Part shown: one piece after another, positions 1 through 64,000 of the stretch | Position numbering within the stretch: the stretch's first letter is position 1 | Layout of the letters: every line of letters begins with the position of its first letter | NCBI GenBank assembly: GCA_934702375.1 | Contig: CAKUYE010000013.1 | Coordinates: forward strand, 1,564-65,563 | From: an uncultured Bacillota bacterium | GTDB lineage: Bacteria; Bacillota; Dehalobacteriia; UBA7702 | Direction of reading: 5' to 3' | DNA length: 64,000 nucleotides | Notes under the pieces: model-generated | What the model was told of the DNA's origin: nothing | The model's input: only the letters and a program-made list of their open reading frames with translations | The model's database searches: none | Program-made: the position numbers and the translations under genes

Positions 1-2
1 TT

Positions 3-803
3 TCCGCCGTATCTGCATCTGCGGAGCAAAAAGAAGAAACTTTGCGCAGCGTTTCTGCGGCAGAAGCAAAGACCTTTTTTGCGGGGAAAGTGCGGGTGGC
101 AAAGGTATATGCGGCGGCAGTATTTCTTTGTGTAATCTCCCCCATTATCTTGATTCTTCTGGGAGGACTCAGCGAAATGGCTTCGGGTTTTCCCTTATCG
201 GAAAATGCCGCCGGGGCATTGGGCTTGTGCGTGCTTCTTGTTTTGGTGGCCATTGCCGTAATGATGTTTATTTGGGGCGGCTCTCAGGGAAAAGGCTTTA
301 AATATCTGGAAGAAGAGCCTTTTATTTTGGCTCCCGAAGCTTTGGATTTATTTAAGGAAAAATACAATGATTATCAGAAAACCTATACGGTGATGTTGAT
401 TGTGGCAACCTCTCTCTGTATTTTAGCGGTATTGCCGTTGCTTTTGGTCGCAATTCTCAGTGGTGAGGATCTGATGTTGATTTTTATGGTTGGCATTTTG
501 CTCCTTTGTGTTGCGGTTGCCTGTATTTTATTTGTTTATTTTGGCAGTATCCAAAGTGCGTTTCATATTTTGATGCAGAAAGAAGAGTATACCGTGGCTG
601 CAAAACGCCGTGCACCTTTGATTCGCACCGTAGGGCCATTCTATTGGTCTTTGGTCACGGCAATCTTTCTTGCCTATAGCTTTATTACCGATGATTGGTC
701 TCGGGGCTGGATCATTTGGGCTGTTGCCGGCGTTTTGTATGCTGCTGTTGCCCAGGTGTGCCGCTATCTTGACAGAAAAAAGCAGAAAAAATGTAATAGA
801 TGA
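3..803 (+). CDS. Hypothetical polytopic membrane protein, 5' end truncated by window edge
   Basis: Frame stays open from position 3 to the stop at 801-803. The ORF-track 253-aa protein has several hydrophobic helices. The Met-first translation in the ORF track uses a TTG at 42. Confidence 0.5.
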   Translation, partial: SAVSASAEQKEETLRSVSAAEAKTFFAGKVRVAKVYAAAVFLCVISPIILILLGGLSEMASGFPLSENAAGALGLCVLLVLVAIAVMMFIWGGSQGKGFKYLEEEPFILAPEALDLFKEKYNDYQKTYTVMLIVATSLCILAVLPLLLVAILSGEDLMLIFMVGILLLCVAVACILFVYFGSIQSAFHILMQKEEYTVAAKRRAPLIRTVGPFYWSLVTAIFLAYSFITDDWSRGWIIWAVAGVLYAAVAQVCRYLDRKKQKKCNR

Positions 804-811
804 GATTTCTA

Positions 812-836
812 CCCCAAAAGCTTCTGTTTTGGGGTA
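812..836 (+). terminator. Rho-independent terminator after the membrane-protein gene
   Basis: Hairpin accccaaaagcttctgttttggggt followed by T-containing tail. Confidence 0.4.
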
Positions 837-925
837 TCTCTTATTTCGGACAAAAGAGAGCACGCATTGTCGAGTCTTTTTGAGAAGAAAATGCTATGAT
901 ATTGCTATCGAAAGGAGTTGTTATC

Positions 926-1780
926 ATGGATTGGACGGCATGTATTCGTCAGGCGATTGCCTATATGGAGGAGCATATGAAGGAGGACATATCAATGACC
1001 GCTTTGTCCCGGGAAATCGGCGTTTCTTCCTATTACTTCCAAAAAGGCTTTTCTATGCTCTGCGGTATGACCGTTGGGGAATATCTGCGCTGCCGACGCT
1101 TATCTCTTGCCGGCCGTGACCTGGTGCTTAGCGAAAGTAAGATCATAGACATTGCCTTGGACTATGGCTATGATTCTCCGGATAGCTTTACCAAAGCCTT
1201 TTCCCGATTCCATGGTATCACGCCTTTGGCGGCACGAAGAGAAGGAGGACCTTTACGCACCTTTGCGCCGCTGCAAATCAAAATATCATTGGAAGGTGGT
1301 TCTCAAATGGATTACAAAATTGTGAAAAAGGCACCCTTTACCGTAAAATGTGTGGCAAAACGATTTGCCTGTCAAAATGCTTTGACCGAGGTGCCTTTGT
1401 TTTGGCAGGAACATCACCAAAACGGCGGCGGAAAGATCCGTGGTATGTATGGGATTAACATTGACGAGGCTATGGGCGGCGATACTTTCGAGTATCTTAT
1501 TGCCGATGATTACAACCCTGCCGAAGAGCTTCCTGTCGGTTGTGAAACGCGAACGATTCCTGCTTTAACCTGGGCGGTATTCCCCTGCCATGGGCCGATG
1601 CCGGAGTCGATTCAGGCCGTGGAAAAGCAAATTTTTGCCCAGTGGCTCCCCAACAACGGATATCAATTTTCTGCCGGATATAATATTGAACGGTATGATG
1701 ATCCCCGTCAATATGAAAAAGGAACCAGAGATGAAAAATATTATTGTGAAGTGTGGATCCCTGTAAAAGAGAGCGAATAA
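926..1780 (+). CDS. AraC-family transcriptional regulator with C-terminal GyrI-like effector-binding domain
   Basis: N-terminal HTH AraC signature (ALSREIGVSSYYFQKGF...GYDSPDSFTKAFSRFHG). C-terminal GyrI-like region. RBS aaaggag 8 nt upstream of ATG 926 (MDWTAC...). The ORF-track start at 896 lacks an RBS. Confidence 0.75.
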   Translation: MDWTACIRQAIAYMEEHMKEDISMTALSREIGVSSYYFQKGFSMLCGMTVGEYLRCRRLSLAGRDLVLSESKIIDIALDYGYDSPDSFTKAFSRFHGITPLAARREGGPLRTFAPLQIKISLEGGSQMDYKIVKKAPFTVKCVAKRFACQNALTEVPLFWQEHHQNGGGKIRGMYGINIDEAMGGDTFEYLIADDYNPAEELPVGCETRTIPALTWAVFPCHGPMPESIQAVEKQIFAQWLPNNGYQFSAGYNIERYDDPRQYEKGTRDEKYYCEVWIPVKESE

Positions 1781-1884
1781 GTTGAATGCTGCAGTCGATA
1801 CGCTTTACCGATGAAAACAGGCACAACGTATCGGCGGCGGTCGTAAATTGTTGTAAAATGTTTCAACTATTTTCCGGAAAACTC

Positions 1885-1913
1885 TTGACATTTTGCCTTA
1901 AATTTGATATATT
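1885..1913 (+). promoter_or_regulatory. Sigma-A type promoter of the tRNA operon (-35 TTGACA, 17-nt spacer, -10 TATATT)
   Basis: ttgaca ttttgccttaaatttga tatatt, about 28 nt upstream of the first tRNA. Confidence 0.6.
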
Positions 1914-1940
1914 AGGTAAGTACCTTTGGAAGTACAACTC

Positions 1941-2030
1941 GGAGGGGTGTCCGAGTGGTTTAAGGAGGCGGTCTTGAAAACCGTTGAACCTTCGCGGGTT
2001 CCGTGGGTTCGAATCCCACCCTCTCCGCCA
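1941..2030 (+). tRNA. tRNA-Ser (anticodon TGA), class II with long variable arm, encoded CCA
   Basis: Cloverleaf read by eye: acceptor ggagggg/cctctcc, anticodon loop cuUGAaa, T-loop ggttcgaatcc, 3' gcca. Confidence 0.85.
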
Positions 2031-2054
2031 ATATGCCCCTCAGCCAAATAACAT

Positions 2055-2149
2055 GGAGAGTTGGCCGAGTCGGCTGAAGGCGCTCGCCTGCTAAGCGAGT
2101 ATACGTGTCTAAAAGCGTATCGAGGGTTCGAATCCCTTGCTCTCCGCCA
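2055..2149 (+). tRNA. tRNA-Ser (anticodon GCT), class II, encoded CCA
   Basis: Acceptor ggagag.../...ctctcc, anticodon stem ctcgc/gcgag with loop cuGCUaa, ggttcgaatcc T-loop. Confidence 0.8.
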
Positions 2150-2155
2150 TATTGT

Positions 2156-2232
2156 GTGCCAGTAGCTCAGCTGGATAGAGTGCTTGACTACGAATCAAGA
2201 GGTCGGGGGTTCGAGTCCCTCCTGGCACGCCA
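2156..2232 (+). tRNA. tRNA-Arg (anticodon ACG), encoded CCA
   Basis: Acceptor gtgccag/ctggcac, D-arm agctcagctggatagag, anticodon stem cttga/tcaag with loop cuACGaa, T-arm ggttcgagtcc. Confidence 0.85.
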
Positions 2233-2235
2233 AGA

Positions 2236-2275
2236 AAATACCTGCTTAACATCGTTAAGCAGGTATTTCTTATAT
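2236..2275 (+). terminator. Rho-independent terminator of the tRNA operon
   Basis: aatacctgcttaac-atc-gttaagcaggtatt followed by tcttatat. Confidence 0.7.
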
Positions 2276-2371
2276 AAAAAAAGATAAATGCCGTGATGTG
2301 TTTGCAACCAAAAACGTGATACGTCCTTTCGTATTCATTATAGCTTGTGGTCCTCTTTGGACCACGTTTAT

Positions 2372-2415
2372 GGTTTTGAAAAATAAAGCCCGCCTAGGGT
2401 CGATAGGCGGGCTTT
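2372..2415 (-). terminator. Rho-independent terminator closing the minus-strand cbi/hem operon
   Basis: On the minus strand: gcccgcctatcgaccctaggcgggc followed by tttattttt. Lies about 70 nt downstream of the cbiF stop. Confidence 0.65.
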
Positions 2416-2484
2416 CGATATGGGCAACACAAAACGCTAAGGATCGGAGGATCGCTTTGTGCTGCCGGGAGATTACATTATTTA

Positions 2485-3249
2485 TTATTCGCTCTTTGCC
2501 TGGCGATAGCCGTGGGAAAATTCCTTGTCGTAGAGCTTGGAAAGGGCATATTCATCACCAAGGAAACGTCCTACGGTGATCAGTGCGGTGCGGCCGATAT
2601 CTGCATTGTGTACTTTTTCTGCGATATCTGCCAAGGTCCCCACGACCTTTTTCTCTTCCGGCCAGGAAGCCTTGTAAACTACGGCACAGGGAGTATCCAT
2701 GGAATAGCCTTCGCTGAGTCGGGCTACAACTTCTTCGATCATATGGACACTGAGGAATATGATCATCGTGGCATTGATTTTTGCCAGGTTACGAATATCT
2801 TCCCGTTCCGGTACCGGTGTGCGGCCTTCCATACGGGTAAGGATCACTGTTTGACTTACTTCCGGTAACACGTATTCCTTTTTTAATGCTGCCGCTGCGG
2901 CACAAAAAGAGCTTACGCCGGGGATCACGGTGTATTGAAATCCCAGTTCTTCTAATCGATCCATCTGCTCCCGGATTGCACCGTAAATCGATGGATCACC
3001 GGTGTGGAGACGTACGATCTTTTTCCCTTGAGGGTACGCTTCCGCCATAACGGCGATAACTTCATCCAAATTCATTCCTGCACTGTCATAGATCGTGCAG
3101 TCGGTTTTACAGTAATCCAATAGGGCCGGATTTACTAAGGAACCGGCATATATAACGATGTCTGCTTCCTCCAGGGCTTTCATGCCTTTTACTGTGATCA
3201 GCTCCGGATCTCCTGCACCGGCGCCGACGATTTTGATCATATTATCCAT
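2485..3249 (-). CDS. cbiF: Cobalt-precorrin-4 C11-methyltransferase
   Basis: 254 aa. Tetrapyrrole methylase fold with GAGAGDPELITVKG, LHTGDPSIYGA and C-terminal ALSKLYD..FSHGYR typical of CbiF/CobM. Confidence 0.9.
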   Translation of the reverse strand: MDNMIKIVGAGAGDPELITVKGMKALEEADIVIYAGSLVNPALLDYCKTDCTIYDSAGMNLDEVIAVMAEAYPQGKKIVRLHTGDPSIYGAIREQMDRLEELGFQYTVIPGVSSFCAAAAALKKEYVLPEVSQTVILTRMEGRTPVPEREDIRNLAKINATMIIFLSVHMIEEVVARLSEGYSMDTPCAVVYKASWPEEKKVVGTLADIAEKVHNADIGRTALITVGRFLGDEYALSKLYDKEFSHGYRQAKSE

Positions 3250-3949
3250 GGATCTTTTCCCCTTTTCTGATAATTGCGGTTAGGAAATAGCTGAGTTCAT
3301 CGGGCATTTTTCGGATGTCCGTAAAGACACGTTCTTCCGGCATGGTGCAGCATTCCACTGCGGCGGTATTTTCGGTAAGATCGAGCTTTTCCAGGATTGA
3401 TACGATTTCTGACCATTGACGAGCGCCTTTCATCAAAACAGTGTTGTCATGCTCGCAAATGGTTTTTTCGATGGTTTCCAGATCGGTGGTGGCGGCAATG
3501 ATGGCCAGGCTTTCTTTCCAGTCGGAAAGGCCGCACCCCAGACGAGCCGCTGTTGCACCGGGGGCATTGATTCCCGGAACGATTTCCCAGGGAAAGCCTG
3601 CGGCTTTGATCGGGCGAAAAACGTACATGAAAGTGCTGAACAGAGAGGGATCACCCAGGGTGATAAAGGCCACATTTTTTCCTTCTCGAAGTTTTGTCAT
3701 GATTTGTTGTGCGCCCTGTTCCCAGGCTTCCTGTAGTTTTATTTCATCTTTGGTCATTGGCAGTACCAGCTCCAATAGCTCCTTCTGATGAATATAGTCT
3801 GCAACGATGCGCAATGCCGTACTGTCTTTTTCTCCGTGGGTCTTGGGGTTTGCTATGATGTCGCATTCCTCCAACAGGCGTTTTCCTTTGATCGTTAATA
3901 ATTCCGGATCACCGGGGCCGACGCCGATACCGTAAAATTTTCCGTTCAT
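3242..3949 (-). CDS. cbiL: Cobalt-precorrin-2 C20-methyltransferase
   Basis: 235 aa. MNGKFYGIGVGPGDPELLTIKG N-terminus typical of CbiL/CobI. Confidence 0.85.
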   Translation of the reverse strand: MNGKFYGIGVGPGDPELLTIKGKRLLEECDIIANPKTHGEKDSTALRIVADYIHQKELLELVLPMTKDEIKLQEAWEQGAQQIMTKLREGKNVAFITLGDPSLFSTFMYVFRPIKAAGFPWEIVPGINAPGATAARLGCGLSDWKESLAIIAATTDLETIEKTICEHDNTVLMKGARQWSEIVSILEKLDLTENTAAVECCTMPEERVFTDIRKMPDELSYFLTAIIRKGEKIHG

Positions 3950-3960
3950 CCTGTTTCTCC

Positions 3961-5256
3961 TTATTTGGTCAGTGATGCGAAAACGTGGCGCACCGCTTCA
4001 ATCGTATGATCAAGAATGTCTTTTGTGTGAGCCGTGGAAAGGAACCACGCTTCAAATTGAGAGGGTGCCAGCAGCACGCCTTCTTTGACCATACCGGTAA
4101 AAAATTTCCGATACAACTCTGTATCACAAGCCATAACGTCCTGATAGGAGCGGACCGGGGTGGGGGAGAAGAAGAGGCAAAACATTCCTTCGCAGCGCGA
4201 TGTTACGGCAGGAATTTGATATTCTTTGCAGAGGGTTGAGATGTTTTCATCAAGATAGATGGCGCTCTCCCGCAGTGTAGTGTATACTTCCGGATGGTTC
4301 TTTAATTGAGTAAGATTTGCGATCCCGGCTGCCATGGCCAAAGGATTGCCGGAAAGGGTTCCCCCCTGATAAACCGGGCCAAGGGGGGAAACCATTTCCA
4401 TGATCTCCTTGCGACCGCCGTAAGCACCTACGGGAAGACCACCGCCAATGATCTTGCCGAAGCAAACCATATCCGGGGTGATGTCGTATTTGCCGGCGGC
4501 GGAGTCGAAGCCCAAACGGAAACCTGTGATTACTTCATCGAAGATCAAAATGATCCCATCGGCAGCGGTAAGCTCCCGAACTTTTTTCAGGTAACCGTCT
4601 TTGGGCGGCAAAACACCCATGTTGCCGGCAACTGGCTCAATAATAACACAGGCGATCTCACCGCGATTGGCTTCCATTAATTTTGCAAGGGCATCTTCAT
4701 CGTTATATGGGCAAACCAGAGTTTTTTCGGTTAGTTCCTTTACGATGCCTTTGCTTGTGGGAATATTCTGGGTCAGTAGGCCGCTGCCGCTTTTGACCAG
4801 CAGGCTGTCGCTGTGGCCATGGTAGCAGCCTTCAAATTTCAGGATCTTATCTCTGCCGGTGAATCCCCGTGCCGCACGAATCGCGCTCATGGTTGCTTCG
4901 GTACCGGAGTTTACCATACGGATCATTTCGCAGCCGGGGTAAGTGTCTACAATCAATTCTGCCAACTCTACCTCAGAAGGGGTTGTAAACCCGTAGGTTG
5001 TACCGCGATACAGCGCTTTTTCCACTGCAGAGAGGAGAAAATCCGGTGCGTGGCCGAAAATTAACGGCCCGTAGGAGCAAACGTAGTCAATATATTCTTC
5101 GCCGGTAACATCCGTTACATAGGCACCTTTTGCTTTGGTTACGATCACCGGATCGCAATCTACGGCACCAAAGGCTCTTACCGGGCTGTTTACACCGCCT
5201 ACCATGATTTCACGGCTGCGTTTGAGTAAGGTTTGTTTTTCTTCCTGTGTATACAT
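3961..5256 (-). CDS. hemL: Glutamate-1-semialdehyde 2,1-aminomutase
   Basis: GGVNSPVRAF motif. PLP aminotransferase class III. Start moved to MYTQEE (RBS gaggagg 7 nt upstream), which avoids overlap with hemB. Confidence 0.9.
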   Translation of the reverse strand: MYTQEEKQTLLKRSREIMVGGVNSPVRAFGAVDCDPVIVTKAKGAYVTDVTGEEYIDYVCSYGPLIFGHAPDFLLSAVEKALYRGTTYGFTTPSEVELAELIVDTYPGCEMIRMVNSGTEATMSAIRAARGFTGRDKILKFEGCYHGHSDSLLVKSGSGLLTQNIPTSKGIVKELTEKTLVCPYNDEDALAKLMEANRGEIACVIIEPVAGNMGVLPPKDGYLKKVRELTAADGIILIFDEVITGFRLGFDSAAGKYDITPDMVCFGKIIGGGLPVGAYGGRKEIMEMVSPLGPVYQGGTLSGNPLAMAAGIANLTQLKNHPEVYTTLRESAIYLDENISTLCKEYQIPAVTSRCEGMFCLFFSPTPVRSYQDVMACDTELYRKFFTGMVKEGVLLAPSQFEAWFLSTAHTKDILDHTIEAVRHVFASLTK

Positions 5257-5257
5257 T

Positions 5258-6229
5258 TCAGGCCTCCTCAATAAATTTTCCCAGGTCTGCTGCGAAATAG
5301 GTGATGATGATATCTGCCCCGGCTCTTTTGATGGCGATGTGGCTTTCGTAGATCACTTCTTCCCGCATCAGCCCGGCATCTACGGCGTTGCGCAGCATGG
5401 AATATTCACCGCTGACGCAGTATGCAGCCAAGGGCTTTTGTGTCAGTGCTTTGGCTTCTTTGATCACATCAAGATATGCCAGCGCCGGTTTTACCATGAG
5501 GATATCTGCGCCTTCTTTGTCGTCGAGGCAGATTTCATGGAGTGCTTCCCTGCCATTGTGATAGTCCATTTGGTAACCTTTGCGGTCTCCCTTTCCTGGT
5601 GCGGAATTGGCAGCCTCCCGGAAGGGACCGTAAAAGGAAGATGCGTATTTTGCAGAGTAAGCCATGATCGGCGTTTTAATGAAGTTGTTTTCATCGAGAC
5701 ATTGGCGAATTGCGGCAACGCGTCCATCCATCATATCCGAAGGCGCAACCATATCCGCCCCGGCTTCCACATGGCTCAATGCGGTTTTTGCTAAAAGTTC
5801 CAGGGTCTTATCGTTATTTACGTAGCCATCTTCATCTAAGCAGCCGCAATGGCCGTGGTCGGTGTATTCGCACATGCAAACATCGGTCGTGATAAAAATA
5901 TCGGTCTTATCTTTTAATTCTTTGATTGCACGCTGTACGATACCGTCTTTGGCAAAGGCGGGAGAGCCTATGGCATCGCAGTCTTCCGGATGGGGAATTC
6001 CAAAAAGCATAACATGGTTTACACCGCATTTTTGGATTTCTTTCACTGCCGCAGCAATGGTATCGACGGAGTACCGGTATTGACCCGGCATGGCGCCGAT
6101 CGGTTCTTTCACATCTTTCCCCTCGGTGACAAACATTGGGTATATAAATTCTTTGGGATTCAGCCGTGTTTCGCGAACGAGGGAGCGAATCGCTTCGCCG
6201 GTGCGAAGGCGGCGCGGTCTGTCAATCAT
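5258..6229 (-). CDS. hemB: Porphobilinogen synthase (delta-aminolevulinate dehydratase)
   Basis: MIDRPRRLR N-terminus and full-length (323 aa) HemB architecture. Confidence 0.9.
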   Translation of the reverse strand: MIDRPRRLRTGEAIRSLVRETRLNPKEFIYPMFVTEGKDVKEPIGAMPGQYRYSVDTIAAAVKEIQKCGVNHVMLFGIPHPEDCDAIGSPAFAKDGIVQRAIKELKDKTDIFITTDVCMCEYTDHGHCGCLDEDGYVNNDKTLELLAKTALSHVEAGADMVAPSDMMDGRVAAIRQCLDENNFIKTPIMAYSAKYASSFYGPFREAANSAPGKGDRKGYQMDYHNGREALHEICLDDKEGADILMVKPALAYLDVIKEAKALTQKPLAAYCVSGEYSMLRNAVDAGLMREEVIYESHIAIKRAGADIIITYFAADLGKFIEEA

Positions 6230-7721
6230 CGTTACATTCTCCTTTTAAAACTTCAATAATACCTTCTAAACTGTGCTCGGTTGCTTCCAGATCCGGAAGA
6301 ATGCCGTAGGACAGCATTTTTTTCTTTGTAATAGGCCCAATGGCTACGGTGCGAACATGTTCCAAACAGGAAAGATCATTGTTCAGGGCTTTGGCAAAGC
6401 CTTCTACCGTTGAACCGCTGGTGAATGGAATATAGTCAACTTGTCCGCTGTTTAAAAGGGTGCGGAGTTGGTCTTCGTTTTCCGTGCGAATACGGGTGTC
6501 GTAGATCTTAATATCCTCTACGGGGCATTTTGTCGCTAGAGTTTCTCTCAGGGTGTTATCTGCAATGGCCGAGCGAGGCAGCATGATACGGTCGCTGCTG
6601 TCGATTTTTGATAAGAGTGCTTCACCCAGGGCATTGCTGATCTGCTTTTCCGGAATCAGGTCGGCATGGAATCCGTATTGAGATAACACCTCTGCCGTTG
6701 CTTTTCCGATAACGGCAAAGCGGATATGACCGAGTTCTCTTGCATCGTGATTTTCTGCTCGGTAGAGTTCAAAAAAGGATTTCACTCCATTGGGTGAGGT
6801 AAACACGATCCAGGTGTAATTGCCAAGCTCATTAAGAGCTTTATGCAGTTCCGGTGAGGTTTCTCTTTTTTCGATTTCGATTACGGGGCATACCACCGGT
6901 TCAAAATTCGCCTGTAATAATTTTTTTGCAAAAATGTCGCTTTGGCGGGCATCTCGAAGGATCAGCACACTTTGGCGTCGTTTCTTTTCAAAAAAATTGA
7001 GGTATTCTCTGCATTTCACAACATCTCCAATGAGGGATATTGCCGGAGGAGTCAGGTTCTGTTTTTTGCATTCGGCTTCTATTGTTCCAATGGTGGCAAC
7101 TGCGGTTTTTTGTTCTCTTGTTGTTGCGTGACTGATCACTGCCATGGGGGTATTCGGATCCTTTCCTGCATTGATCAGGCCGTTTGTGATATAGGAAAGG
7201 TTGTTGAATCCCATAAGGAAAATCAAAGTCCCTTCCAGCTCTGCGATATTGGAAAAATTCAGTCCCCGCTCCTCGTCTTTGAAATTTCCGGTAAAAACAT
7301 GAAAGGAGGATGCCCAATCTCTGTGAGTTACCGGGATCCCGGCATAACATGGTCCGGCAATGGAGGAGGTGATTCCGGGAACAATTTCTACCGGGATACC
7401 TCTTTCGACCAGATAGATGCCTTCTTCTCCGCCGCGGCCAAAGACATAAGGATCGCCGCCCTTTAAGCGGACAACAGTTTTTCCTAAGAGGGCTTTTTGA
7501 TAAAGGGTTTCGTTGATTTGATCCTGAGGCATCGCATGATTTGCTGCTTGTTTGCCTACGTAGATTTTTTCACAATGGGCCGGTGTGCGGTAAATAAGAT
7601 TTTCGTTGATCAGTCGGTCATAAACGAGAACATCGGCTGTTTCTATAAGTTGCAGGCCTTTTAAGGTGATGAGACCGTAGTCGCCGGGACCGGCGCCGAT
7701 GAGATAAACTTTACCGTTCAT
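6222..7721 (-). CDS. cobA: Bifunctional uroporphyrinogen-III C-methyltransferase / uroporphyrinogen-III synthase (CobA-HemD fusion)
   Basis: 499 aa. N-terminal SUMT (YLIGAGPGDYGLITLKG). The C-terminal roughly 240 aa is HemD-like. Confidence 0.85.
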   Translation of the reverse strand: MNGKVYLIGAGPGDYGLITLKGLQLIETADVLVYDRLINENLIYRTPAHCEKIYVGKQAANHAMPQDQINETLYQKALLGKTVVRLKGGDPYVFGRGGEEGIYLVERGIPVEIVPGITSSIAGPCYAGIPVTHRDWASSFHVFTGNFKDEERGLNFSNIAELEGTLIFLMGFNNLSYITNGLINAGKDPNTPMAVISHATTREQKTAVATIGTIEAECKKQNLTPPAISLIGDVVKCREYLNFFEKKRRQSVLILRDARQSDIFAKKLLQANFEPVVCPVIEIEKRETSPELHKALNELGNYTWIVFTSPNGVKSFFELYRAENHDARELGHIRFAVIGKATAEVLSQYGFHADLIPEKQISNALGEALLSKIDSSDRIMLPRSAIADNTLRETLATKCPVEDIKIYDTRIRTENEDQLRTLLNSGQVDYIPFTSGSTVEGFAKALNNDLSCLEHVRTVAIGPITKKKMLSYGILPDLEATEHSLEGIIEVLKGECNDD

Positions 7722-8604
7722 TTTTGATTTTCTCCTTGATCTTTAAGGCAATTTCCTTGCCTTTTTCTGTTTCCTGTCCTTTAACTCCCTGTGCCGTTTC
7801 TCTGTACATGGCTTTTTCCGTGTGGAAAAAACCGGTAATGGTAAAGGTATCGCCCTGGATATCGCAGTAAACGCCCATTGGAGCATGGCAGCCGCCTTCG
7901 GTGTAGCGAAGAAATGCTCTTTCTCCCTGGGCTTGTCGGTGGCTTTTTTCATGATGTATTTTTTGAAGCAGCGCCTTTGTTTGCGCATCGTCTATGCGTG
8001 TTTCTAATCCAAGGATTCCCTGTGCCGGCGCCGGCAGCATATTTTCAAGATCAAAGCAGAATCCTTCCACATCCAGACCTAAACGGTGGATTCCTGCGGC
8101 AGCCAGAATGATCCCATCGTATCCGGCTTGCTTTGCTTTGGCAATCCGCGTTTCAACATTGCCGCGGATCCCTTTGATGTCAATATCTTCCCGGAGGTTT
8201 TTCAGCTGCGCGCTTCTTCGCAGACTGCCGGTGGCGACGACTGCACCCGGAGGAAGGTCCTTTAAAGATTTTGCTCCATGGAAGGATACAAACAGATCCC
8301 GGGGATCTTCTCTTTCCGGGGTGATCGCCATTTCTAATCCCGATGGCTGTTCCGCCGGCATATCTTTAAGGCTGTGTACTGCAAGATCGATTTTATGATG
8401 AAGCAAAGCTTCTTCGATTTCGCGGACAAATAGACCTTTATCTCCGATTTCATTTAAAGGTTTATCTAAAATAAGGTCACCTTTTGTTTTTATAATAATA
8501 ATTTCCGTTTCCAGACCCGGATGGGCTTCTTTTAAAGATTTTTCAATCAATCCGGTCTGAGTCAGTGCTAATTTGCTCCCTCTGGAGCCAATCCGTAAGC
8601 GCAT
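7711..8604 (-). CDS. hemC: Hydroxymethylbilane synthase (porphobilinogen deaminase)
   Basis: MRLRIGSRGSKLALTQT N-terminus, 297 aa. Confidence 0.9.
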   Translation of the reverse strand: MRLRIGSRGSKLALTQTGLIEKSLKEAHPGLETEIIIIKTKGDLILDKPLNEIGDKGLFVREIEEALLHHKIDLAVHSLKDMPAEQPSGLEMAITPEREDPRDLFVSFHGAKSLKDLPPGAVVATGSLRRSAQLKNLREDIDIKGIRGNVETRIAKAKQAGYDGIILAAAGIHRLGLDVEGFCFDLENMLPAPAQGILGLETRIDDAQTKALLQKIHHEKSHRQAQGERAFLRYTEGGCHAPMGVYCDIQGDTFTITGFFHTEKAMYRETAQGVKGQETEKGKEIALKIKEKIKNER

Positions 8605-9172
8605 GGATATCTCCTTTCCCTCGAATCTCCTGTATTGGCAGATTTGCGAGGCGATGAAGCATCGCTTCTTTATTCTCCGGGTAATTTTTTATGATATGAT
8701 CACGTATTTCTCCAAGAAATGTGATGGTTTCTTCGTCGTAAGCTTCAAGTATTTGGGCAATCTCATTTTTCAGCTTTGCCGTTAAAAACGGTGTTTTGCC
8801 GTTGCTGGTAATGGCAGCGGTAAATCCGCCGTGATGCAGTATTGCCGGAAAGATGACATCGCCATGGTCTGCCGCAGTGGCGTTGTTGCATAGAATATGC
8901 TTTTCTGCGCACTTTTTTGCCACGGCTTCGTTTGTAAGTCGGTCATTGGTTGCAACAAGTACAAGATCGTAGCCGACAAGATTTTGATTATGGTAGGTGT
9001 CTTTGAGCCATACTTTGGCAATATTTTCCCAGCCGTTTTCCCGTTCCGGCGTTAAAAGTGTGATCTCTGCCCCGGTTTCGGCCAGGATTTTTCCTCGGCG
9101 TAGCGCGATTTTGCCGCCGCCGATGATGAGTACCTTTTTTCCGGTCATATCAATAAACAGTGGAAGCATCAT
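8543..9172 (-). CDS. sirC: Precorrin-2 dehydrogenase / sirohydrochlorin ferrochelatase (SirC / CysG N-terminal domain type)
   Basis: NAD Rossmann GKKVLIIGGGKIALRRGKIL. 209 aa. The 3' end overlaps the hemC start by about 60 nt. Confidence 0.75.
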   Translation of the reverse strand: MMLPLFIDMTGKKVLIIGGGKIALRRGKILAETGAEITLLTPERENGWENIAKVWLKDTYHNQNLVGYDLVLVATNDRLTNEAVAKKCAEKHILCNNATAADHGDVIFPAILHHGGFTAAITSNGKTPFLTAKLKNEIAQILEAYDEETITFLGEIRDHIIKNYPENKEAMLHRLANLPIQEIRGKGDIHALTDWLQREQISTDSDRID

Positions 9173-10431
9173 TTGTTTTCCTTCTTTTCGTTTAGCTGAA
9201 AGAGTTCTCCCAATATTTCGGCATAATGAGCACGTTTCTCATCGTTTTTGATACTTTTTAATGCAATAATGGGATTGCGTACTGCTTTTTTCAGTGCCGA
9301 TTCCATGGTTCGGTGAATAATCTTCTGCTCTCTGCTATTGACATTGAGCTTTTTGAACATATAACCAAGATGCTCTTCCAGGATATCTTCAACGGACTGA
9401 TTGAGGGATTCGATGATGGGATCTTCTGCGGTTCGCTGAAGCCAAGTCAAAAATTCCTCAACAGATCCGTCGATGATCTCTTCTGCTTTTGTTGCCAATG
9501 CTTTTCGGGATGCTTCGTTTTTGGCGGATTCTTCTTTCAGTACGTCGATATTGTAAACATGATATTGGGCAAGATTATTGATTGCGTTATCGATGTTGCG
9601 AGGAATGGCCATGTCCAACATATAAAGGGGCTTTTTACGAGACGGCATTTTTTCTGCTTTCAGGATCAGGTGAGGACATCCCGTCGCTGTGATGACTGCA
9701 TCGACTTCCGCAAGCATATCGTAATAGTTTCCGTAAGGAACAAATTCAGTGCGTGAATCTTCCTTCAATGCTTCGGCGGTTGCGTCTTTGCTGCGATTGC
9801 AAAGAAGTATTTTATGAAAGGGCATTCCTTTACTGTATTGATAAAACAGTTTGCCGATCTTCCCGAAACCAATAATCAAAAGCGTTTTATCGGTAAAAGT
9901 CCCCATTTGTTCTTCTAAAAATTTCAAGCCGATATAGCCGGTGGAAAGGGGAAGTTCTGATATTTTCAGGCGACTTTTGATTTCTTTTGCCGCTTTTATG
10001 GCTTCTTGAAAAAGGCGGTTGAATATTTTGGCAGTATTTTGGAATTGATGGGCAAACTCATACGCTTCTTTGATTTGGCGTAGAATTTCATCCTCGCCGA
10101 CTACGGCAGACTCCAGACCTGCCGCGACTCGAAAAAGATGTTCGATTGCATCGTTATCTCGGTATTGATAGATATAGGAAGCTGCCGTGGGGGATTGAAT
10201 AAATTCCAGGTATGCATCCATAACCTGATTTCGTACCGCATCATTTTTCCACCGATCCAGAAAATATACTTCGCTGCGGTTGCAGGTGGAAAGGATCACA
10301 ACTTCTTCTACTCCGAGGTCAAAAAGGCGCGTTGAAAATTCTATTTTTTGCGTTTCGCTAAAAGCGGCTTTTTCTCGTATTTCCGCATTGCATTGGTGGT
10401 CAATGCCAATGACGGATATATTCAGATTCAC
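9169..10431 (-). CDS. hemA: Glutamyl-tRNA reductase
   Basis: VIGIDHQ...STCNRSEVYF HemA signature. 420 aa. Confidence 0.9.
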   Translation of the reverse strand: MNLNISVIGIDHQCNAEIREKAAFSETQKIEFSTRLFDLGVEEVVILSTCNRSEVYFLDRWKNDAVRNQVMDAYLEFIQSPTAASYIYQYRDNDAIEHLFRVAAGLESAVVGEDEILRQIKEAYEFAHQFQNTAKIFNRLFQEAIKAAKEIKSRLKISELPLSTGYIGLKFLEEQMGTFTDKTLLIIGFGKIGKLFYQYSKGMPFHKILLCNRSKDATAEALKEDSRTEFVPYGNYYDMLAEVDAVITATGCPHLILKAEKMPSRKKPLYMLDMAIPRNIDNAINNLAQYHVYNIDVLKEESAKNEASRKALATKAEEIIDGSVEEFLTWLQRTAEDPIIESLNQSVEDILEEHLGYMFKKLNVNSREQKIIHRTMESALKKAVRNPIIALKSIKNDEKRAHYAEILGELFQLNEKKENK

Positions 10432-11816
10432 GTTATGTTTCCCCTCCTTCGATAGCTTATTGCTGCATCAAGCAGATTTTTTGCAATATCCGGCGCGGAA
10501 TAAAAATGAAAATGAGGGTAGCCGCCGATGGTATTGCCTTTTGCGTATCCTTCCTCCCAAAAAATGGTTTTATTGCGCCGTTGTTTTGTAACGCGGTATA
10601 CGGTAGGATAGCTGCAGCTGTCAATGCGCTTGGTATAGTGAAATTCGTGACCGTTGATGGTAAGCTCCTGTTTCCCGCTTAAAATGGTTTCCCCGGGTAT
10701 CGTTGCTGTCATGTAGCCAAAATGCTGCAACCGGTCGGTCATGGCGAAGTCGAATGGAAAATATCCGGTAAGAGGTGCCGTTTTTCCCTGATAGGTCATG
10801 GTTTTCCCCAGATATATCAAGCCTCCGCATTCGGCATAACAGGGCATACCCTGATCTAAGGTCTGAAAAAGCTGTTCCCGAAACCTGTCATTGGATGCAA
10901 GTTCTTCCAAATAAAGCTCCGGATAGCCGCCGCCAAGGTAGATTCCATCTACTTGAGGCAGCTTTTTATCTTTTAACGGGCTAAAGTAAATCAATTCTGC
11001 GCCAAGCTCCGTTAAAAGGTCTAAATTATCTTGATAGTAAAAATTAAAGGCTTTATCATAGGCCACGCCAAGGGTCACTTTTTCCGTGAGTTTTTGAGGC
11101 AGCGGCGGTTTTGAAGCAGCTCCGGATTCATGTTGTGTTGCTTGGATCAGTGCGTTAAGATCACAATGTTCCATGATGCTCTTTGCTATTTCATCCAGTT
11201 TATGTTTAAGATCCGATATCTCGTCGCTGCAATAGAGACCTAAATGACGGTTATTCAGGGTAAAAACTTCATTTTGGGGGAGATATCCAAAAACCGGCAA
11301 GTTACAATTTTCTTCGATAATTTCTTTAAGGTAAAGAAAGCTGCTCTCGTTTTTTATTTGATTTAAAAGAACTCCGCAGATTTTTGTTTTCGGGGAAAAA
11401 TCCCGAAAACCCTTGATCATAGCTGCTACGGAAAGTGACATCCCGTTTCCGTTGATGATCAGGATCACCGGCAGGTCAAGGATTTGCGCAATATGAGCGG
11501 AGCTTCCTTCCATGGAGTTACCGCTGCGTCCGTCGTAAAGACCCATGACGCCTTCTATGACGGCGATATCGCTGTTTTGCGTGTTTTTTTGAAATAAATA
11601 GCGGATCGTATCTTCAGTGAGCATAAAGCTGTCCAAATTACGGGAGTAGTTTCCTGTGGCTGCATGGTGGTACATCGGATCAATGTAATCGGGGCCGACT
11701 TTAAAAGGTTGTACCCGGTGGCCCTGTTTTGTCAGCGCCGCCATGATTGCCATGGACATGGTGGTTTTGCCGCTGTTGCTTTGCACTGCACTAAGCATGA
11801 ATGCCGATCGTTTCAT
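10428..11816 (-). CDS. cbiA: Cobyrinate a,c-diamide synthase
   Basis: 462 aa. N-terminal P-loop SGKTTMSMAI..FKVGPDYIDP and C-terminal glutamine amidotransferase domain. Confidence 0.9.
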   Translation of the reverse strand: MKRSAFMLSAVQSNSGKTTMSMAIMAALTKQGHRVQPFKVGPDYIDPMYHHAATGNYSRNLDSFMLTEDTIRYLFQKNTQNSDIAVIEGVMGLYDGRSGNSMEGSSAHIAQILDLPVILIINGNGMSLSVAAMIKGFRDFSPKTKICGVLLNQIKNESSFLYLKEIIEENCNLPVFGYLPQNEVFTLNNRHLGLYCSDEISDLKHKLDEIAKSIMEHCDLNALIQATQHESGAASKPPLPQKLTEKVTLGVAYDKAFNFYYQDNLDLLTELGAELIYFSPLKDKKLPQVDGIYLGGGYPELYLEELASNDRFREQLFQTLDQGMPCYAECGGLIYLGKTMTYQGKTAPLTGYFPFDFAMTDRLQHFGYMTATIPGETILSGKQELTINGHEFHYTKRIDSCSYPTVYRVTKQRRNKTIFWEEGYAKGNTIGGYPHFHFYSAPDIAKNLLDAAISYRRRGNIT

Positions 11817-12569
11817 TTAGGACCTCCTGATTTCCCGGATCACCGCTTCTATGGTGTGAAATACGTTCTCTTCCTTCCTCGGACGGTCAATGACCAGCAG
11901 TGGAATATTGAGAGCTTTGGCCGCAGCGTATTTTTCATTAAGACCACCGGTTTTGCCGCTGTCTTTTGTTACGATGCAGCCTGCATGAATTTCTTGAGCC
12001 AATGCAATATTCAGGGCTGTGGAAGCCACGCCTTTCATTGCGAAGATCCTGCTGCTGTCAACGCCGTTGCGTTCCAGAGAAGCAAGAACATTATGATCTG
12101 CCAAAACCCGCATGTAGCAGCGGTCCTTCAATTGTGGATCGTCAAGGAAGGGCTGGAGCTGATGACTGCCGATGGTAAGAAAAATATTTCCGGAAAGCTT
12201 TGCCGCATAGGCTGCTGCCGCAGATACCGTTGGGAAGCGAAATACACCTTTGGTGCCGGTAAAAGATTCCCGTTCAAACCGAATAAAGGGAATTTGTTGT
12301 TGGTTTGCGGCAGATTTTGCATTTCGAGTTACTTCTGCGGCAAAAGGGTGGCTGCAATCGACCACATGGCTAATGTTGTGTTTCCTTATCAGCGTTTCAA
12401 AGCCGGAGGTATCAAGAGGACCGTAAACGGTAAAAATACGTTCTCCCGAAATGGTGGCTTTTGCGCCAAGTTCAGAGCAAACGGACACCAGTGCGGTGCA
12501 GTCATCGGGCAGTTGTTTCAGAAAGTTGTTGCTGTCTGCGGTGCCGCCGATGACGAGCAGGTTTTTCAT
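11817..12569 (-). CDS. cbiJ: Cobalt-precorrin-6A reductase
   Basis: 250 aa. MKNLLVIGGTADS N-terminus typical of CbiJ/CobK. Confidence 0.85.
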   Translation of the reverse strand: MKNLLVIGGTADSNNFLKQLPDDCTALVSVCSELGAKATISGERIFTVYGPLDTSGFETLIRKHNISHVVDCSHPFAAEVTRNAKSAANQQQIPFIRFERESFTGTKGVFRFPTVSAAAAYAAKLSGNIFLTIGSHQLQPFLDDPQLKDRCYMRVLADHNVLASLERNGVDSSRIFAMKGVASTALNIALAQEIHAGCIVTKDSGKTGGLNEKYAAAKALNIPLLVIDRPRKEENVFHTIEAVIREIRRS

Positions 12570-13309
12570 GATTTTTTCCTTTTCTTTTGGAGATACCCTC
12601 GAGGTGTAACCATAATGTCATTGTAGACGTAGGTATCCTTATTCCCGATGAATACCGTGGTAAACATATCAACATCCTCGATTTTCATTTCTTTCAGGGT
12701 GGTGAGAATGACTTCCTCACCTTCTCTGCCAATGTTTTTTACGATTCCCACCGGTGTGGTTTCCGGTTTGCTGCGGAGCATTAATTCCCGGGCTTCCTCC
12801 AGGAGTGTGGGGCGGCCTTTGCTTCTGGGGTTATAAAGAACGATTACAAAATCTGCTTCCGCTGCGAGGCGAACCCTTTTTTTGATCAGTTCCCAAGGAG
12901 TAAGTCGGTCACTAAGGCTGATAATTGCAAAGTCGTGCATCAAGGGGGCTCCGAGGAGTGCTGCGCCGGTGGAAGCTGCGGTGATGCCGGGAATGGATAT
13001 GATCTCAATATCTCTGCCCTTGACCAGCTCTAAAAGGAGTCCCGCCATGCCGTATACTCCGGGGTCGCCGCTGCAGATCATGGCAACGGTTTTGCCTTCT
13101 TCTGCCTTTTTTAATGCCATTTCGCAGCGTTTTACCTCGGCGGTCATCCCCGTTTGGAGAAATTCCTTTTCCGGGAAATAGGGGCGAACTAAATCAATAT
13201 AGGTGGTATAGCCTGCAATGATATCCGCTTTGTCTAAAGTGCGAAAGGCTTTGATTGTCATTTGATCCTGGCTGCCGGGGCCGATGCCTACAACATAAAA
13301 TTTTTGCAT
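12566..13309 (-). CDS. cbiH: Cobalt-precorrin-3B C17-methyltransferase
   Basis: 247 aa. FYVVGIGPGSQDQMTIKA...ICSGDPGVYGMA tetrapyrrole methylase. Confidence 0.9.
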   Translation of the reverse strand: MQKFYVVGIGPGSQDQMTIKAFRTLDKADIIAGYTTYIDLVRPYFPEKEFLQTGMTAEVKRCEMALKKAEEGKTVAMICSGDPGVYGMAGLLLELVKGRDIEIISIPGITAASTGAALLGAPLMHDFAIISLSDRLTPWELIKKRVRLAAEADFVIVLYNPRSKGRPTLLEEARELMLRSKPETTPVGIVKNIGREGEEVILTTLKEMKIEDVDMFTTVFIGNKDTYVYNDIMVTPRGYLQKKRKKS

Positions 13310-13320
13310 ACGATACTCCT

Positions 13321-14343
13321 CTATAAATCTAAACGAATTTCAGTTGGGCATTCTGCCAAGCTGAAGGTGATTCCATGGTATTTTGTTTTGGGAATCAAGG
13401 TACTGCCACCGTTGGAAAAACAAAGGGCGGCGGCTTCTGCCACCGATGTCGTACCGGTAACGGCTTCTACATAAGCGGATCCTTGATCCGCCGGCGTATA
13501 GTTTTTCAATGTTTCAGCAGTTTCTGTTTGGAATGGGATATTTAAATATTCTGCCAGACGAAGAAGTCCGGGTTCATTTGCTTTCAAGTCAATAGAAACC
13601 ATTTGCCTGAGGGCAGATCCTACATATTTTGTTTCTTTGAGAAAATCATGGAAGGCTGTTTTCAATTCCTCAAAGGGTTTTCCTTTGCGGCAGCCGACTC
13701 CCAGAATTAAATTTTGGGGACAAAGAATCAGGGCATTTCCCTTGTGTGTAAGGATCTGATTGGAAATGATAACATCTGCATTTTGAGGTTTCCCCGTTAA
13801 GGTGATGCCTTGGGGAATCCTTTGAGTGTCGGCATAGGGACAATACAGCTTAATATCGTCGCCGTTTACTAAGCGGCTGCTGATGGCTGCCAATTTGGAG
13901 AGATCCTCAATGACGCAATCGTTTTTCCGGGCAATCAGATCAAAGGCCGGCTTACGGTTGATGTCTGTTGCCGTGGTGATTACCGCTGTTGCTCGGATTC
14001 CTTCTGCAATTTCCTCTGCCAGTGCATTTGCTCCGCCCAAATGTCCGCTAAGCAAACTAATGGAAAATCGGCCTCTTTCATCGCAAACCACAACCGCGGG
14101 GTCGCGATCTTTTTTTGTAATCAATGGTGCGATGGTTCGTACGGCGATTCCTGTGGCCATGATGAAAACAAAGGCTTCGTACTGAAGAAAAATTTCTTCC
14201 ATCAGCACTTTTATGGGTTTCGTCAGATGAATTTCATTTTCTGTCTGGGGATATTTGCTGTAAATATCCCCTCCGGTGATGATGTGGATTTTTTTTGCGA
14301 TAATACTTCCGTTTTTGGTCAGAGATACGATTGCTGTTTTCAT
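13321..14343 (-). CDS. cbiG: Cobalt-precorrin-5A hydrolase
   Basis: 340 aa. CbiG N- and C-terminal domains (…LILGVGCRKG…). Confidence 0.85.
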   Translation of the reverse strand: MKTAIVSLTKNGSIIAKKIHIITGGDIYSKYPQTENEIHLTKPIKVLMEEIFLQYEAFVFIMATGIAVRTIAPLITKKDRDPAVVVCDERGRFSISLLSGHLGGANALAEEIAEGIRATAVITTATDINRKPAFDLIARKNDCVIEDLSKLAAISSRLVNGDDIKLYCPYADTQRIPQGITLTGKPQNADVIISNQILTHKGNALILCPQNLILGVGCRKGKPFEELKTAFHDFLKETKYVGSALRQMVSIDLKANEPGLLRLAEYLNIPFQTETAETLKNYTPADQGSAYVEAVTGTTSVAEAAALCFSNGGSTLIPKTKYHGITFSLAECPTEIRLDL

Positions 14344-15557
14344 TTTCGTTCTCCACTGACGATGGTGATGGGATTCATACCCATCATGAGATGTTTTGTT
14401 CCTGCGGTTTTGCTGCGGGATATGGCGGCCTGAATGATTTCGATATCTTCAAATCCGCATTCCTTTAATCCTGTCAGGGCTTCACTGACGGATTCCACGG
14501 TGATTGCGGAGATTACCACACGGAGAGGTCCGCTTTTATAGTGGTGCAGCAGTGCGTTCATATTACCGCCGCTGCCGCCGATGAAAAGGCGATCCGGTTG
14601 AAAATCCTTGGGAATGTCTGTCGGGGCAGTGCCTTCGACTAAGGTAATATTATCCAGCCCAAAGCGGTCAATGTTTTTTTTGCATAGTGCTGCGGCGGCG
14701 GGAGAGCGTTCGATGGTGCATACTTTGCCTTCCTGTGCCAGTAATGCCATTTCAATGGTACAAGAGCCGCTTCCGGCACCGATTTCCAAAATATTGGAAT
14801 CGGGACGCAGGCGGAGTTTGCTCATAATCAGCCCTCGAATTTCGCTTTTGGTCATAGGAACTTCATCGCGAAGAAAGTAGCTGTCCGGCAATCCCGGAGT
14901 GAGATAAGGCCAGGGACCATTCTTTGCATTGGGATTTTCTGCGATGACGATGCTGAGATCTCCGAAGTCTTTTGTCGAGATCTCTGCCGGTGTTCCCGAG
15001 AATATTCGTTCCGAAGGATAGGAGAGGTTTTCCCCTACGGTAAGGGTAACCTCTGAAAAAAGTGGGTGCGTAAGGGCTTTGCCAATGGTTGTCGGGGTGT
15101 TTTCTCCGCCGGTAAAAATCGCGGTGACCTTATTTTGGGCCACGGTGTTTCGCAGATTCAATGAGTGATTGCCATGAAGTGTTACGATTTTTATTTCATT
15201 CCATTTCAAATCCCGTTTTGCCATCAGGTATTGAAGGGAGCTGATTCCCGGGAGAACCTGAAAGTGGATTTGAGGTAGTTTTTTTTGCAGGTAGGAGCTG
15301 ATGCTGAAAAGCCCCGTATCGCCGGAGGCCAGCACCACAATGGACTTTTCTTGCCAATGTTCTGCAATGTAGTTTACCGCAGCGTTAAGGTTTCGGTCCA
15401 ATGGAATTTTTTCTACATTATATATATAGGAGAATTCCTCCAGATTGCGTTTCCCGCCGATGAGTACGTCGGCCGCTTCAATATGTTTTTTTGCAATAGG
15501 ACAAAGGAAATCCGGATTTCCCGGGCCGATTCCTGCAATACAGGGGCTATTGCTCAT
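14340..15557 (-). CDS. cbiET: Cobalt-precorrin-6B/7 C5,C15-methyltransferase (decarboxylating), CbiE-CbiT fusion (CobL type)
   Basis: 405 aa. N-terminal tetrapyrrole methylase. C-terminal class I SAM methyltransferase motif LEIGAGSGSCTIE. Confidence 0.85.
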   Translation of the reverse strand: MSNSPCIAGIGPGNPDFLCPIAKKHIEAADVLIGGKRNLEEFSYIYNVEKIPLDRNLNAAVNYIAEHWQEKSIVVLASGDTGLFSISSYLQKKLPQIHFQVLPGISSLQYLMAKRDLKWNEIKIVTLHGNHSLNLRNTVAQNKVTAIFTGGENTPTTIGKALTHPLFSEVTLTVGENLSYPSERIFSGTPAEISTKDFGDLSIVIAENPNAKNGPWPYLTPGLPDSYFLRDEVPMTKSEIRGLIMSKLRLRPDSNILEIGAGSGSCTIEMALLAQEGKVCTIERSPAAAALCKKNIDRFGLDNITLVEGTAPTDIPKDFQPDRLFIGGSGGNMNALLHHYKSGPLRVVISAITVESVSEALTGLKECGFEDIEIIQAAISRSKTAGTKHLMMGMNPITIVSGERK

Positions 15558-16665
15558 CCGTTGCCAACTCCTTTAATATGGATTCTGCATCGTTATCACA
15601 GTATAGCAGTTTATTTTCATCGCCAAAGACCATGGAGCCAAAGGTAATCTCGTTGTAGGTGTAGCTTTTGCAGCGTGCCGTTGCATTTTCTGCAATACGC
15701 TGATAGATTTCCTCCAAATGCTCTCTGGCAATGATCTCTGCTGCTGCGGATGTTGTTTTGCATTGATACAATTCTTCTAAAACGGTTTTTGATGCACCGG
15801 CCAGACCGGCGTATGCGGTAATGATCTCCATGCGGCAATCGGCTTTGCGACTGTGAGTCTGAAAGATACCGCCGGCAACTTTTACCAGCTTTCCAAGGTG
15901 TCCTACCAGGAGAATCTTTTGGAATCCCAGTTCCATGCCGCAATCCAGCATAAAACCGATATAATTGCTGATTTTAATGACTCTTTTTTCGTCGATTTTT
16001 TTGCTTTTTAAAAAGCTGATGCCGTAATTGCCGAAGGCAAAAATCGCAGTGTCAAAGCCTCGTTCCCGGAGTATATTGAGCTCCAGGCGCAAGCTTTCTT
16101 TTAAGGCGTCCTCGGACATCGGATGAACAATGCCGGTGCTGCCTAAAATGGATAAGCCGCCGATGATCCCCAATTTGGGATTGAAGGTGCGGCGAGCGAC
16201 TTCTTCGCCGCCGGGAATGTAAATCAGTACGTCGGCTCCTTTTCCTTTTGGGAGGACGGTGGTGAGGTTCACTTTTATCATTTCTCGAGGCACGGGATTA
16301 ATGGCGGCGTCACCAATTGGCACTTTTAATCCCTTCAAGGTAACCCTTCCGACACCCTCACCACCGTCAATGTGGATCTCGTCACCGTCGTTCAGGGTCA
16401 CTTTGGCATATATGGAGAGGCCGGTGGTGATATCTGGATCGTCACCGCCGTCCTTCTGAATTGCTGCGGTTGCATAATTCCCTGTGGCTTCACACAGTTC
16501 CAAGGGGAGTTGTGCATTTTTTCCATCAGGTAAGATAACATCTATTTTATCTCCGGGAGCTTTGCCTAACAGCATCAAGGCTGCGGCTTTTGCAGCTCCT
16601 GCGGCACAGGTTCCTGTAGTAAAGCCTGTGCGGAGTTTTTTTCTTTGCAAAGGATGAACTGTCAT
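15547..16665 (-). CDS. cbiD: Cobalt-precorrin-5B C1-methyltransferase
   Basis: 372 aa. LRTGFTTGTCAAGAAKAA signature. Confidence 0.9.
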   Translation of the reverse strand: MTVHPLQRKKLRTGFTTGTCAAGAAKAAALMLLGKAPGDKIDVILPDGKNAQLPLELCEATGNYATAAIQKDGGDDPDITTGLSIYAKVTLNDGDEIHIDGGEGVGRVTLKGLKVPIGDAAINPVPREMIKVNLTTVLPKGKGADVLIYIPGGEEVARRTFNPKLGIIGGLSILGSTGIVHPMSEDALKESLRLELNILRERGFDTAIFAFGNYGISFLKSKKIDEKRVIKISNYIGFMLDCGMELGFQKILLVGHLGKLVKVAGGIFQTHSRKADCRMEIITAYAGLAGASKTVLEELYQCKTTSAAAEIIAREHLEEIYQRIAENATARCKSYTYNEITFGSMVFGDENKLLYCDNDAESILKELATDEQ

Positions 16666-17297
16666 AGTGTTTTCAAGGCCTCAAGCATTAGTGCATTTAC
16701 GATGGCGGCAGCCACATTGCTGCCGCCTTTACGGCCTTTGGCGATGATGTAGGGTACATCTAATGACATGAACAGTTCTTTTGATTCGACAACATTTACG
16801 AATCCTACCGGTACACCGATGACCAGTTCCGGCTGGAGTTGCCCTTTTTTGATCAGGTCATGTAATTCGATTAATGCGGTGGGAGCATTGCCGATGGCAA
16901 ATATCTTTTTCCCCGGAATCGTTGCTGCATAGGTCATGGCTTGTACCGCTCTGGTTGTTCCTGCGGCTTTTGCCATGTCTGCAATATGGGGGTCTGCGAT
17001 ATAGCAGGCTTTCTCTGAATGAAGTTTTTGTAAATTTACTTTATTGATCCCGGAAAAAGCCATATTTGTATCGGTAATTACGGTACAACCGCTTTTTAAG
17101 GCGGTGATGCCCTGGTCTATGGCATTGTTGGCAAAGATAAGGTTTTCGGCATAGTCAAAATCGGCACTGGTATGAATAACGCGTTTTACGATATTGATCT
17201 GTTTTGCGGTAAAATGATGTTCTCCCAGTTCTTTGCCGATGATCTCAAAGCTTCGTTTTTCTATTTCCTGAGGTTTTACGATTTCAATGTGAGTCAT
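16662..17297 (-). CDS. cbiC: Cobalt-precorrin-8 methylmutase
   Basis: 211 aa. CbiC/CobH fold (…VIHTSADFDY…). Confidence 0.85.
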   Translation of the reverse strand: MTHIEIVKPQEIEKRSFEIIGKELGEHHFTAKQINIVKRVIHTSADFDYAENLIFANNAIDQGITALKSGCTVITDTNMAFSGINKVNLQKLHSEKACYIADPHIADMAKAAGTTRAVQAMTYAATIPGKKIFAIGNAPTALIELHDLIKKGQLQPELVIGVPVGFVNVVESKELFMSLDVPYIIAKGRKGGSNVAAAIVNALMLEALKTL

Positions 17298-17310
17298 AGC
17301 TCCTCCTCTT

Positions 17311-18810
17311 TTACTGCCGGTTTCCTCTTTTTTCTAATAATTCCAGAATGTAATCCATATCAAGATACTGCTTCATGTATTCTCCCAGTTTGTTGTATTG
17401 GGCCTGTTTCTGCTTTGCCGTATCAATCGGATCCTTTTCCGGAAGTCCTTTTTCTTTTCGGATCTGGTTTAACCATAAGCAACGAAAGTTGTCATTGTGA
17501 AAAATATTATGAATATAGCTGCCGCCGCGGTGAAGCTCTTTGTCTGCGTAGCCGTCGGCAACTCCCTGAATTTCCCACATGGGAAGAAATTTTTGATCCG
17601 TTGCTTCGGTGCGTCCCAGATGGATCTCATAACCGGCAACATTCATTTCCTCGGTAAGGGGGTGTATCCCTTTGGCATTGATTGCGCAAACACGCTTTTC
17701 CGGACAGAACCGGGTGGTTACCGGCAGCAATCCCAAACCATCTTTTTTATAACCTTTATAACCGGGGCGGAAGTCGATACCTTCTTCGTCAATGAGTGTT
17801 TCTCCCATGATTTGATATCCTCCGCAAATGCCGTAAATCGAACCTTGAAAGGCTTTGAGCTTTTTGTCCAGTCCCTGTTCCTCTAAATATTCCAGATCGG
17901 CAATGGTGCTTTTTGTTCCGGGGAGGATGATGCCGTCATATCTGCTTAAATCTTCGTTGGGATCGATGAAGTTTACGGAAACGTCCTGTTCATATTGAAA
18001 TGCTTCCATATCGGTATGATTGGAGATAAAGGGCAATCGCACGATGCCGATATGCAGAGCTTCCTGACTTTGGTTATTTTTGAGGAAATTGATGCTGAGG
18101 GAGTCTTCGCCTTCGATATGGATATCGTCGAAGTAGGGGAGAACCCCAACGACTTTTACGCCGGTATAATTTTCGGTCCAGCGGACGGCATCGTCAAAGA
18201 GGGAGATATCTCCCCGGAATTGGTTGAAGATAATGCCTTTAATGCGCTTGCGGTTTTCTCCTACCAACTCCAATGTCCCTACGACAGATGCAAGAGCGCC
18301 GCCTTTGTTGATGTCTACCACCAGGATTACCGGTACATTGGCTTCCTCGGCTACGCACATATTGACGATTTCCTTGTCGTTGAGATTAACTTCTGCCGGG
18401 CTGCCTGCACCTTCGATAACGACCGCATCATAATGGTCTTCAATGATCTTCAGTGCTTTTCGGAGTGACTCCAGACCTTTGGAGCGGGTGAATGTTTCCT
18501 GATATTCTCTGCCGGACATCGATTTATAGACTTCTCCAAATAAAACCACTTCGGAACAGCAGTTTTCTTTGGGCTTCAGAAGAATTGGATTCATATATGT
18601 CTCCGGTTGGATACCGGCGGCTTCTGCCTGCACGCCTTGGGCCCGACCGATTTCTTTTCCGTCATAGGTCACGTAGGAATTGTTCGACATATTTTGACTT
18701 TTAAAGGGCGATACTTTATATCCCATATCACTGAGGATTTTGCAAAGCCCTGTGGCAACATAACTTTTTCCTGCATCGCTGGTGCAGCCCTGGATCATGA
18801 TTCCCTTCAT
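17311..18810 (-). CDS. cobQ: Cobyric acid synthase
   Basis: CbiP/CobQ. P-loop GCTSDAGKS. C-terminal GATase domain. Start set to MKGIMIQG (RBS aaaggag 8 nt upstream). The ORF-track start at 18846 lies inside the terminator hairpin. Confidence 0.9.
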   Translation of the reverse strand: MKGIMIQGCTSDAGKSYVATGLCKILSDMGYKVSPFKSQNMSNNSYVTYDGKEIGRAQGVQAEAAGIQPETYMNPILLKPKENCCSEVVLFGEVYKSMSGREYQETFTRSKGLESLRKALKIIEDHYDAVVIEGAGSPAEVNLNDKEIVNMCVAEEANVPVILVVDINKGGALASVVGTLELVGENRKRIKGIIFNQFRGDISLFDDAVRWTENYTGVKVVGVLPYFDDIHIEGEDSLSINFLKNNQSQEALHIGIVRLPFISNHTDMEAFQYEQDVSVNFIDPNEDLSRYDGIILPGTKSTIADLEYLEEQGLDKKLKAFQGSIYGICGGYQIMGETLIDEEGIDFRPGYKGYKKDGLGLLPVTTRFCPEKRVCAINAKGIHPLTEEMNVAGYEIHLGRTEATDQKFLPMWEIQGVADGYADKELHRGGSYIHNIFHNDNFRCLWLNQIRKEKGLPEKDPIDTAKQKQAQYNKLGEYMKQYLDMDYILELLEKRGNRQ

Positions 18811-18840
18811 CTTGCAGCTCCTTTCTTCGTAAAAACGAAA

Positions 18841-18875
18841 AACCACTCCCCGGGGAGTGGTTTGAGTATAGCAAG
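18841..18875 (-). terminator. Intrinsic terminator immediately upstream of the cobQ RBS, the putative riboswitch-controlled attenuator
   Basis: On the minus strand: ccactccccggggagtgg followed by tttttcgttttt, about 25 nt before the cobQ RBS. Confidence 0.7.
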
Positions 18876-18957
18876 TAACGTATCAAAGTCCATTGGCAAG
18901 GGCGGTTTATGCTTGGCGAAAGAAAACGCTTGAACAGTGTTGCTTTGATCGTTTTGG

Positions 18958-19076
18958 AAAATTATATATCAAAAAAACTCTGCCCAGGAGAAAAGCATGC
19001 TGATAGAAACTGCCCCTGCGACAAAGTGTTTTGATAGAAAACTATATATATCAAAAACTCTACCCAGGAGAAAAGC
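18958..19076. repeat. Tandem direct duplication (two ~39-nt near-identical units with an ~81-bp period) inside the cobQ leader
   Basis: Units at ~18958-18996 and ~19037-19076 share tatatatcaaaaa(aa)ctct(g/a)cccaggagaaaagca, about 36 of 39 positions. The spacer contains tgatagaaa twice. Confidence 0.7.
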
Positions 19077-19089
19077 AAATATCTGCTTT

Positions 19090-19270
19090 CAAAACAACGG
19101 CAAGTTTACCGACTTAACATCACCCTCCGGGACGCCTTCCCATTTCCTTAGAAACAGTGGCATTTGTCCTTTCGTCCGTATCACGGTTGCTGGGACAGTA
19201 CAGGAATACCTGTTTTCCTTTTACGTTCATTGGCAGAGATTGTCAACCTTTGAAGTGCCGTTGTGAAATA
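19090..19270 (-). promoter_or_regulatory. Cobalamin riboswitch (minus strand) controlling the cbi/hem operon
   Basis: On the minus strand: ...AGGAA...GGTattcc...GCCACTG...GGGAAGGCgtcccgg...AAGTCGGTAAACTTGCC (B12 box). It lies downstream of a -35/-10 promoter and upstream of the cobQ attenuator terminator. Confidence 0.6.
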
Positions 19271-19281
19271 TTGATTTTTGA

Positions 19282-19310
19282 CAGTATAACCCATTTTGCC
19301 GGAAAATGCA
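19282..19310 (-). promoter_or_regulatory. Sigma-A type promoter for the minus-strand riboswitch/cbi operon (-35 TTGCAT, 17 nt, -10 TATACT)
   Basis: On the minus strand: ttgcat tttccggcaaaatgggt tatact. Confidence 0.6.
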
Positions 19311-19392
19311 ACCCCCTTTTGAAAGACTTTTTCTTTTTTGCTGTATAAAGAGATGAAATATATAAAAGTTGCACTTTTCGCTAAAAATTGGA

Positions 19393-19422
19393 ATTGACAA
19401 AATTAAAATTGTGATGCTAACA
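19393..19422 (+). promoter_or_regulatory. Sigma-A type promoter for the plus-strand riboswitch/cbiM operon (-35 TTGACA, extended -10 TGcTAACAT)
   Basis: ttgaca aaattaaaattgtgatgc taacat. Confidence 0.5.
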
Positions 19423-19435
19423 TGGATAAAAAGTT

Positions 19436-19640
19436 TACAACCAGCTTTTCTGCCCTATTTGGGGCAGTTGGGGAAGCATGTGAAAATCATGCACGGTCAC
19501 GCCACTGTAAAAAGGGTACCCTTTGAGTCAGAAACCACCTGGTTGTAGTTGCACATATGTTGTTACGATTGATGGCAACGTGCAGAGAAAAGGATCCGTC
19601 TTAGCCTCGCCGTTTTCGTAACGCAAGGCTTTTTTTTGTT
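19436..19640 (+). promoter_or_regulatory. Cobalamin riboswitch (plus strand) controlling cbiMNQO-cbiK-cobD
   Basis: P1 acaaccag/ctggttgt. GGGGAA, GTGAAAATC, ACGGTCACGCCACTGT and B12 box GAGTCAGAAACCACCTGG. Followed by a hairpin with a T8 run (cgcaaggctttttttt) before the cbiM RBS. Confidence 0.75.
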
Positions 19641-19663
19641 ATTTATGCTGGAGGTTTTATGTT

Positions 19664-20416
19664 ATGACGGTCAAAGAACAAAAGATCGTTGCTGCATCGG
19701 CAGCTTTTGCCATTGTTTTCAGTATTGTCCCCGGTGTTCAGGCTATGCACATCATGGAAGGGTACTTATCGGCTCCTTACTGTGTTGCCTGGGGTATTTT
19801 GTGTATTCCCTTTTTGATCGCAGGTTTTCTTTCGATCAAAAAGCGTTTGGAAGAAAACCGTCGAACCTTGATTTTGTTGGCGATGTCCGGCGCGTTTATT
19901 TTTGTGATCTCTTCTTTGAAGATCCCTTCGGTTACCGGCAGCTGTTCTCATATGACCGGTACCGGATTGGGAGCAATTCTTTTTGGGCCCAGTGCCGTTA
20001 GCATTCTTGGCATCATTGTTTTACTTTTTCAGGCAATTTTGTTGGCTCATGGCGGCTTGACAACCCTTGGGGCCAATACCTTTTCTATGGCGATTGCCGG
20101 CCCGTTAGTTTCTTTCGGAATTTACAAACTTTGCGGAAAAATGAAGGTAAATCGCAAAGTCTCTGTTTTCTTAGCTGCTTGTCTTGGTGATATTTTCACG
20201 TATTGTGTTACCGCTTTTCAGTTGGCATTGTCCTATCCTTCGGAAGTTGGAGGTGTAGGAGCATCGCTTTTAAAATTCCTCGGTGTTTTTGCGCCTACGC
20301 AATTGCCTCTTGCCATTGTGGAAGGGATTCTCACGGTTATTATCGTAATCGGTCTAGAATCCTTTGCGCAGCCGGAGTTAAAGGCCATTGGTTATTTTAA
20401 GGGGGAAAAGGCATGA
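19664..20416 (+). CDS. cbiM: Cobalt ECF transporter substrate-specific component CbiM
   Basis: 250 aa. MHIMEGYL mature N-terminus after a signal-like leader. Multi-pass membrane protein. RBS ggagg. Confidence 0.9.
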
Positions 20417-20730
20417 AAAAACAGACGAAAAATAAAACGACTGTGTTGATTCTTTCGGTAGTTGCCATTTTTATCGTCATGATCCCTTTTTTGACATTGA
20501 AAGATGCGGAATTTGGCGGCAGTGACGATGCTGGCAGTGTTATGGTCGAAAATATTAATGGCGAGTATGAGCCGTGGTTTACCCCGGTATTGGAATCGGC
20601 TCTCGGTCATGAGATCCCCGGGGAAATCGAGTCTTTATTCTTTTGCTTGCAAACCGGTATAGGTGTTGGGATCCTGGCATTCTTTATGGGGCGTTTTTAT
20701 GAACGCAAAGTCAGTCAAAAGAAAGAGTGA
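20413..20730 (+). CDS. cbiN: Cobalt transport protein CbiN
   Basis: 105 aa, two TM helices. ATGA start/stop overlap with cbiM. Confidence 0.85.
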
Positions 20731-20766
20731 GCGGGTCTCTCGGACAAAACAGCGAGGATAATTAAG

Positions 20767-21540
20767 ATGATCATTGTTGATAAGTTGTGTTATTCCTCAA
20801 AATTAAGATTTATGAATTCCGGTGAGAAATTTGCGCTAGCTGTGATCTCTTTGATTATCTGCGTTGTGAGTCGATCCGTTGTGTGCGCCCTGTTGCTCCT
20901 TGGAGCAATGGGGCTGCTCACCGTTAAAGCCGCAGGGACGCCGCTGCATTGTTATCGTAAGCTTATGGCGGTTCCGCTTGCATTTCTGTTATTGAGTACC
21001 GTGGCAATCGTTGTAAATTTTTCTCCCGAACCTTTGGATGCCTTTGCATTGCCTTTGGGCTCGATTTATCTTACCGGTAGTTGGCAGGGGTTGATTTTCG
21101 CTTTGCGATTAATCCTAACGGCTTTGGCAGCGGTAAGCTGTCTGTATTTTCTCTCCCTTACTACGCCGTTTTATGATATCCTTGAGGTTTTGCGTCAGCT
21201 GCACTGTCCGTGGTTGATTCTGGAGTTGATGTTGTTGATTTACCGTTTTCTCTTTCTTTTACTGGAAACTGCATCGGCGATCATGACTTCTCAAAATTCC
21301 CGTTTGGGAAACAAGGATATGAAAACGGCTTACCGTTCTTTTTCTGCAATGGTTTCCGTTCTCTTTGTGCGGGCGATGAAAAAAGCAAATTTTCTTTACG
21401 ATGCCATGGAATCCCGTTGCTATGATGGTAAGATTCGGGTTTTGGCTGAATACAATCCACCCCGAAAAAAAGAGATCGGAATGATTATTTGCTTTGAATT
21501 ATTGCTTGTATGTTGTGTGATTGGAGAGCGATTGTTATGA
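20767..21540 (+). CDS. cbiQ: ECF transporter transmembrane (T) component CbiQ
   Basis: 257 aa polytopic membrane protein with the conserved ARG-rich EcfT cytoplasmic loop region. Confidence 0.8.
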   Translation: MIIVDKLCYSSKLRFMNSGEKFALAVISLIICVVSRSVVCALLLLGAMGLLTVKAAGTPLHCYRKLMAVPLAFLLLSTVAIVVNFSPEPLDAFALPLGSIYLTGSWQGLIFALRLILTALAAVSCLYFLSLTTPFYDILEVLRQLHCPWLILELMLLIYRFLFLLLETASAIMTSQNSRLGNKDMKTAYRSFSAMVSVLFVRAMKKANFLYDAMESRCYDGKIRVLAEYNPPRKKEIGMIICFELLLVCCVIGERLL

Positions 21541-22382
21541 GTATCATCCGAACGGAGAATTTGCATTTTACTTATGAAGATGGAACTGAAGCCCTTCGCG
21601 GAATTGATATTGCCATTGAAAAAGGAGAAAAAGTTGCTTTGCTCGGAGCAAACGGTTCCGGAAAATCAACTTTTATTTTCAGCTTAAATGGAATCCATCG
21701 ACCTTCTGCCGGTAAACTTTACCTCCATGAAAAACCCTACGATTATTCCAAATTCGGTTTGCGGCACTTACGTTCTGCCGTAGGCGTGATTTTTCAAGAT
21801 CCCGATCATCAGCTTTTTTCTGCCGGAGTTTATCAGGAGATTTCCTTTGGCGCTTTAAATTTGGGTTTACCCGAGGAGGAGGTTCGCCATCGGGTCGATA
21901 AAGCCATTGCCACACTGGAAATCGAACCCTTTCGGCATAAACCTACCCATTTTTTGAGCGGTGGTCAAAAAAAGCAGGTTTCCGTTGCGGATATTCTGGT
22001 AATGGATCCGGAAGTGATTGTTCTTGACGAACCGGAAGCTGCTCTTGACCCTAAGCATGCCGGGATATTAAACCGGATGATTGATGATCTTTCATCCAAA
22101 GGCATCACCATTATTGAATCGACCCATGATGTTGATCATGCCTTTGCCTGGGCGGATCGAGTGATCCTTTTTCACCAAGGAAAGGTCCTGCGCCAAGGGA
22201 GTCCGGAAGAAGTATTTTCTTCGGAAGCAGATCTGAAAAAAACGAACCTTACGAAGCCGGCGGTACTGCACCTTTTTGAAATATTAACAGCGAAGGGCAT
22301 TCTTTCTGCGGGCTTACCGATTCCCAGAGATTTGACACAGCTGGAATCATATATTACTATGAAGGAGGATTTCCCCCGATGA
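21537..22382 (+). CDS. cbiO: ECF transporter ATPase CbiO
   Basis: ABC ATPase. Walker A GANGSGKST, signature LSGGQKK, Walker B ILVMDEP. Start at MSIIRTENL with RBS ggagag. Confidence 0.9.
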   Translation: MSIIRTENLHFTYEDGTEALRGIDIAIEKGEKVALLGANGSGKSTFIFSLNGIHRPSAGKLYLHEKPYDYSKFGLRHLRSAVGVIFQDPDHQLFSAGVYQEISFGALNLGLPEEEVRHRVDKAIATLEIEPFRHKPTHFLSGGQKKQVSVADILVMDPEVIVLDEPEAALDPKHAGILNRMIDDLSSKGITIIESTHDVDHAFAWADRVILFHQGKVLRQGSPEEVFSSEADLKKTNLTKPAVLHLFEILTAKGILSAGLPIPRDLTQLESYITMKEDFPR

Positions 22383-23176
22383 ATAAAAAAGCATTATTAG
22401 TGGTCAGTTTTGGCACCAGCTATGAAGCTACGCGAAAAAAAACGATTGATGGTATTGAACAGGATCTTTCTTCTGCTTTCCCGGATCGCATCTTTTATCG
22501 TGCCTGGACAAGCAAAATGATTATCCGTAAGATAAAAAACAGAGATGGTATTCATGTGGATACCGTAACCGAAGCCATGGAGCGGATGATTGCGGACGGG
22601 ATTGATGATGTCCTTGTGCAGCCTACGCATATTTTAAATGGTGTGGAAAATGATCTTATGCGTGAAGATATTGCCGCTTTCCGAGACCGTTTTAAGCAGA
22701 TTCGGATTGGGGATCCCCTGCTGATGTACACGGATGATTTTATTGCCGTTGCCCGAGGTGTCGCAGATGCCCTGCCTTCCCTTAAAGAAGATGAGGCCAT
22801 TGTGTTTATGGGACACGGTACGGACCATAGTGCAAACATGACGTATCCTGCATTGGATTATGTCTTTCGGGATTTAGGACTTTCGCGTTGCTTTGTTGCA
22901 ACCGTTGAAGGATATCCGGCATTGGATAGCGTTATGCGGGATCTGAAGGCTTGCGGCTGTATTCGAAAGGTATATCTAGTTCCGTTTATGATCGTTGCCG
23001 GGGATCATGCTCTTAACGATATGGCAGGTGAAGAAGATGACTCTTGGAAAAATCAATTGGAAACTGCCGGTTATTGCGTAGAATGTATCTTGCGTGGGTT
23101 GGGAGAATATGAAGTCGTTCGGAAACTTTTAAAATATCACGCATTAAAAGCCTCCGGAGATTTTTTTGAGATTTAA
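22379..23176 (+). CDS. cbiK: Sirohydrochlorin cobaltochelatase (anaerobic)
   Basis: 265 aa. CbiK fold (LLVVSFGTSY...GHGTDH). Confidence 0.85.
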   Translation: MNKKALLVVSFGTSYEATRKKTIDGIEQDLSSAFPDRIFYRAWTSKMIIRKIKNRDGIHVDTVTEAMERMIADGIDDVLVQPTHILNGVENDLMREDIAAFRDRFKQIRIGDPLLMYTDDFIAVARGVADALPSLKEDEAIVFMGHGTDHSANMTYPALDYVFRDLGLSRCFVATVEGYPALDSVMRDLKACGCIRKVYLVPFMIVAGDHALNDMAGEEDDSWKNQLETAGYCVECILRGLGEYEVVRKLLKYHALKASGDFFEI

Positions 23177-23235
23177 CGGTTTAGTCCCAGGACTGAAAGA
23201 TTTAAAAGTGGTGTGTAATAGAAAGGGGCAGTGAA

Positions 23236-24294
23236 ATGGTGCGGCAAAAATTGGTGCATGGTGGAGATTTCGTAGGATATGAGGAGGAATACGGCATATC
23301 CCCTCTGGATCTTTCTGCAAATGTCAGTCCTTTGGGTGTTCCTGCCAGCGTACAGCAGGCAATTTGCGCCGCAGCGGCCGAAGCTGATTGCTATCCGGAT
23401 CCCCTGTGCCGGAAACTGAGAAAAGCGATCGAAGCCTCTCGGGGGATTCCGGCTGAAGCTTGTCTGTGCGGAAATGGCGCTGCTGATATCATTTTTCGAT
23501 TGGCTTTGGCAAAAAAGCCCAAAAAGGCTCTGGTCACGGCACCAACTTTTGCAGAGTACCGCACGGCATTGGAAACGGTGAATTGTAAAGTATCTTCTGT
23601 GGTTTTGCAGGAAAAGAATCTTTTTGCCTTGACGGAGGATTTCCCGGAACGGATCGAAGAAGATATGGAAATGGTATTCCTTTGTGAGCCGAACAACCCC
23701 TCCGGTGTTTCAAGTCGTAGAGCTTTATTGGAACGAATTTTAGACCGGTGTGAGAAAATCGGTGCGATTCTTGTGATCGATGAGTGTTTTCATGATTTTT
23801 TGGAAGACCCCCGACGTGATACGATGGAACCTTTGGTGATGGAACATCCCAATCTTCTGATCTTAAAGGCCTTCACGAAGCTTTACGGTATGGCCGGTGT
23901 GCGGTTGGGCTATTGTTTTTGCTCCGATGCTGAGCTGCTGGAAGCGATGGCTTCCTGCGGACAACCCTGGTCGGTGTCTTCTCTTGCTCAAAGGGCCGGG
24001 ATCGCGGCATTGGCCGATACGGCTTATGTGGAGCAGGTGCGTGCTCAGGTTGCCCGAGAACGCCCCTTCCTTGCCGAAGGTTTGAAACGCATCGGCCTGA
24101 AAGTGATCCCCGGAGAAGCAAATTACCTCCTTTTTCAAGCCCCGGCAACCCTTTATGAAAGCCTGCGCCGAGAAGGGATCATGGTTCGCAGCTGTGCAAA
24201 CTATGAAGGTCTGGACGAAACCTGGTATCGAACTGCCGTAAAAAACAGGGAAGACAGCCAACGCCTTCTCGCGGCAATAGAACGTTGTCGTTGA
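23236..24294 (+). CDS. cobD: L-threonine-O-3-phosphate decarboxylase
   Basis: 352 aa. N-terminal HGGD. Class I/II aminotransferase fold with PLP lysine region KAFTKLYGMAGVRLGY. Confidence 0.8.
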   Translation: MVRQKLVHGGDFVGYEEEYGISPLDLSANVSPLGVPASVQQAICAAAAEADCYPDPLCRKLRKAIEASRGIPAEACLCGNGAADIIFRLALAKKPKKALVTAPTFAEYRTALETVNCKVSSVVLQEKNLFALTEDFPERIEEDMEMVFLCEPNNPSGVSSRRALLERILDRCEKIGAILVIDECFHDFLEDPRRDTMEPLVMEHPNLLILKAFTKLYGMAGVRLGYCFCSDAELLEAMASCGQPWSVSSLAQRAGIAALADTAYVEQVRAQVARERPFLAEGLKRIGLKVIPGEANYLLFQAPATLYESLRREGIMVRSCANYEGLDETWYRTAVKNREDSQRLLAAIERCR

Positions 24295-24310
24295 TGATAC
24301 GAACGATTTT

Positions 24311-24345
24311 GAGCCCGAAGGGTATGCCTTCGGGTTTTTTCGTAC
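24311..24345 (+). terminator. Rho-independent terminator after cobD
   Basis: gagcccgaagggtatgccttcgggtttttt. Confidence 0.75.
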
Positions 24346-24403
24346 AAAGTTTTGTGTTTCCGGGCAATATCTGTTATGATATATTATGTTTGGGAGGTTT
24401 TTT

Positions 24404-25543
24404 ATGAAATTTGTTCATTTATCGGATCTTCATTTGGGAAAGCGTTTGAATGAGTTTTCTTTGTTGGAGGATCAGCGGGATATATTATTGAAAATCCTTG
24501 ATATCATTGATGATGTGTTGCCGGATGGTGTATTTCTTGCCGGGGATATTTACGATAAATCGGTGCCTTCTACTGAGGCTGTGGCATTGTTTGATGACTT
24601 CCTTGTAGCTCTTAACCGCCGTCATTTACCGGTTTTCGTGATCAGTGGAAATCATGATTCTCCGGAGCGGCTTGCTTTTGGGAATCGATTGCTCTCTCTC
24701 AACGGTATTTATTTGGCGCCGGTATACGATGGAAATATTACAAAGGTTTCCATGGAAGATAGCTATGGTATGGTGGATATCTATCTTCTGCCTTTTTTAA
24801 AACCCGGCCATGTTCGACGGTATTTCCCTGATGTAGAGATTGCATCCTATACCGATGCCATTGCTGCTGTTCTGGGGGAAATCTCCTGTGTACCGGAACA
24901 CCGTAATATTTTGATCACACATCAATTTGTGACCGGAGCCGAGCGGTCAGCCTCGGAAGAGATTTCTGTTGGAGGAACTGATCAGGTTGATGCTTCTGTG
25001 TTTGATGACTTCGATTACGTTGCCTTAGGTCATCTCCATGGCCCTCAAAATGTTTGCAGTCCGCGTTTGCGGTATTGCGGTACCCCATTGAAATATTCTT
25101 TTTCCGAAGCCGGTCACCAAAAATCCGTTTCGGTTGTTGAGTTGAAAGAAAAAGGTTCTTTGTGGGTTCAAACGGTGCCGCTGACTCCTCTCCATGAGAT
25201 GGTTGAACTTAAAGGTACCTATGAGGAACTGACGGCACGTGATTTCTATTTAAATACCTCTTTGCCGGAGGATTATGTTCATATCACCCTGACGGATGAG
25301 GAGGATATTCCGGAAGCCCTTGCGAAGCTGCGGACGATCTACCACAATTTGATGAAATTGGATTATGACAATGCTCGTACCAGGCATAATGAACCGATTA
25401 ACGGTGTAGCGGAGGCAGAAAAGCAATCTCCGCTGGAGTTGTTTTCTGATTTTTATCAGCAGCAAAACAATGCGCCTTTATCGGAGGTACAGCGAGATTA
25501 TATGCAAAAATTAATTGCAGGAATATGGGGGGAAGAACGATGA
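24404..25543 (+). CDS. sbcD: Exonuclease SbcCD nuclease subunit D
   Basis: Calcineurin-like phosphoesterase motifs (LHLSDLHLG, GDIYD, GNHD). RBS ggagg before MKFVHLS. Confidence 0.85.
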   Translation: MKFVHLSDLHLGKRLNEFSLLEDQRDILLKILDIIDDVLPDGVFLAGDIYDKSVPSTEAVALFDDFLVALNRRHLPVFVISGNHDSPERLAFGNRLLSLNGIYLAPVYDGNITKVSMEDSYGMVDIYLLPFLKPGHVRRYFPDVEIASYTDAIAAVLGEISCVPEHRNILITHQFVTGAERSASEEISVGGTDQVDASVFDDFDYVALGHLHGPQNVCSPRLRYCGTPLKYSFSEAGHQKSVSVVELKEKGSLWVQTVPLTPLHEMVELKGTYEELTARDFYLNTSLPEDYVHITLTDEEDIPEALAKLRTIYHNLMKLDYDNARTRHNEPINGVAEAEKQSPLELFSDFYQQQNNAPLSEVQRDYMQKLIAGIWGEER

Positions 25544-28311
25544 GACCAATGCGATTGGTAATGTCTGCCTTTGGCCCCTATCCGGGGAAAACGGAGCTGG
25601 ATCTTTCTGCCTTGGGTGAGAGAGGATTGTATCTGATTACCGGAGATACCGGTGCCGGGAAGACGACGATTTTTGATGCCATTACTTTTGCACTTTACGG
25701 AGAGGCCAGTGGGGAGCATCGGGAAGCTGCGATGCTGCGCTCCAAATATGCCGCGGCCGATACACCCACTTTTGTGGAGCTGACTTTTTCTTATGGCGGG
25801 GACATTTATTTTGTCCGTCGTAACCCGGAATACGAACGACCGAAGCTGCGGGGAGAGGGAAGCACAACGGAAAAAGCCGATGCGGAGCTGCATTATCCCG
25901 ATGGTCGTGTAGTTGCTCGTTTGAAGGACGTTAACCGTGATATTATTGAGATTCTTGGAATTGATCGGGATCAATTTTCTCAAATTGCCATGTTGGCTCA
26001 AGGCGATTTTTTAAAGCTACTTTTTGCCTCTACCGAAGAACGAAAGCGGATTTTTCAAAAGGTGTTTCGTACCCAGCCCTACCAAAAGGTACAGCAACGG
26101 TTGAAATCCGCATCCGGGGAATTGCGTAAAAATTATGAAACATTGCTTTCCGGGATAAAACAATATATCGACGGTATTATTTGTTCGGAGACGGATCCTC
26201 TCTTTTCGGAGTTAGCGGCGCTGCAACAGGGGGATGCACCGGCCGAGGCTGCGGTATCATTGCTGGAAACGTTGATTTCCCGGGGGGAAAGTGACGAAAA
26301 ACAGATCGTTGAAGATATTGCTGCCGTGGAGGAAGAGCTGAAATGTGTTTCCGAAATTCTGATCCGGGGGGAAGATCGAGAAAAAACCGTTAATTCGATC
26401 AAAAACTTTGAAAATAAATTGGAAGTAGCGATGTCGCGGCTGGAAGAGTTGAAGCACATTCGAAAAGAAGCAGAAACGAAGGCCGGAGAAATCCGGGATT
26501 TGAACGATCGGATTGCGGTCTTAAAGGAGAGTTTACCGGAATACGAAGTCTACGAGAAAAAATGTCGTGAAAAAAAACAACTCTCTACGGAAATGAAAAA
26601 TGCTCAGGAAAAATTGCGCGAAGGAAATGCTCGCAAAGAGGCCAAGGAAAAACAGCTTCGTGATATGATCGCAGAACATGAGGGGCTAAAAACCGCATCG
26701 GAAGATATGATTGTTCTTCAGGGACAATTGGATGCTGCAAAGGACCGGCTTTTGGCGGTGAAAGGTTTTGCGGATCGTTATCGTGGTTTTTTGGAAAGTG
26801 AAGAAGAATTGAAGATGCTTCAGAGGGATTATCTGCAAAAGTCTGAAGTTGCGAAGATTTCCCGGCGGAAGTATGAAGAAATGTACGATGCTTATTTGAA
26901 TGAGCAAGCAGGGATCCTTGCGGAATCCTTGATGGAAGGGATGCCTTGTCCCGTTTGCGGGTCGGCGTTGCATCCGCAGCCTGCAAAAAAATCGACGGCG
27001 GCGCCGACTAAAGTCCGGCTTGATAAAGAAAAAAAGACGATGGAAAAAGCGGAAAGCGATGCTTCTTCTGCCAGTGATGCTGCCGGAAGATGCCTGGGGG
27101 CTTTTCAGGGAAAAAGAGCTGCGGTGGAAAGCGATGCAAAGGAATTGCTTTCCGAAGATCATTTTGAAAATATAGAAGCCCGGCTTCGGCAAAAAAAGGA
27201 GGAATGCGAAGGGCAGATCCATAGGCTGGAAGAGGATGTTCACACGGCACAACAAAAAGCGGAGAAAAAGGCCGCCTTTGACAAGGCCATTCCTTTGCGG
27301 AAGCAAGAGTTGGAGCGGCTTGATATTGACATTCGCAATTTTGAAACTGCTTTATCCGGCTCCAAGGTAAAAATGGAGAGCCTGGAAGAAAGCATTGCTG
27401 CTCTCGGTGAAAAGCTTGTCTTTCAGACCGGGGCAGAAGCCGAAGCGGAAATGGATGCACTGAAACGCCGGGCGGACAAATTAGAACAGGCGAAAACGGA
27501 AGCGGAGAAAGCCTGTGTTGAACAGGAAAAAGATATTGCCATGCTCCGGGCGGCTATGGATGAGGCGGAAAAACGGTTAAACGAAAGTGAAGCTGTTGAT
27601 ATTGCGAAGGAAAAAGCGCGTGATGCCGATTTGAGCCTCCGAAAAAAAGAATTGACAGGGCGGAGACAGGAGATTCGATCCTCATTGGATTCCAATCGCC
27701 GTACACTGGCTGCTCTTTTGGAAAAATCTGCTTGCTTGGATGCCGTGGAATCAAACTGGAAGTGGGTTAAATCCTTATCGGATACGGCAAACGGAAACCT
27801 TAGCGGTAAAGAAAAAATCATGCTGGAAACTTACATCCAAATGACCTGCTTTGACCGTATTATTCATCGTGCCAATATTCGCTTTATGATGATGTCCGGC
27901 GGTCAATACGAATTGAAGCGACGCCGGGAAGCTTTGAATAATCGCAGTCAAAGCGGCTTGGAGCTGGATGTTGTGGATCATTATAACGGCAGTGAGCGCA
28001 GTGTGAAAACTCTTTCCGGCGGAGAAGCCTTTAAGGCCTCTTTGTCTCTGGCTTTGGGCCTTTCCGACGAGATTCAATCCTCTGCCGGCGGTATTCGTTT
28101 GGATACGATGTTTGTAGATGAGGGATTCGGCACTCTCGATGAAGAATCTCTGCAGCAGGCAATCCATGTTTTGTTATCACTTACCGAGGGCAACCGCCTT
28201 GTGGGGATCATCTCCCATGTGGCAGAATTGAAAGAAAAAATTGATAAACAGATTCTTGTGACGAAAACGAAAAGCGGCGGCAGTGAGGCGGAAATCCTCT
28301 GTGATTTATAA
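25540..28311 (+). CDS. sbcC: Exonuclease SbcCD ATPase subunit C
   Basis: N-terminal Walker A GDTGAGKTT. Long coiled coil. Zinc hook CPVCGS. C-terminal signature/Walker B (LSGGE...MFVDEGFGTLD). Confidence 0.9.
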   Translation: MRPMRLVMSAFGPYPGKTELDLSALGERGLYLITGDTGAGKTTIFDAITFALYGEASGEHREAAMLRSKYAAADTPTFVELTFSYGGDIYFVRRNPEYERPKLRGEGSTTEKADAELHYPDGRVVARLKDVNRDIIEILGIDRDQFSQIAMLAQGDFLKLLFASTEERKRIFQKVFRTQPYQKVQQRLKSASGELRKNYETLLSGIKQYIDGIICSETDPLFSELAALQQGDAPAEAAVSLLETLISRGESDEKQIVEDIAAVEEELKCVSEILIRGEDREKTVNSIKNFENKLEVAMSRLEELKHIRKEAETKAGEIRDLNDRIAVLKESLPEYEVYEKKCREKKQLSTEMKNAQEKLREGNARKEAKEKQLRDMIAEHEGLKTASEDMIVLQGQLDAAKDRLLAVKGFADRYRGFLESEEELKMLQRDYLQKSEVAKISRRKYEEMYDAYLNEQAGILAESLMEGMPCPVCGSALHPQPAKKSTAAPTKVRLDKEKKTMEKAESDASSASDAAGRCLGAFQGKRAAVESDAKELLSEDHFENIEARLRQKKEECEGQIHRLEEDVHTAQQKAEKKAAFDKAIPLRKQELERLDIDIRNFETALSGSKVKMESLEESIAALGEKLVFQTGAEAEAEMDALKRRADKLEQAKTEAEKACVEQEKDIAMLRAAMDEAEKRLNESEAVDIAKEKARDADLSLRKKELTGRRQEIRSSLDSNRRTLAALLEKSACLDAVESNWKWVKSLSDTANGNLSGKEKIMLETYIQMTCFDRIIHRANIRFMMMSGGQYELKRRREALNNRSQSGLELDVVDHYNGSERSVKTLSGGEAFKASLSLALGLSDEIQSSAGGIRLDTMFVDEGFGTLDEESLQQAIHVLLSLTEGNRLVGIISHVAELKEKIDKQILVTKTKSGGSEAEILCDL

Positions 28312-28414
28312 AACCCCTGAGAGTCGACAGTTAGATGAAAAATTAAGATATTTTTAATACATTCCCTGTTTCATTTGTGGTAAAATATGGAGAATGAAAG
28401 GAAAGTGATTCTCT

Positions 28415-29050
28415 GTGTCGGCTCTCATTGCCATTTTTTTTACCTATGGTTTTTTGGATTCCTCTGTAACGGGGATCTATTTTCTTCTTTGTATGTTGAC
28501 TCCCTGCTTGATTTATGGTGTCTATTTTTGCGGTAAGGGGCGTAAGATCTCAATTCCTCATTTTTTGCTGATCCTAGCCTTTCTGGTTTATCTTGAAATT
28601 GTGCTGCGAATCGTAAATATGGGTGTGATCTGGGATATTTCTCATTTTGGGAAGCTTTTGAACTTGGATTCTCTTAATTTCCGGCCCTTTGCATCTTTTG
28701 GCAGCATAAGCTATTTCTTGAATATTTTACTGTTTATCCCCATGGGCTTTGCTTTGCCGTTGATGGCAAAGCGGTATCATAATCTTTGGCTTACGGTGGG
28801 AAGCGGTTTTCTTTTTTCGCTGCTGATTGAACTGAGCCAACTGCTGAACATTCGCTGCAGCGACGTGGATGATTTGATCACCAATACCTTTGGCGTGCTC
28901 CTGGGGTATGCTCTTTGGTTGCTGTGTTGCCGCGGATTTAAGTGGCAGAAATATCCCCGTTCTTCTCTTTCCCCTCGGGAACCCGGTGTTTTTATGCTGC
29001 TGTCCTTTCTCGGTGTCTTTTTTCTTTATAATTTCTGGTTGTTTTGGTGA
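28415..29050 (+). CDS. VanZ-like family membrane protein
   Basis: 211 aa, 5-6 TM segments. ELSQLLNIRCSDVDDLITNTFG matches the VanZ core motif. GTG start. Confidence 0.6.
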   Translation: MSALIAIFFTYGFLDSSVTGIYFLLCMLTPCLIYGVYFCGKGRKISIPHFLLILAFLVYLEIVLRIVNMGVIWDISHFGKLLNLDSLNFRPFASFGSISYFLNILLFIPMGFALPLMAKRYHNLWLTVGSGFLFSLLIELSQLLNIRCSDVDDLITNTFGVLLGYALWLLCCRGFKWQKYPRSSLSPREPGVFMLLSFLGVFFLYNFWLFW

Positions 29051-29067
29051 AATTTTAAAGAACTGTT

Positions 29068-29096
29068 GTTGACTTACGGCGGATTTCCTGCTACAA
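29068..29096 (+). promoter_or_regulatory. Sigma-A promoter of SLH paralog 1 (-35 TTGACT, 17 nt, -10 TACAAT)
   Basis: ttgact tacggcggatttcctgc tacaat. The architecture is duplicated at 31837. Confidence 0.6.
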
Positions 29097-29240
29097 TATT
29101 GTCATAAGTAAATATCGCTGTATCTTCTGCTTCTGCTTTTGATTGTGCAGGGATATCCTTGTGTGTGCGCTATGAAGGATGAGAAAACGATCTTTTTTTT
29201 CAGGTGCGCATTTTATTTTGTCTACAAAGGAGGACGATCA

Positions 29241-31769
29241 ATGAAGACAAAAAGATTGCAAAAACTTGCTATCGTATTTGCTGCGGTGATGTGTTTGCTC
29301 TGTTTTGGGGCCCAAGGTATTTTCGCCAATGAAGCCCCTTTTACCTGGAGTGATTTTCGCGGTAATGCGGAAAACAATGGCGTTGTGAATTACAAAACGC
29401 CCCGCACGGCCGAAGAGGCGGTGCTTTCCTGGGCATTTCGCGCCGGTACCGGCTGGGATAATGCCGCCAGCTGCCCCATCATTGTAAATGATACCGTTAT
29501 TTTTTCTGCAAACCGCACGTTGTATAAACTGGATCGTGTTTCCGGTAAGGTATTGGCAACGGGTACTTTAAAGTATAAATCCGATTATAATATCATTCCG
29601 CCGACCTATGCGGCACCGGATGAATATACCGGTGAGCATGGCATGATTTTTGTGGGGCTCAGCTCCGGAATGATTCAGGCTTATGATGCCGAGACATTGG
29701 AAACGATTTGGATCTATCGGGATATTTCTTCCGATATTGAACCGGATTTGAAGGATGCTAAGGACAGTGCTATTGGCGGTCAGGTCAATTGCCCCCTTAC
29801 CTATCGCGACGGATACCTTTATACCGGCTTTTGGAAGGGCGCCCAAAAGGATGCCTATTTTGTCGGTATTGCCGTTGCGGACGAGGCTAAAAATAAAAAC
29901 AGTGAAGGATACCAGCGGTCTGCCTGGCGGTATATGAATAAGGGTGGATTTTATTGGGCCGGTTGTTACGCTACGGATAAATATGTTGTTGTCGGTGGAG
30001 ATGATGGTGTTGGTGATGACGCAGCTCTTGTGGGTGATCCGGAAGGAAATGCGCCGCTGTTTTGCTTTGATGCAAAGACCGGGGATGTGATTTCCTCGAT
30101 TCCGGATTTTAAAGGCGACATTCGTTCAACGGTTTGTTTCGATGATGGTTATCTGTATTTTACCTCGAAAGGGAAAACCTTTTATCGTGTCGGAATTTCC
30201 GATGAAGGTATTTTGGATAAATCCAGTGTAAGAGCCCTTCTGTTGGATGGCAACAGCACTTCGACTCCTGTTGTGCATAATGGTCGGGCTTATGTTGGTG
30301 TTATGGGAACTCGCGGTCAGTTTGATTCTTATTCCGGCCACCATGTTGCCGTGATTGATCTGGATGCCTGGAAAGTTGCCTATAAATGTGAGACCAAGGG
30401 GTACCCTCAGACCAGCGGCCTTTTAACCACGGCCTATGAGGACACCGATGGCTATGTATACGTATACTTCTTTGATAATGACAAGCCCGGTATGCTCCGT
30501 GTTTTGAAGGATAAACCGGGACAGACGGAGCCGATTACCAACGGTGAAACCGTAAATACCTTGCCGGTGCTTTTCTCGCCTACCGATGAACATCAGCAAT
30601 ATGCGATTTGCAGTCCTATCTGCGACGAATATGGCACCATTTACTTTAAAAACGATTCCGGGTATGTTATGGCATTAACCTCCAATGTAGAGGATTTGAA
30701 GTTTACCGCTCCGCCTACGAAGCAGACGTATCTCGAAGGAGATGCCTTTGACCCCACCGGCGCTGTTGCAATGTTGACCTACTGCAATGGTCTGACCAGA
30801 GATGTATCACAGTATCTTTCCTGTGGCTCCGACACTTTGAATACCGATGATATCGTTGTGAATGTAACCTTCCCTTATGTGATGTATCAGGATAATCTTT
30901 TGACTCCGGATGAAATTACGGCCATTGATAACGATAAAACCCTTTCGGATTCGAATAAAGTCATCAAAAAAGATGAAAACCATGTGGGCGTAAAGGTTTC
31001 GGTGCCTTACTATGAATTGAGCGTAAAGGTTGAGCCTTCCGCTGCCGTTACCGATAAAATGATCAGTGAAGCGAAAGGCACCCTCACTCGAGAACGAGTC
31101 AAGGCCCTCCGTGCTCGTTATAATTCTCTTAATGCCGAAGAAAAAGGAAAGATGAAAAATCTGGCGATTCTGGTGGAAGCCGAACAGAAGCTGGCGAACT
31201 TCTACAGCGATGTGAAATCCGAATACTGGTATTGCAGTGCTGCTGAGTTCGTAACGTTGAACGGACTGATGAACGGTGTGGGCGGTAATAAATTTGATGG
31301 TAACGGTATAACGACCCGTGCACAGTTGGTAACGATTCTTTATCGTTATGCCGGCAGCCCCGATGTTTCCGGTTCAACTCCTTTTACCGATGTAAAATCC
31401 GGCGAATGGTATGCCGATGCTATCAGCTGGGCTTATGCCAATAAAGTTGTAAATGGTGTTGACAATACCCACTTTGGCCCCAATGACACTCTTACTCGTG
31501 AGCAGCTGATCACGATTCTTTACCGCTACTGCAAAAGCCAGGGTATGGATGTAACGGGTTCTCAATCCTTAACGGGTTTCTCTGATTTCAATCGTGTAAG
31601 CGAGTACGCAGAAGCGCCTATGAAATGGGGCGTTTATGCAAAACTGATCAGCGGTATGCCTGAGGGCGGAAATATGTATCTTCAGCCTCAAGGGAATGCA
31701 AACAGAGCGCAGATTGCTACGATCATGATGCGCTTTATCGATCCTACCGCTGAAAAAGAAGGCAAATAA
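29241..31769 (+). CDS. Cell-surface protein: signal peptide, PQQ-like beta-propeller domain, linker, three C-terminal SLH (S-layer homology) domains (paralog 1)
   Basis: MKTKRLQKLAIVFAAVMCLLCFGAQGIFA signal. WxYxT/YKLD propeller repeats. Three about 60-aa SLH repeats at the C-terminus (TRAQLVTILYRY..., TREQLITILYRY..., RAQIATIMMRF). RBS aaaggagg. Confidence 0.8.
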   Translation: MKTKRLQKLAIVFAAVMCLLCFGAQGIFANEAPFTWSDFRGNAENNGVVNYKTPRTAEEAVLSWAFRAGTGWDNAASCPIIVNDTVIFSANRTLYKLDRVSGKVLATGTLKYKSDYNIIPPTYAAPDEYTGEHGMIFVGLSSGMIQAYDAETLETIWIYRDISSDIEPDLKDAKDSAIGGQVNCPLTYRDGYLYTGFWKGAQKDAYFVGIAVADEAKNKNSEGYQRSAWRYMNKGGFYWAGCYATDKYVVVGGDDGVGDDAALVGDPEGNAPLFCFDAKTGDVISSIPDFKGDIRSTVCFDDGYLYFTSKGKTFYRVGISDEGILDKSSVRALLLDGNSTSTPVVHNGRAYVGVMGTRGQFDSYSGHHVAVIDLDAWKVAYKCETKGYPQTSGLLTTAYEDTDGYVYVYFFDNDKPGMLRVLKDKPGQTEPITNGETVNTLPVLFSPTDEHQQYAICSPICDEYGTIYFKNDSGYVMALTSNVEDLKFTAPPTKQTYLEGDAFDPTGAVAMLTYCNGLTRDVSQYLSCGSDTLNTDDIVVNVTFPYVMYQDNLLTPDEITAIDNDKTLSDSNKVIKKDENHVGVKVSVPYYELSVKVEPSAAVTDKMISEAKGTLTRERVKALRARYNSLNAEEKGKMKNLAILVEAEQKLANFYSDVKSEYWYCSAAEFVTLNGLMNGVGGNKFDGNGITTRAQLVTILYRYAGSPDVSGSTPFTDVKSGEWYADAISWAYANKVVNGVDNTHFGPNDTLTREQLITILYRYCKSQGMDVTGSQSLTGFSDFNRVSEYAEAPMKWGVYAKLISGMPEGGNMYLQPQGNANRAQIATIMMRFIDPTAEKEGK

Positions 31770-31786
31770 AATTATTTTTGTGTTAC

Positions 31787-31830
31787 GGAGCCGCCGCTTT
31801 TGTTGAAAAAGCGACGGCTCATTTTTGCTG
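31787..31830 (+). terminator. Rho-independent terminator after SLH paralog 1
   Basis: gagccgccgcttttgttgaaaaagcgacggctc followed by attttt. Confidence 0.6.
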
Positions 31831-31836
31831 TAACGG

Positions 31837-31865
31837 TTGACTCTGATAAAGATCCGTGCTACAAT
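31837..31865 (+). promoter_or_regulatory. Sigma-A promoter of SLH paralog 2 (-35 TTGACT, 17 nt, -10 TACAAT)
   Basis: ttgact ctgataaagatccgtgc tacaat. Confidence 0.6.
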
Positions 31866-32008
31866 ACGTGTAACTAAATAATGCTTTTTCTTCGCTGTGC
31901 GCTTGTGCGAAGAAAAAAATCCAAATGTGTGCGATGGAAGGACAGATCAAAAGGTCTGCCTCTGTTTGCGCATTTTATTTTTTTTTTGTCAATAAAGGAG
32001 GATGACAG

Positions 32009-34471
32009 ATGAAATCGAAAAAACTACAGCGATTTACCGTGGTACTGGCAGCTGTCGTGTGCCTGCTCTGCATCAGTGCCCAAGGTGTTTTTGCTTACGA
32101 TTGGAGCAGCTTCCGCGGTAATGAAGAAAACAATGGTGTTGTGAATTACAAGACGCCCCGTACTGCCGAAGAAGCGGTTCTTTCCTGGGCATTCAGCGCC
32201 GGTGCCGGTTGGGATAATGCCCCCAGCTGCCCGATCATTGTAAACGATACTGTGGTATTTGCTGCAAACAAGATCTTATACAAATTAGACCGTGTTTCCG
32301 GTGAAGTACTTGCCACCGGTACTTTGCGGTATAAATCTGACTTTAACATTATCCCGCCGACCTATGCTGCACCGGATGAATATACCGGTGAACACGGCAT
32401 GATCTTTGTGGGGCTTACTTCCGGTATGGTGCAGGCCTTTGATGCGGAAACTCTGGAATCACTCTGGATTTACAGGGATCCTTTGAGCGGCCAGGTTAAC
32501 TGCCCTTTGACCTACCGTGATGGCAACCTTTATACCGGTTTCTGGTATTCTGAAGAAAAGGAAGCCAACTTTGCCTGCATTCCTGTGGCAAACACTTCGG
32601 AAAATAAATCCGGAGACTTTCAGAAGAGTACCTGGGTACAACCGAATAAAGGCGGTTATTACTGGGCCGGCTGCTATGCTACCGATAATTATGTTGTTGT
32701 CGGCGGTGATGACGGTGAAAAATCCGAGGATCTTGCCGGTACCGATTCCAATGGCGATGCGCCCCTTCGCAGCTTTAATTCCAAGACCGGTGCTTTGATT
32801 GACTCCGTAAAGGGCATCACCGGAGATATCCGCTCTACAGTTTGCTATGATAACGGCTATATCTACTTTACTTCCCGTGCAAAGACTTTCTACCGCGTTG
32901 CCATTGCGGAAGATGGAACCTTCGGTAAGGTTGACGCCTTAAAAATGGACGGTAATTGTACCTCTACTCCCGTTGTGTACAATGGCAGAGCTTATATCGG
33001 TGTTATGGGAACCCGCGGTCAGTTTGACTCTTATTCCGGTCACCATGTTGCCGTGATTGATCTGGATGCCTGGAAAATTGCCTATAAATGCGAAACCAAG
33101 GGATATCCCCAGACCAGCGGTCTTTTAACCACGGCCTATGAAGAAACCGATGGCTATGTATACGTATACTTCTTTGATAATGACAAACCCGGTATGCTCC
33201 GTGTTTTGAAAGATAAACCGGGACAGACCAAAGCAATCACCAACGGTGAAACCGTAAATACCCTGCCGGTGCTTTTCTCGCCTACCGGAGACCAGCAGCA
33301 ATATGCAATTTGCAGTCCTATCTGCGATGAATACGGCACCTTCTATTTTAAAAATGATTCCGGCTATATCATGGCTTTGACCCCCAATGTGACGGATTTG
33401 AAATTCTCCACGCCGCCTACGAAGCAAACTTATCTCGAAGGGGATGCTTTTGATGCTACCGGTGCAACGGCAACCCTTACTTATTGCAATGGCTTGACCA
33501 GAGATGTTTCCAGCTACCTGGCCGGTACTACCGAATCTTTGAGTACCGATGATATCGTTGTGAATGTGACCTTCCCCTATGTGATGTATCAGGATAAGCT
33601 TTTGACTTCGGATGAAATCACTGCCATTGATAACGATAAAACCCTTACGGATTCGAATAAAGTCATCAAAAAGGATGAAAACCATGTTGGCGTAAGTGTT
33701 GAGCTTCCTTATTACGAAGCTTCTGTTACCGTAAATCCTTCTGCCGCGGCTACCGATAAAATGATCGGTGAAACAGAAGGTGTTCTTACCAGAGCTCGTG
33801 TTGAAGCCATTCGAGCCAAGTATGATTCTTTGAGTGCAGAGGAAAAAGATAAAGTAAAGAATCTGGCAATTCTGGTGGAAGCCGAACAGAAGCTGAAGAA
33901 CTTCTACGGTGATGTGCAATCCAGGGATTGGTATTGCAGTGCTGCTGAGTTTGTAACGCTGAACGGATTGATGAATGGTGTGGACAATGGTAAATTTGAT
34001 GGTAACGGCATAACGACCCGCGCACAGCTGGTTACGATTCTTTATCGTTATGCCGGCAGCCCCGATGTTTCCGGCTCAACTCCTTTTACCGATGTAAAAG
34101 CCGGTCAGTGGTATACCAATGCTGTCAACTGGGCTTATGAAAAGGACGTGGTAAAAGGGGTCTCTACAACACAGTTTGGTACCAACGAACCGGTTACCCG
34201 TGAGCAGTTGGTCACGATTCTTTACCGTTACTGCAAAAGCCAGGGTATGGATGTATCGGGTTCTCAATCCTTAACTGGTTTCTCTGATTTCAATCGCGTA
34301 AACACGTACGCAGAAGTGCCTATGAAATGGGGCGTTTATGCAAAGCTGATCAGTGGTATGCCTGAGGGCGGAAATATGTATCTTCAGCCCCAAGGGAGCG
34401 CGACCAGAGCGCAGATTGCCACGATCATGATGCGCTTTATTGATCCTACCGCTGAAAAAGAAGGCAAATAA
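32009..34471 (+). CDS. Cell-surface PQQ-like beta-propeller protein with three SLH domains (paralog 2)
   Basis: About 80% identical to the upstream paralog across the propeller and SLH regions. Has its own signal peptide. RBS aaaggagg. Confidence 0.8.
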   Translation: MKSKKLQRFTVVLAAVVCLLCISAQGVFAYDWSSFRGNEENNGVVNYKTPRTAEEAVLSWAFSAGAGWDNAPSCPIIVNDTVVFAANKILYKLDRVSGEVLATGTLRYKSDFNIIPPTYAAPDEYTGEHGMIFVGLTSGMVQAFDAETLESLWIYRDPLSGQVNCPLTYRDGNLYTGFWYSEEKEANFACIPVANTSENKSGDFQKSTWVQPNKGGYYWAGCYATDNYVVVGGDDGEKSEDLAGTDSNGDAPLRSFNSKTGALIDSVKGITGDIRSTVCYDNGYIYFTSRAKTFYRVAIAEDGTFGKVDALKMDGNCTSTPVVYNGRAYIGVMGTRGQFDSYSGHHVAVIDLDAWKIAYKCETKGYPQTSGLLTTAYEETDGYVYVYFFDNDKPGMLRVLKDKPGQTKAITNGETVNTLPVLFSPTGDQQQYAICSPICDEYGTFYFKNDSGYIMALTPNVTDLKFSTPPTKQTYLEGDAFDATGATATLTYCNGLTRDVSSYLAGTTESLSTDDIVVNVTFPYVMYQDKLLTSDEITAIDNDKTLTDSNKVIKKDENHVGVSVELPYYEASVTVNPSAAATDKMIGETEGVLTRARVEAIRAKYDSLSAEEKDKVKNLAILVEAEQKLKNFYGDVQSRDWYCSAAEFVTLNGLMNGVDNGKFDGNGITTRAQLVTILYRYAGSPDVSGSTPFTDVKAGQWYTNAVNWAYEKDVVKGVSTTQFGTNEPVTREQLVTILYRYCKSQGMDVSGSQSLTGFSDFNRVNTYAEVPMKWGVYAKLISGMPEGGNMYLQPQGSATRAQIATIMMRFIDPTAEKEGK

Positions 34472-34487
34472 AATTTAGTGTAGTGTT

Positions 34488-34525
34488 TTATACCGCAGAG
34501 AGCATTTTCGCCCTCTGCGGTATTT
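34488..34525 (+). terminator. Rho-independent terminator after SLH paralog 2
   Basis: ataccgcagagagcattttcgccctctgcggtatttt. Confidence 0.7.
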
Positions 34526-34571
34526 TAACAGGGAAAACACAAAATTTTCAAAATCTTTTGGTGGAAAACTA

Positions 34572-34600
34572 TTGCCTTTTTTTTGAAATGATGCTATATT
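34572..34600 (+). promoter_or_regulatory. Sigma-A promoter (-35 TTGCCT, 17 nt, -10 TATATT) for the riboswitch-led operon
   Basis: ttgcct tttttttgaaatgatgc tatatt. Confidence 0.5.
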
Positions 34601-34623
34601 ATAAGAATAATCAAAGGAATTTT

Positions 34624-34845
34624 CCAAAGCTATGGAATAGAGGTGTGAATCCTCTGCGGTATGGCCACCGTGATGACGAGCTGCTTTTCTTCAATGCCAT
34701 TGATTTGAGTTGAGAAGGCGAAAAGCAGTATGGACTCTAAGTCGGGATACTTGCTTTGGCGGATTTGTGAGAGATGCAGCTGCCATATACAGTTGACATT
34801 CATGTTTCCGCAGAAGCAAAAAACGCTTTTGCGGCTTTTTGTTTC
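34624..34845 (+). promoter_or_regulatory. Cobalamin riboswitch (aptamer ~34624-34748 plus terminator ~34803-34845) heading the DUF4430/MoxR/lipoprotein operon
   Basis: P1 ccaaagc/gctttgg. AGGAA, GGTGtGAATCC, CGGTatgGCCACcGTgA, GCCAtTG, GAAGGCG and B12 box AAGTCGGGATACTTGC in canonical order. Then hairpin ccgcagaagcaaaaaacgcttttgcgg followed by ctttttgttt. Confidence 0.7.
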
Positions 34846-35071
34846 GATGTGAAACCATGAAATATGTGTGTGGCGGGAAGCGAAAGCTTTTGTGGTTCTT
34901 TGCAATGGCGCACACATTGTGTTCTGCCCGGCTTCGCACGGTGGGCAGACATCCGAAACCATAAAGGTGACTATTGGGTGGGTTCGTGCTTTTCGTACAA
35001 GGCCTGCTGCTTTTTGCTGTAAAGAATTAAATTTACCCCATGCTGTAGGATCGGGAGCTGAGGTGTTAAAA

Positions 35072-37207
35072 ATGAAAAAACCGGATTTTAAGAATATGTG
35101 GAAGGCAACGAAAAAGAAGTCTCTTCACCTGCGGAAGTCTTCGCTGTGGATGGGGGCGTTTCTCGTTGTCTTTCTTATTGTTTTAAGCTGCGGTGTACTC
35201 TTTGCCGGAGAATCGGAGCCGGAAAACCCCATTGGCGATAAAAGTGACAGTTTTGATACTGCATCGGTTATTATGAATTGCGAAAGCGATGAGGATGATA
35301 ATGTGTATGTTCCGGTGCCGGTGGCAACAGAGCCGGATCAATCCACGGAATCGGAACAATCCAGTTCCGGTGTAAACGGTCAGGAAGAACAGCAGCAGGA
35401 TCCCAAAGAAGAGGACTCTCAGCAGGAAGAACAGCAAACTCCGCCGGAGCAGGCTCCTCAGGAAGAAAAGATCACCAAGCCTGCGGCCTCGGCCCGCTCC
35501 GATAAAAACAACAATGCGGCTCCCAACGGAGGCGGCGGTACCAGCGGCGGCACAGACCCCAGCGGTGAAAAAGCCGATAAGGTCTATTTTACTACCGATA
35601 TTAAAGACGGTGAGGAAGTCACGGAAAAAGCCTATGCTTTTAAAGTTACCCATAAATATCCAGAATTAAAGACGACTAAATTTGTTGTTAAAGTGAACGA
35701 TATGGAAGTTCCTCAAGATAGTCTAACATCCTGTAAAGTGGAGCTTACAGAAGGTAAAAATACCATTCGGATTTCTGCAACCTACTTGGATTCTACCGGC
35801 AAGGTTGTCGCTACTCCGTATAAAGATTACACGGTTATTCTTAATACGAAGGACCTTGTAATCAATATTAATGGTCTTGAAGATGGGGCGGAGGTGGCTC
35901 AGTCTGGACTCTCATTTGAAGCTTCTGCATCGTATAAAAATACCAAGGCATCTCTTTCTGTTCAGTTAAATGGCAAAACAATCAAGTCTAAGGGAAATGG
36001 AAAATATGATGTTTGGCTCAATTCGGGAAAGAATACTTTTACCTTTGAGGCTTCCGGTGGCGGTTTAAAGAAAAAGGAAGAGCGTACTATCATCTATACT
36101 CCCTCTGGTGTGCCTACTGTAGAATTTTTATTCCCTGAGAAAATAGAGGACACCATTGAATTTGAGGTTCGTGTAACCGGTGTTCCCGCTTCAAAAGTGG
36201 AAGGTATTACTCTCACCAGTACTACCGCAAAGATTAATCTTATTGATAAAGATAAATCTACCGCTACATATCGTTACAAAGCTACTTTGAAAAATGGAGT
36301 AAATAAATTTTCCGCCCGCGTCAAATATGACGGGAATCTGCTGGTTCCCGTTATTAAAGAGGTTGAGTTAAAACGACCGTCGGCCGGTCCTGGGAATGAT
36401 CGTCCGAGCGGAGATCGTTCTCCGGTAATTACGGAAATTAATATTACCAATGGCATGGAAACAAACAGCAGTACCTTAAATATGCTTGTCCATGCGGTGG
36501 ACTATAAAAAGGCGAACTTGAATGCAAATAACATGACGGTGCTTCTCAATGGCTTGCAGGTTATGAATCCTTGGTTGAACAATGGCGCTATGACCTATGC
36601 GATGAGGTTTGCTTCCGGTGAAAACCTTGTGGAGATTTATCTGCGAGATAGCGAGGGGTATGAGGCGTATTACAAATATCAGGTTACGTACACCCCGGTT
36701 ACCGGCCCTGTTGGCAATGCTCTTGTTAGTGTGGAGGGCACTACTGTTGGTTTGGGATATATTATTCCGCCGACCTCGGTTCCCATTTACGATGATGAGC
36801 CTGCTTCCTATGTTGTCGATCGTCTGCTGAAGGAAAACGGTATTACCTATGATTATGGCGGGAGCTTTGACAATGGGTTCTATCTGCAGCGTATCTATAA
36901 GCAAGGCTTGATGGCAAACTTCTCTATTCCGGAAAGGCTTCGCCAATATATTGATGATTACGGTGTTTTCCTGGAAGAAAATAAATATGAACTGGATAGC
37001 TTGGGAGAAAAGGACTTTATCCCCTCGGGTTCCGGCTGGATGGTTGCTGTGGATGGACATTACACCGGCTACGGCTTCTCGGATATGCGGTTGACAGATG
37101 GTTCTGTTGTCAAGGTACGCTTTACTCTGTATATGGGTAAAGATATCGGTGATGACAGTGCAGCCTCGGAAGGCCAAACCTTCCCTGAAATTTTTGTGGA
37201 ACCCTGA
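35072..37207 (+). CDS. Large membrane-anchored surface protein: N-terminal TM anchor, acidic E/Q/D-rich linker, four ~90-aa Ig-like beta-sandwich repeats, C-terminal DUF4430 (transcobalamin beta-domain-like) domain
   Basis: MKKPDFKNMWKATKKK + hydrophobic helix. Low-complexity region about aa 60-170. Repeats with ...NG...G.N.. periodicity. C-terminus ...GSGWMVAVDGHYTGYGFSDMRLTDGSVVKVRFTLYMGKDIG matches the DUF4430 core. Start moved to ATG 35072 (RBS ggagctgagg). Confidence 0.7.
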   Translation: MKKPDFKNMWKATKKKSLHLRKSSLWMGAFLVVFLIVLSCGVLFAGESEPENPIGDKSDSFDTASVIMNCESDEDDNVYVPVPVATEPDQSTESEQSSSGVNGQEEQQQDPKEEDSQQEEQQTPPEQAPQEEKITKPAASARSDKNNNAAPNGGGGTSGGTDPSGEKADKVYFTTDIKDGEEVTEKAYAFKVTHKYPELKTTKFVVKVNDMEVPQDSLTSCKVELTEGKNTIRISATYLDSTGKVVATPYKDYTVILNTKDLVININGLEDGAEVAQSGLSFEASASYKNTKASLSVQLNGKTIKSKGNGKYDVWLNSGKNTFTFEASGGGLKKKEERTIIYTPSGVPTVEFLFPEKIEDTIEFEVRVTGVPASKVEGITLTSTTAKINLIDKDKSTATYRYKATLKNGVNKFSARVKYDGNLLVPVIKEVELKRPSAGPGNDRPSGDRSPVITEINITNGMETNSSTLNMLVHAVDYKKANLNANNMTVLLNGLQVMNPWLNNGAMTYAMRFASGENLVEIYLRDSEGYEAYYKYQVTYTPVTGPVGNALVSVEGTTVGLGYIIPPTSVPIYDDEPASYVVDRLLKENGITYDYGGSFDNGFYLQRIYKQGLMANFSIPERLRQYIDDYGVFLEENKYELDSLGEKDFIPSGSGWMVAVDGHYTGYGFSDMRLTDGSVVKVRFTLYMGKDIGDDSAASEGQTFPEIFVEP

Positions 37208-37233
37208 TAGGCTGCGAGAAAGGAACGAATGAG

Positions 37234-38187
37234 ATGAATCAGCAGGTAAATGATATATTAAATGAAATAAAAAAGGTTATTGTCGGGAAGGACGAAGTCA
37301 TTTCCAAGGTTTTTATGGCCATGCTCTCCGGCGGTCACATCCTTTTGGATGACGTCCCCGGGGTAGGGAAAACCACCTTGGCATTGTCTTTCAGCAAGGC
37401 TTTGGGGCTGGATTACAAGCGTGTTCAGTTGACTTCCGACAGCATGCCTTCGGATATCGTTGGTTTTTCCGTTTATGATAAGGAAACCGGCCGAATCGAA
37501 TATAAACCCGGCGCGGTTATGACCAACCTTTTCCTTGCCGACGAAATTAACCGTACCTCCAGCCGCACGCAGTCTGCATTGTTGGAGGTTATGGAAGAAG
37601 GCCATGTGACTGTGGACGGTGTGACCAGAGAGGTTCCCCAGCCCTTTGTTGTTATCGCAACCCAGAACCCGGTGGGGTCTGCCGGGACGCAGATGCTGCC
37701 CGATTCCCAGTTAGACCGTTTTATGATCCGTACTCAGATGGGATATCCGGATTTCCAAAGTCAGGTCAATATTTTGAAAGACCGCCATACCTCAAATCCT
37801 CTTAACAATGTGCAGCGGCTTACCGATGGCGAAGGGCTTCTTGCCTTGCGCCGTCAGGTTACCGATATTTACATCGCCGATGCGATCTATGAATATGTGA
37901 CCTCTCTTGCAGAGGCTACTCGTACCCATGAGCTGGTATTGCAGGGGCTTAGTCCCCGTGGGGCTCTGGCGCTTTGCCGCATGAGCAAGGCTTATGCTTT
38001 TGTGAATGGTCGGGACTATGTGATACCCGAGGATATCGCTGCGGTGTTCCCGGATGTTGTCGGTCACCGTTTGATGCTTCAGCCCAAAGCGCGCCTTACC
38101 GGTACTACTGCTGCAGACGTTACCGCAGACCTGATTCAGTCGGTGCCGATGCCGGTTACCGGAAAGGATGCAGTCCATGAAGGCTAA
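37234..38187 (+). CDS. MoxR-family AAA+ ATPase
   Basis: 317 aa. Walker A DDVPGVGKTT. Walker B/sensor (LFLADEINR). Single AAA+ module of MoxR size. Confidence 0.85.
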   Translation: MNQQVNDILNEIKKVIVGKDEVISKVFMAMLSGGHILLDDVPGVGKTTLALSFSKALGLDYKRVQLTSDSMPSDIVGFSVYDKETGRIEYKPGAVMTNLFLADEINRTSSRTQSALLEVMEEGHVTVDGVTREVPQPFVVIATQNPVGSAGTQMLPDSQLDRFMIRTQMGYPDFQSQVNILKDRHTSNPLNNVQRLTDGEGLLALRRQVTDIYIADAIYEYVTSLAEATRTHELVLQGLSPRGALALCRMSKAYAFVNGRDYVIPEDIAAVFPDVVGHRLMLQPKARLTGTTAADVTADLIQSVPMPVTGKDAVHEG

Positions 38188-39343
38188 TATCATTTGTACG
38201 GCAGTGGGGGCCGTCCTTCTGCTGGTATTGGCTGTTTTTTCTCAAAGCCTTATGCCGCTGCTGCTGATGGTGGCATTTCTCCTCCTTGTGGCAGGCTCCC
38301 TTGGTGTTCAGCGCCTTGGTGCGGCATCTCTTTTTGCCTCTTTTGAAATGGAGGAATTGGCGGAGAAGAATCAGTCCTTGAAAGGGCAGCTCATTATCTA
38401 TAACCGTGGCCGGATCCCATTTCCTGTAGTACGGGCTATCGTGGAAACGAACAATCTTTTGACGGGAGAAAAGACGGTCACACCGGTGCCGGTGGGGATT
38501 GGTCCTCGGGGCGCTGCGACATCGACTCTGACTTTTTCTTCAGCCTACTGCGGCCGACTTAAAGTGTCGGTATCGAAATTGAAAATTTATGATTTTTTCG
38601 GTTTGGTTTCTTTGCCGGTAAAGGTGGAGGGGAAAAAGAAAGCGTTGATCCTGCCGGAATTATACTGCCCCGATGTTGTTGTGGCCAAAAGCGGCGTTAC
38701 CGAGCCGGAGTGCGATTCCTTTTCGCCGTATAAAGCCGGGAATGATCCTTCGGAAACTTTTGCAATTCGCGATTACGAGCCGGGAGATTCCCTGCGCAGT
38801 ATTCACTGGAAGCTCACCGGAAAATTCGATCGTCTTGTGGTGCGTGAATCCAGTTTGCCGATGAATGAATCGGTATTGATTCTTTTTGAGCGAATGAAAA
38901 AAGATGACGAAGCTTTTGCTGCTCCGGAGGTTCGCAATGCTATGGGGCAGATCCTGCTCTCTCTCTCGAACCAGCTTGCCGAGATGAATCTTGCCCATAC
39001 CATTGGCTGGCTTCGGGCAGAAAATGGCACGTTTATCGGTCATCGGGTAGATTCTGAGGAATCCTTTCAATTGGTTATGGCGGAGGTTTTATCCGTTTCT
39101 GAAATTTCAGGAGAAGATGATACCGTTGAAGGCTTCTTGAAAACCAATGATCACGACAGCTATTCCAATATTGTATATGTAACTGCCCATTCCAGCGAAC
39201 ACCTTTCTTTGTTGCCGCTGATGTCGCGAAAAACGATGATCCTTTGTGGGAAGGAAGAAACAGACATTGACCTTGTTGATGGTACTGTGTACACAGTAAC
39301 GCCGGATAATTATGAAACGGTGCTGTATGAAATTTTGATTTAA
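38168..39343 (+). CDS. DUF58-domain protein (vWA-like partner of MoxR ATPases)
   Basis: N-terminal TM helices. Signature RDYEPGDSLRSIHWKLTGKFDRLVVRE. Overlaps the moxR stop. Confidence 0.75.
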   Translation: MQSMKANIICTAVGAVLLLVLAVFSQSLMPLLLMVAFLLLVAGSLGVQRLGAASLFASFEMEELAEKNQSLKGQLIIYNRGRIPFPVVRAIVETNNLLTGEKTVTPVPVGIGPRGAATSTLTFSSAYCGRLKVSVSKLKIYDFFGLVSLPVKVEGKKKALILPELYCPDVVVAKSGVTEPECDSFSPYKAGNDPSETFAIRDYEPGDSLRSIHWKLTGKFDRLVVRESSLPMNESVLILFERMKKDDEAFAAPEVRNAMGQILLSLSNQLAEMNLAHTIGWLRAENGTFIGHRVDSEESFQLVMAEVLSVSEISGEDDTVEGFLKTNDHDSYSNIVYVTAHSSEHLSLLPLMSRKTMILCGKEETDIDLVDGTVYTVTPDNYETVLYEILI

Positions 39344-41733
39344 TGAAGAAAAGAATGAAGTCTGAAAACTCAGCCGGCCTTACCGTAAGCTGTGAGGCTG
39401 CAATACAACAGAATAATTCGTTCTTGCGGTTGGATTTGATCGCTCTCTTTTGTCTCGGTGTTTTGCTTCTGATCTCTTTTGGCGGGTTACTGCTTTCGCT
39501 TTTTGAGATTTCGGCTTCCGGCATCGTGCTGATTCTGTGGGGAGCGGTATGCGTGGGAGGCTGCATTTCTTTTTATGCCTTCCCCGGGATACGCCGTTGG
39601 CTTTTGATCGGTGCTGTTGCTCTGATTGGAGCTTTGATTGTTTTTACCTGGGGTATGTTTAGCGATGGCTTTGGTCTTGTGGTCAATGCCGTAAAAGACT
39701 TCTTTGGGATTCGCCTCGGTCGAATTTTTCTTCCCACGGTGGTTTCCGGTCTTTATGGGAAAAAGATTGCGGCTACGGTCTTTTTATTGCCGCTGACCCT
39801 TGTTCTTGCCATTGTCAGCAGCTATCTTGTTTGTTGCCGCAGCAATATTTTATTGTGGCTTATTCTTCTTCTTACTGCTGCCGGATTGGTCTTTGGCTTG
39901 TCCTCTCCATCCTGGTATTGGTACGCCCTTGCATTTGCCGCCTTGCTTTTGGTGGTGATTTCTCGATTAAACGTGGTAGTGCCCGGCAGCGGCAAAGGTC
40001 TGCCGATGTTGCTGCTCATTTTACCTCTCCTTGCGGTGGTCGGCATCGTATCGGCATTACCCGCTTTGGGATTCTTTGGCGGTAGCTATGAACGCCCTGA
40101 GGTTTTTACGGCGCTTGAAGAATCCTGTGCAGGTCTTTGGGATCACCTGCGTTGGCCTGATGATACGACCAGCAATTTGCCGGAAGGACAGCGTGAGAAT
40201 ATGGAAACGCCGAATCTCACTGAGGAACCGGCCTTTGAAATCTCAATGTCATCTCCGGAATCGTTGTATCTTCGCGGCTTTGTCGGCAGCGTTTATACGA
40301 AGGACGGTTGGGAATCTCCGGATCCGCGAACTGTCTACGAGTATGCCGATACCTTTTATTGGCTTCATCAGGACGGATTTTACGGTACTTCTCAGCTCTC
40401 TGCTGCTGCAGCTGCTGCGGGTATGGACAATGGGGAAAATACCGTGTCCTTTCATTATTTGGGAGCCAAAGATAAGTATGTTTACACGCCCTATGAGTAT
40501 GAGAGTTCCGATGTAGGGAAGGCTTCCCTGCGGATTGGAGATATTGCGCCGTCGCCGAAGGACTATGGCCGGGCAGACACGATTACCTACACCATGAGCA
40601 ACAATTTGGTGCGGTCTGCGGCGGATATTGCCGATGCTCTTGCCAAGGTTGCGGAAAGCGGAGATCTTTCCGCAACCTCGTATCTTCAAGACGAAGCGGC
40701 TTATCGGGAATATGTGTATGCGACAAATTTAGATCTTTCCGATGAAATGAAGCTCCTGATGACCAGTGTATTGGGAGAAGTGAATACAAAGTCCGGTCAT
40801 CCGGATTATGATACGGTTATGCAATCGATTCTGGATGCTTTGCTAACGGAATATGTATACGATGATAGCTTCGAGCCTTCGAAGGATGCGGATATCGTTT
40901 CCGACTTTATGGAAAGCAGCGCCACAGGATACTCTGTGCAGTATGCTTCTACTGCAGCCTTGATGTTCCGTTATTATGGTATCCCTGCCCGCTATGTGGA
41001 AGGCTATATCGTTACTCCTTTTGATACTTTGGCGGTTGGTGCCGATGAGCCTATTACGATTACCGGGAAAAATGCTCATGCCTGGGTGGAATATTATCGT
41101 GACGGTGTCGGTTGGATTCCATTTGAAGTGACACCGCCGTATCTGTATATCATGCCGCAGCCGGATCATATCAAATCTTATGCCTCTGATATCTATGACC
41201 CGGAAACCAATCAACAGGGCATGACCAATATGGATGAAGATAATTATGAAGAGGAGCAGGAGCCGGACACTCCCAAGGATGATAAAAAGGCAATTCCTTC
41301 CTGGGCGATTGCGTTGATCGTCATCGGCAGCATCTTGCTTTTGATACTCCTGGCATTTCTCATTTTGGCAATACGGCGTATTCGCGTGATTGCCTCCCGT
41401 AAAAAAACAGTTTCGGAAATGGAGGATGGCGATGCCATTGATCGTTTGTTCCGGGATTCTTTGGAACTGTTGTATCGCGGTGGTTTGACACCGAGGAATG
41501 GCTCTCTGGATAACTATCGTGAGCCGTTGATGGCTTTTGGCGATAAAGAACTGGTAACTTTATACACCATGATGGTTGCGCTTCACCGAGAATCCCGCTT
41601 TAGTGATCATGGAATCTCACCGGAACGGCGAAAAGTCTTTGTCATGTTCCACCGTGAGGCAAAGAGATTTGTGAAGGCCCATGCCTCTTTCTGGAAGCGG
41701 TTTTGGGATCAGTATATCCGTAATATTTATTAA
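39343..41733 (+). CDS. Transglutaminase-like superfamily polytopic membrane protein (TgpA-like architecture) with non-canonical catalytic residues
   Basis: N-terminal approximately 7 TM. Core GYSVQYASTAALMFRYYGIPARYVEGY ... NAHAWVEYYRDGVGWIPFEVTP. A late TM helix plus cytoplasmic tail follow. Ser occupies the usual Cys position and Glu the usual Asp position. Confidence 0.65.
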   Translation: MKKRMKSENSAGLTVSCEAAIQQNNSFLRLDLIALFCLGVLLLISFGGLLLSLFEISASGIVLILWGAVCVGGCISFYAFPGIRRWLLIGAVALIGALIVFTWGMFSDGFGLVVNAVKDFFGIRLGRIFLPTVVSGLYGKKIAATVFLLPLTLVLAIVSSYLVCCRSNILLWLILLLTAAGLVFGLSSPSWYWYALAFAALLLVVISRLNVVVPGSGKGLPMLLLILPLLAVVGIVSALPALGFFGGSYERPEVFTALEESCAGLWDHLRWPDDTTSNLPEGQRENMETPNLTEEPAFEISMSSPESLYLRGFVGSVYTKDGWESPDPRTVYEYADTFYWLHQDGFYGTSQLSAAAAAAGMDNGENTVSFHYLGAKDKYVYTPYEYESSDVGKASLRIGDIAPSPKDYGRADTITYTMSNNLVRSAADIADALAKVAESGDLSATSYLQDEAAYREYVYATNLDLSDEMKLLMTSVLGEVNTKSGHPDYDTVMQSILDALLTEYVYDDSFEPSKDADIVSDFMESSATGYSVQYASTAALMFRYYGIPARYVEGYIVTPFDTLAVGADEPITITGKNAHAWVEYYRDGVGWIPFEVTPPYLYIMPQPDHIKSYASDIYDPETNQQGMTNMDEDNYEEEQEPDTPKDDKKAIPSWAIALIVIGSILLLILLAFLILAIRRIRVIASRKKTVSEMEDGDAIDRLFRDSLELLYRGGLTPRNGSLDNYREPLMAFGDKELVTLYTMMVALHRESRFSDHGISPERRKVFVMFHREAKRFVKAHASFWKRFWDQYIRNIY

Positions 41734-41772
41734 ATTGATTGATTTTAGCTAAGGTGTTTTAAGGAGGAAATC

Positions 41773-42774
41773 ATGAAAAGAAAATTATTTCTGCTGTCTA
41801 TCGCTTGCCTTTGCCTTGTTTTTGCACTTTGCGGCTGCGGCAGCAAAAGCGACAGTTCCGGGGATGGTGGGGCAGATACCACAACCTCTGCCGAGTTAAC
41901 GCCGGAATCCGCTCAAGCCGATGTTGCTGCGTACTTTAGCAGCCATAGTTCGGAATTGCTCACTGCCGGAGATGGTAGTGCAGATTGGGTTGTTATTGCC
42001 TATGCTCGCAGCGATTGCAAAGCTCCGGATAAGTTCTTTGACAAATTCTATGCTTTACTGGAACAGCAAGTTACGGAAGCCCAAGGGGTTCTCGATGATA
42101 CGAAATATACCGTATACTCCCGCTCGGTTCTTGCTTTGACAGCGATGGGGAAGGATCCTCATAATGTTGGCGGATATGATCTTTTAGAGCCGTTAGCCGA
42201 TGTTGATACCGTAGCTTCTCAGGGGTTGAACGGCTCGATTTGGGCCTTGCTGGCATTGAATTCCGGCCATTACACTCTGGAAAGCCGTCCCGATGCTGCA
42301 GAAAGTTATCTCAGCCTGATCCTTAACGGTCAGTTGGATAACGGTGGCTTTGCTTTGGGGGAAGGTGCCGATGCGGATATCGATATTACCGCCATGGCGT
42401 TACAGGCCCTTGCTCCCTATCAGGATCGCGAGGAGGTATCGGCTGCCATTGACCGCGGTTTGACGTACCTTAGTGAATCTCAGAGCGATGACGGAAGCTA
42501 CCTCTATTATGGTTCTGCAAATGCAGAAAGTATTTGTCAGGTCATTACGGCTGTTTCCTCTCTTGGCATTGGCATTGATGATGATCGTTTTGTGAAAAAC
42601 GGCAATACCCTGTTTGATGCTCTGATGGAATATCGTTTGGATGATGGTTCATATTTCCATACTGCGGAAATGAAAGAAACCAATCTTATGGCTTCGGAAC
42701 AGGCTTTTTATGCTCTGACTGCATTGATTCGAAATGAAAAAGGTGAATCTGCTCTTTATGCAATGGCAGACTGA
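41773..42774 (+). CDS. Lipoprotein with prenyltransferase/terpenoid-cyclase-like alpha/alpha-toroid repeats (transcobalamin alpha-domain-like)
   Basis: Lipobox LVFALCGC. Three Q/R-x-D-(N/D)-G-(G/S)-(F/Y) repeats (NGQLDNGGFALGEG, SQSDDGSYLYYG, YRLDDGSYFHTAE) plus GSIWALLAL and ITAMALQAL helices. Confidence 0.65.
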   Translation: MKRKLFLLSIACLCLVFALCGCGSKSDSSGDGGADTTTSAELTPESAQADVAAYFSSHSSELLTAGDGSADWVVIAYARSDCKAPDKFFDKFYALLEQQVTEAQGVLDDTKYTVYSRSVLALTAMGKDPHNVGGYDLLEPLADVDTVASQGLNGSIWALLALNSGHYTLESRPDAAESYLSLILNGQLDNGGFALGEGADADIDITAMALQALAPYQDREEVSAAIDRGLTYLSESQSDDGSYLYYGSANAESICQVITAVSSLGIGIDDDRFVKNGNTLFDALMEYRLDDGSYFHTAEMKETNLMASEQAFYALTALIRNEKGESALYAMAD

Positions 42775-42798
42775 TCACAGTAGAGGGGGGAATTTTCA

Positions 42799-43398
42799 AT
42801 GAGATTTAAAAAGGCTTTTGCTCTATTCCTTTTGATTGCGGTTTTGCCGATATTTGCGGCTTGCGGAACAATCACGACAAAAGATGCCGGAGAGTATAGC
42901 GATGATGTCGATGCCTATCAGACAGAACCGGTTCCCGAAGGGAAACCGAGTCCGGTAAATACGGAAGATCAGGAAATCGATAAAACGAAAGCCGGTACTT
43001 GTACTTTATCGGTAGAATGCAAGACGATTCTTGACAATATGACGAAACTGAAAAAGGAAAAGAAGGATATTGTTCCGGAAGACGGCATTATCTTCCCCAA
43101 GCAGGAAGTAACTTTTTATGAAGGGGAATCTGTTTTCGATGTTTTGCAACGCGAAATGCAGGATAATAAAATTCATTTGGAATTTGAATGGACGCCTCTT
43201 TACGGCTCCAGCTATGTGGAAGGTATCGCGAACCTTTATGAAATGGATTGCGGTGAGCTTTCCGGGTGGACATTTAGTGTAAATGGGTGGTTCCCCAATT
43301 ATGGTGCCAGTCGTTATATCGTTTCCGAAGGAGATGATATTCAGTGGCTGTATACCTGTGACCTTGGCAAGGATGTTGGCTCTACAATGGAGGAATAA
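42799..43398 (+). CDS. DUF4430-family lipoprotein (transcobalamin/intrinsic-factor beta-domain-like)
   Basis: Lipobox PIFAACG. ...GELSGWTFSVNGWFPNYGASRYIVSEGDDIQWLYTCDLGKDVG matches the DUF4430 core. Confidence 0.7.
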   Translation: MRFKKAFALFLLIAVLPIFAACGTITTKDAGEYSDDVDAYQTEPVPEGKPSPVNTEDQEIDKTKAGTCTLSVECKTILDNMTKLKKEKKDIVPEDGIIFPKQEVTFYEGESVFDVLQREMQDNKIHLEFEWTPLYGSSYVEGIANLYEMDCGELSGWTFSVNGWFPNYGASRYIVSEGDDIQWLYTCDLGKDVGSTMEE

Positions 43399-43466
43399 TT
43401 GGAGTTGCCTCTTGGGTGATTTTGTGATATGATGAATCATCGCATGGAAAGGACGGACAGCTTATT

Positions 43467-44405
43467 ATGGAACTGATACATGCTTTGTTTCACTCATCTC
43501 AACGTGGTCCCTTGACGTTGCAGGGGATTAAGGAATTGGCAAATATTCATTATTGGGCAGTTTCTATTATCCCTGTGTTGCTGGGATCTGCTCTGGCATA
43601 TACTGTTGGAAACAAATTTGACCTTCTGGTATTTGTACTTTTATTGCCGGCAGCGATTTCCATGCATTGCGTTGTAAATGCCTATAATCATTTATTTGAT
43701 TATTTGCGTGGGACCGATAGAGGGGAAGAAAAAAACAGCCCCCGTTATCCGATCCTTTATTATGGGATCAATCCTTTGTATGTGTTAATCCTTGGTGTTG
43801 TATACCTGTTTCTTGCTTTTGTGCTGTCCTTTTATGTCGTATTGCAGGCCGGCTGGCCTTTGTTGATGATTGGCGCTGTGGGGGCATTTATTGCGGTGTT
43901 TTACTCCGGAGGCCCATTCCCCCTGGCACACTATCCTTTGGGGGAATTTGCCAGCGGCACGGCCATGGGAGGGCTGATTCCTTTTGCGGTATATTATGGC
44001 ATGACCGGTTCTCTGGATTGGATCATTTTGGTATATACATTGCCAATGATCTTGACCATTGGTATCCTTTGTTTTATCAATAATATTTGCGATATTGAAA
44101 AGGATTCAATTAATCGCCGAACTTTGCCAATATTGATTGGCCGCCCTCTTTCGTCAACATTATTTCGTGTAGGGTACGGGCTAACATGGATTTGCGCGCT
44201 TCTCATTTCTGTGCTTTGTTTTACCAAAGGCTGTTGGATATTAATCTTAAGCTTGGTTCTTGCCTGGAAAAAACTTCGGGAGCTTTTCCGTATGAATTAT
44301 ACTCCGTCAACCCGAAATATAGTGATTCCACTGTATGCTTCCACGATTCCTATCTTGAATGTAGGATATACGATTGCGATTTTATTACAGGGATTGCTCC
44401 ATTAG
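43467..44405 (+). CDS. UbiA-superfamily (MenA-like) integral membrane prenyltransferase
   Basis: 312 aa, 8-9 TM. First Asp-rich motif NAYNHLFDYLRGTD (NxxxDxxxxxD). Second acidic region NICDIEKD. Ends with a TAG stop. Confidence 0.6.
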   Translation: MELIHALFHSSQRGPLTLQGIKELANIHYWAVSIIPVLLGSALAYTVGNKFDLLVFVLLLPAAISMHCVVNAYNHLFDYLRGTDRGEEKNSPRYPILYYGINPLYVLILGVVYLFLAFVLSFYVVLQAGWPLLMIGAVGAFIAVFYSGGPFPLAHYPLGEFASGTAMGGLIPFAVYYGMTGSLDWIILVYTLPMILTIGILCFINNICDIEKDSINRRTLPILIGRPLSSTLFRVGYGLTWICALLISVLCFTKGCWILILSLVLAWKKLRELFRMNYTPSTRNIVIPLYASTIPILNVGYTIAILLQGLLH

Positions 44406-44412
44406 AAATTGC

Positions 44413-44460
44413 ATACCGGAAATGTAGTTGCTGAAAACACATTTCCGGTATTTTTGTGTC
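44413..44460 (+). terminator. Rho-independent terminator closing the riboswitch-led seven-gene operon
   Basis: ataccggaaatgt-agttgctgaaaac-acatttccggtat followed by ttttgtg. Confidence 0.75.
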
Positions 44461-44573
44461 GGAGGCCATGTAGGTTTGCTTTGGTAGCAGTTGAATAAAG
44501 TGGTATATTTTTGTCGAAAATGTGGATAAATTTTCTCAAAAATGATTTTTGGAATATTTTAATACATTATTTA

Positions 44574-44602
44574 TTGAATTAAATCGGAATATTTATTATA
44601 CT
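44574..44602 (+). promoter_or_regulatory. Sigma-A promoter of the glycopolymer locus (-35 TTGAAT, 17 nt, -10 TATACT)
   Basis: ttgaat taaatcggaatatttat tatact in an AT-rich intergenic region. Confidence 0.5.
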
Positions 44603-44672
44603 ATAGTTTAGATTCGATGGTTCTGCCCATCAGAAGAAAAGAAGAAAAAGATAAGGGTGAAGGTAGACTGCT

Positions 44673-45827
44673 ATGGGTAAAGGAAAGAGAAAAAAGCATA
44701 AAAATAAGAAGCGCCGCGCTTTAAAAATCGTATTAGTGGTATTGGTTATCGTATTGGTTTTGTGCGCCGGCGCACTTGGTGCTGCCTATTATATGCTGGG
44801 AAATCTGAATACGGTAGACTTTACAGAAAGCGATGCGGATCTTGGTATCGACGAGAGCAATGGCAGCGATGAAGTTGTGAATATCGCTCTGTATGGTGTT
44901 GACACAAGAGATTTTTCAAAAGATACCGGTTTGAGCGATGCGATCATCGTTATGTCTGTAGATCAGAAGAACAATGTGATCAAAATGACTTCTATCCTGC
45001 GCGACAGCAAGGTCCCGATCGAAGGTCATGGCTCTCAGAAAATCAACCACGCATACTCCTACGGCGGTCCTGTTTTGGCAATGAAAACGTTAAATCAGAA
45101 CTTTGGCTTGGATATCAAAGAGTATGTCACGGTAAACTTTAGTCAGCTAGCAGACATCGTGGATGCCGTTGGCGGGGTTACTCTCAATTTGACGGATGAA
45201 GAAGTAAGAGAAACAAATATCAATATGGCAGATAAATTTGGGGATGAGCCTAAAGTGCAATCCTCCGGGGAAGTCCTGCTTACCGGGGCTCAAGCGGTTT
45301 CCTATTCGCGTATACGGAAAATCGACAGTGATAATATGCGTGCTTCCAGACAGCAAAATGTACTGAATGCTGTTTTTGAAAAGATTAAAACAATGTCAAA
45401 ATCAGAGTATCCGGGATTTATTCGCAAATTCCTGGGTATTGTGGAAACGTCTTTGAGTTATAGCGATTTAATGGCGCTTGCCCCTATTGCGATGCATGGA
45501 TTTACCATAGAAAATTATACCATCCCCGATGCGGAGTTTGAAACGGATCTTTGGGGTGGGATCGATGAAACCGGTGCGTGGGTTTGGACGTATGATATCG
45601 GTGCTGCTGCAAATCGTTTGCATAACATCATTTATGGTGAGGGCTATACTGCACCAACTACTGATACGACTACGCCGGAAACGAGCTCAGAAAATACTGT
45701 GGTGGATAACTCTGCTCAAACGCAGCCTGCAGAGACCCCTCCTGTGGAGGAAAATTCCTCCAATAATACGACTACAGATGCTGCTCCGAAACAGAGCGGC
45801 GTAACGGTAGACCAAATGATGCAATAA
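44673..45827 (+). CDS. LytR-CpsA-Psr (LCP) family cell-wall glycopolymer transferase
   Basis: Basic N-terminus plus a single TM. LCP core ...LSDAIIVMSVDQKNNVIKMTSILRDS... C-terminal Thr/Pro-rich tail. Confidence 0.8.
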   Translation: MGKGKRKKHKNKKRRALKIVLVVLVIVLVLCAGALGAAYYMLGNLNTVDFTESDADLGIDESNGSDEVVNIALYGVDTRDFSKDTGLSDAIIVMSVDQKNNVIKMTSILRDSKVPIEGHGSQKINHAYSYGGPVLAMKTLNQNFGLDIKEYVTVNFSQLADIVDAVGGVTLNLTDEEVRETNINMADKFGDEPKVQSSGEVLLTGAQAVSYSRIRKIDSDNMRASRQQNVLNAVFEKIKTMSKSEYPGFIRKFLGIVETSLSYSDLMALAPIAMHGFTIENYTIPDAEFETDLWGGIDETGAWVWTYDIGAAANRLHNIIYGEGYTAPTTDTTTPETSSENTVVDNSAQTQPAETPPVEENSSNNTTTDAAPKQSGVTVDQMMQ

Positions 45828-45845
45828 AATTTAGTGGGTTTTATT

Positions 45846-47804
45846 ATGACCAAAGAAAGAAAAATACAAAAAGAAAAAAATCCAATTGAACACTGGCATG
45901 TAGTGAATTTCTTTTTGTTAGCTTATGATATAGTTACGGTGAATGCCGCATATTTTCTCGCGTTATGGTTACGCTTCGATTGCAGTTTTTCATTAATTCC
46001 TGACGAATATCTTTCTGCAGCTTTTCATTTTGCTCCATTCTATACCGCTTTTTGTTTGTTGGTGTTTTTCCTGCTGCGTCTGTATCAAACAATTTGGAGA
46101 TTTGCGGGATTCAGTGAGATAATACGTGTTACTTTGGCGACTGTAATTACAAGTGTTTTTTGTATTATCGCAACTTTGATCTTTTTTATACGTATGCCTG
46201 CGTCATACTATATTTTTGGCTTGTTGCTTCAATTTTGTTTTACAATTGGTATTCGATTCTCTTATCGATTTGTATTGTTAGAACGTGAACGTGTACGTCA
46301 AAATAGTCACAGCGCACATCGTGTTATGTTGATTGGTGCTGGTGCTGCTGGGCAATTGATTTTAAAGGATCTTCATCGGATGAAAGAATTGACGGTGAAG
46401 GTATGCTGCATTATTGACGATAATCCAAATAAAGTGGGGCGTTATATTGAAGGTATTCCTGTTGTTGGTGGCCGAGATGATATTTTATTAAATGTTGAAA
46501 AGTATCAAATTGATCGCATTTTCTTTGCTATACCAAGTGCTACGCCAGAACAACGCCGTGATATTTTGAATATATGCAATGAAAGCGGCTGCGATCTAAA
46601 AACGTTGCCTGGCATTTATCAGCTTATTAATGATAACGTTTCTATTCGTCAGATGAAGGATGTTGCGGTTGAAGATTTGCTTGGTCGAGAGCCTATTCGA
46701 GTCGATACAGAGGAAATTTTTTGCACTTTGACGGATCAAGTGATTTTGGTTACTGGCGGTGGAGGTTCTATTGGTAGTGAGCTTTGTCGGCAAATTGCTC
46801 AGCATTTGCCTCGTCGTTTGATTATTTTTGATATATACGAAAATAATGCCTATGATATTGAGCAGGAGTTAAAGTCTAAATATCCCAATTTAAATTTAAT
46901 CGTGTTAATTGGGTCTGTACGTGATGTAAAAAGAATTGATTCTGTTTACAGAAAATATCGCCCAGATATCACGTTTCATGCAGCAGCTCATAAACACGTA
47001 CCTTTGATGGAAGCCAGTCCTTGCGAGGCAATTAAAAACAATGTAATAGGTACCTATAATACTGCTTGTGCCGCAATGCGAAATCATTGCAAGCGTTTTG
47101 TGTTGATTAGTACGGATAAGGCTGTTAATCCGACTAATGTTATGGGAGCAAGTAAACGTATTTGCGAAATGATAGTGCAGTCTCTTAATACGATTCAAAA
47201 TGAGCATAAGTACGAAATCTTACCGGCGATCCACAAGGAGATGAAGGAAGAAATCGTTATCCAAGATAGCCACACGGAATTCGTTGCTGTGCGCTTTGGA
47301 AATGTCTTAGGGAGCAATGGCTCTGTTATCCCGCTCTTTAAGAAACAAATCGCAAATGGTGGACCTGTGACTGTTACTCATCCGGATATTATTCGTTATT
47401 TTATGACAATTCCGGAGGCTGTTAGTTTGGTTCTTCAGGCAGGAGTATACGCAAAAGGCGGTGAAATCTTTGTTTTAAACATGGGCGAGCCCGTTAAAAT
47501 TGACACCTTAGCGCGGAATTTAATTAAGCTGTCCGGTTTTAAACCTGAAATAGATATCCCTATTGTTTATACCGGATTGCGCCCTGGAGAAAAACTATAT
47601 GAAGAAAAGCTAATGTTGGAAGAAGGCTTGGCAATGACAGCAAACGATTTGATTTATGTTGGTAAGCCTATCCATATTGACATCGATGGTTTTATGGTAA
47701 AATTAAGAAACCTAGCTTCTGCTGCCTATGATAATGATGAAAATATATGTGAATATGTTGCAGAAATAGTGGACACATATCGTCTGCAGAAAGATAGAGA
47801 ATGA
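45846..47804 (+). CDS. Membrane-anchored UDP-sugar 4,6-dehydratase (CapD/PglF/WbpM family)
   Basis: Four N-terminal TM helices. Two Rossmann modules (MLIGAGAAGQ, VTGGGGSIGSEL). YxxxK dehydratase core. Confidence 0.8.
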   Translation: MTKERKIQKEKNPIEHWHVVNFFLLAYDIVTVNAAYFLALWLRFDCSFSLIPDEYLSAAFHFAPFYTAFCLLVFFLLRLYQTIWRFAGFSEIIRVTLATVITSVFCIIATLIFFIRMPASYYIFGLLLQFCFTIGIRFSYRFVLLERERVRQNSHSAHRVMLIGAGAAGQLILKDLHRMKELTVKVCCIIDDNPNKVGRYIEGIPVVGGRDDILLNVEKYQIDRIFFAIPSATPEQRRDILNICNESGCDLKTLPGIYQLINDNVSIRQMKDVAVEDLLGREPIRVDTEEIFCTLTDQVILVTGGGGSIGSELCRQIAQHLPRRLIIFDIYENNAYDIEQELKSKYPNLNLIVLIGSVRDVKRIDSVYRKYRPDITFHAAAHKHVPLMEASPCEAIKNNVIGTYNTACAAMRNHCKRFVLISTDKAVNPTNVMGASKRICEMIVQSLNTIQNEHKYEILPAIHKEMKEEIVIQDSHTEFVAVRFGNVLGSNGSVIPLFKKQIANGGPVTVTHPDIIRYFMTIPEAVSLVLQAGVYAKGGEIFVLNMGEPVKIDTLARNLIKLSGFKPEIDIPIVYTGLRPGEKLYEEKLMLEEGLAMTANDLIYVGKPIHIDIDGFMVKLRNLASAAYDNDENICEYVAEIVDTYRLQKDRE

Positions 47805-49009
47805 ATGTTATGAAAAATATTCCTTTTAGCCCTCCAGATATAAGCGAGGCTGAAATTGAAGAAGTTGCTGCGGCTCTTCGTTCCGGGTGGATTACGACTG
47901 GTCCTAGAGTGAAGGAGCTAGAAATTCGATTGGCGGAATATTGCCACGTTCCTCGCATGGTATGTTTAAATTCTGCCACTGCAGCAGAGGAACTTACATT
48001 AAGGCTTCTAGGTATTGGCCCTGGGGATGAGGTTATTGTTCCTGCTTACACATACACTGCAACAGCTGCTGCCGCAATTCATGTTGGGGCAAAGGTTATC
48101 TTTATTGATTCTCAAAAGGATTCGGTAGAAATGGATTACGACCTGGTTGAAGAGGCCGTTACTCCGTGTACAAAGGCCATTATTCCCGTCGATTTAGCAG
48201 GAATCCCTTGCAATTATGCAAAATTGCTTGATATAGCTTGCGGAAAACGTTCCCTTTTTTGTCCACAGAATCATATCCAGGAAGCCATTGGAAGAGTAGC
48301 TATTGTTGCTGACAGTGCTCATGCTTTAGGTGCCGAAAAGAATGGTTGTATGGTGGGATCTATTGCAGACTTTTCTTCGTTCTCTTTCCATGCTGTAAAA
48401 AACTTTACTACAGGAGAAGGTGGAGCAGTTGCATGGAAACCTATAAAAGGTATAGATGATGAGGAGATTTATCGTCAATTCCAGCTCTTAAGTTTACACG
48501 GTCAGTCAAAAGATGCTTTGGCAAAAACAAAACTTGGCGCCTGGGAATATGACATTATTGGACCTTGGTATAAATGCAATATGACAGATATTATGGGCGC
48601 TATTGGATTAAAACAATTGGAGCGCTACCCAAAACTTTTGGCTCGACGTAAGGCTATTATCTCTCAATACGATGCCGCATTGCGTCCTCTTGGCATTATA
48701 ACGTTACCGCATTTCGCCGACCAGTTAAAAAGCTCTGGGCATCTTTACTTGACTCGTATACCTGGTATCTCTGAAAAGAAACGTAACAATTTGATATGTG
48801 CGATGGCTGAGATGGGCATTGCTTGCAACGTGCATTATAAACCATTGCCGATGATGACTGCATATAAATCCTTGGGCTGGAATATTCAGAACTTTCCTAA
48901 TGCATATGCCTTGTATGCTAACGAAATTACTTTACCCCTACATACCAAGTTAAGTGATGATGATGTGGAATATGTAGTTGAATGCTTTAAAAAGGCAGTA
49001 ACATTTTAA
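47801..49009 (+). CDS. DegT/DnrJ/EryC1/StrS-family PLP-dependent sugar aminotransferase (PglE-like)
   Basis: PLP lysine context SFSFHAVKNFTTGEGG. ATGA overlap with the upstream dehydratase. Confidence 0.8.
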   Translation: MNVMKNIPFSPPDISEAEIEEVAAALRSGWITTGPRVKELEIRLAEYCHVPRMVCLNSATAAEELTLRLLGIGPGDEVIVPAYTYTATAAAAIHVGAKVIFIDSQKDSVEMDYDLVEEAVTPCTKAIIPVDLAGIPCNYAKLLDIACGKRSLFCPQNHIQEAIGRVAIVADSAHALGAEKNGCMVGSIADFSSFSFHAVKNFTTGEGGAVAWKPIKGIDDEEIYRQFQLLSLHGQSKDALAKTKLGAWEYDIIGPWYKCNMTDIMGAIGLKQLERYPKLLARRKAIISQYDAALRPLGIITLPHFADQLKSSGHLYLTRIPGISEKKRNNLICAMAEMGIACNVHYKPLPMMTAYKSLGWNIQNFPNAYALYANEITLPLHTKLSDDDVEYVVECFKKAVTF

Positions 49010-49024
49010 GAGTGGGAAAACGTC

Positions 49025-49717
49025 ATGATCATTATTGACTGGAATAAGCTTCCTTTTGATTTGCAAAAAGAAGAAATAAAGCCCTATTACGAATCTCTAA
49101 AAAAAAAGAACGTAGAATTAATTTGCAAACGTATTTTTGACATAATCGTTTCTTTTGTGATGATTCTTTTGCTTAGCCCGATTTTGCTAGTACTTGCGCT
49201 GTGGATTCGATTGGATTCGCCGGGAAATGCGATTTTTAAACAGGTTCGTGTGACACAATATGGGCGTAGTTTTAAAATTTTGAAATTTCGTACAATGATT
49301 TCTAATGCGGAAAGGCAAGGTCCACAGGTAACAACGGAAGGCGACTCTCGTATTACGCATGTAGGAAAAAAACTCCGGGATCTTCGCCTTGATGAATTAC
49401 CGCAGCTATTCAATATTTTAAAAGGTGATATGACTTTTGTTGGCACTCGCCCGGAAGTCCCCAAATATGTCAAATCCTATTCTCCTGAAATGCTTGCAAC
49501 TCTGTTACTTCCCGCCGGAGTAACCTCGATTGCGAGTATCGAATTCAAAGATGAAAATCGATTGATGGCAGATTCTGCAGATACGGATGATACTTATGTA
49601 AATGTGGTGTTACCTCAAAAAATGAAGTATAATCTTGCGGCAATCAGGGAGTATAGTTTCTTTAATGATATAAAAACAATGTTTCGCACAGTAGGTGCAG
49701 TTTTAAAGAAAGATTAA
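49025..49717 (+). CDS. Undecaprenyl-phosphate sugar-1-phosphate transferase (bacterial sugar transferase, PglC/WbaP C-terminal type)
   Basis: Single TM plus the conserved KFRTM...DELPQL...GDMTFVGTRP motifs. Confidence 0.8.
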   Translation: MIIIDWNKLPFDLQKEEIKPYYESLKKKNVELICKRIFDIIVSFVMILLLSPILLVLALWIRLDSPGNAIFKQVRVTQYGRSFKILKFRTMISNAERQGPQVTTEGDSRITHVGKKLRDLRLDELPQLFNILKGDMTFVGTRPEVPKYVKSYSPEMLATLLLPAGVTSIASIEFKDENRLMADSADTDDTYVNVVLPQKMKYNLAAIREYSFFNDIKTMFRTVGAVLKKD

Positions 49718-49721
49718 TTTT

Positions 49722-50693
49722 ATGCCAGAGGATATTCTTGTATCGGTAATTATTCCAGTATATAATGAAGAAAAGTATATAAAGTCCTGTTTGGAGTCTA
49801 TGGCGGAGCAGACATTCCCTCATCAGCAAATTGAATGGATAATTGTTGATGGAATGTCAAAAGACAGAACCCTTTCTATAGTAAAATCTTTTACATCGCT
49901 AGATAATATACGCATTCTTGAAAACAAAAAAAGGATTGTGACTTATGCCTTAAACCTAGGAATACAACATGCATTGGGACGATATATCCTTCGGATGGAC
50001 GCCCATGCGAAGTACGATAAGGATTATATTGAAAAATGTGTTTATTATATGGAACATGTCGAGGCTGATAACGTAGGCGGCATTGTTGAAACACAAGGCT
50101 TGGGATATGCAGGAAACGCAAATTCTGAGATATTGTCCTCAAAATTTGGTGTTGGCAATGCCTCTTTTCGTATTGGTTCTGATTCTGGATATGTTGATAC
50201 GGTTCCTTATGGTTGTTTCCGACGAGAGATTTTTAATGAAATTGGGCTCTTTGACGTAGAATTGCCTCGCAGTGAGGACAATGACTTTAATGCACGTATT
50301 CGGGAAAATGGAGGCAAAGTTTATTTGGCAAACGATATTCACTCGGTGTATTATTGTCGTGATAGTGTTATCGGGTTGTTGAATCAAGGGATAAAGAATG
50401 GAAATGCTTTATTTTTAACTTTAAGAAAAAATCCCAAAGCAATGAGCTTGCGACACTTTATTCCGTTTTGCTTTGTCTTATCTTTGATAACCCTTCCTTT
50501 ACTAGGATTGTTATCGGATATTTTCTTCTATATTTTGGGTGTGGAGATAGTTTCTTATCTTTTATCGGATCTAATGTTTTCATTTTCAGGTAAGATCCAA
50601 TTTCTTCCATATAAATTTGTGATGTATCCTGCGTTTCATGTTGCATATGGAATAGGATCTGTTTTAGGTTTATTTAAAGTGCGATTGTATTGA
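49722..50693 (+). CDS. Family 2 glycosyltransferase with C-terminal membrane helices
   Basis: VSVIIPVYNEE...DGMSKD GT2 signature. Confidence 0.75.
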   Translation: MPEDILVSVIIPVYNEEKYIKSCLESMAEQTFPHQQIEWIIVDGMSKDRTLSIVKSFTSLDNIRILENKKRIVTYALNLGIQHALGRYILRMDAHAKYDKDYIEKCVYYMEHVEADNVGGIVETQGLGYAGNANSEILSSKFGVGNASFRIGSDSGYVDTVPYGCFRREIFNEIGLFDVELPRSEDNDFNARIRENGGKVYLANDIHSVYYCRDSVIGLLNQGIKNGNALFLTLRKNPKAMSLRHFIPFCFVLSLITLPLLGLLSDIFFYILGVEIVSYLLSDLMFSFSGKIQFLPYKFVMYPAFHVAYGIGSVLGLFKVRLY

Positions 50694-50709
50694 TTTTATG
50701 AGGTGAATT

Positions 50710-51579
50710 TTGACTGAAATAATGACTGATGTAGAATTAAATCGTCTTCATTGTAAATTGTTGAGTATGTCGGAGTATTTTGTCGATTTCTGTCGCGAAA
50801 ACAATCTTTTGTGTTATTTCTGTGGAGGCGGATGCATTGGTGCTGTGCGACACCACGGTTTTATCCCATGGGATGATGATTTGGATTTCTTTATGCCAAG
50901 GAATGATTATGAGCAACTAAAAAAAGTTTGGGAAGACAAAGGGATGGATGGCCGCTATATCTTGCTATATCCCTCTTTGGAGTGCCATGATGGCAATTGC
51001 TTTATGACATTACGTGATTCTCAAACAACTCAGATTAAGCCGTATCAACAGGATATGGATATTGTTCATGGTGTCGCTATTGATATTTTCCCTCTGGATG
51101 GTTGCCCTTCTGGGAGAATAGCCCGTAAAATGCAGTATTTGTATGCAATGATATATTCTTTGTTTTCTACTGAAATTATTCCGTCAAAGCATGGGCGGCT
51201 TGTTTCAATTGGATGCAAGATTCTGTTAAAATGTGTAAATAACAAAAAAAAACGCTATAAAGTTTGGTGTTTTGCTGAAAAGAAAATGAGCCAATATCCC
51301 ATTTCCGAATGTAAAAAAATTACAGAGTTATGCGCTGGTCCTGGTTACATGAAAAATGAGTATCCGAAGGAGTTTTTTTCTTCTGCTAAGTATATGAGTT
51401 TTGAGGATAAACAAATGCCGGTTCCTATTGGATATGATGGATACCTAAGGATTGCTTTCGGAGATTATATGCAGTTACCACCAGTTAAAGATCGAGTATG
51501 CCATCATGATTTTGTCTTTATGGATTTAGAGAATAGTTACAAAATCTATGAGGGTATTTGGTACCGTTTAAAAAAATAA
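50710..51579 (+). CDS. LicD-family phosphotransferase (candidate CDP-ribitol ribitol-phosphate transferase)
   Basis: LicD nucleotidyltransferase-fold motif FCGGGCIGAVRHHGFIPWDDDLDFFMPR. Confidence 0.7.
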   Translation: MTEIMTDVELNRLHCKLLSMSEYFVDFCRENNLLCYFCGGGCIGAVRHHGFIPWDDDLDFFMPRNDYEQLKKVWEDKGMDGRYILLYPSLECHDGNCFMTLRDSQTTQIKPYQQDMDIVHGVAIDIFPLDGCPSGRIARKMQYLYAMIYSLFSTEIIPSKHGRLVSIGCKILLKCVNNKKKRYKVWCFAEKKMSQYPISECKKITELCAGPGYMKNEYPKEFFSSAKYMSFEDKQMPVPIGYDGYLRIAFGDYMQLPPVKDRVCHHDFVFMDLENSYKIYEGIWYRLKK

Positions 51580-51750
51580 GAGGTGCGAAAGAACACTCTT
51601 TAGTCGATATTTAAATTTAACGATATATGGGGTTCGATTAAAAAAGCTTATTCCAATGCCTAATACGGTGTGTATTGCTTTTAAATAGGGATATAAAAGG
51701 GTATATGAATAAGCACAGTTTCACTGCAATAAGGATTTGAGGGTTAAACT

Positions 51751-52731
51751 ATGTTTCCAATGATTTCGGTGATTGTTTCTGTTTACAACGAATCTAAGTA
51801 TATTGGGCGTTGTATAGAATCGGTTATGCATCAAAGTTATACCAATTTAGAGATTCTTCTTATTGATGATGGATCTACTGATCAAAGCGGAATTATTTGT
51901 GATGAATATGCTAAAAAGGACCACCGTATAAGAGTTATCCATAAGCAAAACGGGGGCATTAGTGCAGTTCGTAATCTAGGAATCGAATCTGCATGTGGTC
52001 AATATATAGGCTTTGTCGATGGTGATGACTATATAGAGTCAGATATGTATGAAGTTCTGTATCGCTTACTGATAGAACATCAAGCAGATATTGCCGTATG
52101 TAATGTTTCCAATTGTTATGAGACTGGTGCGAAAAATTTATATAGTGGCGGCGAAATTTTTACCTGTAGCGGGGAAGAAGCTTTGGAGATTACTCTTGAG
52201 GGAAAGAAAATGCCGGCTTCTTTATGTAATAAGTTATACCGGAGGGAAGTTATTGGTGATTTGAGATTTCGTGTTGGCAAAACCTATGAGGATGCTTTTT
52301 TTCTTCCGGAGTTATTTTTACGTGCATCTTTGTTGGTTGTGACAACGGACGCATATTACAATTATTGGCATCGTGTTGGAAGCATTACTACTTCTGGTTT
52401 TTCAGAAAGAACTTTAGATGTGATTGATGCTTATCAATTTACTTATGATTTAGTGAAGATATCTTGTCCTCGTCTTTTGCCTGTTGCTGAATTCCGTCTT
52501 TATCGGTCTTATCTGATTGTTTTAGAAAAAATGCTGATTTCGGCAGATTATCGCAAGAACAAAGAATTTTCTCGCGTTGTGTCTTTTTTACGGGAGAACA
52601 CGATCAATATTTGCAGAAACAAATACTTTAGTAAAGCTAGGAAAATTTTATCAATTGTATTAAATATCAGCGTAGAGTTTTATCGAAAAGCCTATCTCCA
52701 GAGTTTAAAACGAAACCGCATTTATAGGTAG
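51751..52731 (+). CDS. Family 2 glycosyltransferase
   Basis: ISVIVSVYNES...DDGSTD...DGDD GT2 motifs. TAG stop. Confidence 0.75.
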   Translation: MFPMISVIVSVYNESKYIGRCIESVMHQSYTNLEILLIDDGSTDQSGIICDEYAKKDHRIRVIHKQNGGISAVRNLGIESACGQYIGFVDGDDYIESDMYEVLYRLLIEHQADIAVCNVSNCYETGAKNLYSGGEIFTCSGEEALEITLEGKKMPASLCNKLYRREVIGDLRFRVGKTYEDAFFLPELFLRASLLVVTTDAYYNYWHRVGSITTSGFSERTLDVIDAYQFTYDLVKISCPRLLPVAEFRLYRSYLIVLEKMLISADYRKNKEFSRVVSFLRENTINICRNKYFSKARKILSIVLNISVEFYRKAYLQSLKRNRIYR

Positions 52732-52784
52732 TTGATTGATTGCATATGTGATTGGGTTCTAGATAGATTGTGAGGTCGTAAATT

Positions 52785-53504
52785 ATGATTTTTGGAGGAA
52801 TTTTAGCGGGTGGAATTGGAACCCGTATGCATATGGCAGATATGCCAAAACAATTTTTGCCATTAGGAGAAAAACCTATTATAGTGCATACCCTTGAGAA
52901 ATTTTTGATGTGCCCAGATTTCGAAAAAATTTATGTTGGCGTGCATCATGACTGGACTTCATATATGGAAGACTTAGTGAATAAGCATATTGCATCATTT
53001 TCTTCTGGGAAAGTGGCTGTGATTTGCGGTGGAAATGATCGTAATGAGACTATTCAAAATATTATTTCTGCCATAGAATCGGATTATTGTATTTCAGATG
53101 AGCACATTATCGTAACGCATGATGCTGTTCGTCCATTTGTTACGATGCGTATGATTGAAGAAAATATATCTTGTGCAAAAAAATATGGTGCAGTTGATAC
53201 GGTAACCCCTGCCATTGATACGATCGTAACATCAGAGGATGGGAATATTATTTCCTCAATTCCTAACCGCGCTCAAATGTATCAGGGACAAACTCCTCAA
53301 AGTTTTAAGATTTCCCTTCTTAAAAGCTTGTATCGTTCTTTAAGCGATGACGAGAAAAACGTTTTAACTGATGCGTGTAAGATTTGTGTTGTAAGAAATT
53401 ACCCGGTACACTTAGTTGAAGGTTCTTATACAAACCTAAAAATTACTACTCCTGGCGATTATAAGATAGCCCAGGCAATGGTGGGAGGAAAGATCATTGA
53501 TTAA
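52785..53504 (+). CDS. tarI: Ribitol-5-phosphate cytidylyltransferase (IspD family)
   Basis: IFGGILAGGIGTRM nucleotide-binding motif. Paired with and overlapping a downstream MDR-family reductase, as in tarIJ. Confidence 0.7.
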   Translation: MIFGGILAGGIGTRMHMADMPKQFLPLGEKPIIVHTLEKFLMCPDFEKIYVGVHHDWTSYMEDLVNKHIASFSSGKVAVICGGNDRNETIQNIISAIESDYCISDEHIIVTHDAVRPFVTMRMIEENISCAKKYGAVDTVTPAIDTIVTSEDGNIISSIPNRAQMYQGQTPQSFKISLLKSLYRSLSDDEKNVLTDACKICVVRNYPVHLVEGSYTNLKITTPGDYKIAQAMVGGKIID

Positions 53505-54510
53505 TCAGATCTATCAACTTATTGCGCCTAAAATGATCTCGGTAAAGTATGAAGATCTTTCCCTTTCGAATCAGGTGATTGTTCGCCCGGAATATATGGC
53601 TGTGTGTCATGCGGATCAGCGCTACTATCAGGGGCAGAGGGATGCAAAAGTATTGAGAAAAAAACTGCCGATGGCGCTGATTCATGAATGTTGCGGTAAA
53701 GTGGTGTATGACCCCAATCGCATGTATTTTCCTGGTCAACGTGTGGTATTGATTCCCAATATCCCAACAATAGAAGATGAAGTTATTTATGAAAATTATC
53801 GTAAGGGCTCCTATTTTCTGTCTAGTGGGCATGATGGATTTATGAGAGAATTAGTCGAAATGCCCGTAAACAGAATTGTTTCCTGCGAAGGAATTAATCC
53901 TGTAGTTGCTGCGATTACGGAGTTTATTAGTGTGGCGGTTCATGCGGTTAATCGGTTTGATGTAATTGCTCATAAGAGACGCTCTTCCATCGGTATTTGG
54001 GGAGATGGTAGTTTAGCATTTACGGTTGCTAATGTTGTGCGCTCCTTGTATCCTGAAATACGGATTATTGTGATTGGTCAACAACAACGAAAATTAACCC
54101 AGTTTTCGTTTGTTGATGAAGCATATTTTTCCGGTGAAATTCCTGAAGGCATTTGTGTTGACCATGCTTTTGAGTGTTGTGGTGGCGAAGGCAGTTATGC
54201 GGCGATCGAAGATATCATTCGGTATATTAATCCTCAGGGAACCCTGCTATTGATGGGGGTTTCTGAGAATAAAATTCCCATCAATACTCGCATGGTATTG
54301 GAGAAGGGACTGACCTTTGTGGGGTGTTCCCGTTCAGGAATAAGCGATTTTGATCAGGCTGTGACTTTGCTGAGAGATCAATGTTTTTCGCATCGTTTAA
54401 AAACCATTCTTTATGAATCAGATCCAGTTCATTCTGTACAAGATATTTACAATGTCTTTGCTGAAGACCTTACCGTTCCATTTAAGACGGTATTCAAGTG
54501 GGTAATTTAG
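53497..54510 (+). CDS. tarJ: Ribulose-5-phosphate reductase (zinc-type medium-chain dehydrogenase)
   Basis: MDR fold with catalytic Zn ligands (CHAD...). Genetic pairing with the IspD-family gene. TAG stop. Confidence 0.65.
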   Translation: MINQIYQLIAPKMISVKYEDLSLSNQVIVRPEYMAVCHADQRYYQGQRDAKVLRKKLPMALIHECCGKVVYDPNRMYFPGQRVVLIPNIPTIEDEVIYENYRKGSYFLSSGHDGFMRELVEMPVNRIVSCEGINPVVAAITEFISVAVHAVNRFDVIAHKRRSSIGIWGDGSLAFTVANVVRSLYPEIRIIVIGQQQRKLTQFSFVDEAYFSGEIPEGICVDHAFECCGGEGSYAAIEDIIRYINPQGTLLLMGVSENKIPINTRMVLEKGLTFVGCSRSGISDFDQAVTLLRDQCFSHRLKTILYESDPVHSVQDIYNVFAEDLTVPFKTVFKWVI

Positions 54511-54558
54511 CGATATTATATATTTAAAAAAGACAAATTAAATGAAAGGGAGTAGCGC

Positions 54559-56097
54559 ATGAATGTCGATGTGATAAAAAGAATCATTTTGCAATGGAGC
54601 GAACGTTATCCACTGTGTGCTGTTGTGCAGTTTTTCAGATATGCTTTTTTCTTGATTTCTTTCGCATTATTTTTTTGCGGATATTATTGGTGCGCTCCTA
54701 ATGTTTCATTGTGCGGGGTGTTGTCTTTATTTTTGAGTAATTTACTTTACGGTTTTTCTGCTGCAAGACAACGAATTGTCTTTTTGCTGTTTCATGCTAC
54801 ATTGTTTACTTTCTTGCTTAGTCGTCCGTTTATTAGCATGTTGAGGGGCGACGTTTGGTGGTACTTTGATTTTTCGGCAGTTTCTTTCGCGCTGAATTCA
54901 CTTTTACTTACTTTGCTTTTCTTGCGTTTTGGAGAGATATTCGGAGAGGCAATTTTATCCCGCTCCCTTCAAAAAAGAAATGTCTGTCAGTTGGATAAGA
55001 ATAGTGAATATGTTTGGAATTTCCGTCATGCATTACAAATTATTTCGTTGATTTTCTTTATCCTCACGATGTCTGTTTATCTTATGCTTCAAATCGAAAA
55101 GCTTGTTTTTATGCAAGGACGGGATTATGCTGAAATCTATTCCTCTTTTCGAACAACCTTTCCCTTTTATGTGGAGACGCTGGCTTCGATGATGAAGTTT
55201 GCATTATGTTTTTTTCTCGCAACTATGCCGTCAAAACGCCTGGCTTTCCTTCCGTTGTTTGTTTATTGGCTGTCTGCAGTTCCAGCGTTGATTATCGGTC
55301 AGCGATCTTTGATTGTTCTTCATACCGTGTTTATTTTTCTGTATTATATTTTTCGTGATATCAAAGGAGATGCTCAATGTTGGTTAGGGAAGGGTGAGGT
55401 TGTATTTTTGTTTGCCTGTGGTGTTCCCGTACTGTTTTTTTTAGGCGCGTATAATTATATCCGAGACGGTGTTGGAGTGTCTTTAGGGCTTTGGGACAAT
55501 ATTGTTGATTTGTTTTACAAGCAGGGTGTATCCTTTGATGTTTTATGTATGGGCTATTCGGCTCTTCCTGACTTACCAGATGTAATTCCCAAAAATTATA
55601 CTTTTGGGCCATTTATTGACTACTTTCAGCATGGCTCACTTGCACAGATCCTTTTTGGAGCTGAATCTTTAGGTAGCGGTAATAGCGAGGTTATCGCAAT
55701 TTATGGACACTCTTTTGCAGATAGCTTGGCTTACACGATTCATCCTGGATATTTAAGCGGACATGGTTACGGTTCTTCCTATTTGCTTGAGACCTTTGCG
55801 GATTGGGGGTATTGCGGAGTTATTTGCTTCAGCAGTATTTTAGGTATGATATTTTCCTCTGCATATGCCTTTTTTTGCAAAAATACTTTCATATCCGCTT
55901 TAACGTTGGTGTGTTTGTTGAACTTATTTTATATTCCACGAGCATCTGCCACAAGTTGGCTTCAATTTTTAACAACAATGCAATTTTGGCTTGCAGCAAT
56001 TTTTTGTTATATCACTGCAGGTGTTTGTAGTCGGCAATATTCATTTTGCCAAGGGAAATCGTTGAATTATTATAAAGGAGCAAAATCAGATGTTTGA
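54559..56097 (+). CDS. Polytopic membrane protein, putative Wzy-type repeat-unit polymerase
   Basis: 512 aa, more than 10 TM segments with one large extracytoplasmic loop. Sits between synthesis and Wzz/Wzx genes. No sequence signature checked. Confidence 0.4.
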   Translation: MNVDVIKRIILQWSERYPLCAVVQFFRYAFFLISFALFFCGYYWCAPNVSLCGVLSLFLSNLLYGFSAARQRIVFLLFHATLFTFLLSRPFISMLRGDVWWYFDFSAVSFALNSLLLTLLFLRFGEIFGEAILSRSLQKRNVCQLDKNSEYVWNFRHALQIISLIFFILTMSVYLMLQIEKLVFMQGRDYAEIYSSFRTTFPFYVETLASMMKFALCFFLATMPSKRLAFLPLFVYWLSAVPALIIGQRSLIVLHTVFIFLYYIFRDIKGDAQCWLGKGEVVFLFACGVPVLFFLGAYNYIRDGVGVSLGLWDNIVDLFYKQGVSFDVLCMGYSALPDLPDVIPKNYTFGPFIDYFQHGSLAQILFGAESLGSGNSEVIAIYGHSFADSLAYTIHPGYLSGHGYGSSYLLETFADWGYCGVICFSSILGMIFSSAYAFFCKNTFISALTLVCLLNLFYIPRASATSWLQFLTTMQFWLAAIFCYITAGVCSRQYSFCQGKSLNYYKGAKSDV

Positions 56098-56893
56098 AAA
56101 ATGTGGTCTGAGGGATGTTTTTTACCGTATATGGATGTATAAATTTTGGATTCTAGGTGTTATCACTATTTTTTTTCTCCTAGGATTTTTCCTGTTTCCA
56201 ACAAACAACGAGGATGAACCTATGTCTCATCTTGTTGATGCAAATGGTCATTGGGCTGCCTCTGCTTCTTACCTTGTTTCTTCGGAGTCTGGCCTTTCCG
56301 ATGAAGCTGGAGAGAATGAGACGGATAGCACGGATCTTAAGTTGGCACATACTTATGCGGAAATACTCCATGCGGATTTTTCTGCAGAAAAACTCCTGAC
56401 CCAATTGCGGCAGAAATATTCCATGGATGAACTTATTAACAACCTTTCCTGGGATGTAACAGAGGAAACTGTATCGCCGTTTGCTTTTCGGAATACCTAT
56501 TTTGCCGATGTATTAGAGCCTGCTCCAATTGTAAATATATATGTTTACTCTAAGGATGAGGCCTTGGCTCGGGATTTTTTGGCGGAATGTATTGCAGTTT
56601 TTGAATCTACTGTTGATGTTGTGCCTAATAGTTCTATTAGTAAACTCGATGGGGTTGTCGCTTATGAGTATTTGGAAGATTCTGCGCCGGTATCGGAAAG
56701 CAACGTAGGTTTGAAAAATAGTCTTGTGTTGTTGCCAATTTTGGGTTGCGTGGTGAGTTTATTGGTTGTATGCGCATTGGCAATTTTTAGGCCTACAATT
56801 AACCGAAAAGGTGATTTTTCGCTCTATGATATATTTGTGATCGGGGAGGTATCCCTTCCCCGAGGAAGGACTGGAGTAAAAGATGAAAAATAA
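56090..56893 (+). CDS. Wzz/CpsC-family chain-length determinant protein
   Basis: Two TM helices flanking a periplasmic domain. N-terminal Wzz motif YRIWMYKFWILGVITIFF. Confidence 0.65.
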   Translation: MFEKCGLRDVFYRIWMYKFWILGVITIFFLLGFFLFPTNNEDEPMSHLVDANGHWAASASYLVSSESGLSDEAGENETDSTDLKLAHTYAEILHADFSAEKLLTQLRQKYSMDELINNLSWDVTEETVSPFAFRNTYFADVLEPAPIVNIYVYSKDEALARDFLAECIAVFESTVDVVPNSSISKLDGVVAYEYLEDSAPVSESNVGLKNSLVLLPILGCVVSLLVVCALAIFRPTINRKGDFSLYDIFVIGEVSLPRGRTGVKDEK

Positions 56894-57281
56894 GAAATCA
56901 ATGATTTTTGATGCACAAATTTTCTCAGATCTTTGTGACAGTAAAGAAATACATTCATGTGCCATTGTTACGTCGTTGAAAAAGGACCACATCATTCATT
57001 CATTTTGCGAAACCTTTTGCATTGAAATGAAAAAGGTTAGGGAAAACGTAGAGTTCTTTGTAGATGACGTGTTTCTAAATACAAGTACAGATACTCTTTC
57101 TTTGGTTCTTGCTCCTTCCCCTCATGAAAATGTGGATTCTTACCGCATTTGCAAATCTTGTGATGCTGTACTTATCGTGGAAAGATACGGACATTCTCTC
57201 CATTATGTTTTTGATGAGATGATTGTTTTCTTGAGGGAACACAATTTCGACATACTTGGAGTAATAAGTATTACAGATTAA
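56883..57281 (+). CDS. Short CpsD/BY-kinase-like protein lacking a Walker A P-loop (degenerate)
   Basis: 132 aa. Position and C-terminal ILGVISITD resemble CpsD. The usual GxxGxGKS/T is replaced by AIVTSLKKDHIIHS. Confidence 0.35.
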   Translation: MKNKKSMIFDAQIFSDLCDSKEIHSCAIVTSLKKDHIIHSFCETFCIEMKKVRENVEFFVDDVFLNTSTDTLSLVLAPSPHENVDSYRICKSCDAVLIVERYGHSLHYVFDEMIVFLREHNFDILGVISITD

Positions 57282-57305
57282 TTAGATCGCAGGAAGGTTG
57301 TTATA

Positions 57306-58829
57306 TTGTCTCGTACAGGTTATGCAATAAAAAATGTATTTGTTGGCGTTGGTGGCCAGTTTTTTAGTATTCTGATTGGCCTTGTTACACGTATTTTTTT
57401 TGTACGTCTTTTAGCCCAAGAATATCTTGGGCTTAACGGGCTTTTCTCGAGTATTCTAACGACACTGTCTTTTGTTGAGCTTGGGATTGGTCCTGCTATT
57501 GTGTATAGCCTGTATAAGCCTCTGGCAGAGCGGGATAATGAACAAGTCAATGCATTAATGAATCTGTTCCGAAAGTCATATATTGCAATTGGTGTTGCCG
57601 TGGCTGCTATTGGGATTGCATTGACTCCATTCTTACCCTATTTGATCGAGGATATTCCGGAAAATATTCCTCATATCAATGCAATATATATTCTGTTTGT
57701 TGTTAATACTTCGATTTCCTACTTTTTTTCCTATAAGAAGTCTTTGATTATTGCTGATCAGAGGCAATATATTGTGACTGCGTGTCATTATGTCTTTTAT
57801 TTCATAATGAATGCTCTGCAGATTGGCTTCTTGTACTTCACCAGAAGTTATTTTGTTTATTTGGTTATTATGATCCTATCCACCTTTATGGAGAATATCG
57901 TGATTTCTCAAATCGCGAGTCGAAAATACCCTGCCTTTTTGTCTGGTCACCCTTGTGCACTACGCAATGAATATAAGAATGAGATTATCATTAATATTAA
58001 AGCAATCATCCTTCACAAACTGGGTACCGTAATCCATACGGTTTCGGATAATCTGATCATGGGAAAATTTTTTGGATTAGTATCTGTTGCAATTTATTCT
58101 AACTATTTACTGATTATCACGCCGTTAAATGCTATTGGTGGACAAATCTTTTCGTTTACAGCAAGCCTGGGAAATTTAAAAGTAACATCCGAAGATGATC
58201 ATGCAATTGATGTTTTTCGCATTATGGAGTTTGTGGATTTCTGGGTTTATGCATTTTTTTCTGTTTGTCTGTTTGTTCTATTTAATCCTTTTATTGCAAT
58301 AGCCTTTGGTGAAAATTTTCTGTTCCCGATGTTTACCGTGGCGCTTATTGTTCTAAGTTTTTATCTTGACGGAAGAAGAAAGGCATTGCTGTCCATAAAA
58401 GAGGGGTATGGTATATTTTATCCGGATCGGTATAAACCCCTTGTCGAAGTTACTGCAAAAGTGCTGTTGTCGATTGGGCTAGCAATTCCCTATGGAATCA
58501 ATGGTGTTTTCCTTGGCGGGATCCTGAGTCGCTTTGTGTGTATCGTTGTAGAGCCATATGTCGTATATAAATATGGGCTTGGCTGGCAATACTTAAGTAG
58601 CTATGTGAAACGATATATTATGTATTTTGCGGTGTTTGTAGCCCTTACCATAGTGACATATATAGCTGCTTCCCTTTGTGGTGATGGTGGACTCCTCCCC
58701 TTTGTCGGTAAAATGATGGTTTGCTTGGTTTTCCCAAATATTGTTATTTTCCTCTTATTTCGAAAAACAACAGAATTTGCTTGGGTTTGGAATACCTTTA
58801 AAAAATTTATGAAAAAAATAAAGAAATAA
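57306..58829 (+). CDS. Wzx-type flippase (MOP superfamily polysaccharide biosynthesis protein)
   Basis: 507 aa, 12-14 TM. Typical Wzx N-terminal region. Confidence 0.7.
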   Translation: MSRTGYAIKNVFVGVGGQFFSILIGLVTRIFFVRLLAQEYLGLNGLFSSILTTLSFVELGIGPAIVYSLYKPLAERDNEQVNALMNLFRKSYIAIGVAVAAIGIALTPFLPYLIEDIPENIPHINAIYILFVVNTSISYFFSYKKSLIIADQRQYIVTACHYVFYFIMNALQIGFLYFTRSYFVYLVIMILSTFMENIVISQIASRKYPAFLSGHPCALRNEYKNEIIINIKAIILHKLGTVIHTVSDNLIMGKFFGLVSVAIYSNYLLIITPLNAIGGQIFSFTASLGNLKVTSEDDHAIDVFRIMEFVDFWVYAFFSVCLFVLFNPFIAIAFGENFLFPMFTVALIVLSFYLDGRRKALLSIKEGYGIFYPDRYKPLVEVTAKVLLSIGLAIPYGINGVFLGGILSRFVCIVVEPYVVYKYGLGWQYLSSYVKRYIMYFAVFVALTIVTYIAASLCGDGGLLPFVGKMMVCLVFPNIVIFLLFRKTTEFAWVWNTFKKFMKKIKK

Positions 58830-58837
58830 GATTTTTT

Positions 58838-58870
58838 CAAAGCTTCCTTTGGGGAGCTTTGATTTTTTGT
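58838..58870 (+). terminator. Rho-independent terminator after the flippase gene
   Basis: caaagcttcctttggggagctttg followed by attttttg. Confidence 0.55.
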
Positions 58871-58926
58871 TGCGTTTTTCTTTTGGCCGTGATATAGTGG
58901 ATATAGTAATCTGCCGGAGGTGCAAA

Positions 58927-60834
58927 ATGGACAGACGCAGAGAGTATTTAGAAGAGAGATTAAAAGAGGCAGAGGCGAAGATTAAGGCTCAAAATCAGGT
59001 GATACGAAATTTAGAATTACGAAAAGAGCAGTACGATTCTATCTTGGAAAGTATGTCTGAGCTTGTTGAGAGAACCGATCCGAACCTTAATCTTATTTAT
59101 GTTAACAAGGCATTGTCTGATTTTTACGGTGAAACACCGGAAAGTATGATTAATACAGATACCATGAAGCTTGTATGTCAAGAGGACCATGATGCGATTT
59201 ATGAAATGATGCGAAATATTACTGTGGATAGTCCCCATTACAAATATGAGTATCGTGTAAATATTAACGATCGGATTTATTGGATGGAAAGCGTTGGTCG
59301 TGGGTTTTATGATGAGGACGGGGAAATAATAGAATATCAGGATGTCAGTCGTGATATTACCCATTTTAAAAACTTAGAGGAACAATTAAAATATCTTGTT
59401 GATATGCAAACAAAAAAATTGCAGGCAAGTAATTCGGAGCTACAACAAGTAAATAACTATTTGCATAGTATTTTATCCAATATTTCCGAAGGGATTTTAG
59501 TAATTAACAAGAATGGAGAGTGTGAGTTCTTAAATTACGGCCCTAAGGATTTATGGAAGCACGCCAGCCAAGATATCAGTATATATTTTAAGGAATTATT
59601 AAATGATAAAAAGAGTAATGTAATCAATTGGATGTTTTTTAAAAAGCGACCGTTTTTCGATGCTGAGATGCACTTTGTTTCTCGGCGACGCGATCTTTTT
59701 TTTGTCGTTTCAGGAATGCCTCTTGATACCGGTGACGATATGGTGGAAAAAAGTATATTGGTTTTAAAACCGGTTACTCAGGTACGTAAGATGGTAACTC
59801 AAATGAGTGGGAATCAAGCACGTTTTCACTTTAAAGATATCATTACTATCAGTCAAAAGATGCAGGATGATATTTATTTGGCAAAGCAAGCCGCAATGAG
59901 TGATTGTAATGTTTTAATTGAAGGGGAGAGCGGTACCGGTAAGGAGCTTTTTGCCCAAAGCATTCATAATGCCAGCTTACGTCAGAATGGGCCATTTGTT
60001 GCGGTGAATTGTGGTGCGCTGCCTCGTGAGTTAGTTGCCAGTGAGCTGTTTGGTTATGCAGAGGGTTCTTTTACCGGTGCAAAAAAAGGAGGTAAACCCG
60101 GGAAATTTGAACTTGCTGATGGAGGCACTTTATTTCTCGATGAGATTGGAGATATGCCATTGGATCAGCAGATTGCTTTGTTACGAGTGATTCAAGAGCG
60201 CTGTGTTACCAGGGTTGGCGGCAATCGCAATATTAATGTTGATGTCCGCATAATTTGTGCAACGAATCGTGATCTTCAGCGGGAAGCCAAAGAGAAGAGC
60301 TTTCGTGAGGATCTTTATTATCGATTGAATGTCATTAGTATTCATGTTCCGCCGTTGCGGGAGCGAAAAGATGATATTATGCCGCTATTCTGCTCTTTTT
60401 GGGCAAATGTTACCGGTGGAAAACCGGAAGATTTTTTATCGTTATTGCAGCCTGAGGTCATTGACGTGTTGTTGCGCTATGATTATCCGGGTAATGTCAG
60501 AGAGTTGCAAAACGTAGCAGACCGTATGGTATATCTTTCCGACGGCGATGAAATCACCATGAAATACCTGCCTCAACATATTATAGATTCCGTTGTTGAA
60601 GTGCAAAATGCTTTAGCTGTAGTAGAAGATGTTTCGACGGATTTTGTTTCTCCGGAAACATCTTTGCCCACGATCACCGATGTACGTCAGCGTAAACAGA
60701 AACAGATTCTTTTGCAGCAGCGGCAGGAACTATTGCTGGCATTGGAAAAGGAAAATGGTAATATTGCAGCAGCTGCTCGTCGTTTGGGTGTTTCGCGGAC
60801 AACATTTTATCGAAAGCTGGATCTTACCGAATGA
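58927..60834 (+). CDS. Sigma-54-dependent transcriptional activator (enhancer-binding protein) with N-terminal coiled-coil/PAS sensor region and C-terminal HTH
   Basis: AAA+ sigma-54 interaction domain (ESGTGKELFAQSIH, GAFTGA-like ESFTGA, ELFGYAEGSFTGA). C-terminal Fis-type HTH (LGVSRTTFYRKL). RBS ggagg. Confidence 0.85.
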   Translation: MDRRREYLEERLKEAEAKIKAQNQVIRNLELRKEQYDSILESMSELVERTDPNLNLIYVNKALSDFYGETPESMINTDTMKLVCQEDHDAIYEMMRNITVDSPHYKYEYRVNINDRIYWMESVGRGFYDEDGEIIEYQDVSRDITHFKNLEEQLKYLVDMQTKKLQASNSELQQVNNYLHSILSNISEGILVINKNGECEFLNYGPKDLWKHASQDISIYFKELLNDKKSNVINWMFFKKRPFFDAEMHFVSRRRDLFFVVSGMPLDTGDDMVEKSILVLKPVTQVRKMVTQMSGNQARFHFKDIITISQKMQDDIYLAKQAAMSDCNVLIEGESGTGKELFAQSIHNASLRQNGPFVAVNCGALPRELVASELFGYAEGSFTGAKKGGKPGKFELADGGTLFLDEIGDMPLDQQIALLRVIQERCVTRVGGNRNINVDVRIICATNRDLQREAKEKSFREDLYYRLNVISIHVPPLRERKDDIMPLFCSFWANVTGGKPEDFLSLLQPEVIDVLLRYDYPGNVRELQNVADRMVYLSDGDEITMKYLPQHIIDSVVEVQNALAVVEDVSTDFVSPETSLPTITDVRQRKQKQILLQQRQELLLALEKENGNIAAAARRLGVSRTTFYRKLDLTE

Positions 60835-60855
60835 TAAATTATCGATTAAACCATG

Positions 60856-60935
60856 AACGAACCGCATATGTTCCGAATATGTTGCAAATATGTTCTGTTA
60901 AAACGTTTTAGGAACATATTTGGTTCACAAAGAGT
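60856..60935 (+). promoter_or_regulatory. Cluster of ATATGTTC/GAACATAT repeat motifs (candidate enhancer/UAS for the sigma-54 activator)
   Basis: Three direct copies (gcATATGTTCcg, aATATGTTgc, aATATGTTCtg) and one inverted copy (gGAACATATtt) 120-190 bp upstream of the sigma-54 promoter. Confidence 0.45.
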
Positions 60936-61048
60936 ACGGTGTTTCGGAGGGATATTTAGGCGAAAAAAAGTAGAATAAAAAGGAATTTAGACTTGGTACA
61001 GGAGCTTTCTTTAAAAAAGCGATTGTTGCAAGTCTATTTTGTTTTTTT

Positions 61049-61064
61049 TGGCACGCTCTTTGCA
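61049..61064 (+). promoter_or_regulatory. Sigma-54 (-24/-12) promoter: TGGCACG-N4-TTGCA
   Basis: tTGGCACgctctTTGCAtt about 160 nt upstream of the mttB-like start codon. Confidence 0.7.
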
Positions 61065-61222
61065 TTATATAAAGGCATAAGGAACAAAAGCAACAAGGGA
61101 TTCATGAAACATCGATGAAGTTGTTGAGAACTGCTATTGTTGTCATTGGAAAGCTATTCGTTGTATAAATTTAGTTTGTTATTGGATTTATCCAAAATAA
61201 TAAAAAAAGAGAGGTACAATTG

Positions 61223-62701
61223 ATGAGAAGAAACATTTCTTGTGGGCGTGGCCTTCTTTCCGGCTTCAGCCTAAACGTTTTCTCCGAAGAAGAGTGCGAA
61301 CGAATTCACCTTGCGTCACTGGAGTTATTGGAAACGACCGGTATTTTTTGCGAAAGCGATCGTGCCATCGAAATTTACGAGGCAGGAGGTTGCCGCATTG
61401 ATCACGACAAGAAAAGAGTGCATATTCCTGCTTGGTTAGTAGAAGACTCTGTTCGTAAGGCTCCGCCCAGAGTTTTAATGGCCGGCCGTGATCCTCAAAA
61501 TGATGTTGTTTTGGAAAGTGGTCGAGTAAACTTCCTTACCTTTGGTCAGGGGATCAATGTTATCGATCCTTATAGCGGTGAACGTCGTCCTTCCGTAAAA
61601 CAGGACGTTGCCGATGTTGCTCGTCTTGTTGATGCGCTTCCTAACGTAGATGTTATTGAAGATACTCTTTATTGCAGTGACAAAGACGAAAGAGTCGCCA
61701 CCCTCCATAATGCGGAAGCCACTCTTACGAATACCACCAAACATCAGAGTCAGGGGGCAGACAGTGCCCATCAGGCAAAGCTCTGTATCGAGATTGCTGC
61801 TGCCATCGTCGGCGGTAAAGATAAATTAAAATCTCGTCCGATTATTTCCGGCGGTGGTTGCCCTGTAAGTCCTCTTACTCTTCCTAAGGGCAACACTGAG
61901 CAGCTTATTGAATATGCATCGGCCGGTCTTCCCTGTAATCCTTTGTCTATGGCCATGGCAGGTGGCTCTACTCCTGTTACTCTAGCAGGTACGTTGACCG
62001 TTCACAATGCTGAAATTATTTCCTATATCGTGTTGATTCAGCTTGTAAATCCCGGTAATCCTTGTACCTATGGCAGTTCTACAACTGCAATGGATCTTCG
62101 TCGTGCCGTTGCATGCGTAGGTTCTCCTGAACTTGGTATGATTTCCGCTGCTGTTGCCCGTATGGCTCAGTTCTATAAGATCCCCAGTTTTGTGGCAGGT
62201 ACCTAGGCAGACAGTAAATTGTCTGACATTCAAGCAGGACACGAAAAAACATTAACAGCCATGTTGCCGGCGTTGGCAGGTGCCAACCTCATCTACGGGC
62301 TGGGTATGTTAGAATCCGGTATTACTCTGGGCTATGGCCAGATGGTTATGGACAATGAATTTGCCGGTATGATTCGCTATGCTCTTCAGGGTATTCCTGT
62401 AAATGACGAAACTCTCGATGTTGATTCTATTATTCGTGTTGGTCCCGGTGGCAATCATCTTACCGAACCCAACACCGTTTCCAAAACTAGAGGTTATCAA
62501 TCCACTCCCAAATTTATTGATCGTAATTTGATGGATAATTGGCTCCTTGAAGGTGGCGTAGATTTCAAGACCAAGTGTGATGAAGAAGCAAGACGTATTC
62601 TCGAAACGCATCAGGTAACTCCTGTATCGGAATATGCTGTCGGTACCATTCGTGAAATCATTGAAAAAGAAGAACGCGATCTTGGCATCAGTCAATCTTA
62701 A
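61223..62701 (+). CDS. mttB: MttB-superfamily (trimethylamine-type) corrinoid methyltransferase interrupted by a single in-frame UAG at 62204-62206 (candidate pyrrolysine codon)
   Basis: ORFs 61220..62206 and 62219..62701 are in the same frame, separated only by TAG. Combined length is about 493 aa. Both halves are MttB-like (N-terminal ...IHLASLELLETTGI..., C-terminal ...LIYGLGMLESG...). The UAG is at codon 328, against Pyl334 in archaeal MttB. RBS gagagg. Confidence 0.6.
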
Positions 62702-62778
62702 TCATGTGACTATCTGTATGTTTTATGTTCGGGCGGGTTTTCCCGCCCGAAATAATTACTTTGAAAGGAGTTGCTCCA

Positions 62779-64000
62779 ATGGCAGATACAACTTCTCAGG
62801 CAAAAAAACTCAGTTCAGTGGATTTGTTTTTAGGTATTATTGTTCTTATGCTGTTTCTTGATTCTGGGACAGCCTCCTCTGCAATGGGGATTAGTTCAAT
62901 TACGTGGTATTTGATCCTCGGCATAATTTTCTTTTTGCCTATGGCTCTGATTACGGCAGAGCTTGGCTCAACTTATCCTTCTGACGGCGGTCTGTATCAT
63001 TGGGTAAAAATTTCTCTTGGTGCAGATAACGCAGCCAGAGTCACCTGGTATTATTGGTTAAATAATGCAGTTTGGGTTGCCTCCGCTACGATTTTCGTCA
63101 TGGACGTTGTTCGGCAAATGTTAAACTTGCTTTTTGGAATAGAAGTTTCTTTTTTCCTTTATTTGGCTTTTTCCTGTATTTTAGTGTGGGTTTATGTATT
63201 GATGGCAACCCAACCTCAAAATGAATCTACCGCCGTTCGAAACCTTGGTGGTATTGCAAAATTGACAATTGTCGCAGCAATGATTTTATGCGCCATCTGT
63301 TATCTGGTAAAGAGTGGCGGGGAGACTGCAACCGCTTTTACAGTTACAGAGTTTAAACCGACGATAGGGGCTGCTTTTGCCTTTTTCCCCGCTTTAATTT
63401 ATAACGTTATGGGTTTTGATGCCATTAGCTCGATTGGTGGCAGCAATATTAAAAATCCGGCAAAGGATTTGCCGCGAATGATCCTCTTAAGTTTGGTTAT
63501 AATCATTGCCGTCTATGTTCTGTTTACTTTGGCGATGTGTATTGTTACGCCCTACGAAGAAATTGATATCATTAATGGGATTTTGAATATCTTTATTATC
63601 ACTTTTCCCGGCGGCCTTGGTACTGTTCTGTACGTTCTTATTGGTGTTATTTTCCTGTACACTTTGATGTCACAAGGTCCGGCTTGGCTTCAGGCTGCTG
63701 GCTATATGGCAGTAGAAGCTGCCTCTGATGAAAACCGTGAACTTCCCAAAGTTTTTGGAACCGTGACGAAAAAAGGTGCGCCATTGGGGAGCATTGTGAT
63801 TATCGGTATTGTGAGTACGGTGTTGATTATTGCTTACGGTCTTCTTGCCTCTTTTGTCGGAGGTACTGCAAGTGATTTATTCTGGACTTTATTCTCTTTC
63901 ACTTCTTTGATTTTCCTTCTGCCGTTTATTATGTGTTGTTCCGCTTTTATGAAGCTGAGGAAAAACGATGGGAAAACTCAACGAGGATATCGTTTCCCCG
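62779..64000 (+). CDS. APC-superfamily permease (amino acid/organocation transporter), 3' end beyond window
   Basis: RBS aaaggag. Open frame to the window end (more than 400 aa) with about 11 hydrophobic helices. Absent from the ORF track because no stop is reached. Confidence 0.65.
   Translation, partial: MADTTSQAKKLSSVDLFLGIIVLMLFLDSGTASSAMGISSITWYLILGIIFFLPMALITAELGSTYPSDGGLYHWVKISLGADNAARVTWYYWLNNAVWVASATIFVMDVVRQMLNLLFGIEVSFFLYLAFSCILVWVYVLMATQPQNESTAVRNLGGIAKLTIVAAMILCAICYLVKSGGETATAFTVTEFKPTIGAAFAFFPALIYNVMGFDAISSIGGSNIKNPAKDLPRMILLSLVIIIAVYVLFTLAMCIVTPYEEIDIINGILNIFIITFPGGLGTVLYVLIGVIFLYTLMSQGPAWLQAAGYMAVEAASDENRELPKVFGTVTKKGAPLGSIVIIGIVSTVLIIAYGLLASFVGGTASDLFWTLFSFTSLIFLLPFIMCCSAFMKLRKNDGKTQRGYRFP

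Follow-up and report, generated by a model that had tools for sequence, protein, structure and literature searches.

The operon lies on the plus strand of a window of 64,000 nucleotides, the whole stretch of DNA that was analysed. It consists of seven tightly packed open reading frames, g1 to g7, all present as described in the first-pass annotation of this DNA. The intergenic gaps from g1 to g7 are 26, -20, -1, 39, 24 and 68 nt, so that g3 shares 20 nt with g2 and 1 nt with g4.

Control elements, boundaries and neighbouring genes

A search of Rfam placed a cobalamin riboswitch (RF00174) at 34610-34772 on the plus strand (53.5 bits, gathering score 31.5, E 1.7e-10), confirming that the operon is headed by a B12 riboswitch. 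The span originally assigned to it, 34624-34845, takes in the expression platform as well as the aptamer. A promoter-like site, TTGAAA and AATAAT separated by a 17-nt spacer, was identified at 34583-34611 (+) by consensus scan, as a consensus match only (10/12 positions). The expression platform contains an intrinsic terminator at 34808-34844 (+), in which a hairpin with a 10-bp stem (34808-34834, -15.5 kcal/mol) precedes a U-run; the sequence directly 3' of the hairpin is CUUUUUGUUU. This anatomy suggests that the terminator acts as a transcriptional OFF switch upon corrinoid binding. Among the relatives, the closest three (L007, L085 and L088) keep the orthologous aptamer and the terminator, and their stems show compensatory changes; in L085 the terminator is weakly kept. 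At the far end, the transcription unit is closed by a single intrinsic terminator, as had been proposed for 44413-44460. Its hairpin was found at 44413-44451 (+; -20.8 kcal/mol, z -4.47), followed by a U-run, with UUUUUGUGU directly after it.

The operon had been described as lying between the cbi/cobalt-uptake region and a methyltransferase locus. Neither flanks it directly, and other genes intervene on both sides: SbcCD, VanZ and two SLH beta-propeller genes upstream, and a 17-kb LytR-CpsA-Psr/polysaccharide locus downstream. The beta-propeller genes encode SLH-anchored surface proteins, paralogue 1 at 29139-31769 (+; Pfam SLH 4.6e-25, PQQ_2 and Beta-prop_ACSF4) and paralogue 2 at 32009-34471 (+), which are 76% identical. 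Paralogue 2 is followed by its own terminator at 34490-34523 (hairpin -23.7 kcal/mol, z -5.6). Paralogue 1 is 46% identical over 535 aa to a beta-propeller protein encoded within the related cluster L004 (E 1e-140), and an SLH beta-propeller neighbour is also present in L007, L085 and L088. Both genes are probably members of the surface system, paralogue 1 probably as an associated component outside riboswitch control in this genome.

At the other end, g7 (43467-44405, +) encodes a MenA-like UbiA-family prenyltransferase (UbiA 3e-26; MenA equivalog 146.7 bits, below the cut-off of 277). No terminator was found in the g6-g7 gap, and g7 has a promoter-like site of its own at 43405-43433. A UbiA gene occurs in none of 79 genome-derived related loci (L006-L084), nor in L001-L005, L085, L086 or L087; elsewhere, g7 adjoins g6 only in L088. 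Orthologues 66-67% identical to g7 occur in L089 and L090, in the order VanZ-UbiA-LytR_CpsA_Psr-polysaccharide. Judged from gene order, g7 probably belongs to the cell-wall polysaccharide genes that follow it, and would be a transcriptional passenger reached by read-through. The conserved unit is accordingly not the seven-gene system first proposed but six genes, g1-g6, the UbiA gene lying outside nearly all related clusters.

Surface proteins and the MoxR-DUF58-TGase triad

The g1 product is a membrane-anchored surface protein (35072-37207, +). It combines an N-terminal transmembrane anchor (residues 30-48), a linker that is acidic and of low complexity, and repeats of the beta-sandwich type, and it ends in a transcobalamin-beta-like domain (DUF4430). 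The most likely start codon is ATG 35072, with the ribosome-binding site GAGGTG ahead of it. This gives a protein of 711 aa, against 779 aa from GTG 34868, and the product is therefore not the giant protein that had been claimed, though its DUF4430 C-terminus was confirmed. The domain itself scored 17.9 bits with Pfam, under the cut-off of 23.8, but was recovered by profile comparison with the g6 family (hhalign, 97.6% probability, E 3e-12). Matches of g1 orthologues to Cadherin-like, Glucodextran_B and DUF4430 exceed the Pfam cut-offs.

The transcobalamin, intrinsic factor and haptocorrin of mammals each clamp one cobalamin between a beta-grasp domain and an (alpha/alpha)6 toroid. The models of g5 and g6 suggest the same two building blocks, but here as separate lipoproteins. 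The g6 product (42799-43398, +; lipobox FAAC) carries a transcobalamin-beta-like (DUF4430/SLBB) domain (DUF4430 1.7e-15). Its AF2 model (pLDDT 87.6) had as its top 19 PDB fold matches exclusively intrinsic factor, transcobalamin, haptocorrin or the R. gnavus DUF4430 structure 3u7z, with TM 0.75-0.77 to the isolated transcobalamin beta-domain (5no0, 5np4). The g5 product (41773-42774, +) consists of one (alpha/alpha)6 toroid, which corresponds to the transcobalamin alpha-domain (Pfam Prenyltrans 24.4 bits; cut-off 26.5). Its best structural matches were class II terpene cyclase domains; transcobalamin and intrinsic factor were among the significant ones, with transcobalamin no nearer in fold than the terpene cyclases. 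Sequence comparison gave no match to transcobalamin. The proposal that the pair mirrors the two transcobalamin domains thus holds clearly for g6, and for g5 only at the level of general fold. A natural fusion in the Paenibacillus alba cluster L087 unites three g5-type and two DUF4430 domains within one SLH protein. The g1, g5 and g6 products are predicted corrinoid binders, and the ligand may be sandwiched between g5 and g6 as in a split transcobalamin.

Between g1 and the lipoproteins lie three genes that form the triad. The g2 product (37234-38187, +) is a cytoplasmic MoxR-type AAA+ ATPase (AAA_3 1.4e-53, 181 bits; AAA_lid_2 5e-23), in which no transmembrane segment was found; identity across related clusters is 57-84%. 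A suggested echo of the CobS/CobT chelatase extends to AAA+ clade-level similarity only, with scores of 31-40 bits against cut-offs of 467-779. The g3 product (38168-39343, +) is a DUF58 protein that is anchored in the membrane by its N-terminus and has the conserved signature REYxPGDxxxxIHWKxSxK; it scored 21.9 bits against a cut-off of 23.4, which its orthologues pass (24.6-30.5 bits). The g4 product (39343-41733, +) is a TgpA-like membrane protein (Transglut_core 1.1e-18). Its N-terminus crosses the membrane several times; after it come an extracytoplasmic domain of transglutaminase fold, a single transmembrane segment and a cytoplasmic tail that is conserved. All the domain assignments made earlier were therefore supported, those of DUF58 in g3, Prenyltrans in g5 and DUF4430 in g1 at scores below the Pfam cut-offs.

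To set the catalytic triad columns, a relative that has the Cys was aligned with P. aeruginosa TgpA (PDB 6G49). In g4 these columns read S-H-E, Ser replacing the catalytic Cys, which indicates that g4 is probably a pseudo-enzyme. The Cys was absent from all B12-linked homologues (61/61) and present in all unlinked ones (15/15).

Related clusters in other Firmicutes

About 60 Clostridia loci, among them loci from Lachnospiraceae, Oscillospiraceae and Peptococcaceae, repeat the order g1-MoxR-DUF58-TGase-g5-g6, and g1 is immediately 5' of MoxR in about 50. The triad is a conserved, clade-specific associate of corrinoid clusters, and the expected arrangement of MoxR-DUF58-TGase beside DUF4430 genes, 3' of B12 riboswitches, is indeed conserved in other Firmicutes. 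A riboswitch was present in nine evaluable loci from several families and not in three. Those heading L007, L085, L055 (94 bits), L016 (91 bits), L028 (85 bits), Sedimentibacter L086 and Paenibacillus L087 (112 bits) were confirmed with Rfam, and that of L088 was found by nhmmer (E 2e-25). None reached the Rfam gathering score in the Oscillospiraceae-type clusters L039, L058 and L069, which counts against a role in corrinoid capture.

ECF transporter genes (ecfT, ecfA/A' and a CbrT-like S component) directly follow the binder/triad genes in about 40 related loci. L016 has a single cluster headed by a riboswitch, with all genes in one direction and no gap above 46 nt, which reads beta-propeller, g1, g5, MoxR, DUF58, TGase, g6, ecfT, ecfAA', ecfS. 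Where compared, the S component came nearest to CbrT, the B12-specific one (PMC5997447): for L001, the best match was a membrane chain of 182 residues in 6FNP, the structure of ECF-CbrT (E 6e-7). The ECF modules of related clusters are also built like ECF-CbrT of L. delbrueckii. ECF-CbrT works without extracellular binders (PMC5997447), and the window encodes no such transporter: no B12-type ECF S or T component was found within it, so that the hand-off partner is only putative in this genome. The system had been presented as an alternative to ECF-CbrT, but since ECF genes directly follow in most relatives, it would assist ECF transport rather than replace it. The genes cobT, cobU and cobS are often downstream in related loci. 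In L002 and L004 they are accompanied there by an AP_endonuc_2 gene, a candidate CbiR-like gene (PMC7733943). The link between triad and binders recurs across many gut Clostridia.

Proposed corrinoid capture and alternative explanations

Taken together, these data are probably best explained by a corrinoid-repressed operon for surface corrinoid capture in a Gram-positive Clostridia bacterium, with g1-g6 as its core. Plentiful intracellular corrinoid would be bound by the aptamer, and the hairpin at 34808-34834 would stop transcription; when corrinoid is scarce, the genes would be transcribed. Outside the cell, g6, g5 and g1, the last a beta-sandwich stalk with a second transcobalamin-beta-like domain, would bind corrinoid and pass it to an ECF transporter, here necessarily encoded beyond the window. 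The triad would form an accessory module, most likely an ATP-driven chaperone and scaffold for assembling or remodelling the complex of surface binders, chiefly g1, with the inactive external transglutaminase-like domain of g4 as a docking site. As MoxR is cytoplasmic and the binders are extracellular, any energy coupling is conjecture. Two other riboswitches in the window head a full cbi operon and cbiMQO-cbiK, and the genome itself appears to make corrinoids, which counts against capture; carriers of transcobalamin-like domains usually lack B12 biosynthesis (PMC1796856).

Surface corrinoid scavenging of this kind had been called undescribed, which does not stand. In 2007, Burroughs, Balaji, Iyer and Aravind predicted B12 scavenging in Gram-positives by extracellular domains of the transcobalamin type; these lie in CbiO/CbiQ-like operons and are either paired with or fused to alpha/alpha toroids, beta-propellers and Ig domains (PMC1796856). 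Their SLBB (DUF4430) systems likewise have several paralogous surface binders per operon, adjoining ECF-type transporter genes, whereas the binders here lack an in-cluster transporter and accompany a full cbi pathway. MoxR, vWA/DUF58 and transglutaminase genes do not appear in that paper, nor does control by a riboswitch. The Lactobacillus sakei operon lsa1836-1840, studied experimentally, encodes ECF S, AA' and T components with a split pair, beta-like Lsa1839 and alpha-like Lsa1840 (bioRxiv 10.1101/864751), but is described there with neither the triad nor a g1-type stalk. By functional analogy, the Bacteroides lipoproteins BtuG and BtuH may also be compared, as high-affinity surface capture ahead of a membrane transporter. 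The beta-propeller component is BtuG there and SLH or dockerin propellers here; however, there is no detectable sequence similarity (none was found between BtuG chains in the PDB and paralogue 2), other folds would bind, and there is no outer membrane or TonB-dependent transporter. The binder idea is therefore already known, and the association with the ATPase triad is the new part. A literature search found no published description linking a MoxR ATPase module to transcobalamin-like B12 binders. New here are the embedding of the triad in such clusters and the loss of the catalytic Cys in B12-linked TGase-like proteins.

It would be conceivable, if unlikely, that one transcript carries two unrelated systems, g1 and the triad forming a general surface/adhesion cassette and only g5 and g6 being B12-related. 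The same order of a surface beta-sandwich protein, MoxR(MRP), DUF58 and transglutaminase is found in the bifidobacterial PFNA cluster (PMC8430577) and the mycobacterial moxR1 operon (PMC12067865), where MoxR is thought to be a chaperone for exported proteins. These cassettes have no known B12 link, and the bifidobacterial one counts against corrinoid capture. The triad also stands alone in at least 15 Clostridia loci (L068-L084), and g5-g6-ECF clusters lack it, within the stretch examined, in L087 and L086. Nevertheless, the C-terminus of g1 is itself a DUF4430 domain of the kind found in B12 carriers, the riboswitch is 5' of g1 and the triad and not solely of g5 and g6, and the triad lies between binder and ECF genes in L016, L021 and L024. 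Unlike in the published cassettes, the TGase-like protein here belongs to a distinct Cys-less set, and corrinoid uptake genes surround it with no Ser/Thr kinase gene. Heme or another tetrapyrrole is a less probable answer still. The L. sakei operon was assigned to heme uptake, which counts against corrinoid as ligand, and a reviewer of the 2007 paper noted that ligands within the transcobalamin-like clade may vary (PMC1796856). However, the case for heme in the two L. sakei subunits came from homology modelling and docking (10.1101/864751), cobalamin riboswitches head clusters in nine loci of several families, the cobamide nucleotide-loop genes cobT, cobU and cobS are co-directional downstream, and the S component is nearest to CbrT.

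Two further readings were given very little weight. That g5 and g7 are enzymes for a prenylated membrane compound is highly improbable: g7 is a genuine UbiA-family member and g5 is named 'terpene cyclase/mutase family' by NCBI, in line with its structural matches, but g5 has a single toroid and is exported as a lipoprotein, lacks a DxDD motif and scores below the Pfam cut-off, domains of its type are fused with DUF4430 and SLH in L087, and g7 is missing from nearly all related clusters and elsewhere sits among cell-wall polysaccharide genes. Scarcely to be entertained is a MoxR-vWA-beta-propeller ternary conflict (defence) system, for which a match of g2 to Pfam bpMoxR (43 bits) and the adjacent beta-propeller genes might speak. 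With AAA_3, g2 scores much better (181 bits), the beta-propellers belong to secreted proteins of the SLH or dockerin type, and the whole context is B12-related. PADLOC models matched none of g2-g7, nor the SLH beta-propeller at 32009-34471; g1 gave a weak match only, in its N-terminal anchor/linker region.

Predicted riboswitch control and putative surface binders

Analysis of the operon head with Rfam identified a full-length cobalamin aptamer (RF00174) on the plus strand at 34610-34772, covering model positions 1-189 with a score of 53.5 bits (gathering score 31.5). The aptamer proposed at this position by the first-pass annotation was thereby confirmed. It is followed by a 10-bp hairpin (34808-34834, -15.5 kcal/mol) and then CUUUUUGUUU, which together form a typical terminator-type expression platform. 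Both aptamer and terminator can be aligned with the orthologous elements of the three closest relatives (loci L007, L085 and L088), where a stem has undergone compensatory changes. The same alignment of relatives showed no second conserved element from the riboswitch terminator to the start of the first gene.

Behind the riboswitch lie seven plus-strand ORFs (35072-44405) with gaps of 26, -20, -1, 39, 24 and 68 nt. They encode a surface protein (g1), a MoxR ATPase (g2), a DUF58 protein (g3), a TgpA-like transglutaminase-fold (TGase) protein (g4), a toroid lipoprotein (g5), a DUF4430 lipoprotein (g6) and a UbiA-family protein (g7). The unit is insulated, since the upstream gene ends at its own strong terminator (34490-34523, plus strand, -23.7 kcal/mol), and it closes at a plus-strand terminator at 44413-44451 (-20.8 kcal/mol, z -4.5). 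All domain calls previously made for the seven genes were reproduced, though DUF4430 in g1, DUF58 in g3 and Prenyltrans in g5 scored below the Pfam cut-offs and were then supported by other means.

The g1 reading frame most likely starts at ATG 35072, preceded by a GAGGTG ribosome-binding site, to give a product of 711 aa with an N-terminal membrane anchor, an acidic linker, beta-sandwich repeats and a C-terminal DUF4430-type domain. This C-terminus scored 17.9-18.2 bits against PF14478 (cut-off 23.8). It was matched to the g6 family by hhalign (97.6% probability, E 3e-12), and g1 orthologues in L016, L055 and L050 exceed the PF14478 cut-off. The g6 protein itself, with lipobox FAAC, scored 57.7 bits against PF14478 (gathering threshold 23.8). 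The top 19 PDB matches to its AlphaFold model (pLDDT 87.6) comprised only intrinsic factor, transcobalamin, haptocorrin and the R. gnavus DUF4430 structure 3u7z (E 1.7e-6 to 3.6e-5). The predicted structure is thus the beta-grasp fold of the transcobalamin/intrinsic factor beta-domain.

The g5 protein has an (alpha/alpha)6 toroid fold, with no greater likeness to the B12 carriers than to toroids of other kinds. When PDB chains were searched by sequence with g5 and g6, no transcobalamin was returned; the likeness was revealed by fold comparison alone. The two genes are neighbours in most related loci, and homologues of both are abundant in Clostridia. A single 2485-aa SLH protein of Paenibacillus alba (L087, 2470-9927) contains three g5-type toroid and two DUF4430 domains. 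It is preceded by a 112-bit cobalamin riboswitch and followed by genes for a g6-type lipoprotein and ECF T, AA' and S components. This fusion is evidence that toroid and DUF4430 domains act jointly. Context and fold give good support to riboswitch-controlled capture of corrinoids at the surface as the core function.

Related loci and the extent of the cluster

Gene maps were assembled for five loci reached via g5 homologues (L001-L005), for 79 genome-derived loci reached via a TGase alignment and for 6 further loci. The recurrent order was [beta-propeller surface protein]-g1-MoxR-DUF58-TGase-[~1500-aa beta-propeller surface protein]-g5-g6-ecfT-ecfA/A'-ecfS, where square brackets enclose the beta-propeller surface proteins. 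Carriers include Faecalicatena, Fusibacillus, Robinsoniella, Eubacterium ramulus, many Oscillospiraceae and one metagenome-assembled Peptococcaceae genome. ECF S, T and A/A' components are present in ~40 related loci, and the chain nearest to the L001 S component is 6fnp_A, a membrane chain of 182 residues in the ECF-CbrT structure 6FNP (PMC5997447). The window contains no ECF S/T/A module except cbiM/Q/O. In L002 and L004 the order runs on with an AP_endonuc_2 gene, cobT, cobU and cobS. The AP_endonuc_2 gene (a xylose-isomerase-like TIM barrel) lies in the same orientation between the ECF genes and cobT/U/S, at 15008-15757 in L004, 16093-16842 in L002 and 16021-16770 in L001. By this context, a criterion for the cobamide-remodelling CbiR enzymes (PMC7733943), it is a CbiR-like candidate, and the three clusters may link corrinoid capture and uptake to remodelling of the lower ligand.

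Most other loci break off within upstream genes, before the operon start, so riboswitch presence could be scored only in clusters with a visible start. Rfam confirmed a riboswitch at the cluster head in L007, L085, L055, L016, L028, L087 and L086, and nhmmer found one in L088; at the gathering score none was detected in L039, L058 and L069, whose cluster starts are visible. L016 is the clearest case: one riboswitch (91 bits) is followed by ten closely packed genes that all read in the same direction, and among them the MoxR-DUF58-TGase triad lies between putative binder genes and ECF genes. A MAFFT alignment of six riboswitches was too poor for a covariance model and nhmmer was used instead; because it reached close relatives only, the Rfam scans of selected loci are the main evidence for riboswitches. 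Within the stretch examined, L087 and L086 (Sedimentibacter) lack the triad; riboswitch, giant SLH proteins, g6-type lipoprotein and ECF module are all present in both.

The window carries tandem SLH beta-propeller genes (29139-31769 and 32009-34471) whose 76% identity points to a recent duplication. They are 44-46% identical to a beta-propeller protein encoded within the L004 cluster, and their place next to the cluster is kept in L007, L085 and L088. They probably belong to the system, transcribed separately in the window. L007 has two further cobalamin riboswitches back to back (17521-17711, minus strand; 17947-18064, plus strand), the plus-strand one ~900 nt ahead of a gene for an SLH beta-propeller (18961-21594); propeller genes may thus be under B12 regulation of their own. 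The ~1500-aa beta-propeller proteins of L001, L002 and L004 bear a dockerin, and cohesin-domain proteins are encoded upstream of Oscillospiraceae- or Lachnospiraceae-type clusters (L048 1425-3538; L056 273-2714; L010 3884-5257). Together these suggest that, instead of being anchored by SLH domains, the B12-capture complex of such clusters is assembled through cohesin and dockerin in the manner of a cellulosome.

The UbiA gene g7, counted as a seventh member by the first-pass annotation, is missing from all related clusters but L088 and is not considered part of the system. Orthologues with 66-67% identity occur in L089 and L090 in the order VanZ-UbiA-LytR_CpsA_Psr-polysaccharide genes, the first three being contiguous. 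In the window the same neighbours, VanZ (28415-29050) on the 5' flank and LytR_CpsA_Psr (44673-45827) on the 3' flank, bound the 29-44 kb block, and the three genes are split by 14 kb comprising the SLH-propeller genes and g1-g6. Only the VanZ-UbiA-LytR_CpsA_Psr synteny of L089 and L090 suggests that this 14-kb block was inserted in the window or lost elsewhere. No compositional signal of horizontal insertion was found: at 44-48% G+C, the 29-44 kb region matches the DNA upstream of it. A promoter-like site with an extended -10 element precedes g7; no separating terminator was found in the g6-g7 gap, so read-through from g6 is likely.

Some relatives differ in detail. In L085, a 2.65-Mb relative, a 501-aa DUF4430+SLH protein (10645-12150) follows g6, where the window has UbiA. 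Genes for CntK_N, BCCT and MTTB lie downstream of UbiA in L088, and in the same locus g1 and MoxR were called as a single 1043-aa product (1590-4721), which may be a frameshift, an assembly artefact or a real fusion.

The MoxR-DUF58-transglutaminase triad

The g2 protein is a standard cytoplasmic MoxR ATPase of the MRP subfamily (AAA_3, 180.7 bits; AAA_lid_2, 81 bits), and g3 overlaps its gene by 20 nt. The g3 product is a DUF58 protein anchored at its N-terminus. It scored 21.9 bits against PF01882, slightly below the cut-off of 23.4; orthologues in L007, L010, L023 and L077 scored 24.6-30.5 bits, and the signature REYxxGDxxxxIHWK was found in 70/70 aligned DUF58 homologues. The TgpA-like g4 protein (Transglut_core, 67.9 bits against 23) has a multi-pass N-terminus, an external transglutaminase-fold domain, a transmembrane segment at 656-674 and a conserved cytoplasmic tail.

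Alignment of 82 TGase homologues was used to examine the catalytic residues. The triad columns were set by aligning a Cys-bearing relative, L077, to Pseudomonas aeruginosa TgpA (PDB 6G49), which gave spacings of 44 from Cys to His and 16 from His to Asp. These agree with the TgpA triad, C404/H448/D464. At the same columns g4 has Ser-His-Glu in place of Cys-His-Asp. The catalytic Cys was present in 15 loci, none of which had g1, g5 or g6 nearby, and absent in 67, of which 61 had g1, g5 or g6 neighbours, these being counts of loci, some near-duplicates, and not of independent events. The His is missing too in Oscillospiraceae-type homologues. Given the loss of the Cys, the B12-linked TgpA-like proteins are most likely non-catalytic, as judged from sequence.

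Bifidobacteria (in the PFNA cluster) and mycobacteria have known cassettes that combine a surface protein with MoxR, DUF58 and TGase, and there MoxR is considered to chaperone exported proteins (PMC8430577, PMC12067865). The Bifidobacterium PFNA cluster has five positions, of which g1-g4 match four in order, but its Ser/Thr kinase is absent among the window neighbours. By analogy with the chaperone role ascribed to MoxR in those cassettes, we propose that the triad would assemble or remodel the putative surface binders g1, g5 and g6. A bolder version, which we consider rather unlikely, is that the triad forms a dedicated ATP-powered transmembrane device, in which cytoplasmic ATP hydrolysis would be relayed via the polytopic g4 to its inactive external transglutaminase-fold domain, either assembling g1, g5, g6 and the beta-propellers or forcing ligand release to ECF-CbrT. 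In Gram-positive bacteria such a device would correspond to TonB-energised B12 capture, and would give the widespread, enigmatic triad its first defined job.

Other readings of these genes were also weighed. The pairing of MoxR with DUF58 had previously been likened to a CobS/CobT-type chelatase module. A cobalt or magnesium chelatase is not borne out by the equivalog scores (BchD-ChlD, 39.7 bits against a cut-off of 499.6; putative cobaltochelatase, 30.8 against 779; BchI, 26.7 against 467), and the DxSxS metal-binding motif was not found in the aligned DUF58 homologues. As a class II terpene cyclase or protein prenyltransferase, g5 would be an enzyme; its family matches stay below cut-off (Prenyltrans, 24.4 bits against 26.5; SQHop_cyclase domains, 16-18 against 26; squalene cyclase NCBIfam, 26 against 323), the D.DD motif is absent, and the protein has a lipoprotein signal peptide. 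UbiA superfamily membership of g7 is clear (92.7 bits against 34.2), and its best score as MenA, the 1,4-dihydroxy-2-naphthoate polyprenyltransferase, was 146.7 bits against an equivalog cut-off of 277. A defence-system reading of the cluster was rejected: PADLOC gave no match for g2-g7 or the SLH beta-propeller protein at 32009-34471, and for g1 a weak match confined to the N-terminal anchor and linker.

Known systems and probable corrinoid biosynthesis

The surface corrinoid capture core was already predicted in 2007. Burroughs et al. described a transcobalamin-like SLBB clade with fusions to alpha/alpha toroids, Ig domains and beta-propellers and with CbiO/CbiQ-like operons, and predicted extracellular B12 scavenging in Gram-positive bacteria; MoxR, vWA and transglutaminase were not mentioned (PMC1796856). 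A study of L. sakei lsa1836-1840 reported a split alpha-like/beta-like pair with an ECF transporter, and argued for heme uptake. The SLH beta-propellers gave no sequence match to any BtuG chain. In open-access texts, no paper was found that connects MoxR, DUF58 or transglutaminase with uptake of B12 or with a B12 riboswitch. What is new is the conserved embedding of a MoxR-DUF58-pseudo-transglutaminase module in these clusters, its riboswitch control, the clean loss of the catalytic Cys and the broad occurrence of the cluster among gut Clostridia.

In the gut, corrinoids are scarce and competed for. Surface systems are best studied in Bacteroides (BtuG and BtuH), and little is known of how the dominant Gram-positive Clostridia capture corrinoids. 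The presence of the cluster in many Lachnospiraceae and Oscillospiraceae, including the cultivable Eubacterium ramulus, Faecalicatena and Robinsoniella, makes the 2007 prediction testable. The cluster also ties the MoxR-DUF58-TgpA-like AAA+ triad to a defined ligand and regulator, offering a concrete assay for a module whose function is obscure in mycobacteria, bifidobacteria and Pseudomonas. The clean loss of the catalytic Cys among B12-linked homologues provides a specific lead that can be checked.

Two sets of corrinoid genes lie at 2485-24294 in the window. On the minus strand, an anaerobic cbi operon that looks complete stands behind its own cobalamin riboswitch (19082-19277, minus strand; Rfam). 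On the plus strand, a second such riboswitch (19425-19557; Rfam) heads cbiM-cbiQ-cbiO-cbiK and an aminotransferase gene. From these genes, the organism likely makes corrinoids while also carrying capture genes. It would thereby be unusual, as carriers of transcobalamin-like domains were observed in 2007 usually to be without biosynthesis (PMC1796856). Farther along the window, the gene for the trimethylamine methyltransferase MttB (61220-62701) is split into ORFs at 61220-62206 and 62219-62701. A PYLIS element (RF02510, 77.8 bits, 62204-62303) begins at the in-frame UAG of MttB, and the organism therefore appears to use pyrrolysine.

Follow-up and report, generated by a model that had tools for sequence, protein, structure and literature searches.

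The gene at positions 35072-37207 of the window, the stretch of 64,000 nucleotides from an uncultured Bacillota bacterium analyzed here, encodes what is most plausibly a B12-repressed, N-terminally tethered surface protein with a corrinoid-binding tip of the transcobalamin-β (DUF4430/SLBB) type, a reading to which we assign a probability of about 0.6. The open reading frame is a genuine gene, with a ribosome-binding site (GGAG/GAGG) upstream and seven full-length homologues of 38-92% identity. Its product has 711 amino acids, and is not the "giant" protein announced by an earlier, sequence-only reading. It is built of five parts: a basic N-terminus, one hydrophobic helix, an acidic disordered stalk, four Ig-like domains and a DUF4430 end (Table 1). 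Exhaustive searching places it in a large, widespread and uncharacterized family of Gram-positive surface proteins, with ~160 strong clusters; no NCBIfam model matches it. A scan of a genome collection recovered a single relative, because the search patterns were derived from the N-terminus, and a single-sequence phmmer search of the PDB with the whole protein returned a cation channel and TFIID, which were rejected as low-complexity noise from the stalk.

Table 1 Features of the stalk-protein gene, its leader and its operon (positions in the window; aa numbering of the 711-aa protein)
Feature	Position	Strand	Evidence
Promoter-like site	34583..34611	+	TTGAAA-17-AATAAT, 10/12 matches; consensus match only; just 5' of riboswitch
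Cobalamin riboswitch aptamer (RF00174)	34610..34772	+	53.5 bits vs gathering score 31.5; match spans full-length model
Terminator-like hairpin and T-run	34808..34844	+	10-bp stem, 6 GC pairs, then CTTTTTGTTT
Rest of long 5' leader, ribosome-binding site at end	34845..35071	+	Sequence read
Gene for 711-aa protein	35072-37207	+	ORF with upstream ribosome-binding site, conserved
Basic N-terminus, predicted cytoplasmic, aa 1-25	35072..35146	+	Net charge +8
Single hydrophobic segment, aa 26-45	35147..35206	+	Kyte-Doolittle 2.7; aa 22-41 helical in model
Acidic disordered stalk, ~aa 46-168 (~125 aa)	35207..35575	+	pLDDT <50; net charge -22; E/S/P/D/Q-rich
Ig-like β-sandwich domain 1, aa 169-258	35576..35845	+	pLDDT ~84-90; hhalign vs domain 2 96%; weak Glucodextran_B match
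Ig-like β-sandwich domain 2, aa 259-344	35846..36103	+	Model, hhalign
Ig-like β-sandwich domain 3, aa 345-436	36104..36379	+	hhalign vs domain 2 98%; model
Ig-like β-sandwich domain 4, aa 447-542	36410..36697	+	Model, hhalign
DUF4430 / transcobalamin-β-like domain, aa 543-711 and stop codon	36698..37207	+	hhalign, model, Foldseek
Family-specific ~33-aa insertion, aa 609-641, with conserved IPxDL helix	36896..36994	+	Every canonical DUF4430 row has a gap here in alignment A3; modelled helix
MoxR-type AAA+ ATPase	37234..38187	+	AAA_3 180.7 bits and AAA_lid_2; same operon
DUF58 membrane protein	38168..39343	+	DUF58 21.9 bits, below cut-off; overlaps both adjoining genes; position conserved in related loci
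Polytopic transglutaminase-like (TgpA-like) membrane protein	39343..41733	+	Transglut_core 67.9 bits
α/α-toroid lipoprotein	41773..42774	+	Weak Prenyltrans, SQHop_cyclase; PDB squalene-cyclase C-terminal domain E 3e-7; lipobox-like LCGC
Canonical DUF4430 lipoprotein without insertion	42799..43398	+	PF14478 57.7 bits; lipobox-like N-terminus

The C-terminal domain is a homologue of DUF4430 and of the transcobalamin (TC) β domain. On the single sequence, the Pfam DUF4430 model (PF14478) scores 18.2 bits against a threshold of 23.8 and covers aa 652-685 only, so that the HMMER check suggested by the sequence-only reading falls short at this level, but it is made good by profile-profile comparison, in which hhalign aligns aa 543-711 with canonical DUF4430 over 123 columns (99.5% probability, E = 1.2e-22). 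In addition, seven of eight family members match the Pfam model (best E = 1.6e-5), a profile search with the C-terminal domain retrieves PF14478-annotated proteins, an alignment with canonical members spans the full domain, and BLASTP against the canonical DUF4430 protein of the same operon gives E = 5e-7. The terminal DUF4430 module proposed earlier is thus borne out by hhalign, by the profile search and by the transcobalamin-β fold.

In the first model of the whole protein the C-terminal domain stayed below pLDDT 50; a deeper alignment yielded a confident model (pLDDT 92.1, pTM 0.88), which has the β-grasp fold with the clade's β-hairpin after the helix. When this domain was compared with the PDB by Foldseek, the top 17 matches were the β domain of TC, intrinsic factor (IF) or haptocorrin, followed by both chains of 3u7z, a DUF4430 structure from R. 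gnavus. The TM-score to the isolated cobalamin-bound TC β domain 5np4 is 0.70; the Foldseek statistics are modest (best E = 2.6e-4, query TM 0.47), with 14-16% identity to TC β. A sequence-profile search of the PDB also ranks TC β first (E = 0.055), and aligns SFDNGFYL of the target with the TC loop S357-L363, where L358 is bonded through its backbone to the phosphate of cobalamin (PMC5599065). The β domain of TC, IF and haptocorrin can be aligned with the tip at the YL loop and at the W-containing strand, and the conserved motifs of the tip include FYL (603-605) and SGW (654-656). Against the PDB, a five-sequence C-terminal profile matched an azoreductase and OXA-58 weakly and in part (E = 0.008-0.03); these matches were dismissed as chance, because the fold search and the deeper profile indicated transcobalamin.

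Between the clade-specific β-hairpin and core strand 3, beside the expected ligand face, this domain carries the family-specific insertion, which the sequence-only reading had overlooked. Of 43 family members, 91% share P620 and 98% share L623, and the insertion could alter ligand identity.

The four tandem Ig-like repeats proposed earlier were recovered as β-sandwich models, with pLDDT mostly 85-94 (70-76 in two 10-residue blocks). They are mutually homologous (hhalign probability 82-98%), and Foldseek matches them to multi-Ig/FN3 chains, down to E = 7e-10. In Pfam, Glucodextran_B (PF09136) reaches 23.3 bits on the target, below its threshold of 27, and in the region of domain 4 homologues match Cadherin-like PF12733 (best E = 8e-15).

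By the positive-inside rule the protein is predicted to have an N-in/C-out topology, which agrees with the earlier view that it is not cytoplasmic. As for the membrane anchor that had been claimed, the basic N-terminus and the hydrophobic segment are there, but the segment may serve as a stable signal-anchor helix, as a cleaved signal peptide or as the signal peptide of a lipoprotein (VLSC40G), and in the protein's own subclade the anchor could be a lipid instead of a helix. V-L-S-C40-G fits the loose PROSITE lipobox pattern, yet six further hydrophobic residues come after C40, which is invariant in the 8-sequence clade and absent from most of the wider family. A family-wide lipoprotein anchor was dropped, since the cysteine is unconserved outside the subclade. 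The acidic stalk is predicted to be disordered, as the sequence-only reading had expected, although its length is about 125 aa and the coordinates first given covered only part of it. Two short conserved motifs lie in it, PENP (aa 50-53) and VYVP (aa 78-81); of 44 family members, 27 have P-x-N-P and 10 have VY[IV]P. The idea of a Q-rich stalk as a conserved transglutaminase substrate was abandoned, as the relatives are E-rich instead of Q-rich.

As had been noted from the sequence, the stalk-protein gene is the first after a cobalamin riboswitch; the RF00174 match exceeds its gathering score, lies directly upstream on the same strand and is accompanied by an expression platform, the hairpin and T-run being a probable OFF-switch. 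The 5' leader is about 620-630 nt long in L004, L005, L008 and L011; a search of the long leader of the stalk-protein gene for a second RNA family and for a small ORF found neither. Eight related loci (L001, L004, L005, L006, L007, L008, L011 and L012) likewise have a cobalamin aptamer 5' of the gene or of its operon, which with the window makes nine loci where the family is under a cobalamin-class riboswitch, and this conservation supports the B12 regulation first claimed. Judged from the sequence, the gene is probably turned off by B12, and the protein is therefore most likely a corrinoid-catching antenna. The computational tests that the sequence-only reading had named were, taken together, favorable to it.

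The gene heads a conserved six-gene operon. The MoxR, DUF58 and transglutaminase-like genes always accompany the family (the MoxR ATPase in 8 loci, those long enough to show it), as do toroid genes. The operon also encodes the lipoprotein pair recognized earlier, namely the toroid protein and the canonical DUF4430 protein, both with lipobox-like N-termini, and the toroid lipoprotein is a candidate counterpart of the transcobalamin α domain. No ECF transporter genes were found between 35072 and 44405; among the relatives, L006 and L009/L010 have ECF T, A-A' and S genes in the operon, and in L013 T and A-A' were called. Both the MoxR-DUF58-transglutaminase genes and the importer-free operon of this lineage had escaped the sequence-only reading. 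In L006, toroid domains are carried on SLH-anchored giant proteins. Upstream of the stalk-protein locus there are genes for SLH/β-propeller proteins and no kinase gene. The organism has a full anaerobic cbi pathway, with cbiMNQO adjoining the locus, and a separate riboswitch in the window governs a dedicated cobalt importer.

With architecture, fold, homology, riboswitch and gene context observed, we infer a ligand, an order of hand-off and a role for the MoxR trio as follows. At low intracellular cobalamin the riboswitch would permit transcription past the terminator, and the six-gene operon would be expressed. The basic N-terminus would stay in the cytoplasm while the hydrophobic segment, or a lipid on Cys40, retains the protein in the membrane, and the acidic linker of ~125 aa together with four rigid Ig-like domains may extend the tip by tens of nanometres, across wall and S-layer. 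There the tip would catch free corrinoid or a corrinoid precursor; the isolated TC β domain alone binds cobalamin and cobinamide (PMC5599065), and the most favorable contacts of cobalamin come from the β domain (PMC11107200). The ligand would then be handed to the membrane-proximal pair of toroid lipoprotein and canonical DUF4430 lipoprotein, which resembles a split transcobalamin, and from this pair to an importer, presumably the ECF transporter of the operon in distant relatives and one encoded elsewhere in the lineage studied here. For the MoxR ATPase and its DUF58 and transglutaminase-like partners, the probable role is to build, anchor or remodel the complex at the surface. A more daring version, which we consider quite improbable, makes one machine of these three and the Ig-stalk DUF4430 protein, with ATP hydrolysis transmitted across the membrane to assemble the antenna, anchor it covalently or force the release of tightly bound corrinoid to the importer, and with docking at the PENP and VY[IV]P motifs close to the membrane; if true, Gram-positive bacteria would have their own equivalent of energy-coupled nutrient capture at the surface.

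The host's own cbi pathway and the importer-free operon speak against the B12-antenna reading, and Burroughs et al. found such proteins to be usual in organisms without the pathway, suggesting another ligand where it exists (PMC1796856). Instead of a finished cobamide, the ligand might accordingly be a metal or a different tetrapyrrole, with haem, a corrin precursor and cobalt as candidates, which would suit a host that synthesizes its own B12, the deposition of the DUF4430 structure 3u7z as a 'putative metal binding protein', and the Lactobacillus sakei lsa1836-1840 ECF-like operon, whose transcobalamin β-like and α-like proteins were linked to haem uptake (bioRxiv 10.1101/864751). We regard this as distinctly unlikely, given that a cobalamin-class riboswitch controls the family in nine loci, that the nearest solved folds are all cobalamin carriers and that the window has a dedicated cobalt importer with its own riboswitch.

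An unlikely arrangement, in our estimate, is also one in which the tip acts solely as the β half of a split transcobalamin, docking on the toroid lipoprotein or on toroid-bearing/SLH surface proteins, while the stalk reaches the partner in the wall and the insertion is a protein-docking surface, not a ligand cap. Cobalamin does drive the assembly of separately expressed TC α and β domains (PMC5599065), toroid genes are constant companions of the family, L006 has toroid domains on SLH-anchored giant proteins, and the insertion holds one strongly conserved helix motif, IPxDL; but for pairing with the toroid a canonical DUF4430 lipoprotein is already available in the operon, and the TC β domain needs no α domain to bind cobalamin (PMC5599065). 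That the protein is instead an adhesin or a host/partner-recognition protein, as proposed for the bifidobacterial PFNA cluster, with a merely regulatory B12 link, seems very improbable: although Ig-like arrays are typical of adhesins and the order of Ig/FN3-repeat protein, MoxR, DUF58 and TGase genes is that of PFNA (PMC8430577), the operon lacks PFNA's kinase gene, the tip is by its fold a small-molecule-binding β-grasp domain and not FN3, the family occurs together with toroid, DUF4430 and ECF genes, and the riboswitch is conserved.

The well-studied surface systems for corrinoid capture are those of Bacteroides. For the uptake of scarce corrinoids by Gram-positive bacteria with thick walls and S-layers, the locus offers a widespread, testable candidate, which combines a stalked transcobalamin-like domain, a split-transcobalamin lipoprotein pair, an ECF importer in relatives and B12-riboswitch control. 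It also gives the MoxR-DUF58-transglutaminase trio, enigmatic so far, a defined client outside the cell, and is relevant to the proposed descent of the B12 carriers of animals from bacterial proteins of this type.

Among known systems, the Bifidobacterium PFNA cluster (pkb2-fn3-aaa-atp-duf58-tgm; PMC8430577) likewise has the gene of a β-sandwich-repeat protein directly 5' of MoxR, DUF58 and membrane transglutaminase-like genes. Its FN3-repeat protein binds cytokines, the proposed ligand, and the five core genes as described come without DUF4430, toroid, riboswitch or ECF; here, in turn, there is no kinase gene and the five-gene core (pkb2-fn3-MoxR-DUF58-tgm) is incomplete. The Bacteroides BtuG protein and its partners (PMC6143338, PMC13616437) are a functional analogy, as riboswitch-controlled surface corrinoid binders that feed a transporter via an extracellular relay, but BtuG has an unrelated β-propeller fold in an outer-membrane/TonB context, whereas the host here has a Gram-positive-type wall with SLH proteins. 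The L. sakei Lsa1836-1840 system (bioRxiv 10.1101/864751), the sole experimental study of a related split-transcobalamin/ECF operon, encodes its DUF4430-like and toroid-like proteins as two distinct secreted products together with ECF S, A-A' and T genes, an arrangement seen also in L006, L009 and L013 (T and A-A' called in the last); its authors argued for haem, not B12, and described no Ig-stalk paralogue or MoxR-DUF58-TGase genes, while the operon in the window is without ECF genes.

The β domain of transcobalamin, intrinsic factor and haptocorrin (PDB 4zrp, 2bb5, 5np4, 2pmv, 4kki) provides the best structural matches of the tip. In contrast to these soluble carriers, the protein described here is membrane-tethered, has 14-16% identity and an extra insertion, carries anchor, stalk and Ig-like domains in its N-terminal 542 aa, and leaves the toroid unfused, in a separate lipoprotein gene. 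Also close are the SLBB proteins of Burroughs, Balaji, Iyer & Aravind (2007; PMC1796856; PF14478), extracellular transcobalamin-like proteins with Ig fusions and CbiO/CbiQ neighbors. They share superfamily and clade, a secreted or surface location, Ig-fold fusions, the operon style with a second paralogous SLBB protein, CbiO/CbiQ-like ECF genes in relatives, and the predicted role, the scavenging of B12 or of B12 precursors. The 2007 study relied on computation throughout, and neither MoxR nor transglutaminase occurs in its text; the protein here differs by the ~33-aa insertion, the fixed anchor-stalk-4xIg-DUF4430 layout and a host with a complete cbi pathway. Since such surface proteins were predicted in 2007, the stalk protein is not a new kind but a variant of a predicted one.

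The 711-aa product of window 35072-37207 (+), an uninterrupted translation preceded by a ribosome-binding site (GGAG/GAGG), is best read as a predicted B12-repressed surface antenna, with a probability of roughly 0.6. This reading draws on the regulation signal, a charge-based outward topology, a long spacer that is partly flexible and partly rigid, a tip whose fold and key motifs are those of the cobalamin-binding beta domain, a toroid and DUF4430 pair corresponding to the two halves of transcobalamin (TC), and the ECF genes of relatives. A longer ORF from the GTG at 34868 was rejected as upstream read-through, the alignment with homologues giving MKKPDFKNMW as the conserved start.

Riboswitch region, domains of the stalk protein (aa) and genes that follow it in the window
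Feature	Position	Remarks
Promoter-like site	34583-34611	just 5' of riboswitch
Cobalamin riboswitch aptamer	34610-34772	53.5 bits (gathering score 31.5)
10-bp hairpin, then CTTTTTGTTT	34808-34844	
Basic N-terminus	aa 1-25	net charge +8
Hydrophobic segment	aa 26-45	the only one; Kyte-Doolittle 2.7
Disordered stalk	about aa 46-168	pLDDT <50 in full-length AlphaFold2 model; E/S/P/D/Q-rich; net charge -22
Ig-like domains 1-4	aa 169-258, 259-344, 345-436, 447-542	pLDDT mostly 85-94, 70-76 in two blocks
C-terminal domain	aa 543-711	DUF4430 / transcobalamin-like SLBB clade
MoxR AAA+ ATPase	1st gene downstream	AAA_3, 180.7 bits
DUF58 membrane protein	2nd gene downstream	
Transglutaminase-like protein	3rd gene downstream	polytopic
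Alpha/alpha-toroid lipoprotein	4th gene downstream, 41773-42774	related to squalene-cyclase/prenyltransferase toroids, PDB E 3e-7
Canonical DUF4430 lipoprotein	5th gene downstream, 42799-43398	57.7 bits

The target gene is the first one downstream of the riboswitch, as the sequence-only reading had claimed, and the aptamer followed by a hairpin and T-run is the layout typical of a transcription-terminating OFF switch. Among the related loci compared with the window (L001-L013), an RF00174 aptamer likewise precedes the gene or its operon in L001, L004, L005, L006, L007, L008, L011 and L012, with scores of up to 114 bits across the whole set, which makes the predicted B12 control a property of the family and not of a single locus. 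No aptamer was found in L009, L010 and L013, where the upstream sequence is shorter than 800 nt or the contig end truncates the upstream gene. From aptamer to start codon the leader is unusually long, with 300 nt in the window (34773-35071) and ~600-630 nt in L004 (9378-10000), L005 (5774-6378), L008 (9335-9958) and L011 (9370-10000), whereas that of L012 has just 128 nt; neither a conserved ORF nor a second Rfam family turned up in a search of the leader.

Directly 5' of the riboswitch, the window encodes two paralogous proteins of ~820-880 aa (29139-31769 and 32009-34471, +), both with a signal peptide, a beta-propeller and C-terminal SLH domains, and with weak PQQ_2 / Beta-prop_ACSF4 matches; their genes are not downstream of any riboswitch. 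Such a neighbour is kept in L004, L005, L008 and L011, and L007 has a 1853-aa propeller protein near a minus-strand B12 riboswitch. These proteins could be wall-anchored equivalents of BtuG, a B12 binder of the propeller type.

The charge distribution of the target argues for a predicted N-in, C-out topology. C40, in a lipobox-like VLSCG inside the hydrophobic segment, is invariant in the target clade, and a Cys within this segment is missing from most of the wider family, so that the target may be tethered either by a membrane helix or by a lipid. The proposed stalk of about 110 aa is borne out as disordered, but its length had been understated. Within its otherwise low-complexity sequence lie two motifs that may be docking or processing sites, P-[ED]-N-P a few residues past the hydrophobic segment (27/44 family members; PENP at window 35219-35230) and VY[IV]P ~28 residues beyond it (10/44; VYVP at 35303-35314). 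The four modelled beta-sandwich domains are mutually homologous (82-98% probability, profile-profile comparison), their chain matches multi-Ig/FN3 proteins of the PDB down to E 7e-10, and Pfam gives a weak match for the target repeats (Glucodextran_B, 23.3 bits) and a clear one for homologue repeats (Cadherin-like, 8e-15). The earlier count of four repeats of ~90 aa is therefore correct, while the label 'giant' is not apt for a protein of this size.

For the terminal DUF4430 module, the Pfam check on the single sequence falls below threshold (18.2 bits against 23.8, with a match covering just the last third of the domain), but profile, alignment and fold tests decide in favour of the assignment. 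A five-member domain profile retrieved 30 proteins, most annotated PF14478 and several named DUF4430 by NCBI. In a 37-sequence alignment the domain matches canonical DUF4430 proteins from end to end, among them the 199-aa one encoded in the operon itself, with the common motifs FYL, LGE-D, SGW, DG, R-T-L and G-DI-G; hhalign pairs the two profiles with a probability of 99.5% (E 1.2e-22), and BLASTP against the neighbouring DUF4430 protein gives E 5e-7. The domain model from a deeper alignment (pLDDT 92.1, pTM 0.88) has a TM-score of 0.70 to 5np4, the isolated cobalamin-bound beta domain, and its top 17 Foldseek matches in the PDB are transcobalamin, intrinsic factor and haptocorrin (best E 2.6e-4), followed by both chains of 3u7z, a Ruminococcus gnavus DUF4430 structure. 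Among PDB entries, a sequence profile likewise places the TC beta domain at the top (E 0.055), and its alignment pairs SFDNGFYL with the TC loop S357-L363, in which the L358 backbone bonds the cobalamin phosphate (PMC5599065). The domain is therefore filed in the DUF4430 / transcobalamin-like SLBB clade; the target itself lies outside the transcobalamin protein family, since no toroid domain is fused to it.

The domain has ~33 extra residues (aa 609-641), which are a gap in every canonical row of the 37-sequence alignment. In the model, two strands and a helix are followed by a clade-specific beta-hairpin (ITYDYGG...FYLQRIYKQ), the insertion with a short helix, and the SGW strand. Since hairpin and strand 3 of transcobalamin both contact B12 (Burroughs et al., PMC1796856), the insertion would by topology flank the expected ligand face. 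IPxDL is the one element of the insertion that is strongly conserved (P620 91% and L623 98% in 43 family representatives), and the insertion may act as a putative ligand cap or in putative partner docking.

Seven full-length homologues with 38-92% identity align end to end (word-indexed search), and several metagenome assemblies carry the exact target sequence. An exhaustive HMM search with the C-terminal domain profile returned 2727 cluster representatives at E ≤ 0.001, of which 164 reach E ≤ 1e-30, the best 150 matches being mostly 600-740 aa long with the domain at the extreme C-terminus. Forty family sequences were read alongside the target clade (stalk motifs were counted over 44 members), and all have the N-terminal hydrophobic segment, a 100-175-aa linker, mostly acidic, and a YFTTSIKDGETVT-like opening of the repeats. 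Some giant proteins of 1100-2700 aa carry the insertion-bearing domain three to six times, as do P0088, P0090, P0092, P0101, P0105, P0120 and P0154 at about 1500-2300 aa, which suggests that the module also exists in multivalent surface forms.

The genes downstream of the target follow one another closely or overlap, and no convincing terminator was seen between them; they include a toroid and a DUF4430 protein, the lipoprotein pair named in the sequence-only reading. The same operon is found in L001-L003 (92% identity), and a window-type operon in L004, L008 and L011 (about 40%), each with the SLH/beta-propeller protein just 5' of the riboswitch; L005 (about 40%) shows this protein, the riboswitch and the target gene, its contig ending one gene further on. 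The more distant L006 and L009/L010 have the order stalk protein, long toroid protein, DUF4430, ECF T, ECF A-A', ECF S, MoxR, DUF58 and transglutaminase, which L013 follows with no ECF S called between A-A' and MoxR. The constant core is thus the stalk protein, the toroid, the canonical DUF4430 protein and the MoxR trio, whereas the ECF importer belongs to one operon form and is absent from that of the window. At the end of the L011 operon (18250-19755), a 501-aa DUF4430 + SLH protein is a predicted wall-anchored third DUF4430 paralogue. A gene for a MenA-like UbiA-family prenyltransferase (window 43467-44405, +) lies 68 nt past the operon, and also after the DUF4430 gene in L001; it may be part either of the B12-controlled operon or of the cell-wall polysaccharide cluster downstream of it (LytR-CpsA-Psr, glycosyltransferases, LicD, Wzy).

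As an antenna, the DUF4430 tip would bind a corrinoid, which would pass inward to the lipoprotein pair and then to an importer; the spacer of four Ig-like domains (each ~4 nm) and a 125-residue coil would, from general dimensions, span the wall, and the MoxR trio may assemble or remodel the surface complex. The isolated TC beta domain alone binds cobalamin and cobinamide, and the alpha and beta domains, once separated, are driven by ligand to assemble (PMC5599065), the beta domain making the most favourable ligand contacts (PMC11107200). Against this reading count the remote similarity of the target domain to TC, the absence of an importer gene from the window operon, and the insertion, which may alter ligand specificity.

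The complete anaerobic cbi operon of the host also counts against it: such proteins occur mostly in organisms without a cobalamin pathway, and a different ligand has been raised where the pathway is present (Burroughs et al., PMC1796856), while for a related L. sakei ECF/split-transcobalamin operon haem was argued as the ligand (bioRxiv 10.1101/864751). The tip ligand of the target could also be a corrinoid precursor. The window's complete-looking biosynthesis operon (2485-18846, -; hemA, cysG/hemD, cbiA, C, D, ET, F/H/L-type methylases, G, J, P) and the divergent cbiMNQO-cbiK (19664-23176, +) are each under their own cobalamin riboswitch (19082-19277 (-) and 19425-19557 (+)), which brings the B12 riboswitches in the window to three and makes the host probably a B12 producer. 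Uptake loci controlled by B12 riboswitches are common in producers, and the host pathway is therefore weighed lightly against the antenna reading. A trimethylamine methyltransferase (MttB) gene (61220-62701, +) is interrupted by a TAG codon in frame (62204-62206), and a PYLIS_3 element follows (77.8 bits, 62204-62303), which indicates a predicted pyrrolysine-containing, corrinoid-dependent enzyme and so a high B12 demand. The first observation is confirmed, and the antenna interpretation is supported to the extent that computation allows.

The closest prior description is a 2007 computational survey of the SLBB superfamily, which already described fusions of extracellular transcobalamin-like domains to Ig-fold domains and operons containing CbiO/CbiQ genes and another SLBB paralogue, and predicted a B12-scavenging role for transcobalamin-like SLBB proteins (PMC1796856). 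This kind of system was predicted long ago and so is not categorically new. The survey names neither MoxR nor transglutaminase. The bifidobacterial PFNA cluster resembles the target operon in that the gene of an FN3-repeat protein (Ig-like here) is followed by MoxR, DUF58 and transglutaminase, but it also includes a kinase, and its core genes as described do not feature DUF4430, toroid or riboswitch (PMC8430577). The literature searched on DUF4430, 'transcobalamin-like', or MoxR/DUF58/transglutaminase with cobalamin yielded no description of the family or operon, and the fixed anchor-stalk-4xIg-DUF4430 architecture, the insertion at the expected ligand face, the conserved riboswitch and the obligatory MoxR-DUF58-transglutaminase partners all appear to be undescribed. 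The BtuG-type systems of Bacteroides are functional analogues of the target system, with folds unrelated to that of its tip.

What the first reader, a model, noticed from the sequence alone, without database searches (positions are those of the whole stretch)
61223..62701. In-frame amber codon at the canonical pyrrolysine position of an MttB-family corrinoid methyltransferase
A single TAG (62204-62206) interrupts an otherwise continuous 493-codon frame. Both flanking segments are MttB-like, and the total length equals that of trimethylamine methyltransferase MttB. The UAG falls at codon 328 of 493, against Pyl334 of 495 in archaeal MttB. Non-Pyl homologs (MtgB, MtcB, MtpB) have a sense codon there. 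A random nonsense mutation hitting exactly this site is improbable. This argues for pyrrolysine-dependent trimethylamine (or related quaternary amine) demethylation, feeding methyl groups to a corrinoid protein. That in turn explains the heavy investment in B12 synthesis and scavenging in this region. Only 3 of about 52 CDS in the window use TAG as their stop codon, which fits an amber-suppressing host.
Basis: partly seen in the sequence, partly recalled or inferred. Interest (0 to 1): 0.82.

Follow-up and report, generated by a model that had tools for sequence, protein, structure and literature searches.

The report
Pyrrolysine-type trimethylamine methyltransferase gene (mttB)
This is a working bacterial gene for trimethylamine methyltransferase (MttB) whose in-frame UAG sits exactly where the rare amino acid pyrrolysine is inserted; the kind of gene is well known, and what is new is only its host, an uncultured gut and digester Firmicutes lineage.

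Summary
Frame 61223-62701 (+) holds one in-frame TAG (62204-62206, codon 328) and ends at TAA. The TAG aligns residue for residue with Pyl334 of Methanosarcina barkeri MttB (PDB 7XCL).

It is not a nonsense mutation or an assembly error:
- The same TAG is kept in 13 of 13 related lineages (GC 41-58%, down to 42% protein identity), while the true terminator varies (TAA, TGA, TAG).
- dN/dS is the same before and after the TAG (0.042 and 0.044).
- The residues directly after the TAG are conserved.
- The read-through product passes NCBIfam's equivalog cutoff for the Pyl-type enzyme (651.6 bits, cutoff 525).
- It keeps the residues that support Pyl chemistry (Gly110, Met249, Tyr364, Gly372).

The gene lies behind a perfect, conserved sigma-54 promoter. 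A PAS-domain sigma-54 activator sits upstream and an APC-family permease downstream.

Not shown:
- No pylT, pylS or pylBCD and no mttC or ramA are in the window or within 10 kb of mttB in relatives. The lineage's pyl genes could not be located.

TAG ends 5 of 51 genes (10%, ordinary), not 3 of 52. The B12 synthesis cluster is real but about 37 kb away.

Verdict: a new member of a known kind, of modest interest.

The parts
58849..60834 (+). Sigma-54-dependent transcriptional activator (bEBP) with an N-terminal PAS sensor, an AAA+ sigma-54 interaction domain and a Fis-type HTH. Public gene calls start it at 58927 (635 aa).
   Evidence: Pfam Sigma54_activat 6.3e-71, PAS_9, PAS_3 and HTH_8. The best NCBIfam match is PrdR, but below its cutoff. 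The same gene sits upstream of the TAG-mttB operon in relatives.
60859..60926 (.). Cluster of repeated ATATGTTC / GAACATAT motifs (direct and inverted), 125-190 nt upstream of the -24/-12 element. Putative activator binding sites (inferred).
   Evidence: the repeat finder families I2, I3, I5 and D2. Similar repeated ATGTATC-type motifs lie at the same distance in relatives. Binding was not tested.
61049..61064 (+). Sigma-54 promoter (-24/-12): TGGCACgctctTTGCA, 174 nt upstream of the mttB ATG.
   Evidence: It is the only zero-mismatch match to TGGCAC-N5-TTGCW in the 64-kb window. A match with 0 or 1 mismatches is present at the head of the operon in 9 relatives. No sigma-70-like promoter is found on the + strand of this spacer.
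61209..61214 (+). Ribosome-binding site GAGAGG, 8 nt before ATG 61223.
   Evidence: Read directly from the sequence.
61223..62203 (+). mttB, codons 1-327. This is the part public gene callers annotate alone as a 327-aa 'trimethylamine methyltransferase family protein'.
   Evidence: Pfam MTTB 9.4e-52. The exact protein is in public assemblies. It contains Gly108 (=Gly110) and Met243 (=Met249).
62204..62206 (+). In-frame UAG, codon 328, the inferred pyrrolysine codon (equivalent to Pyl334 of M. barkeri MttB).
   Evidence: It aligns with X334 of 7xcl. TAG is invariant in 13 of 13 lineages, while the terminal stop is TAA in 8, TGA in 4 and TAG in 1.
62207..62701 (+). mttB, codons 329-492 plus the TAA stop. 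It contains Tyr358 (=Tyr364) and Gly366 (=Gly372).
   Evidence: Pfam MTTB 4.2e-25, profile positions 341-499. dN/dS is 0.044 against 0.042 for the N part. The residues directly after the UAG (ADSKLSDIQAGHEKT) are conserved.
62204..62303 (+). Match to Rfam PYLIS_3 (RF02510, 'pyrrolysine insertion sequence mttB'). It is a sequence signature of Pyl-type mttB, not a demonstrated RNA structure.
   Evidence: 77.8 bits against a gathering score of 38, with model position 1 on the TAG. Seven model pairs are non-canonical in this sequence. RNAalifold on 9 relatives finds no covariation support; the covariation term is +0.58.
62730..62749 (+). GC-rich hairpin CGGGCGGG-TTTT-CCCGCCCG between mttB and the permease gene, with no T-run after it. 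Its role is unknown.
   Evidence: Read from the sequence. The terminator scan does not call it.
62779..64000 (+). APC-superfamily permease gene, cut by the window end (470 aa in the same species' contig L001). Likely the substrate importer of the operon (inferred).
   Evidence: Pfam AA_permease_2 2.5e-36. NCBIfam gives only weak GadC/YjeM-like matches, far below cutoffs. One or two such permeases follow TAG-mttB in all relatives examined.

Best explanation
The locus encodes a full-length (492-residue) pyrrolysine-type trimethylamine:corrinoid methyltransferase, MttB. Ribosomes read the UAG at codon 328 as pyrrolysine, using a tRNA-Pyl/PylS pair and pylBCD genes encoded elsewhere in the genome (inferred, not seen). 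By analogy with M. barkeri MttB, the Pyl imine binds and activates trimethylamine, helped by the conserved Tyr358/Gly108 water network. One methyl group then passes to the Co(I) of a corrinoid protein that is also encoded elsewhere. When UAG is read as stop, only an inactive 327-residue fragment results. The gene is co-transcribed with an APC-family permease from a sigma-54 promoter. That promoter is switched on by the adjacent PAS-domain enhancer-binding protein, so expression is probably substrate-controlled. The host belongs to an uncultured Firmicutes lineage found in chicken, rumen, human-gut and digester metagenomes. Its relatives are labelled 'Peptococcaceae bacterium UBA7702' and 'Candidatus Cryptoclostridium obscurum'. 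The host makes its own cobalamin.

Shown: gene integrity, the position of the UAG, selection on the downstream part, family membership, and the promoter and activator architecture.
Inferred: Pyl as the inserted residue, TMA as the substrate, the permease's cargo, and the identity of the activator's signal.
For: The UAG aligns with Pyl334 of 7xcl. NCBIfam TIGR02369 'trimeth_pyl' (equivalog) scores 651.6 bits against a cutoff of 525, whereas the lineage's neighbouring non-Pyl paralogues score 241-271. The equivalents of Gly110, Met249, Tyr364 and Gly372 are conserved in all TAG-type relatives and absent from the neighbouring non-Pyl paralogues (residue roles from PMC9842639). TAG is kept in 13 of 13 lineages spanning 41-58% GC, with synonymous sites saturated (pS 0.76-0.87), while the real terminator varies. 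dN/dS is 0.042 before the TAG and 0.044 after it. No internal start is conserved: gene callers place the second ORF at different positions, giving 143-160 aa, and the 15 residues directly after the TAG are conserved. Rfam PYLIS_3 matches from the TAG onward at 77.8 bits. A perfect sigma-54 promoter is conserved in relatives. A full anaerobic cobalamin pathway lies in the same window. PylS is documented in related Firmicutes, including Dehalobacterium sp. and Ca. Formimonas.
Against: No pylT, pylS or pylBCD were found in the 64-kb window or in the 10-kb flanks of 13 related loci. ARAGORN did find tRNA-Pyl in four control pyl loci. I could not locate this lineage's PylS in the databases. No corrinoid protein (MttC), RamA or MtbA-like gene is adjacent here, unlike most described mtt loci. 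Thr111 of the archaeal enzyme is Gln or Glu in this clade. The closest full-length homologues outside the clade (52-53% identity) are non-Pyl proteins with Trp, Ala or Ser at the site, closer than M. barkeri MttB at 41.7%. Substrate identity is therefore inferred. TAG still terminates 5 ordinary genes in the window, so decoding must be partial or regulated.
Confidence: 0.8

Rival explanations
1. A pyrrolysine enzyme with a different substrate. The clade's Pyl-MttB demethylates another tertiary amine, for example the dimethyl product left by the non-Pyl MttB-family enzyme encoded immediately upstream in most relatives. Together they would form a two-step quaternary-amine demethylation pathway fed by the APC permease.
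For: In 9 or more related lineages the TAG gene directly follows one or two non-Pyl MttB paralogues in the same sigma-54 operon and precedes amino-acid-type APC permeases. Identity to the characterised archaeal enzyme is only 41.7%. Thr111 is replaced by Gln or Glu.
Against: The protein passes the curated TMA-methyltransferase equivalog cutoff. The residues around Pyl are conserved. In the window's own species the upstream non-Pyl paralogue is absent from the operon. As far as I recall, the methanogen TMA permease MttP is itself described as APC-like (not checked here).
Confidence: 0.1
2. The UAG is decoded, but not as pyrrolysine. A conventional amber suppressor tRNA or near-cognate read-through would insert a standard amino acid.
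For: No pyl genes could be tied to this lineage. Close non-Pyl homologues function with Trp, Ala, Leu or Ser at the site.
Against: If a standard residue sufficed, a sense codon would be expected to replace TAG in at least some of the 13 lineages with saturated synonymous sites; none has done so. The Pyl-specific Tyr364 partner is retained. Amber suppressors of this sort are not known as stable traits in Firmicutes (general knowledge).
Confidence: 0.05
3. A split gene. The UAG is a real stop, and a 327-aa N fragment and a roughly 160-aa C fragment, started at an internal codon such as TTG 62219, are made separately and assemble.
For: Gene callers annotate two ORFs. Both parts are under purifying selection, which a two-piece enzyme would also show.
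Against: The stop is always TAG, never TAA or TGA, although the genuine terminator of the same gene varies. The four codons between the TAG and TTG 62219 (ADSK), and the residues after it, are conserved at the protein level. The putative internal start is not conserved: second-ORF lengths are 143-160 aa. The break falls exactly on the catalytic residue of the family.
Confidence: 0.03
4. A pseudogene or an artefact: a recent nonsense mutation or a sequencing error in a non-Pyl mttB homologue.
For: None beyond the presence of a stop codon.
Against: The TAG is identical in four independent assemblies of the same species and in 12 other lineages. dN/dS is 0.044 downstream of it. There are no frameshifts or further stops.
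Confidence: 0.01

Closest known systems
Methanosarcina barkeri MttB (trimethylamine:corrinoid methyltransferase, Pyl334; PDB 7XCL/7XCM/7XCN; PMC9842639)
   Same: Same length class (492 aa against 495 aa) and the UAG at the homologous position. Gly110, Met249, Tyr364 and Gly372 are conserved. PDB match E 1.1e-112.
   Different: Only 41.7% identity. Thr111 is Gln here. The host is bacterial. No adjacent mttC corrinoid protein gene. Expression is from a sigma-54 promoter under an enhancer-binding protein.
Bacterial Pyl-type mttB loci (Desulfitobacterium hafniense, Acetohalobium arabaticum, Bilophila wadsworthia; and the loci L035, L039, L045 fetched here)
   Same: In-frame UAG in mttB in a bacterium that keeps TAG as an ordinary stop elsewhere. 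Corrinoid-dependent methylotrophy.
   Different: In L035, L039 and L045, pylS sits beside TAG-split methylamine methyltransferase and corrinoid-protein genes. L035 and L039 also carry pylB, pylD and tRNA-Pyl, and L035 carries RamA. In the window's clade none of these is within 10 kb of mttB.
Gut bacterial Pyl-mttB catalogued in MAGICdb (Borton et al. 2023, mBio, PMC10653893)
   Same: That study recovered amber-containing mttB from gut MAGs outside Bilophila and methanogens: 407 genomes in seven genera, including Emergencia and an Anaerovoracaceae genus. It noted that gene callers truncate these genes.
   Different: No entry of the class Dehalobacteriia was seen in the stored (truncated) supplements; 'Peptococcia' entries exist, but the two passages shown were CutC genes, and I did not check the rest for mttB. 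That paper does not examine pyl genes or operon structure.
Non-Pyl MttB-superfamily methyltransferases (MtgB, PDB 2QNE, glycine betaine; MtcB, MtpB, MtyB)
   Same: Same TIM-barrel family (Pfam PF06253). Paralogues of this type lie next to the TAG gene in relatives and 4 kb downstream in this species.
   Different: They have a sense codon (Leu in MtgB) at the Pyl position and lack the Tyr364, Met249 and Gly372 equivalents. They are 24-32% identical to the window protein and score below the TIGR02369 cutoff.

Membership tests
Pyl-type MttB ([trimethylamine--corrinoid protein] Co-methyltransferase, NCBIfam TIGR02369 equivalog) | Whole-protein score above the curated equivalog cutoff | tested here: met
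   651.6 bits against a cutoff of 525 for the read-through product. Adjacent non-Pyl paralogues score 241-271 bits.
Pyl-type MttB | In-frame UAG at the position homologous to Pyl334 of M. barkeri MttB | tested here: met
   The phmmer alignment to 7xcl places the X of the query on X334. Rfam PYLIS_3 model position 1 falls on the TAG.
Pyl-type MttB | Conserved Pyl-activating and corrinoid-contact residues (Gly110, Tyr364; also Met249, Gly372, Thr111) | tested here: met
   G108, Y358, M243 and G366 are present. Thr111 is Gln (Glu in some relatives). PMC9842639 describes Gly110 and Tyr364 as fully conserved.
Pyl-type MttB | The UAG is translated, so the downstream part belongs to the same protein | tested here: met
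   Indirect evidence: dN/dS is equal on both sides, TAG is invariant in 13 of 13 lineages, and the residues straight after the TAG are conserved. No protein-level data.
Pyl-type MttB | The residue inserted is pyrrolysine, and the enzyme methylates a corrinoid with TMA | not testable with these tools
   Needs mass spectrometry and an enzyme assay.
Pyrrolysine-decoding organism | pylT (tRNA-CUA) and pylS in the same genome | tested here: inconclusive
   Absent from the 64-kb window and from 10-kb flanks in 13 related loci, with positive controls detected. Database searches for the lineage's PylS failed.
Pyrrolysine-decoding organism | pylB, pylC and pylD biosynthesis genes | tested here: inconclusive
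   None among the Pfam-annotated genes of the window or flanks.
Canonical mtt operon (mttB with mttC corrinoid protein, permease, RamA activase) | Adjacent B12-binding corrinoid protein gene | tested here: not met
   No PF02310/PF02607 protein in the window or in flanks of the close clade. It is present only in the 55%-identity relative L014-L016. The partner must be encoded elsewhere.
Sigma-54-dependent operon | -24/-12 element TGGCAC-N5-TTGC upstream, plus a cognate enhancer-binding protein | tested here: met
   A perfect match at 61049-61064, unique in the window and conserved in relatives. The adjacent activator has Sigma54_activat, PAS and HTH_8 domains. rpoN itself was not seen, as it lies outside the window.
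PYLIS RNA element (Rfam RF02510) | Conserved RNA secondary structure downstream of the UAG | tested here: not met
   The score is high (77.8 bits), but 7 model pairs are non-canonical here and 9 relatives show no covariation support. The match reflects conserved coding sequence.

The most novel reading that the evidence does not exclude
In this clade the Pyl-MttB is not stand-alone TMA salvage. It would be the second step of a sigma-54-controlled, permease-fed pathway in which the adjacent non-Pyl MttB paralogue removes the first methyl from an imported quaternary amine and the pyrrolysine enzyme demethylates the resulting tertiary amine. That would be a substrate other than TMA for a Pyl enzyme. 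A second, less likely reading is that the lineage keeps a Pyl-dependent gene with its pyl genes dispersed or partly missing, as hinted by the absence of any linked pyl, mttC or ramA genes.
Probability: 0.1. Interest if true: 0.7.

Novelty: new member of a known kind. Interest (0 to 1): 0.3.

Why it matters
Bacteria that consume TMA with a Pyl-dependent MttB remove a metabolite linked to cardiovascular risk, and they compete with methanogens for methylamines in guts and digesters. This locus adds an uncultured Firmicutes lineage to the candidate TMA consumers; relatives are found in chicken, rumen, human-gut and digester samples. In public records its mttB is annotated only as a truncated 327-aa 'family protein', so it would be missed by standard pipelines. 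The conserved sigma-54/PAS-activator control and the mtxB-mttB-permease layout give testable handles on regulation and substrate. Beyond that, the biology of amber-encoded pyrrolysine in MttB is established.

Tried and rejected
1. Looking for pyl genes.
- ARAGORN on the window found only tRNA-Ser (two) and tRNA-Arg.
- tblastn with D. hafniense PylSc (my recalled sequence, validated against PDB 3dsq) found nothing in the window or in the 34 loci held at that point. ARAGORN on 24 of those loci found no tRNA-Pyl.
- I then tried to identify the lineage's PylS in the protein databases. I looked for a cluster as prevalent as the MttB cluster (145 contigs, longest 1,011,719 bp).
- The D. hafniense query returned 5156 hits, and the top 120 were all at least 64% identical to it; none fitted.
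- A search centred on Dehalobacterium sp. PylS also found none.
- The 50%-identity representative search gave about 25 full-length PylS clusters. Twenty were inspected by cluster membership and four by genomic context.
- All four contexts carry pylS next to pyl or TAG-split methylamine methyltransferase genes, three of them with tRNA-Pyl. They come from other organisms (GC 0.43-0.68; their MttB, where one is present, is 44-48% identical).

2. Genome collection scan.
- I used the single scan on the MttB N part, hoping to name the organism. The window's own genome is not in that collection. Six related species were found.

3. PYLIS.
- The strong Rfam hit looked like independent RNA evidence. The alignment shows many non-canonical pairs, and relatives show no covariation. 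I rejected it as structural evidence.

4. TAG scarcity as a sign of an amber-suppressing host.
- Recounted as 5 of 51 and rejected as uninformative.

5. My first guesses at taxonomy.
- I considered Negativicutes (from the SLH and Wzy genes) and Anaerovoracaceae (from MAGICdb).
- The record titles of relatives do not support either: they read Peptococcaceae bacterium UBA7702 and Ca. Cryptoclostridium obscurum.
- From memory, UBA7702 is an order of the GTDB class Dehalobacteriia. This was not verified here.

6. Literature.
- Searches for this lineage together with pyrrolysine found nothing.
Full report
**Observation.** Frame 1 of 61223-62701 (+) reads 327 sense codons, TAG at 62204-62206, then 164 sense codons and TAA. 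A GAGAGG ribosome-binding site lies 8 nt before the ATG. Pfam MTTB (PF06253) matches both parts in register: profile positions 31-336 and 341-499. A phmmer search against PDB puts M. barkeri MttB first (7xcl/7xcm, E 1.1e-112). It aligns the TAG with X334, the pyrrolysine: 'SFVAGTxADSK' against 'SYVAGSxSDAK'. The glycine betaine enzyme MtgB (2qne) has Leu at that position.

**Is it a broken gene?** No.
- The exact 327-aa product, followed by the same TAG and an open 164-codon continuation, occurs in four independent ENA metagenome assemblies.
- A database search found many homologues of 327-328 aa at 91, 90, 84, 81, 74, 73, 67, 66 and 55% identity. In a 120-sequence alignment all 21 proteins of 327-328 aa end at precisely this column, and the full-length homologues carry A, W, L, P, G and other residues there.
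- I fetched the DNA of 12 further lineages. Every one has TAG at the homologous codon and an open frame of 163-177 codons after it.
- Their GC content ranges from 0.41 to 0.58. The genuine terminator of the same gene varies: TAA in 8, TGA in 4, TAG in 1.
- Against the 91% relative, dN/dS is 0.042 upstream and 0.044 downstream of the TAG, with dS about 1.5-1.9. In more distant pairs synonymous sites are saturated (pS 0.76-0.87) while pN stays at 0.18-0.33 on both sides.
- The residues straight after the TAG (ADSKLSDIQAGHEKT) are nearly invariant. No internal start is conserved: gene callers give second ORFs of 143-160 aa.

These data exclude a pseudogene or sequencing error. They argue strongly against a two-piece enzyme and show that UAG specifically is under selection.

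**Family membership.**
- The read-through product scores 651.6 bits on NCBIfam TIGR02369 'trimeth_pyl' (equivalog; cutoff 525). The lineage's neighbouring non-Pyl MttB paralogues score 241-271 bits.
- PMC9842639 identifies residues that support Pyl chemistry and corrinoid contact. Gly110, Met249, Tyr364 and Gly372 are conserved in the window protein and in all TAG-type relatives. Thr111 is Gln or Glu. The neighbouring non-Pyl paralogues and MtgB lack these residues.
- Identity is 41.7% to M. barkeri MttB and 31.8% to MtgB. It is about 52% to a group of full-length homologues that carry Trp, Ala or Ser at the Pyl position.
- In a rough neighbour-joining tree, Pyl-type and such Pyl-replaced sequences interleave. 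This suggests repeated exchange between UAG and sense codons in this subfamily.

**Rfam.** PYLIS_3 (RF02510) matches 62204-62303 at 77.8 bits, starting on the TAG. Seven model pairs are non-canonical in this sequence, and nine relatives give no covariation support. I treat the hit as a nucleotide-level signature of Pyl-type mttB, not as evidence for an insertion structure.

**Genomic context and likely regulation.**
- Upstream (58849-60834) lies a sigma-54 enhancer-binding protein with a PAS sensor.
- The spacer contains TGGCACgctctTTGCA at 61049-61064. It is the only perfect match to the -24/-12 consensus in 64 kb. A match with 0 or 1 mismatches sits at the head of the operon in nine relatives.
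- Repeated ATATGTTC-type motifs lie 125-190 nt further upstream, at the usual distance for activator sites. Binding is inferred.
- Downstream, after a GC hairpin with no T-run, comes an APC-superfamily permease.
- In relatives the conserved module is: activator, one or two non-Pyl MttB paralogues, TAG-mttB, then one or two APC permeases.
- In the window's species the upstream paralogue is missing. A non-Pyl MttB with a GntR regulator lies about 4 kb downstream on the other strand.
- No corrinoid protein, RamA or MtbA-like gene is nearby in the close clade. Only the 55% relative has B12-binding proteins adjacent.

**The pyl genes.** None is in the window: ARAGORN finds only tRNA-Ser (two) and tRNA-Arg. 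No PylS homologue was found in the window or in the 34 loci held at that point, and no tRNA-Pyl in the 24 of them scanned. ARAGORN does find tRNA-Pyl in four control pyl loci. I tried hard to find this lineage's PylS in the protein databases and could not. The control loci show what linked bacterial pyl clusters look like: pylSn-pylSc-pylB-(pylC)-pylD, tRNA-Pyl, TAG-split mtbB/mtmB/mttB, corrinoid proteins and RamA. In one Firmicute the pyl genes sit among housekeeping genes, far from any methyltransferase. Unlinked pyl genes are therefore not unusual. Whether this genome has them remains the one decisive untested point.

**Organism.** The window's own genome is not in the species-representative collection. 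The nearest representatives are:
- Candidatus Cryptoclostridium obscurum (91%)
- an uncultured Peptococcaceae bacterium (90%)
- rumen MAG RUG14212 (90%)
- Peptococcaceae bacterium UBA7702 (81%)
- a digester Clostridiales MAG (81%)

NCBI names the 91% protein 'MAG TPA: trimethylamine methyltransferase family protein [Firmicutes bacterium]', truncated at 327 aa. From memory, UBA7702 is an order of the GTDB class Dehalobacteriia, whose cultured relatives (Dehalobacterium, Ca. Formimonas) carry PylS. That placement was not verified here.

- TAG ends 5 of 51 genes (CbiG, CbiD, a UbiA-family gene, a GT2 and an ADH), not 3 of 52. About 10% is ordinary for bacteria. The in-frame extensions after these stops are 10-30 codons. 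This is neither evidence for nor against amber suppression, and it shows that TAG still works as a stop.
- The B12 investment is real. A complete anaerobic cobalamin pathway with hem genes, cbiMNQO and cbiK occupies 2485-24294 under two cobalamin riboswitches. It lies about 37 kb from mttB, separated by sbcCD, S-layer and cell-wall polysaccharide genes. The connection is metabolic plausibility only.

**What is known.** Amber-encoded Pyl in MttB is textbook in methanogens and documented in several bacteria. Borton et al. 2023 (PMC10653893) catalogued Pyl-mttB in gut MAGs beyond Bilophila and noted the truncation problem. I found no paper on this lineage. I therefore classify the finding as a new member of a known kind. 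Its minor new aspects are sigma-54 control, the mtxB-mttB-permease module and unlinked accessory genes. The most novel reading still open is that the clade's Pyl enzyme acts on a tertiary amine other than TMA, in series with the adjacent non-Pyl paralogue. I give that about 10%.

Noticed in passing
window 34610-34772 (+) and genes 34868-44405: A third cobalamin riboswitch (53.5 bits) precedes an operon of mostly unknown function. It comprises a 779-aa protein with no Pfam match, a MoxR AAA+ ATPase, a 391-aa protein, a 796-aa transglutaminase-like protein, a 333-aa protein, a DUF4430 protein and a UbiA prenyltransferase. From memory, DUF4430 is related to the cobalamin-binding domain of transcobalamin-like proteins. 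This may be a corrinoid acquisition or remodelling system.
   Followed up: partly
window 19082-19277 (-) and 19425-19557 (+): Two divergent cobalamin riboswitches sit back to back. One controls the 16-gene cbi/hem operon on the - strand (2485-18846). The other controls cbiM-N-Q-O-cbiK on the + strand (19664-23176).
   Followed up: partly
homologues P0005, P0009, P0011, P0013 etc.: The closest full-length relatives of this Pyl-type MttB (52-53% identity, closer than archaeal MttB) have Trp, Ala, Ser or Leu at the Pyl position. They keep Gly110, Met249 and Gly372, and often Tyr364. One of them (Ser) groups with a TAG-type sequence in a rough tree. This suggests repeated replacement of UAG by sense codons, or the reverse, and their substrates are unknown.
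   Followed up: partly
L035-L038 and L039: Two unrelated bacterial pyl clusters show pylS-pylB-pylD in a row with no pylC (ATP-grasp) gene between pylB and pylD or elsewhere in the fetched flanks. L035-L038 also have pylSn; no pylSn-sized gene is called beside pylSc in L039. Another cluster (L043) has the usual pylB-pylC-pylD.
   Followed up: no
L013 (GCA_040766505.1, JAXGQJ010000004.1): Most housekeeping genes in this relative's contig are called as short fragments (dxr, ispG, proS, the POR subunits), which looks like frameshift-rich long-read assembly. The TAG-mttB and its neighbours are nevertheless intact.
   Followed up: no
window 62730-62749 and 62661-62764: A perfect 8-bp GC hairpin (CGGGCGGG-TTTT-CCCGCCCG) sits between mttB and the permease gene, with no T-run after it. 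The region gives a sub-threshold L20_leader match (32.9 bits against 58.7). It could be an intercistronic stabiliser or attenuator.
   Followed up: no
L005-L012 upstream flanks: In the 91% relative, the region just upstream of the activator gene differs between assemblies. Some carry integrase and SpaA-adhesin genes; others carry phage tail, holin and HicAB genes, next to a tRNA-Val. The operon therefore borders an integration hotspot.
   Followed up: no
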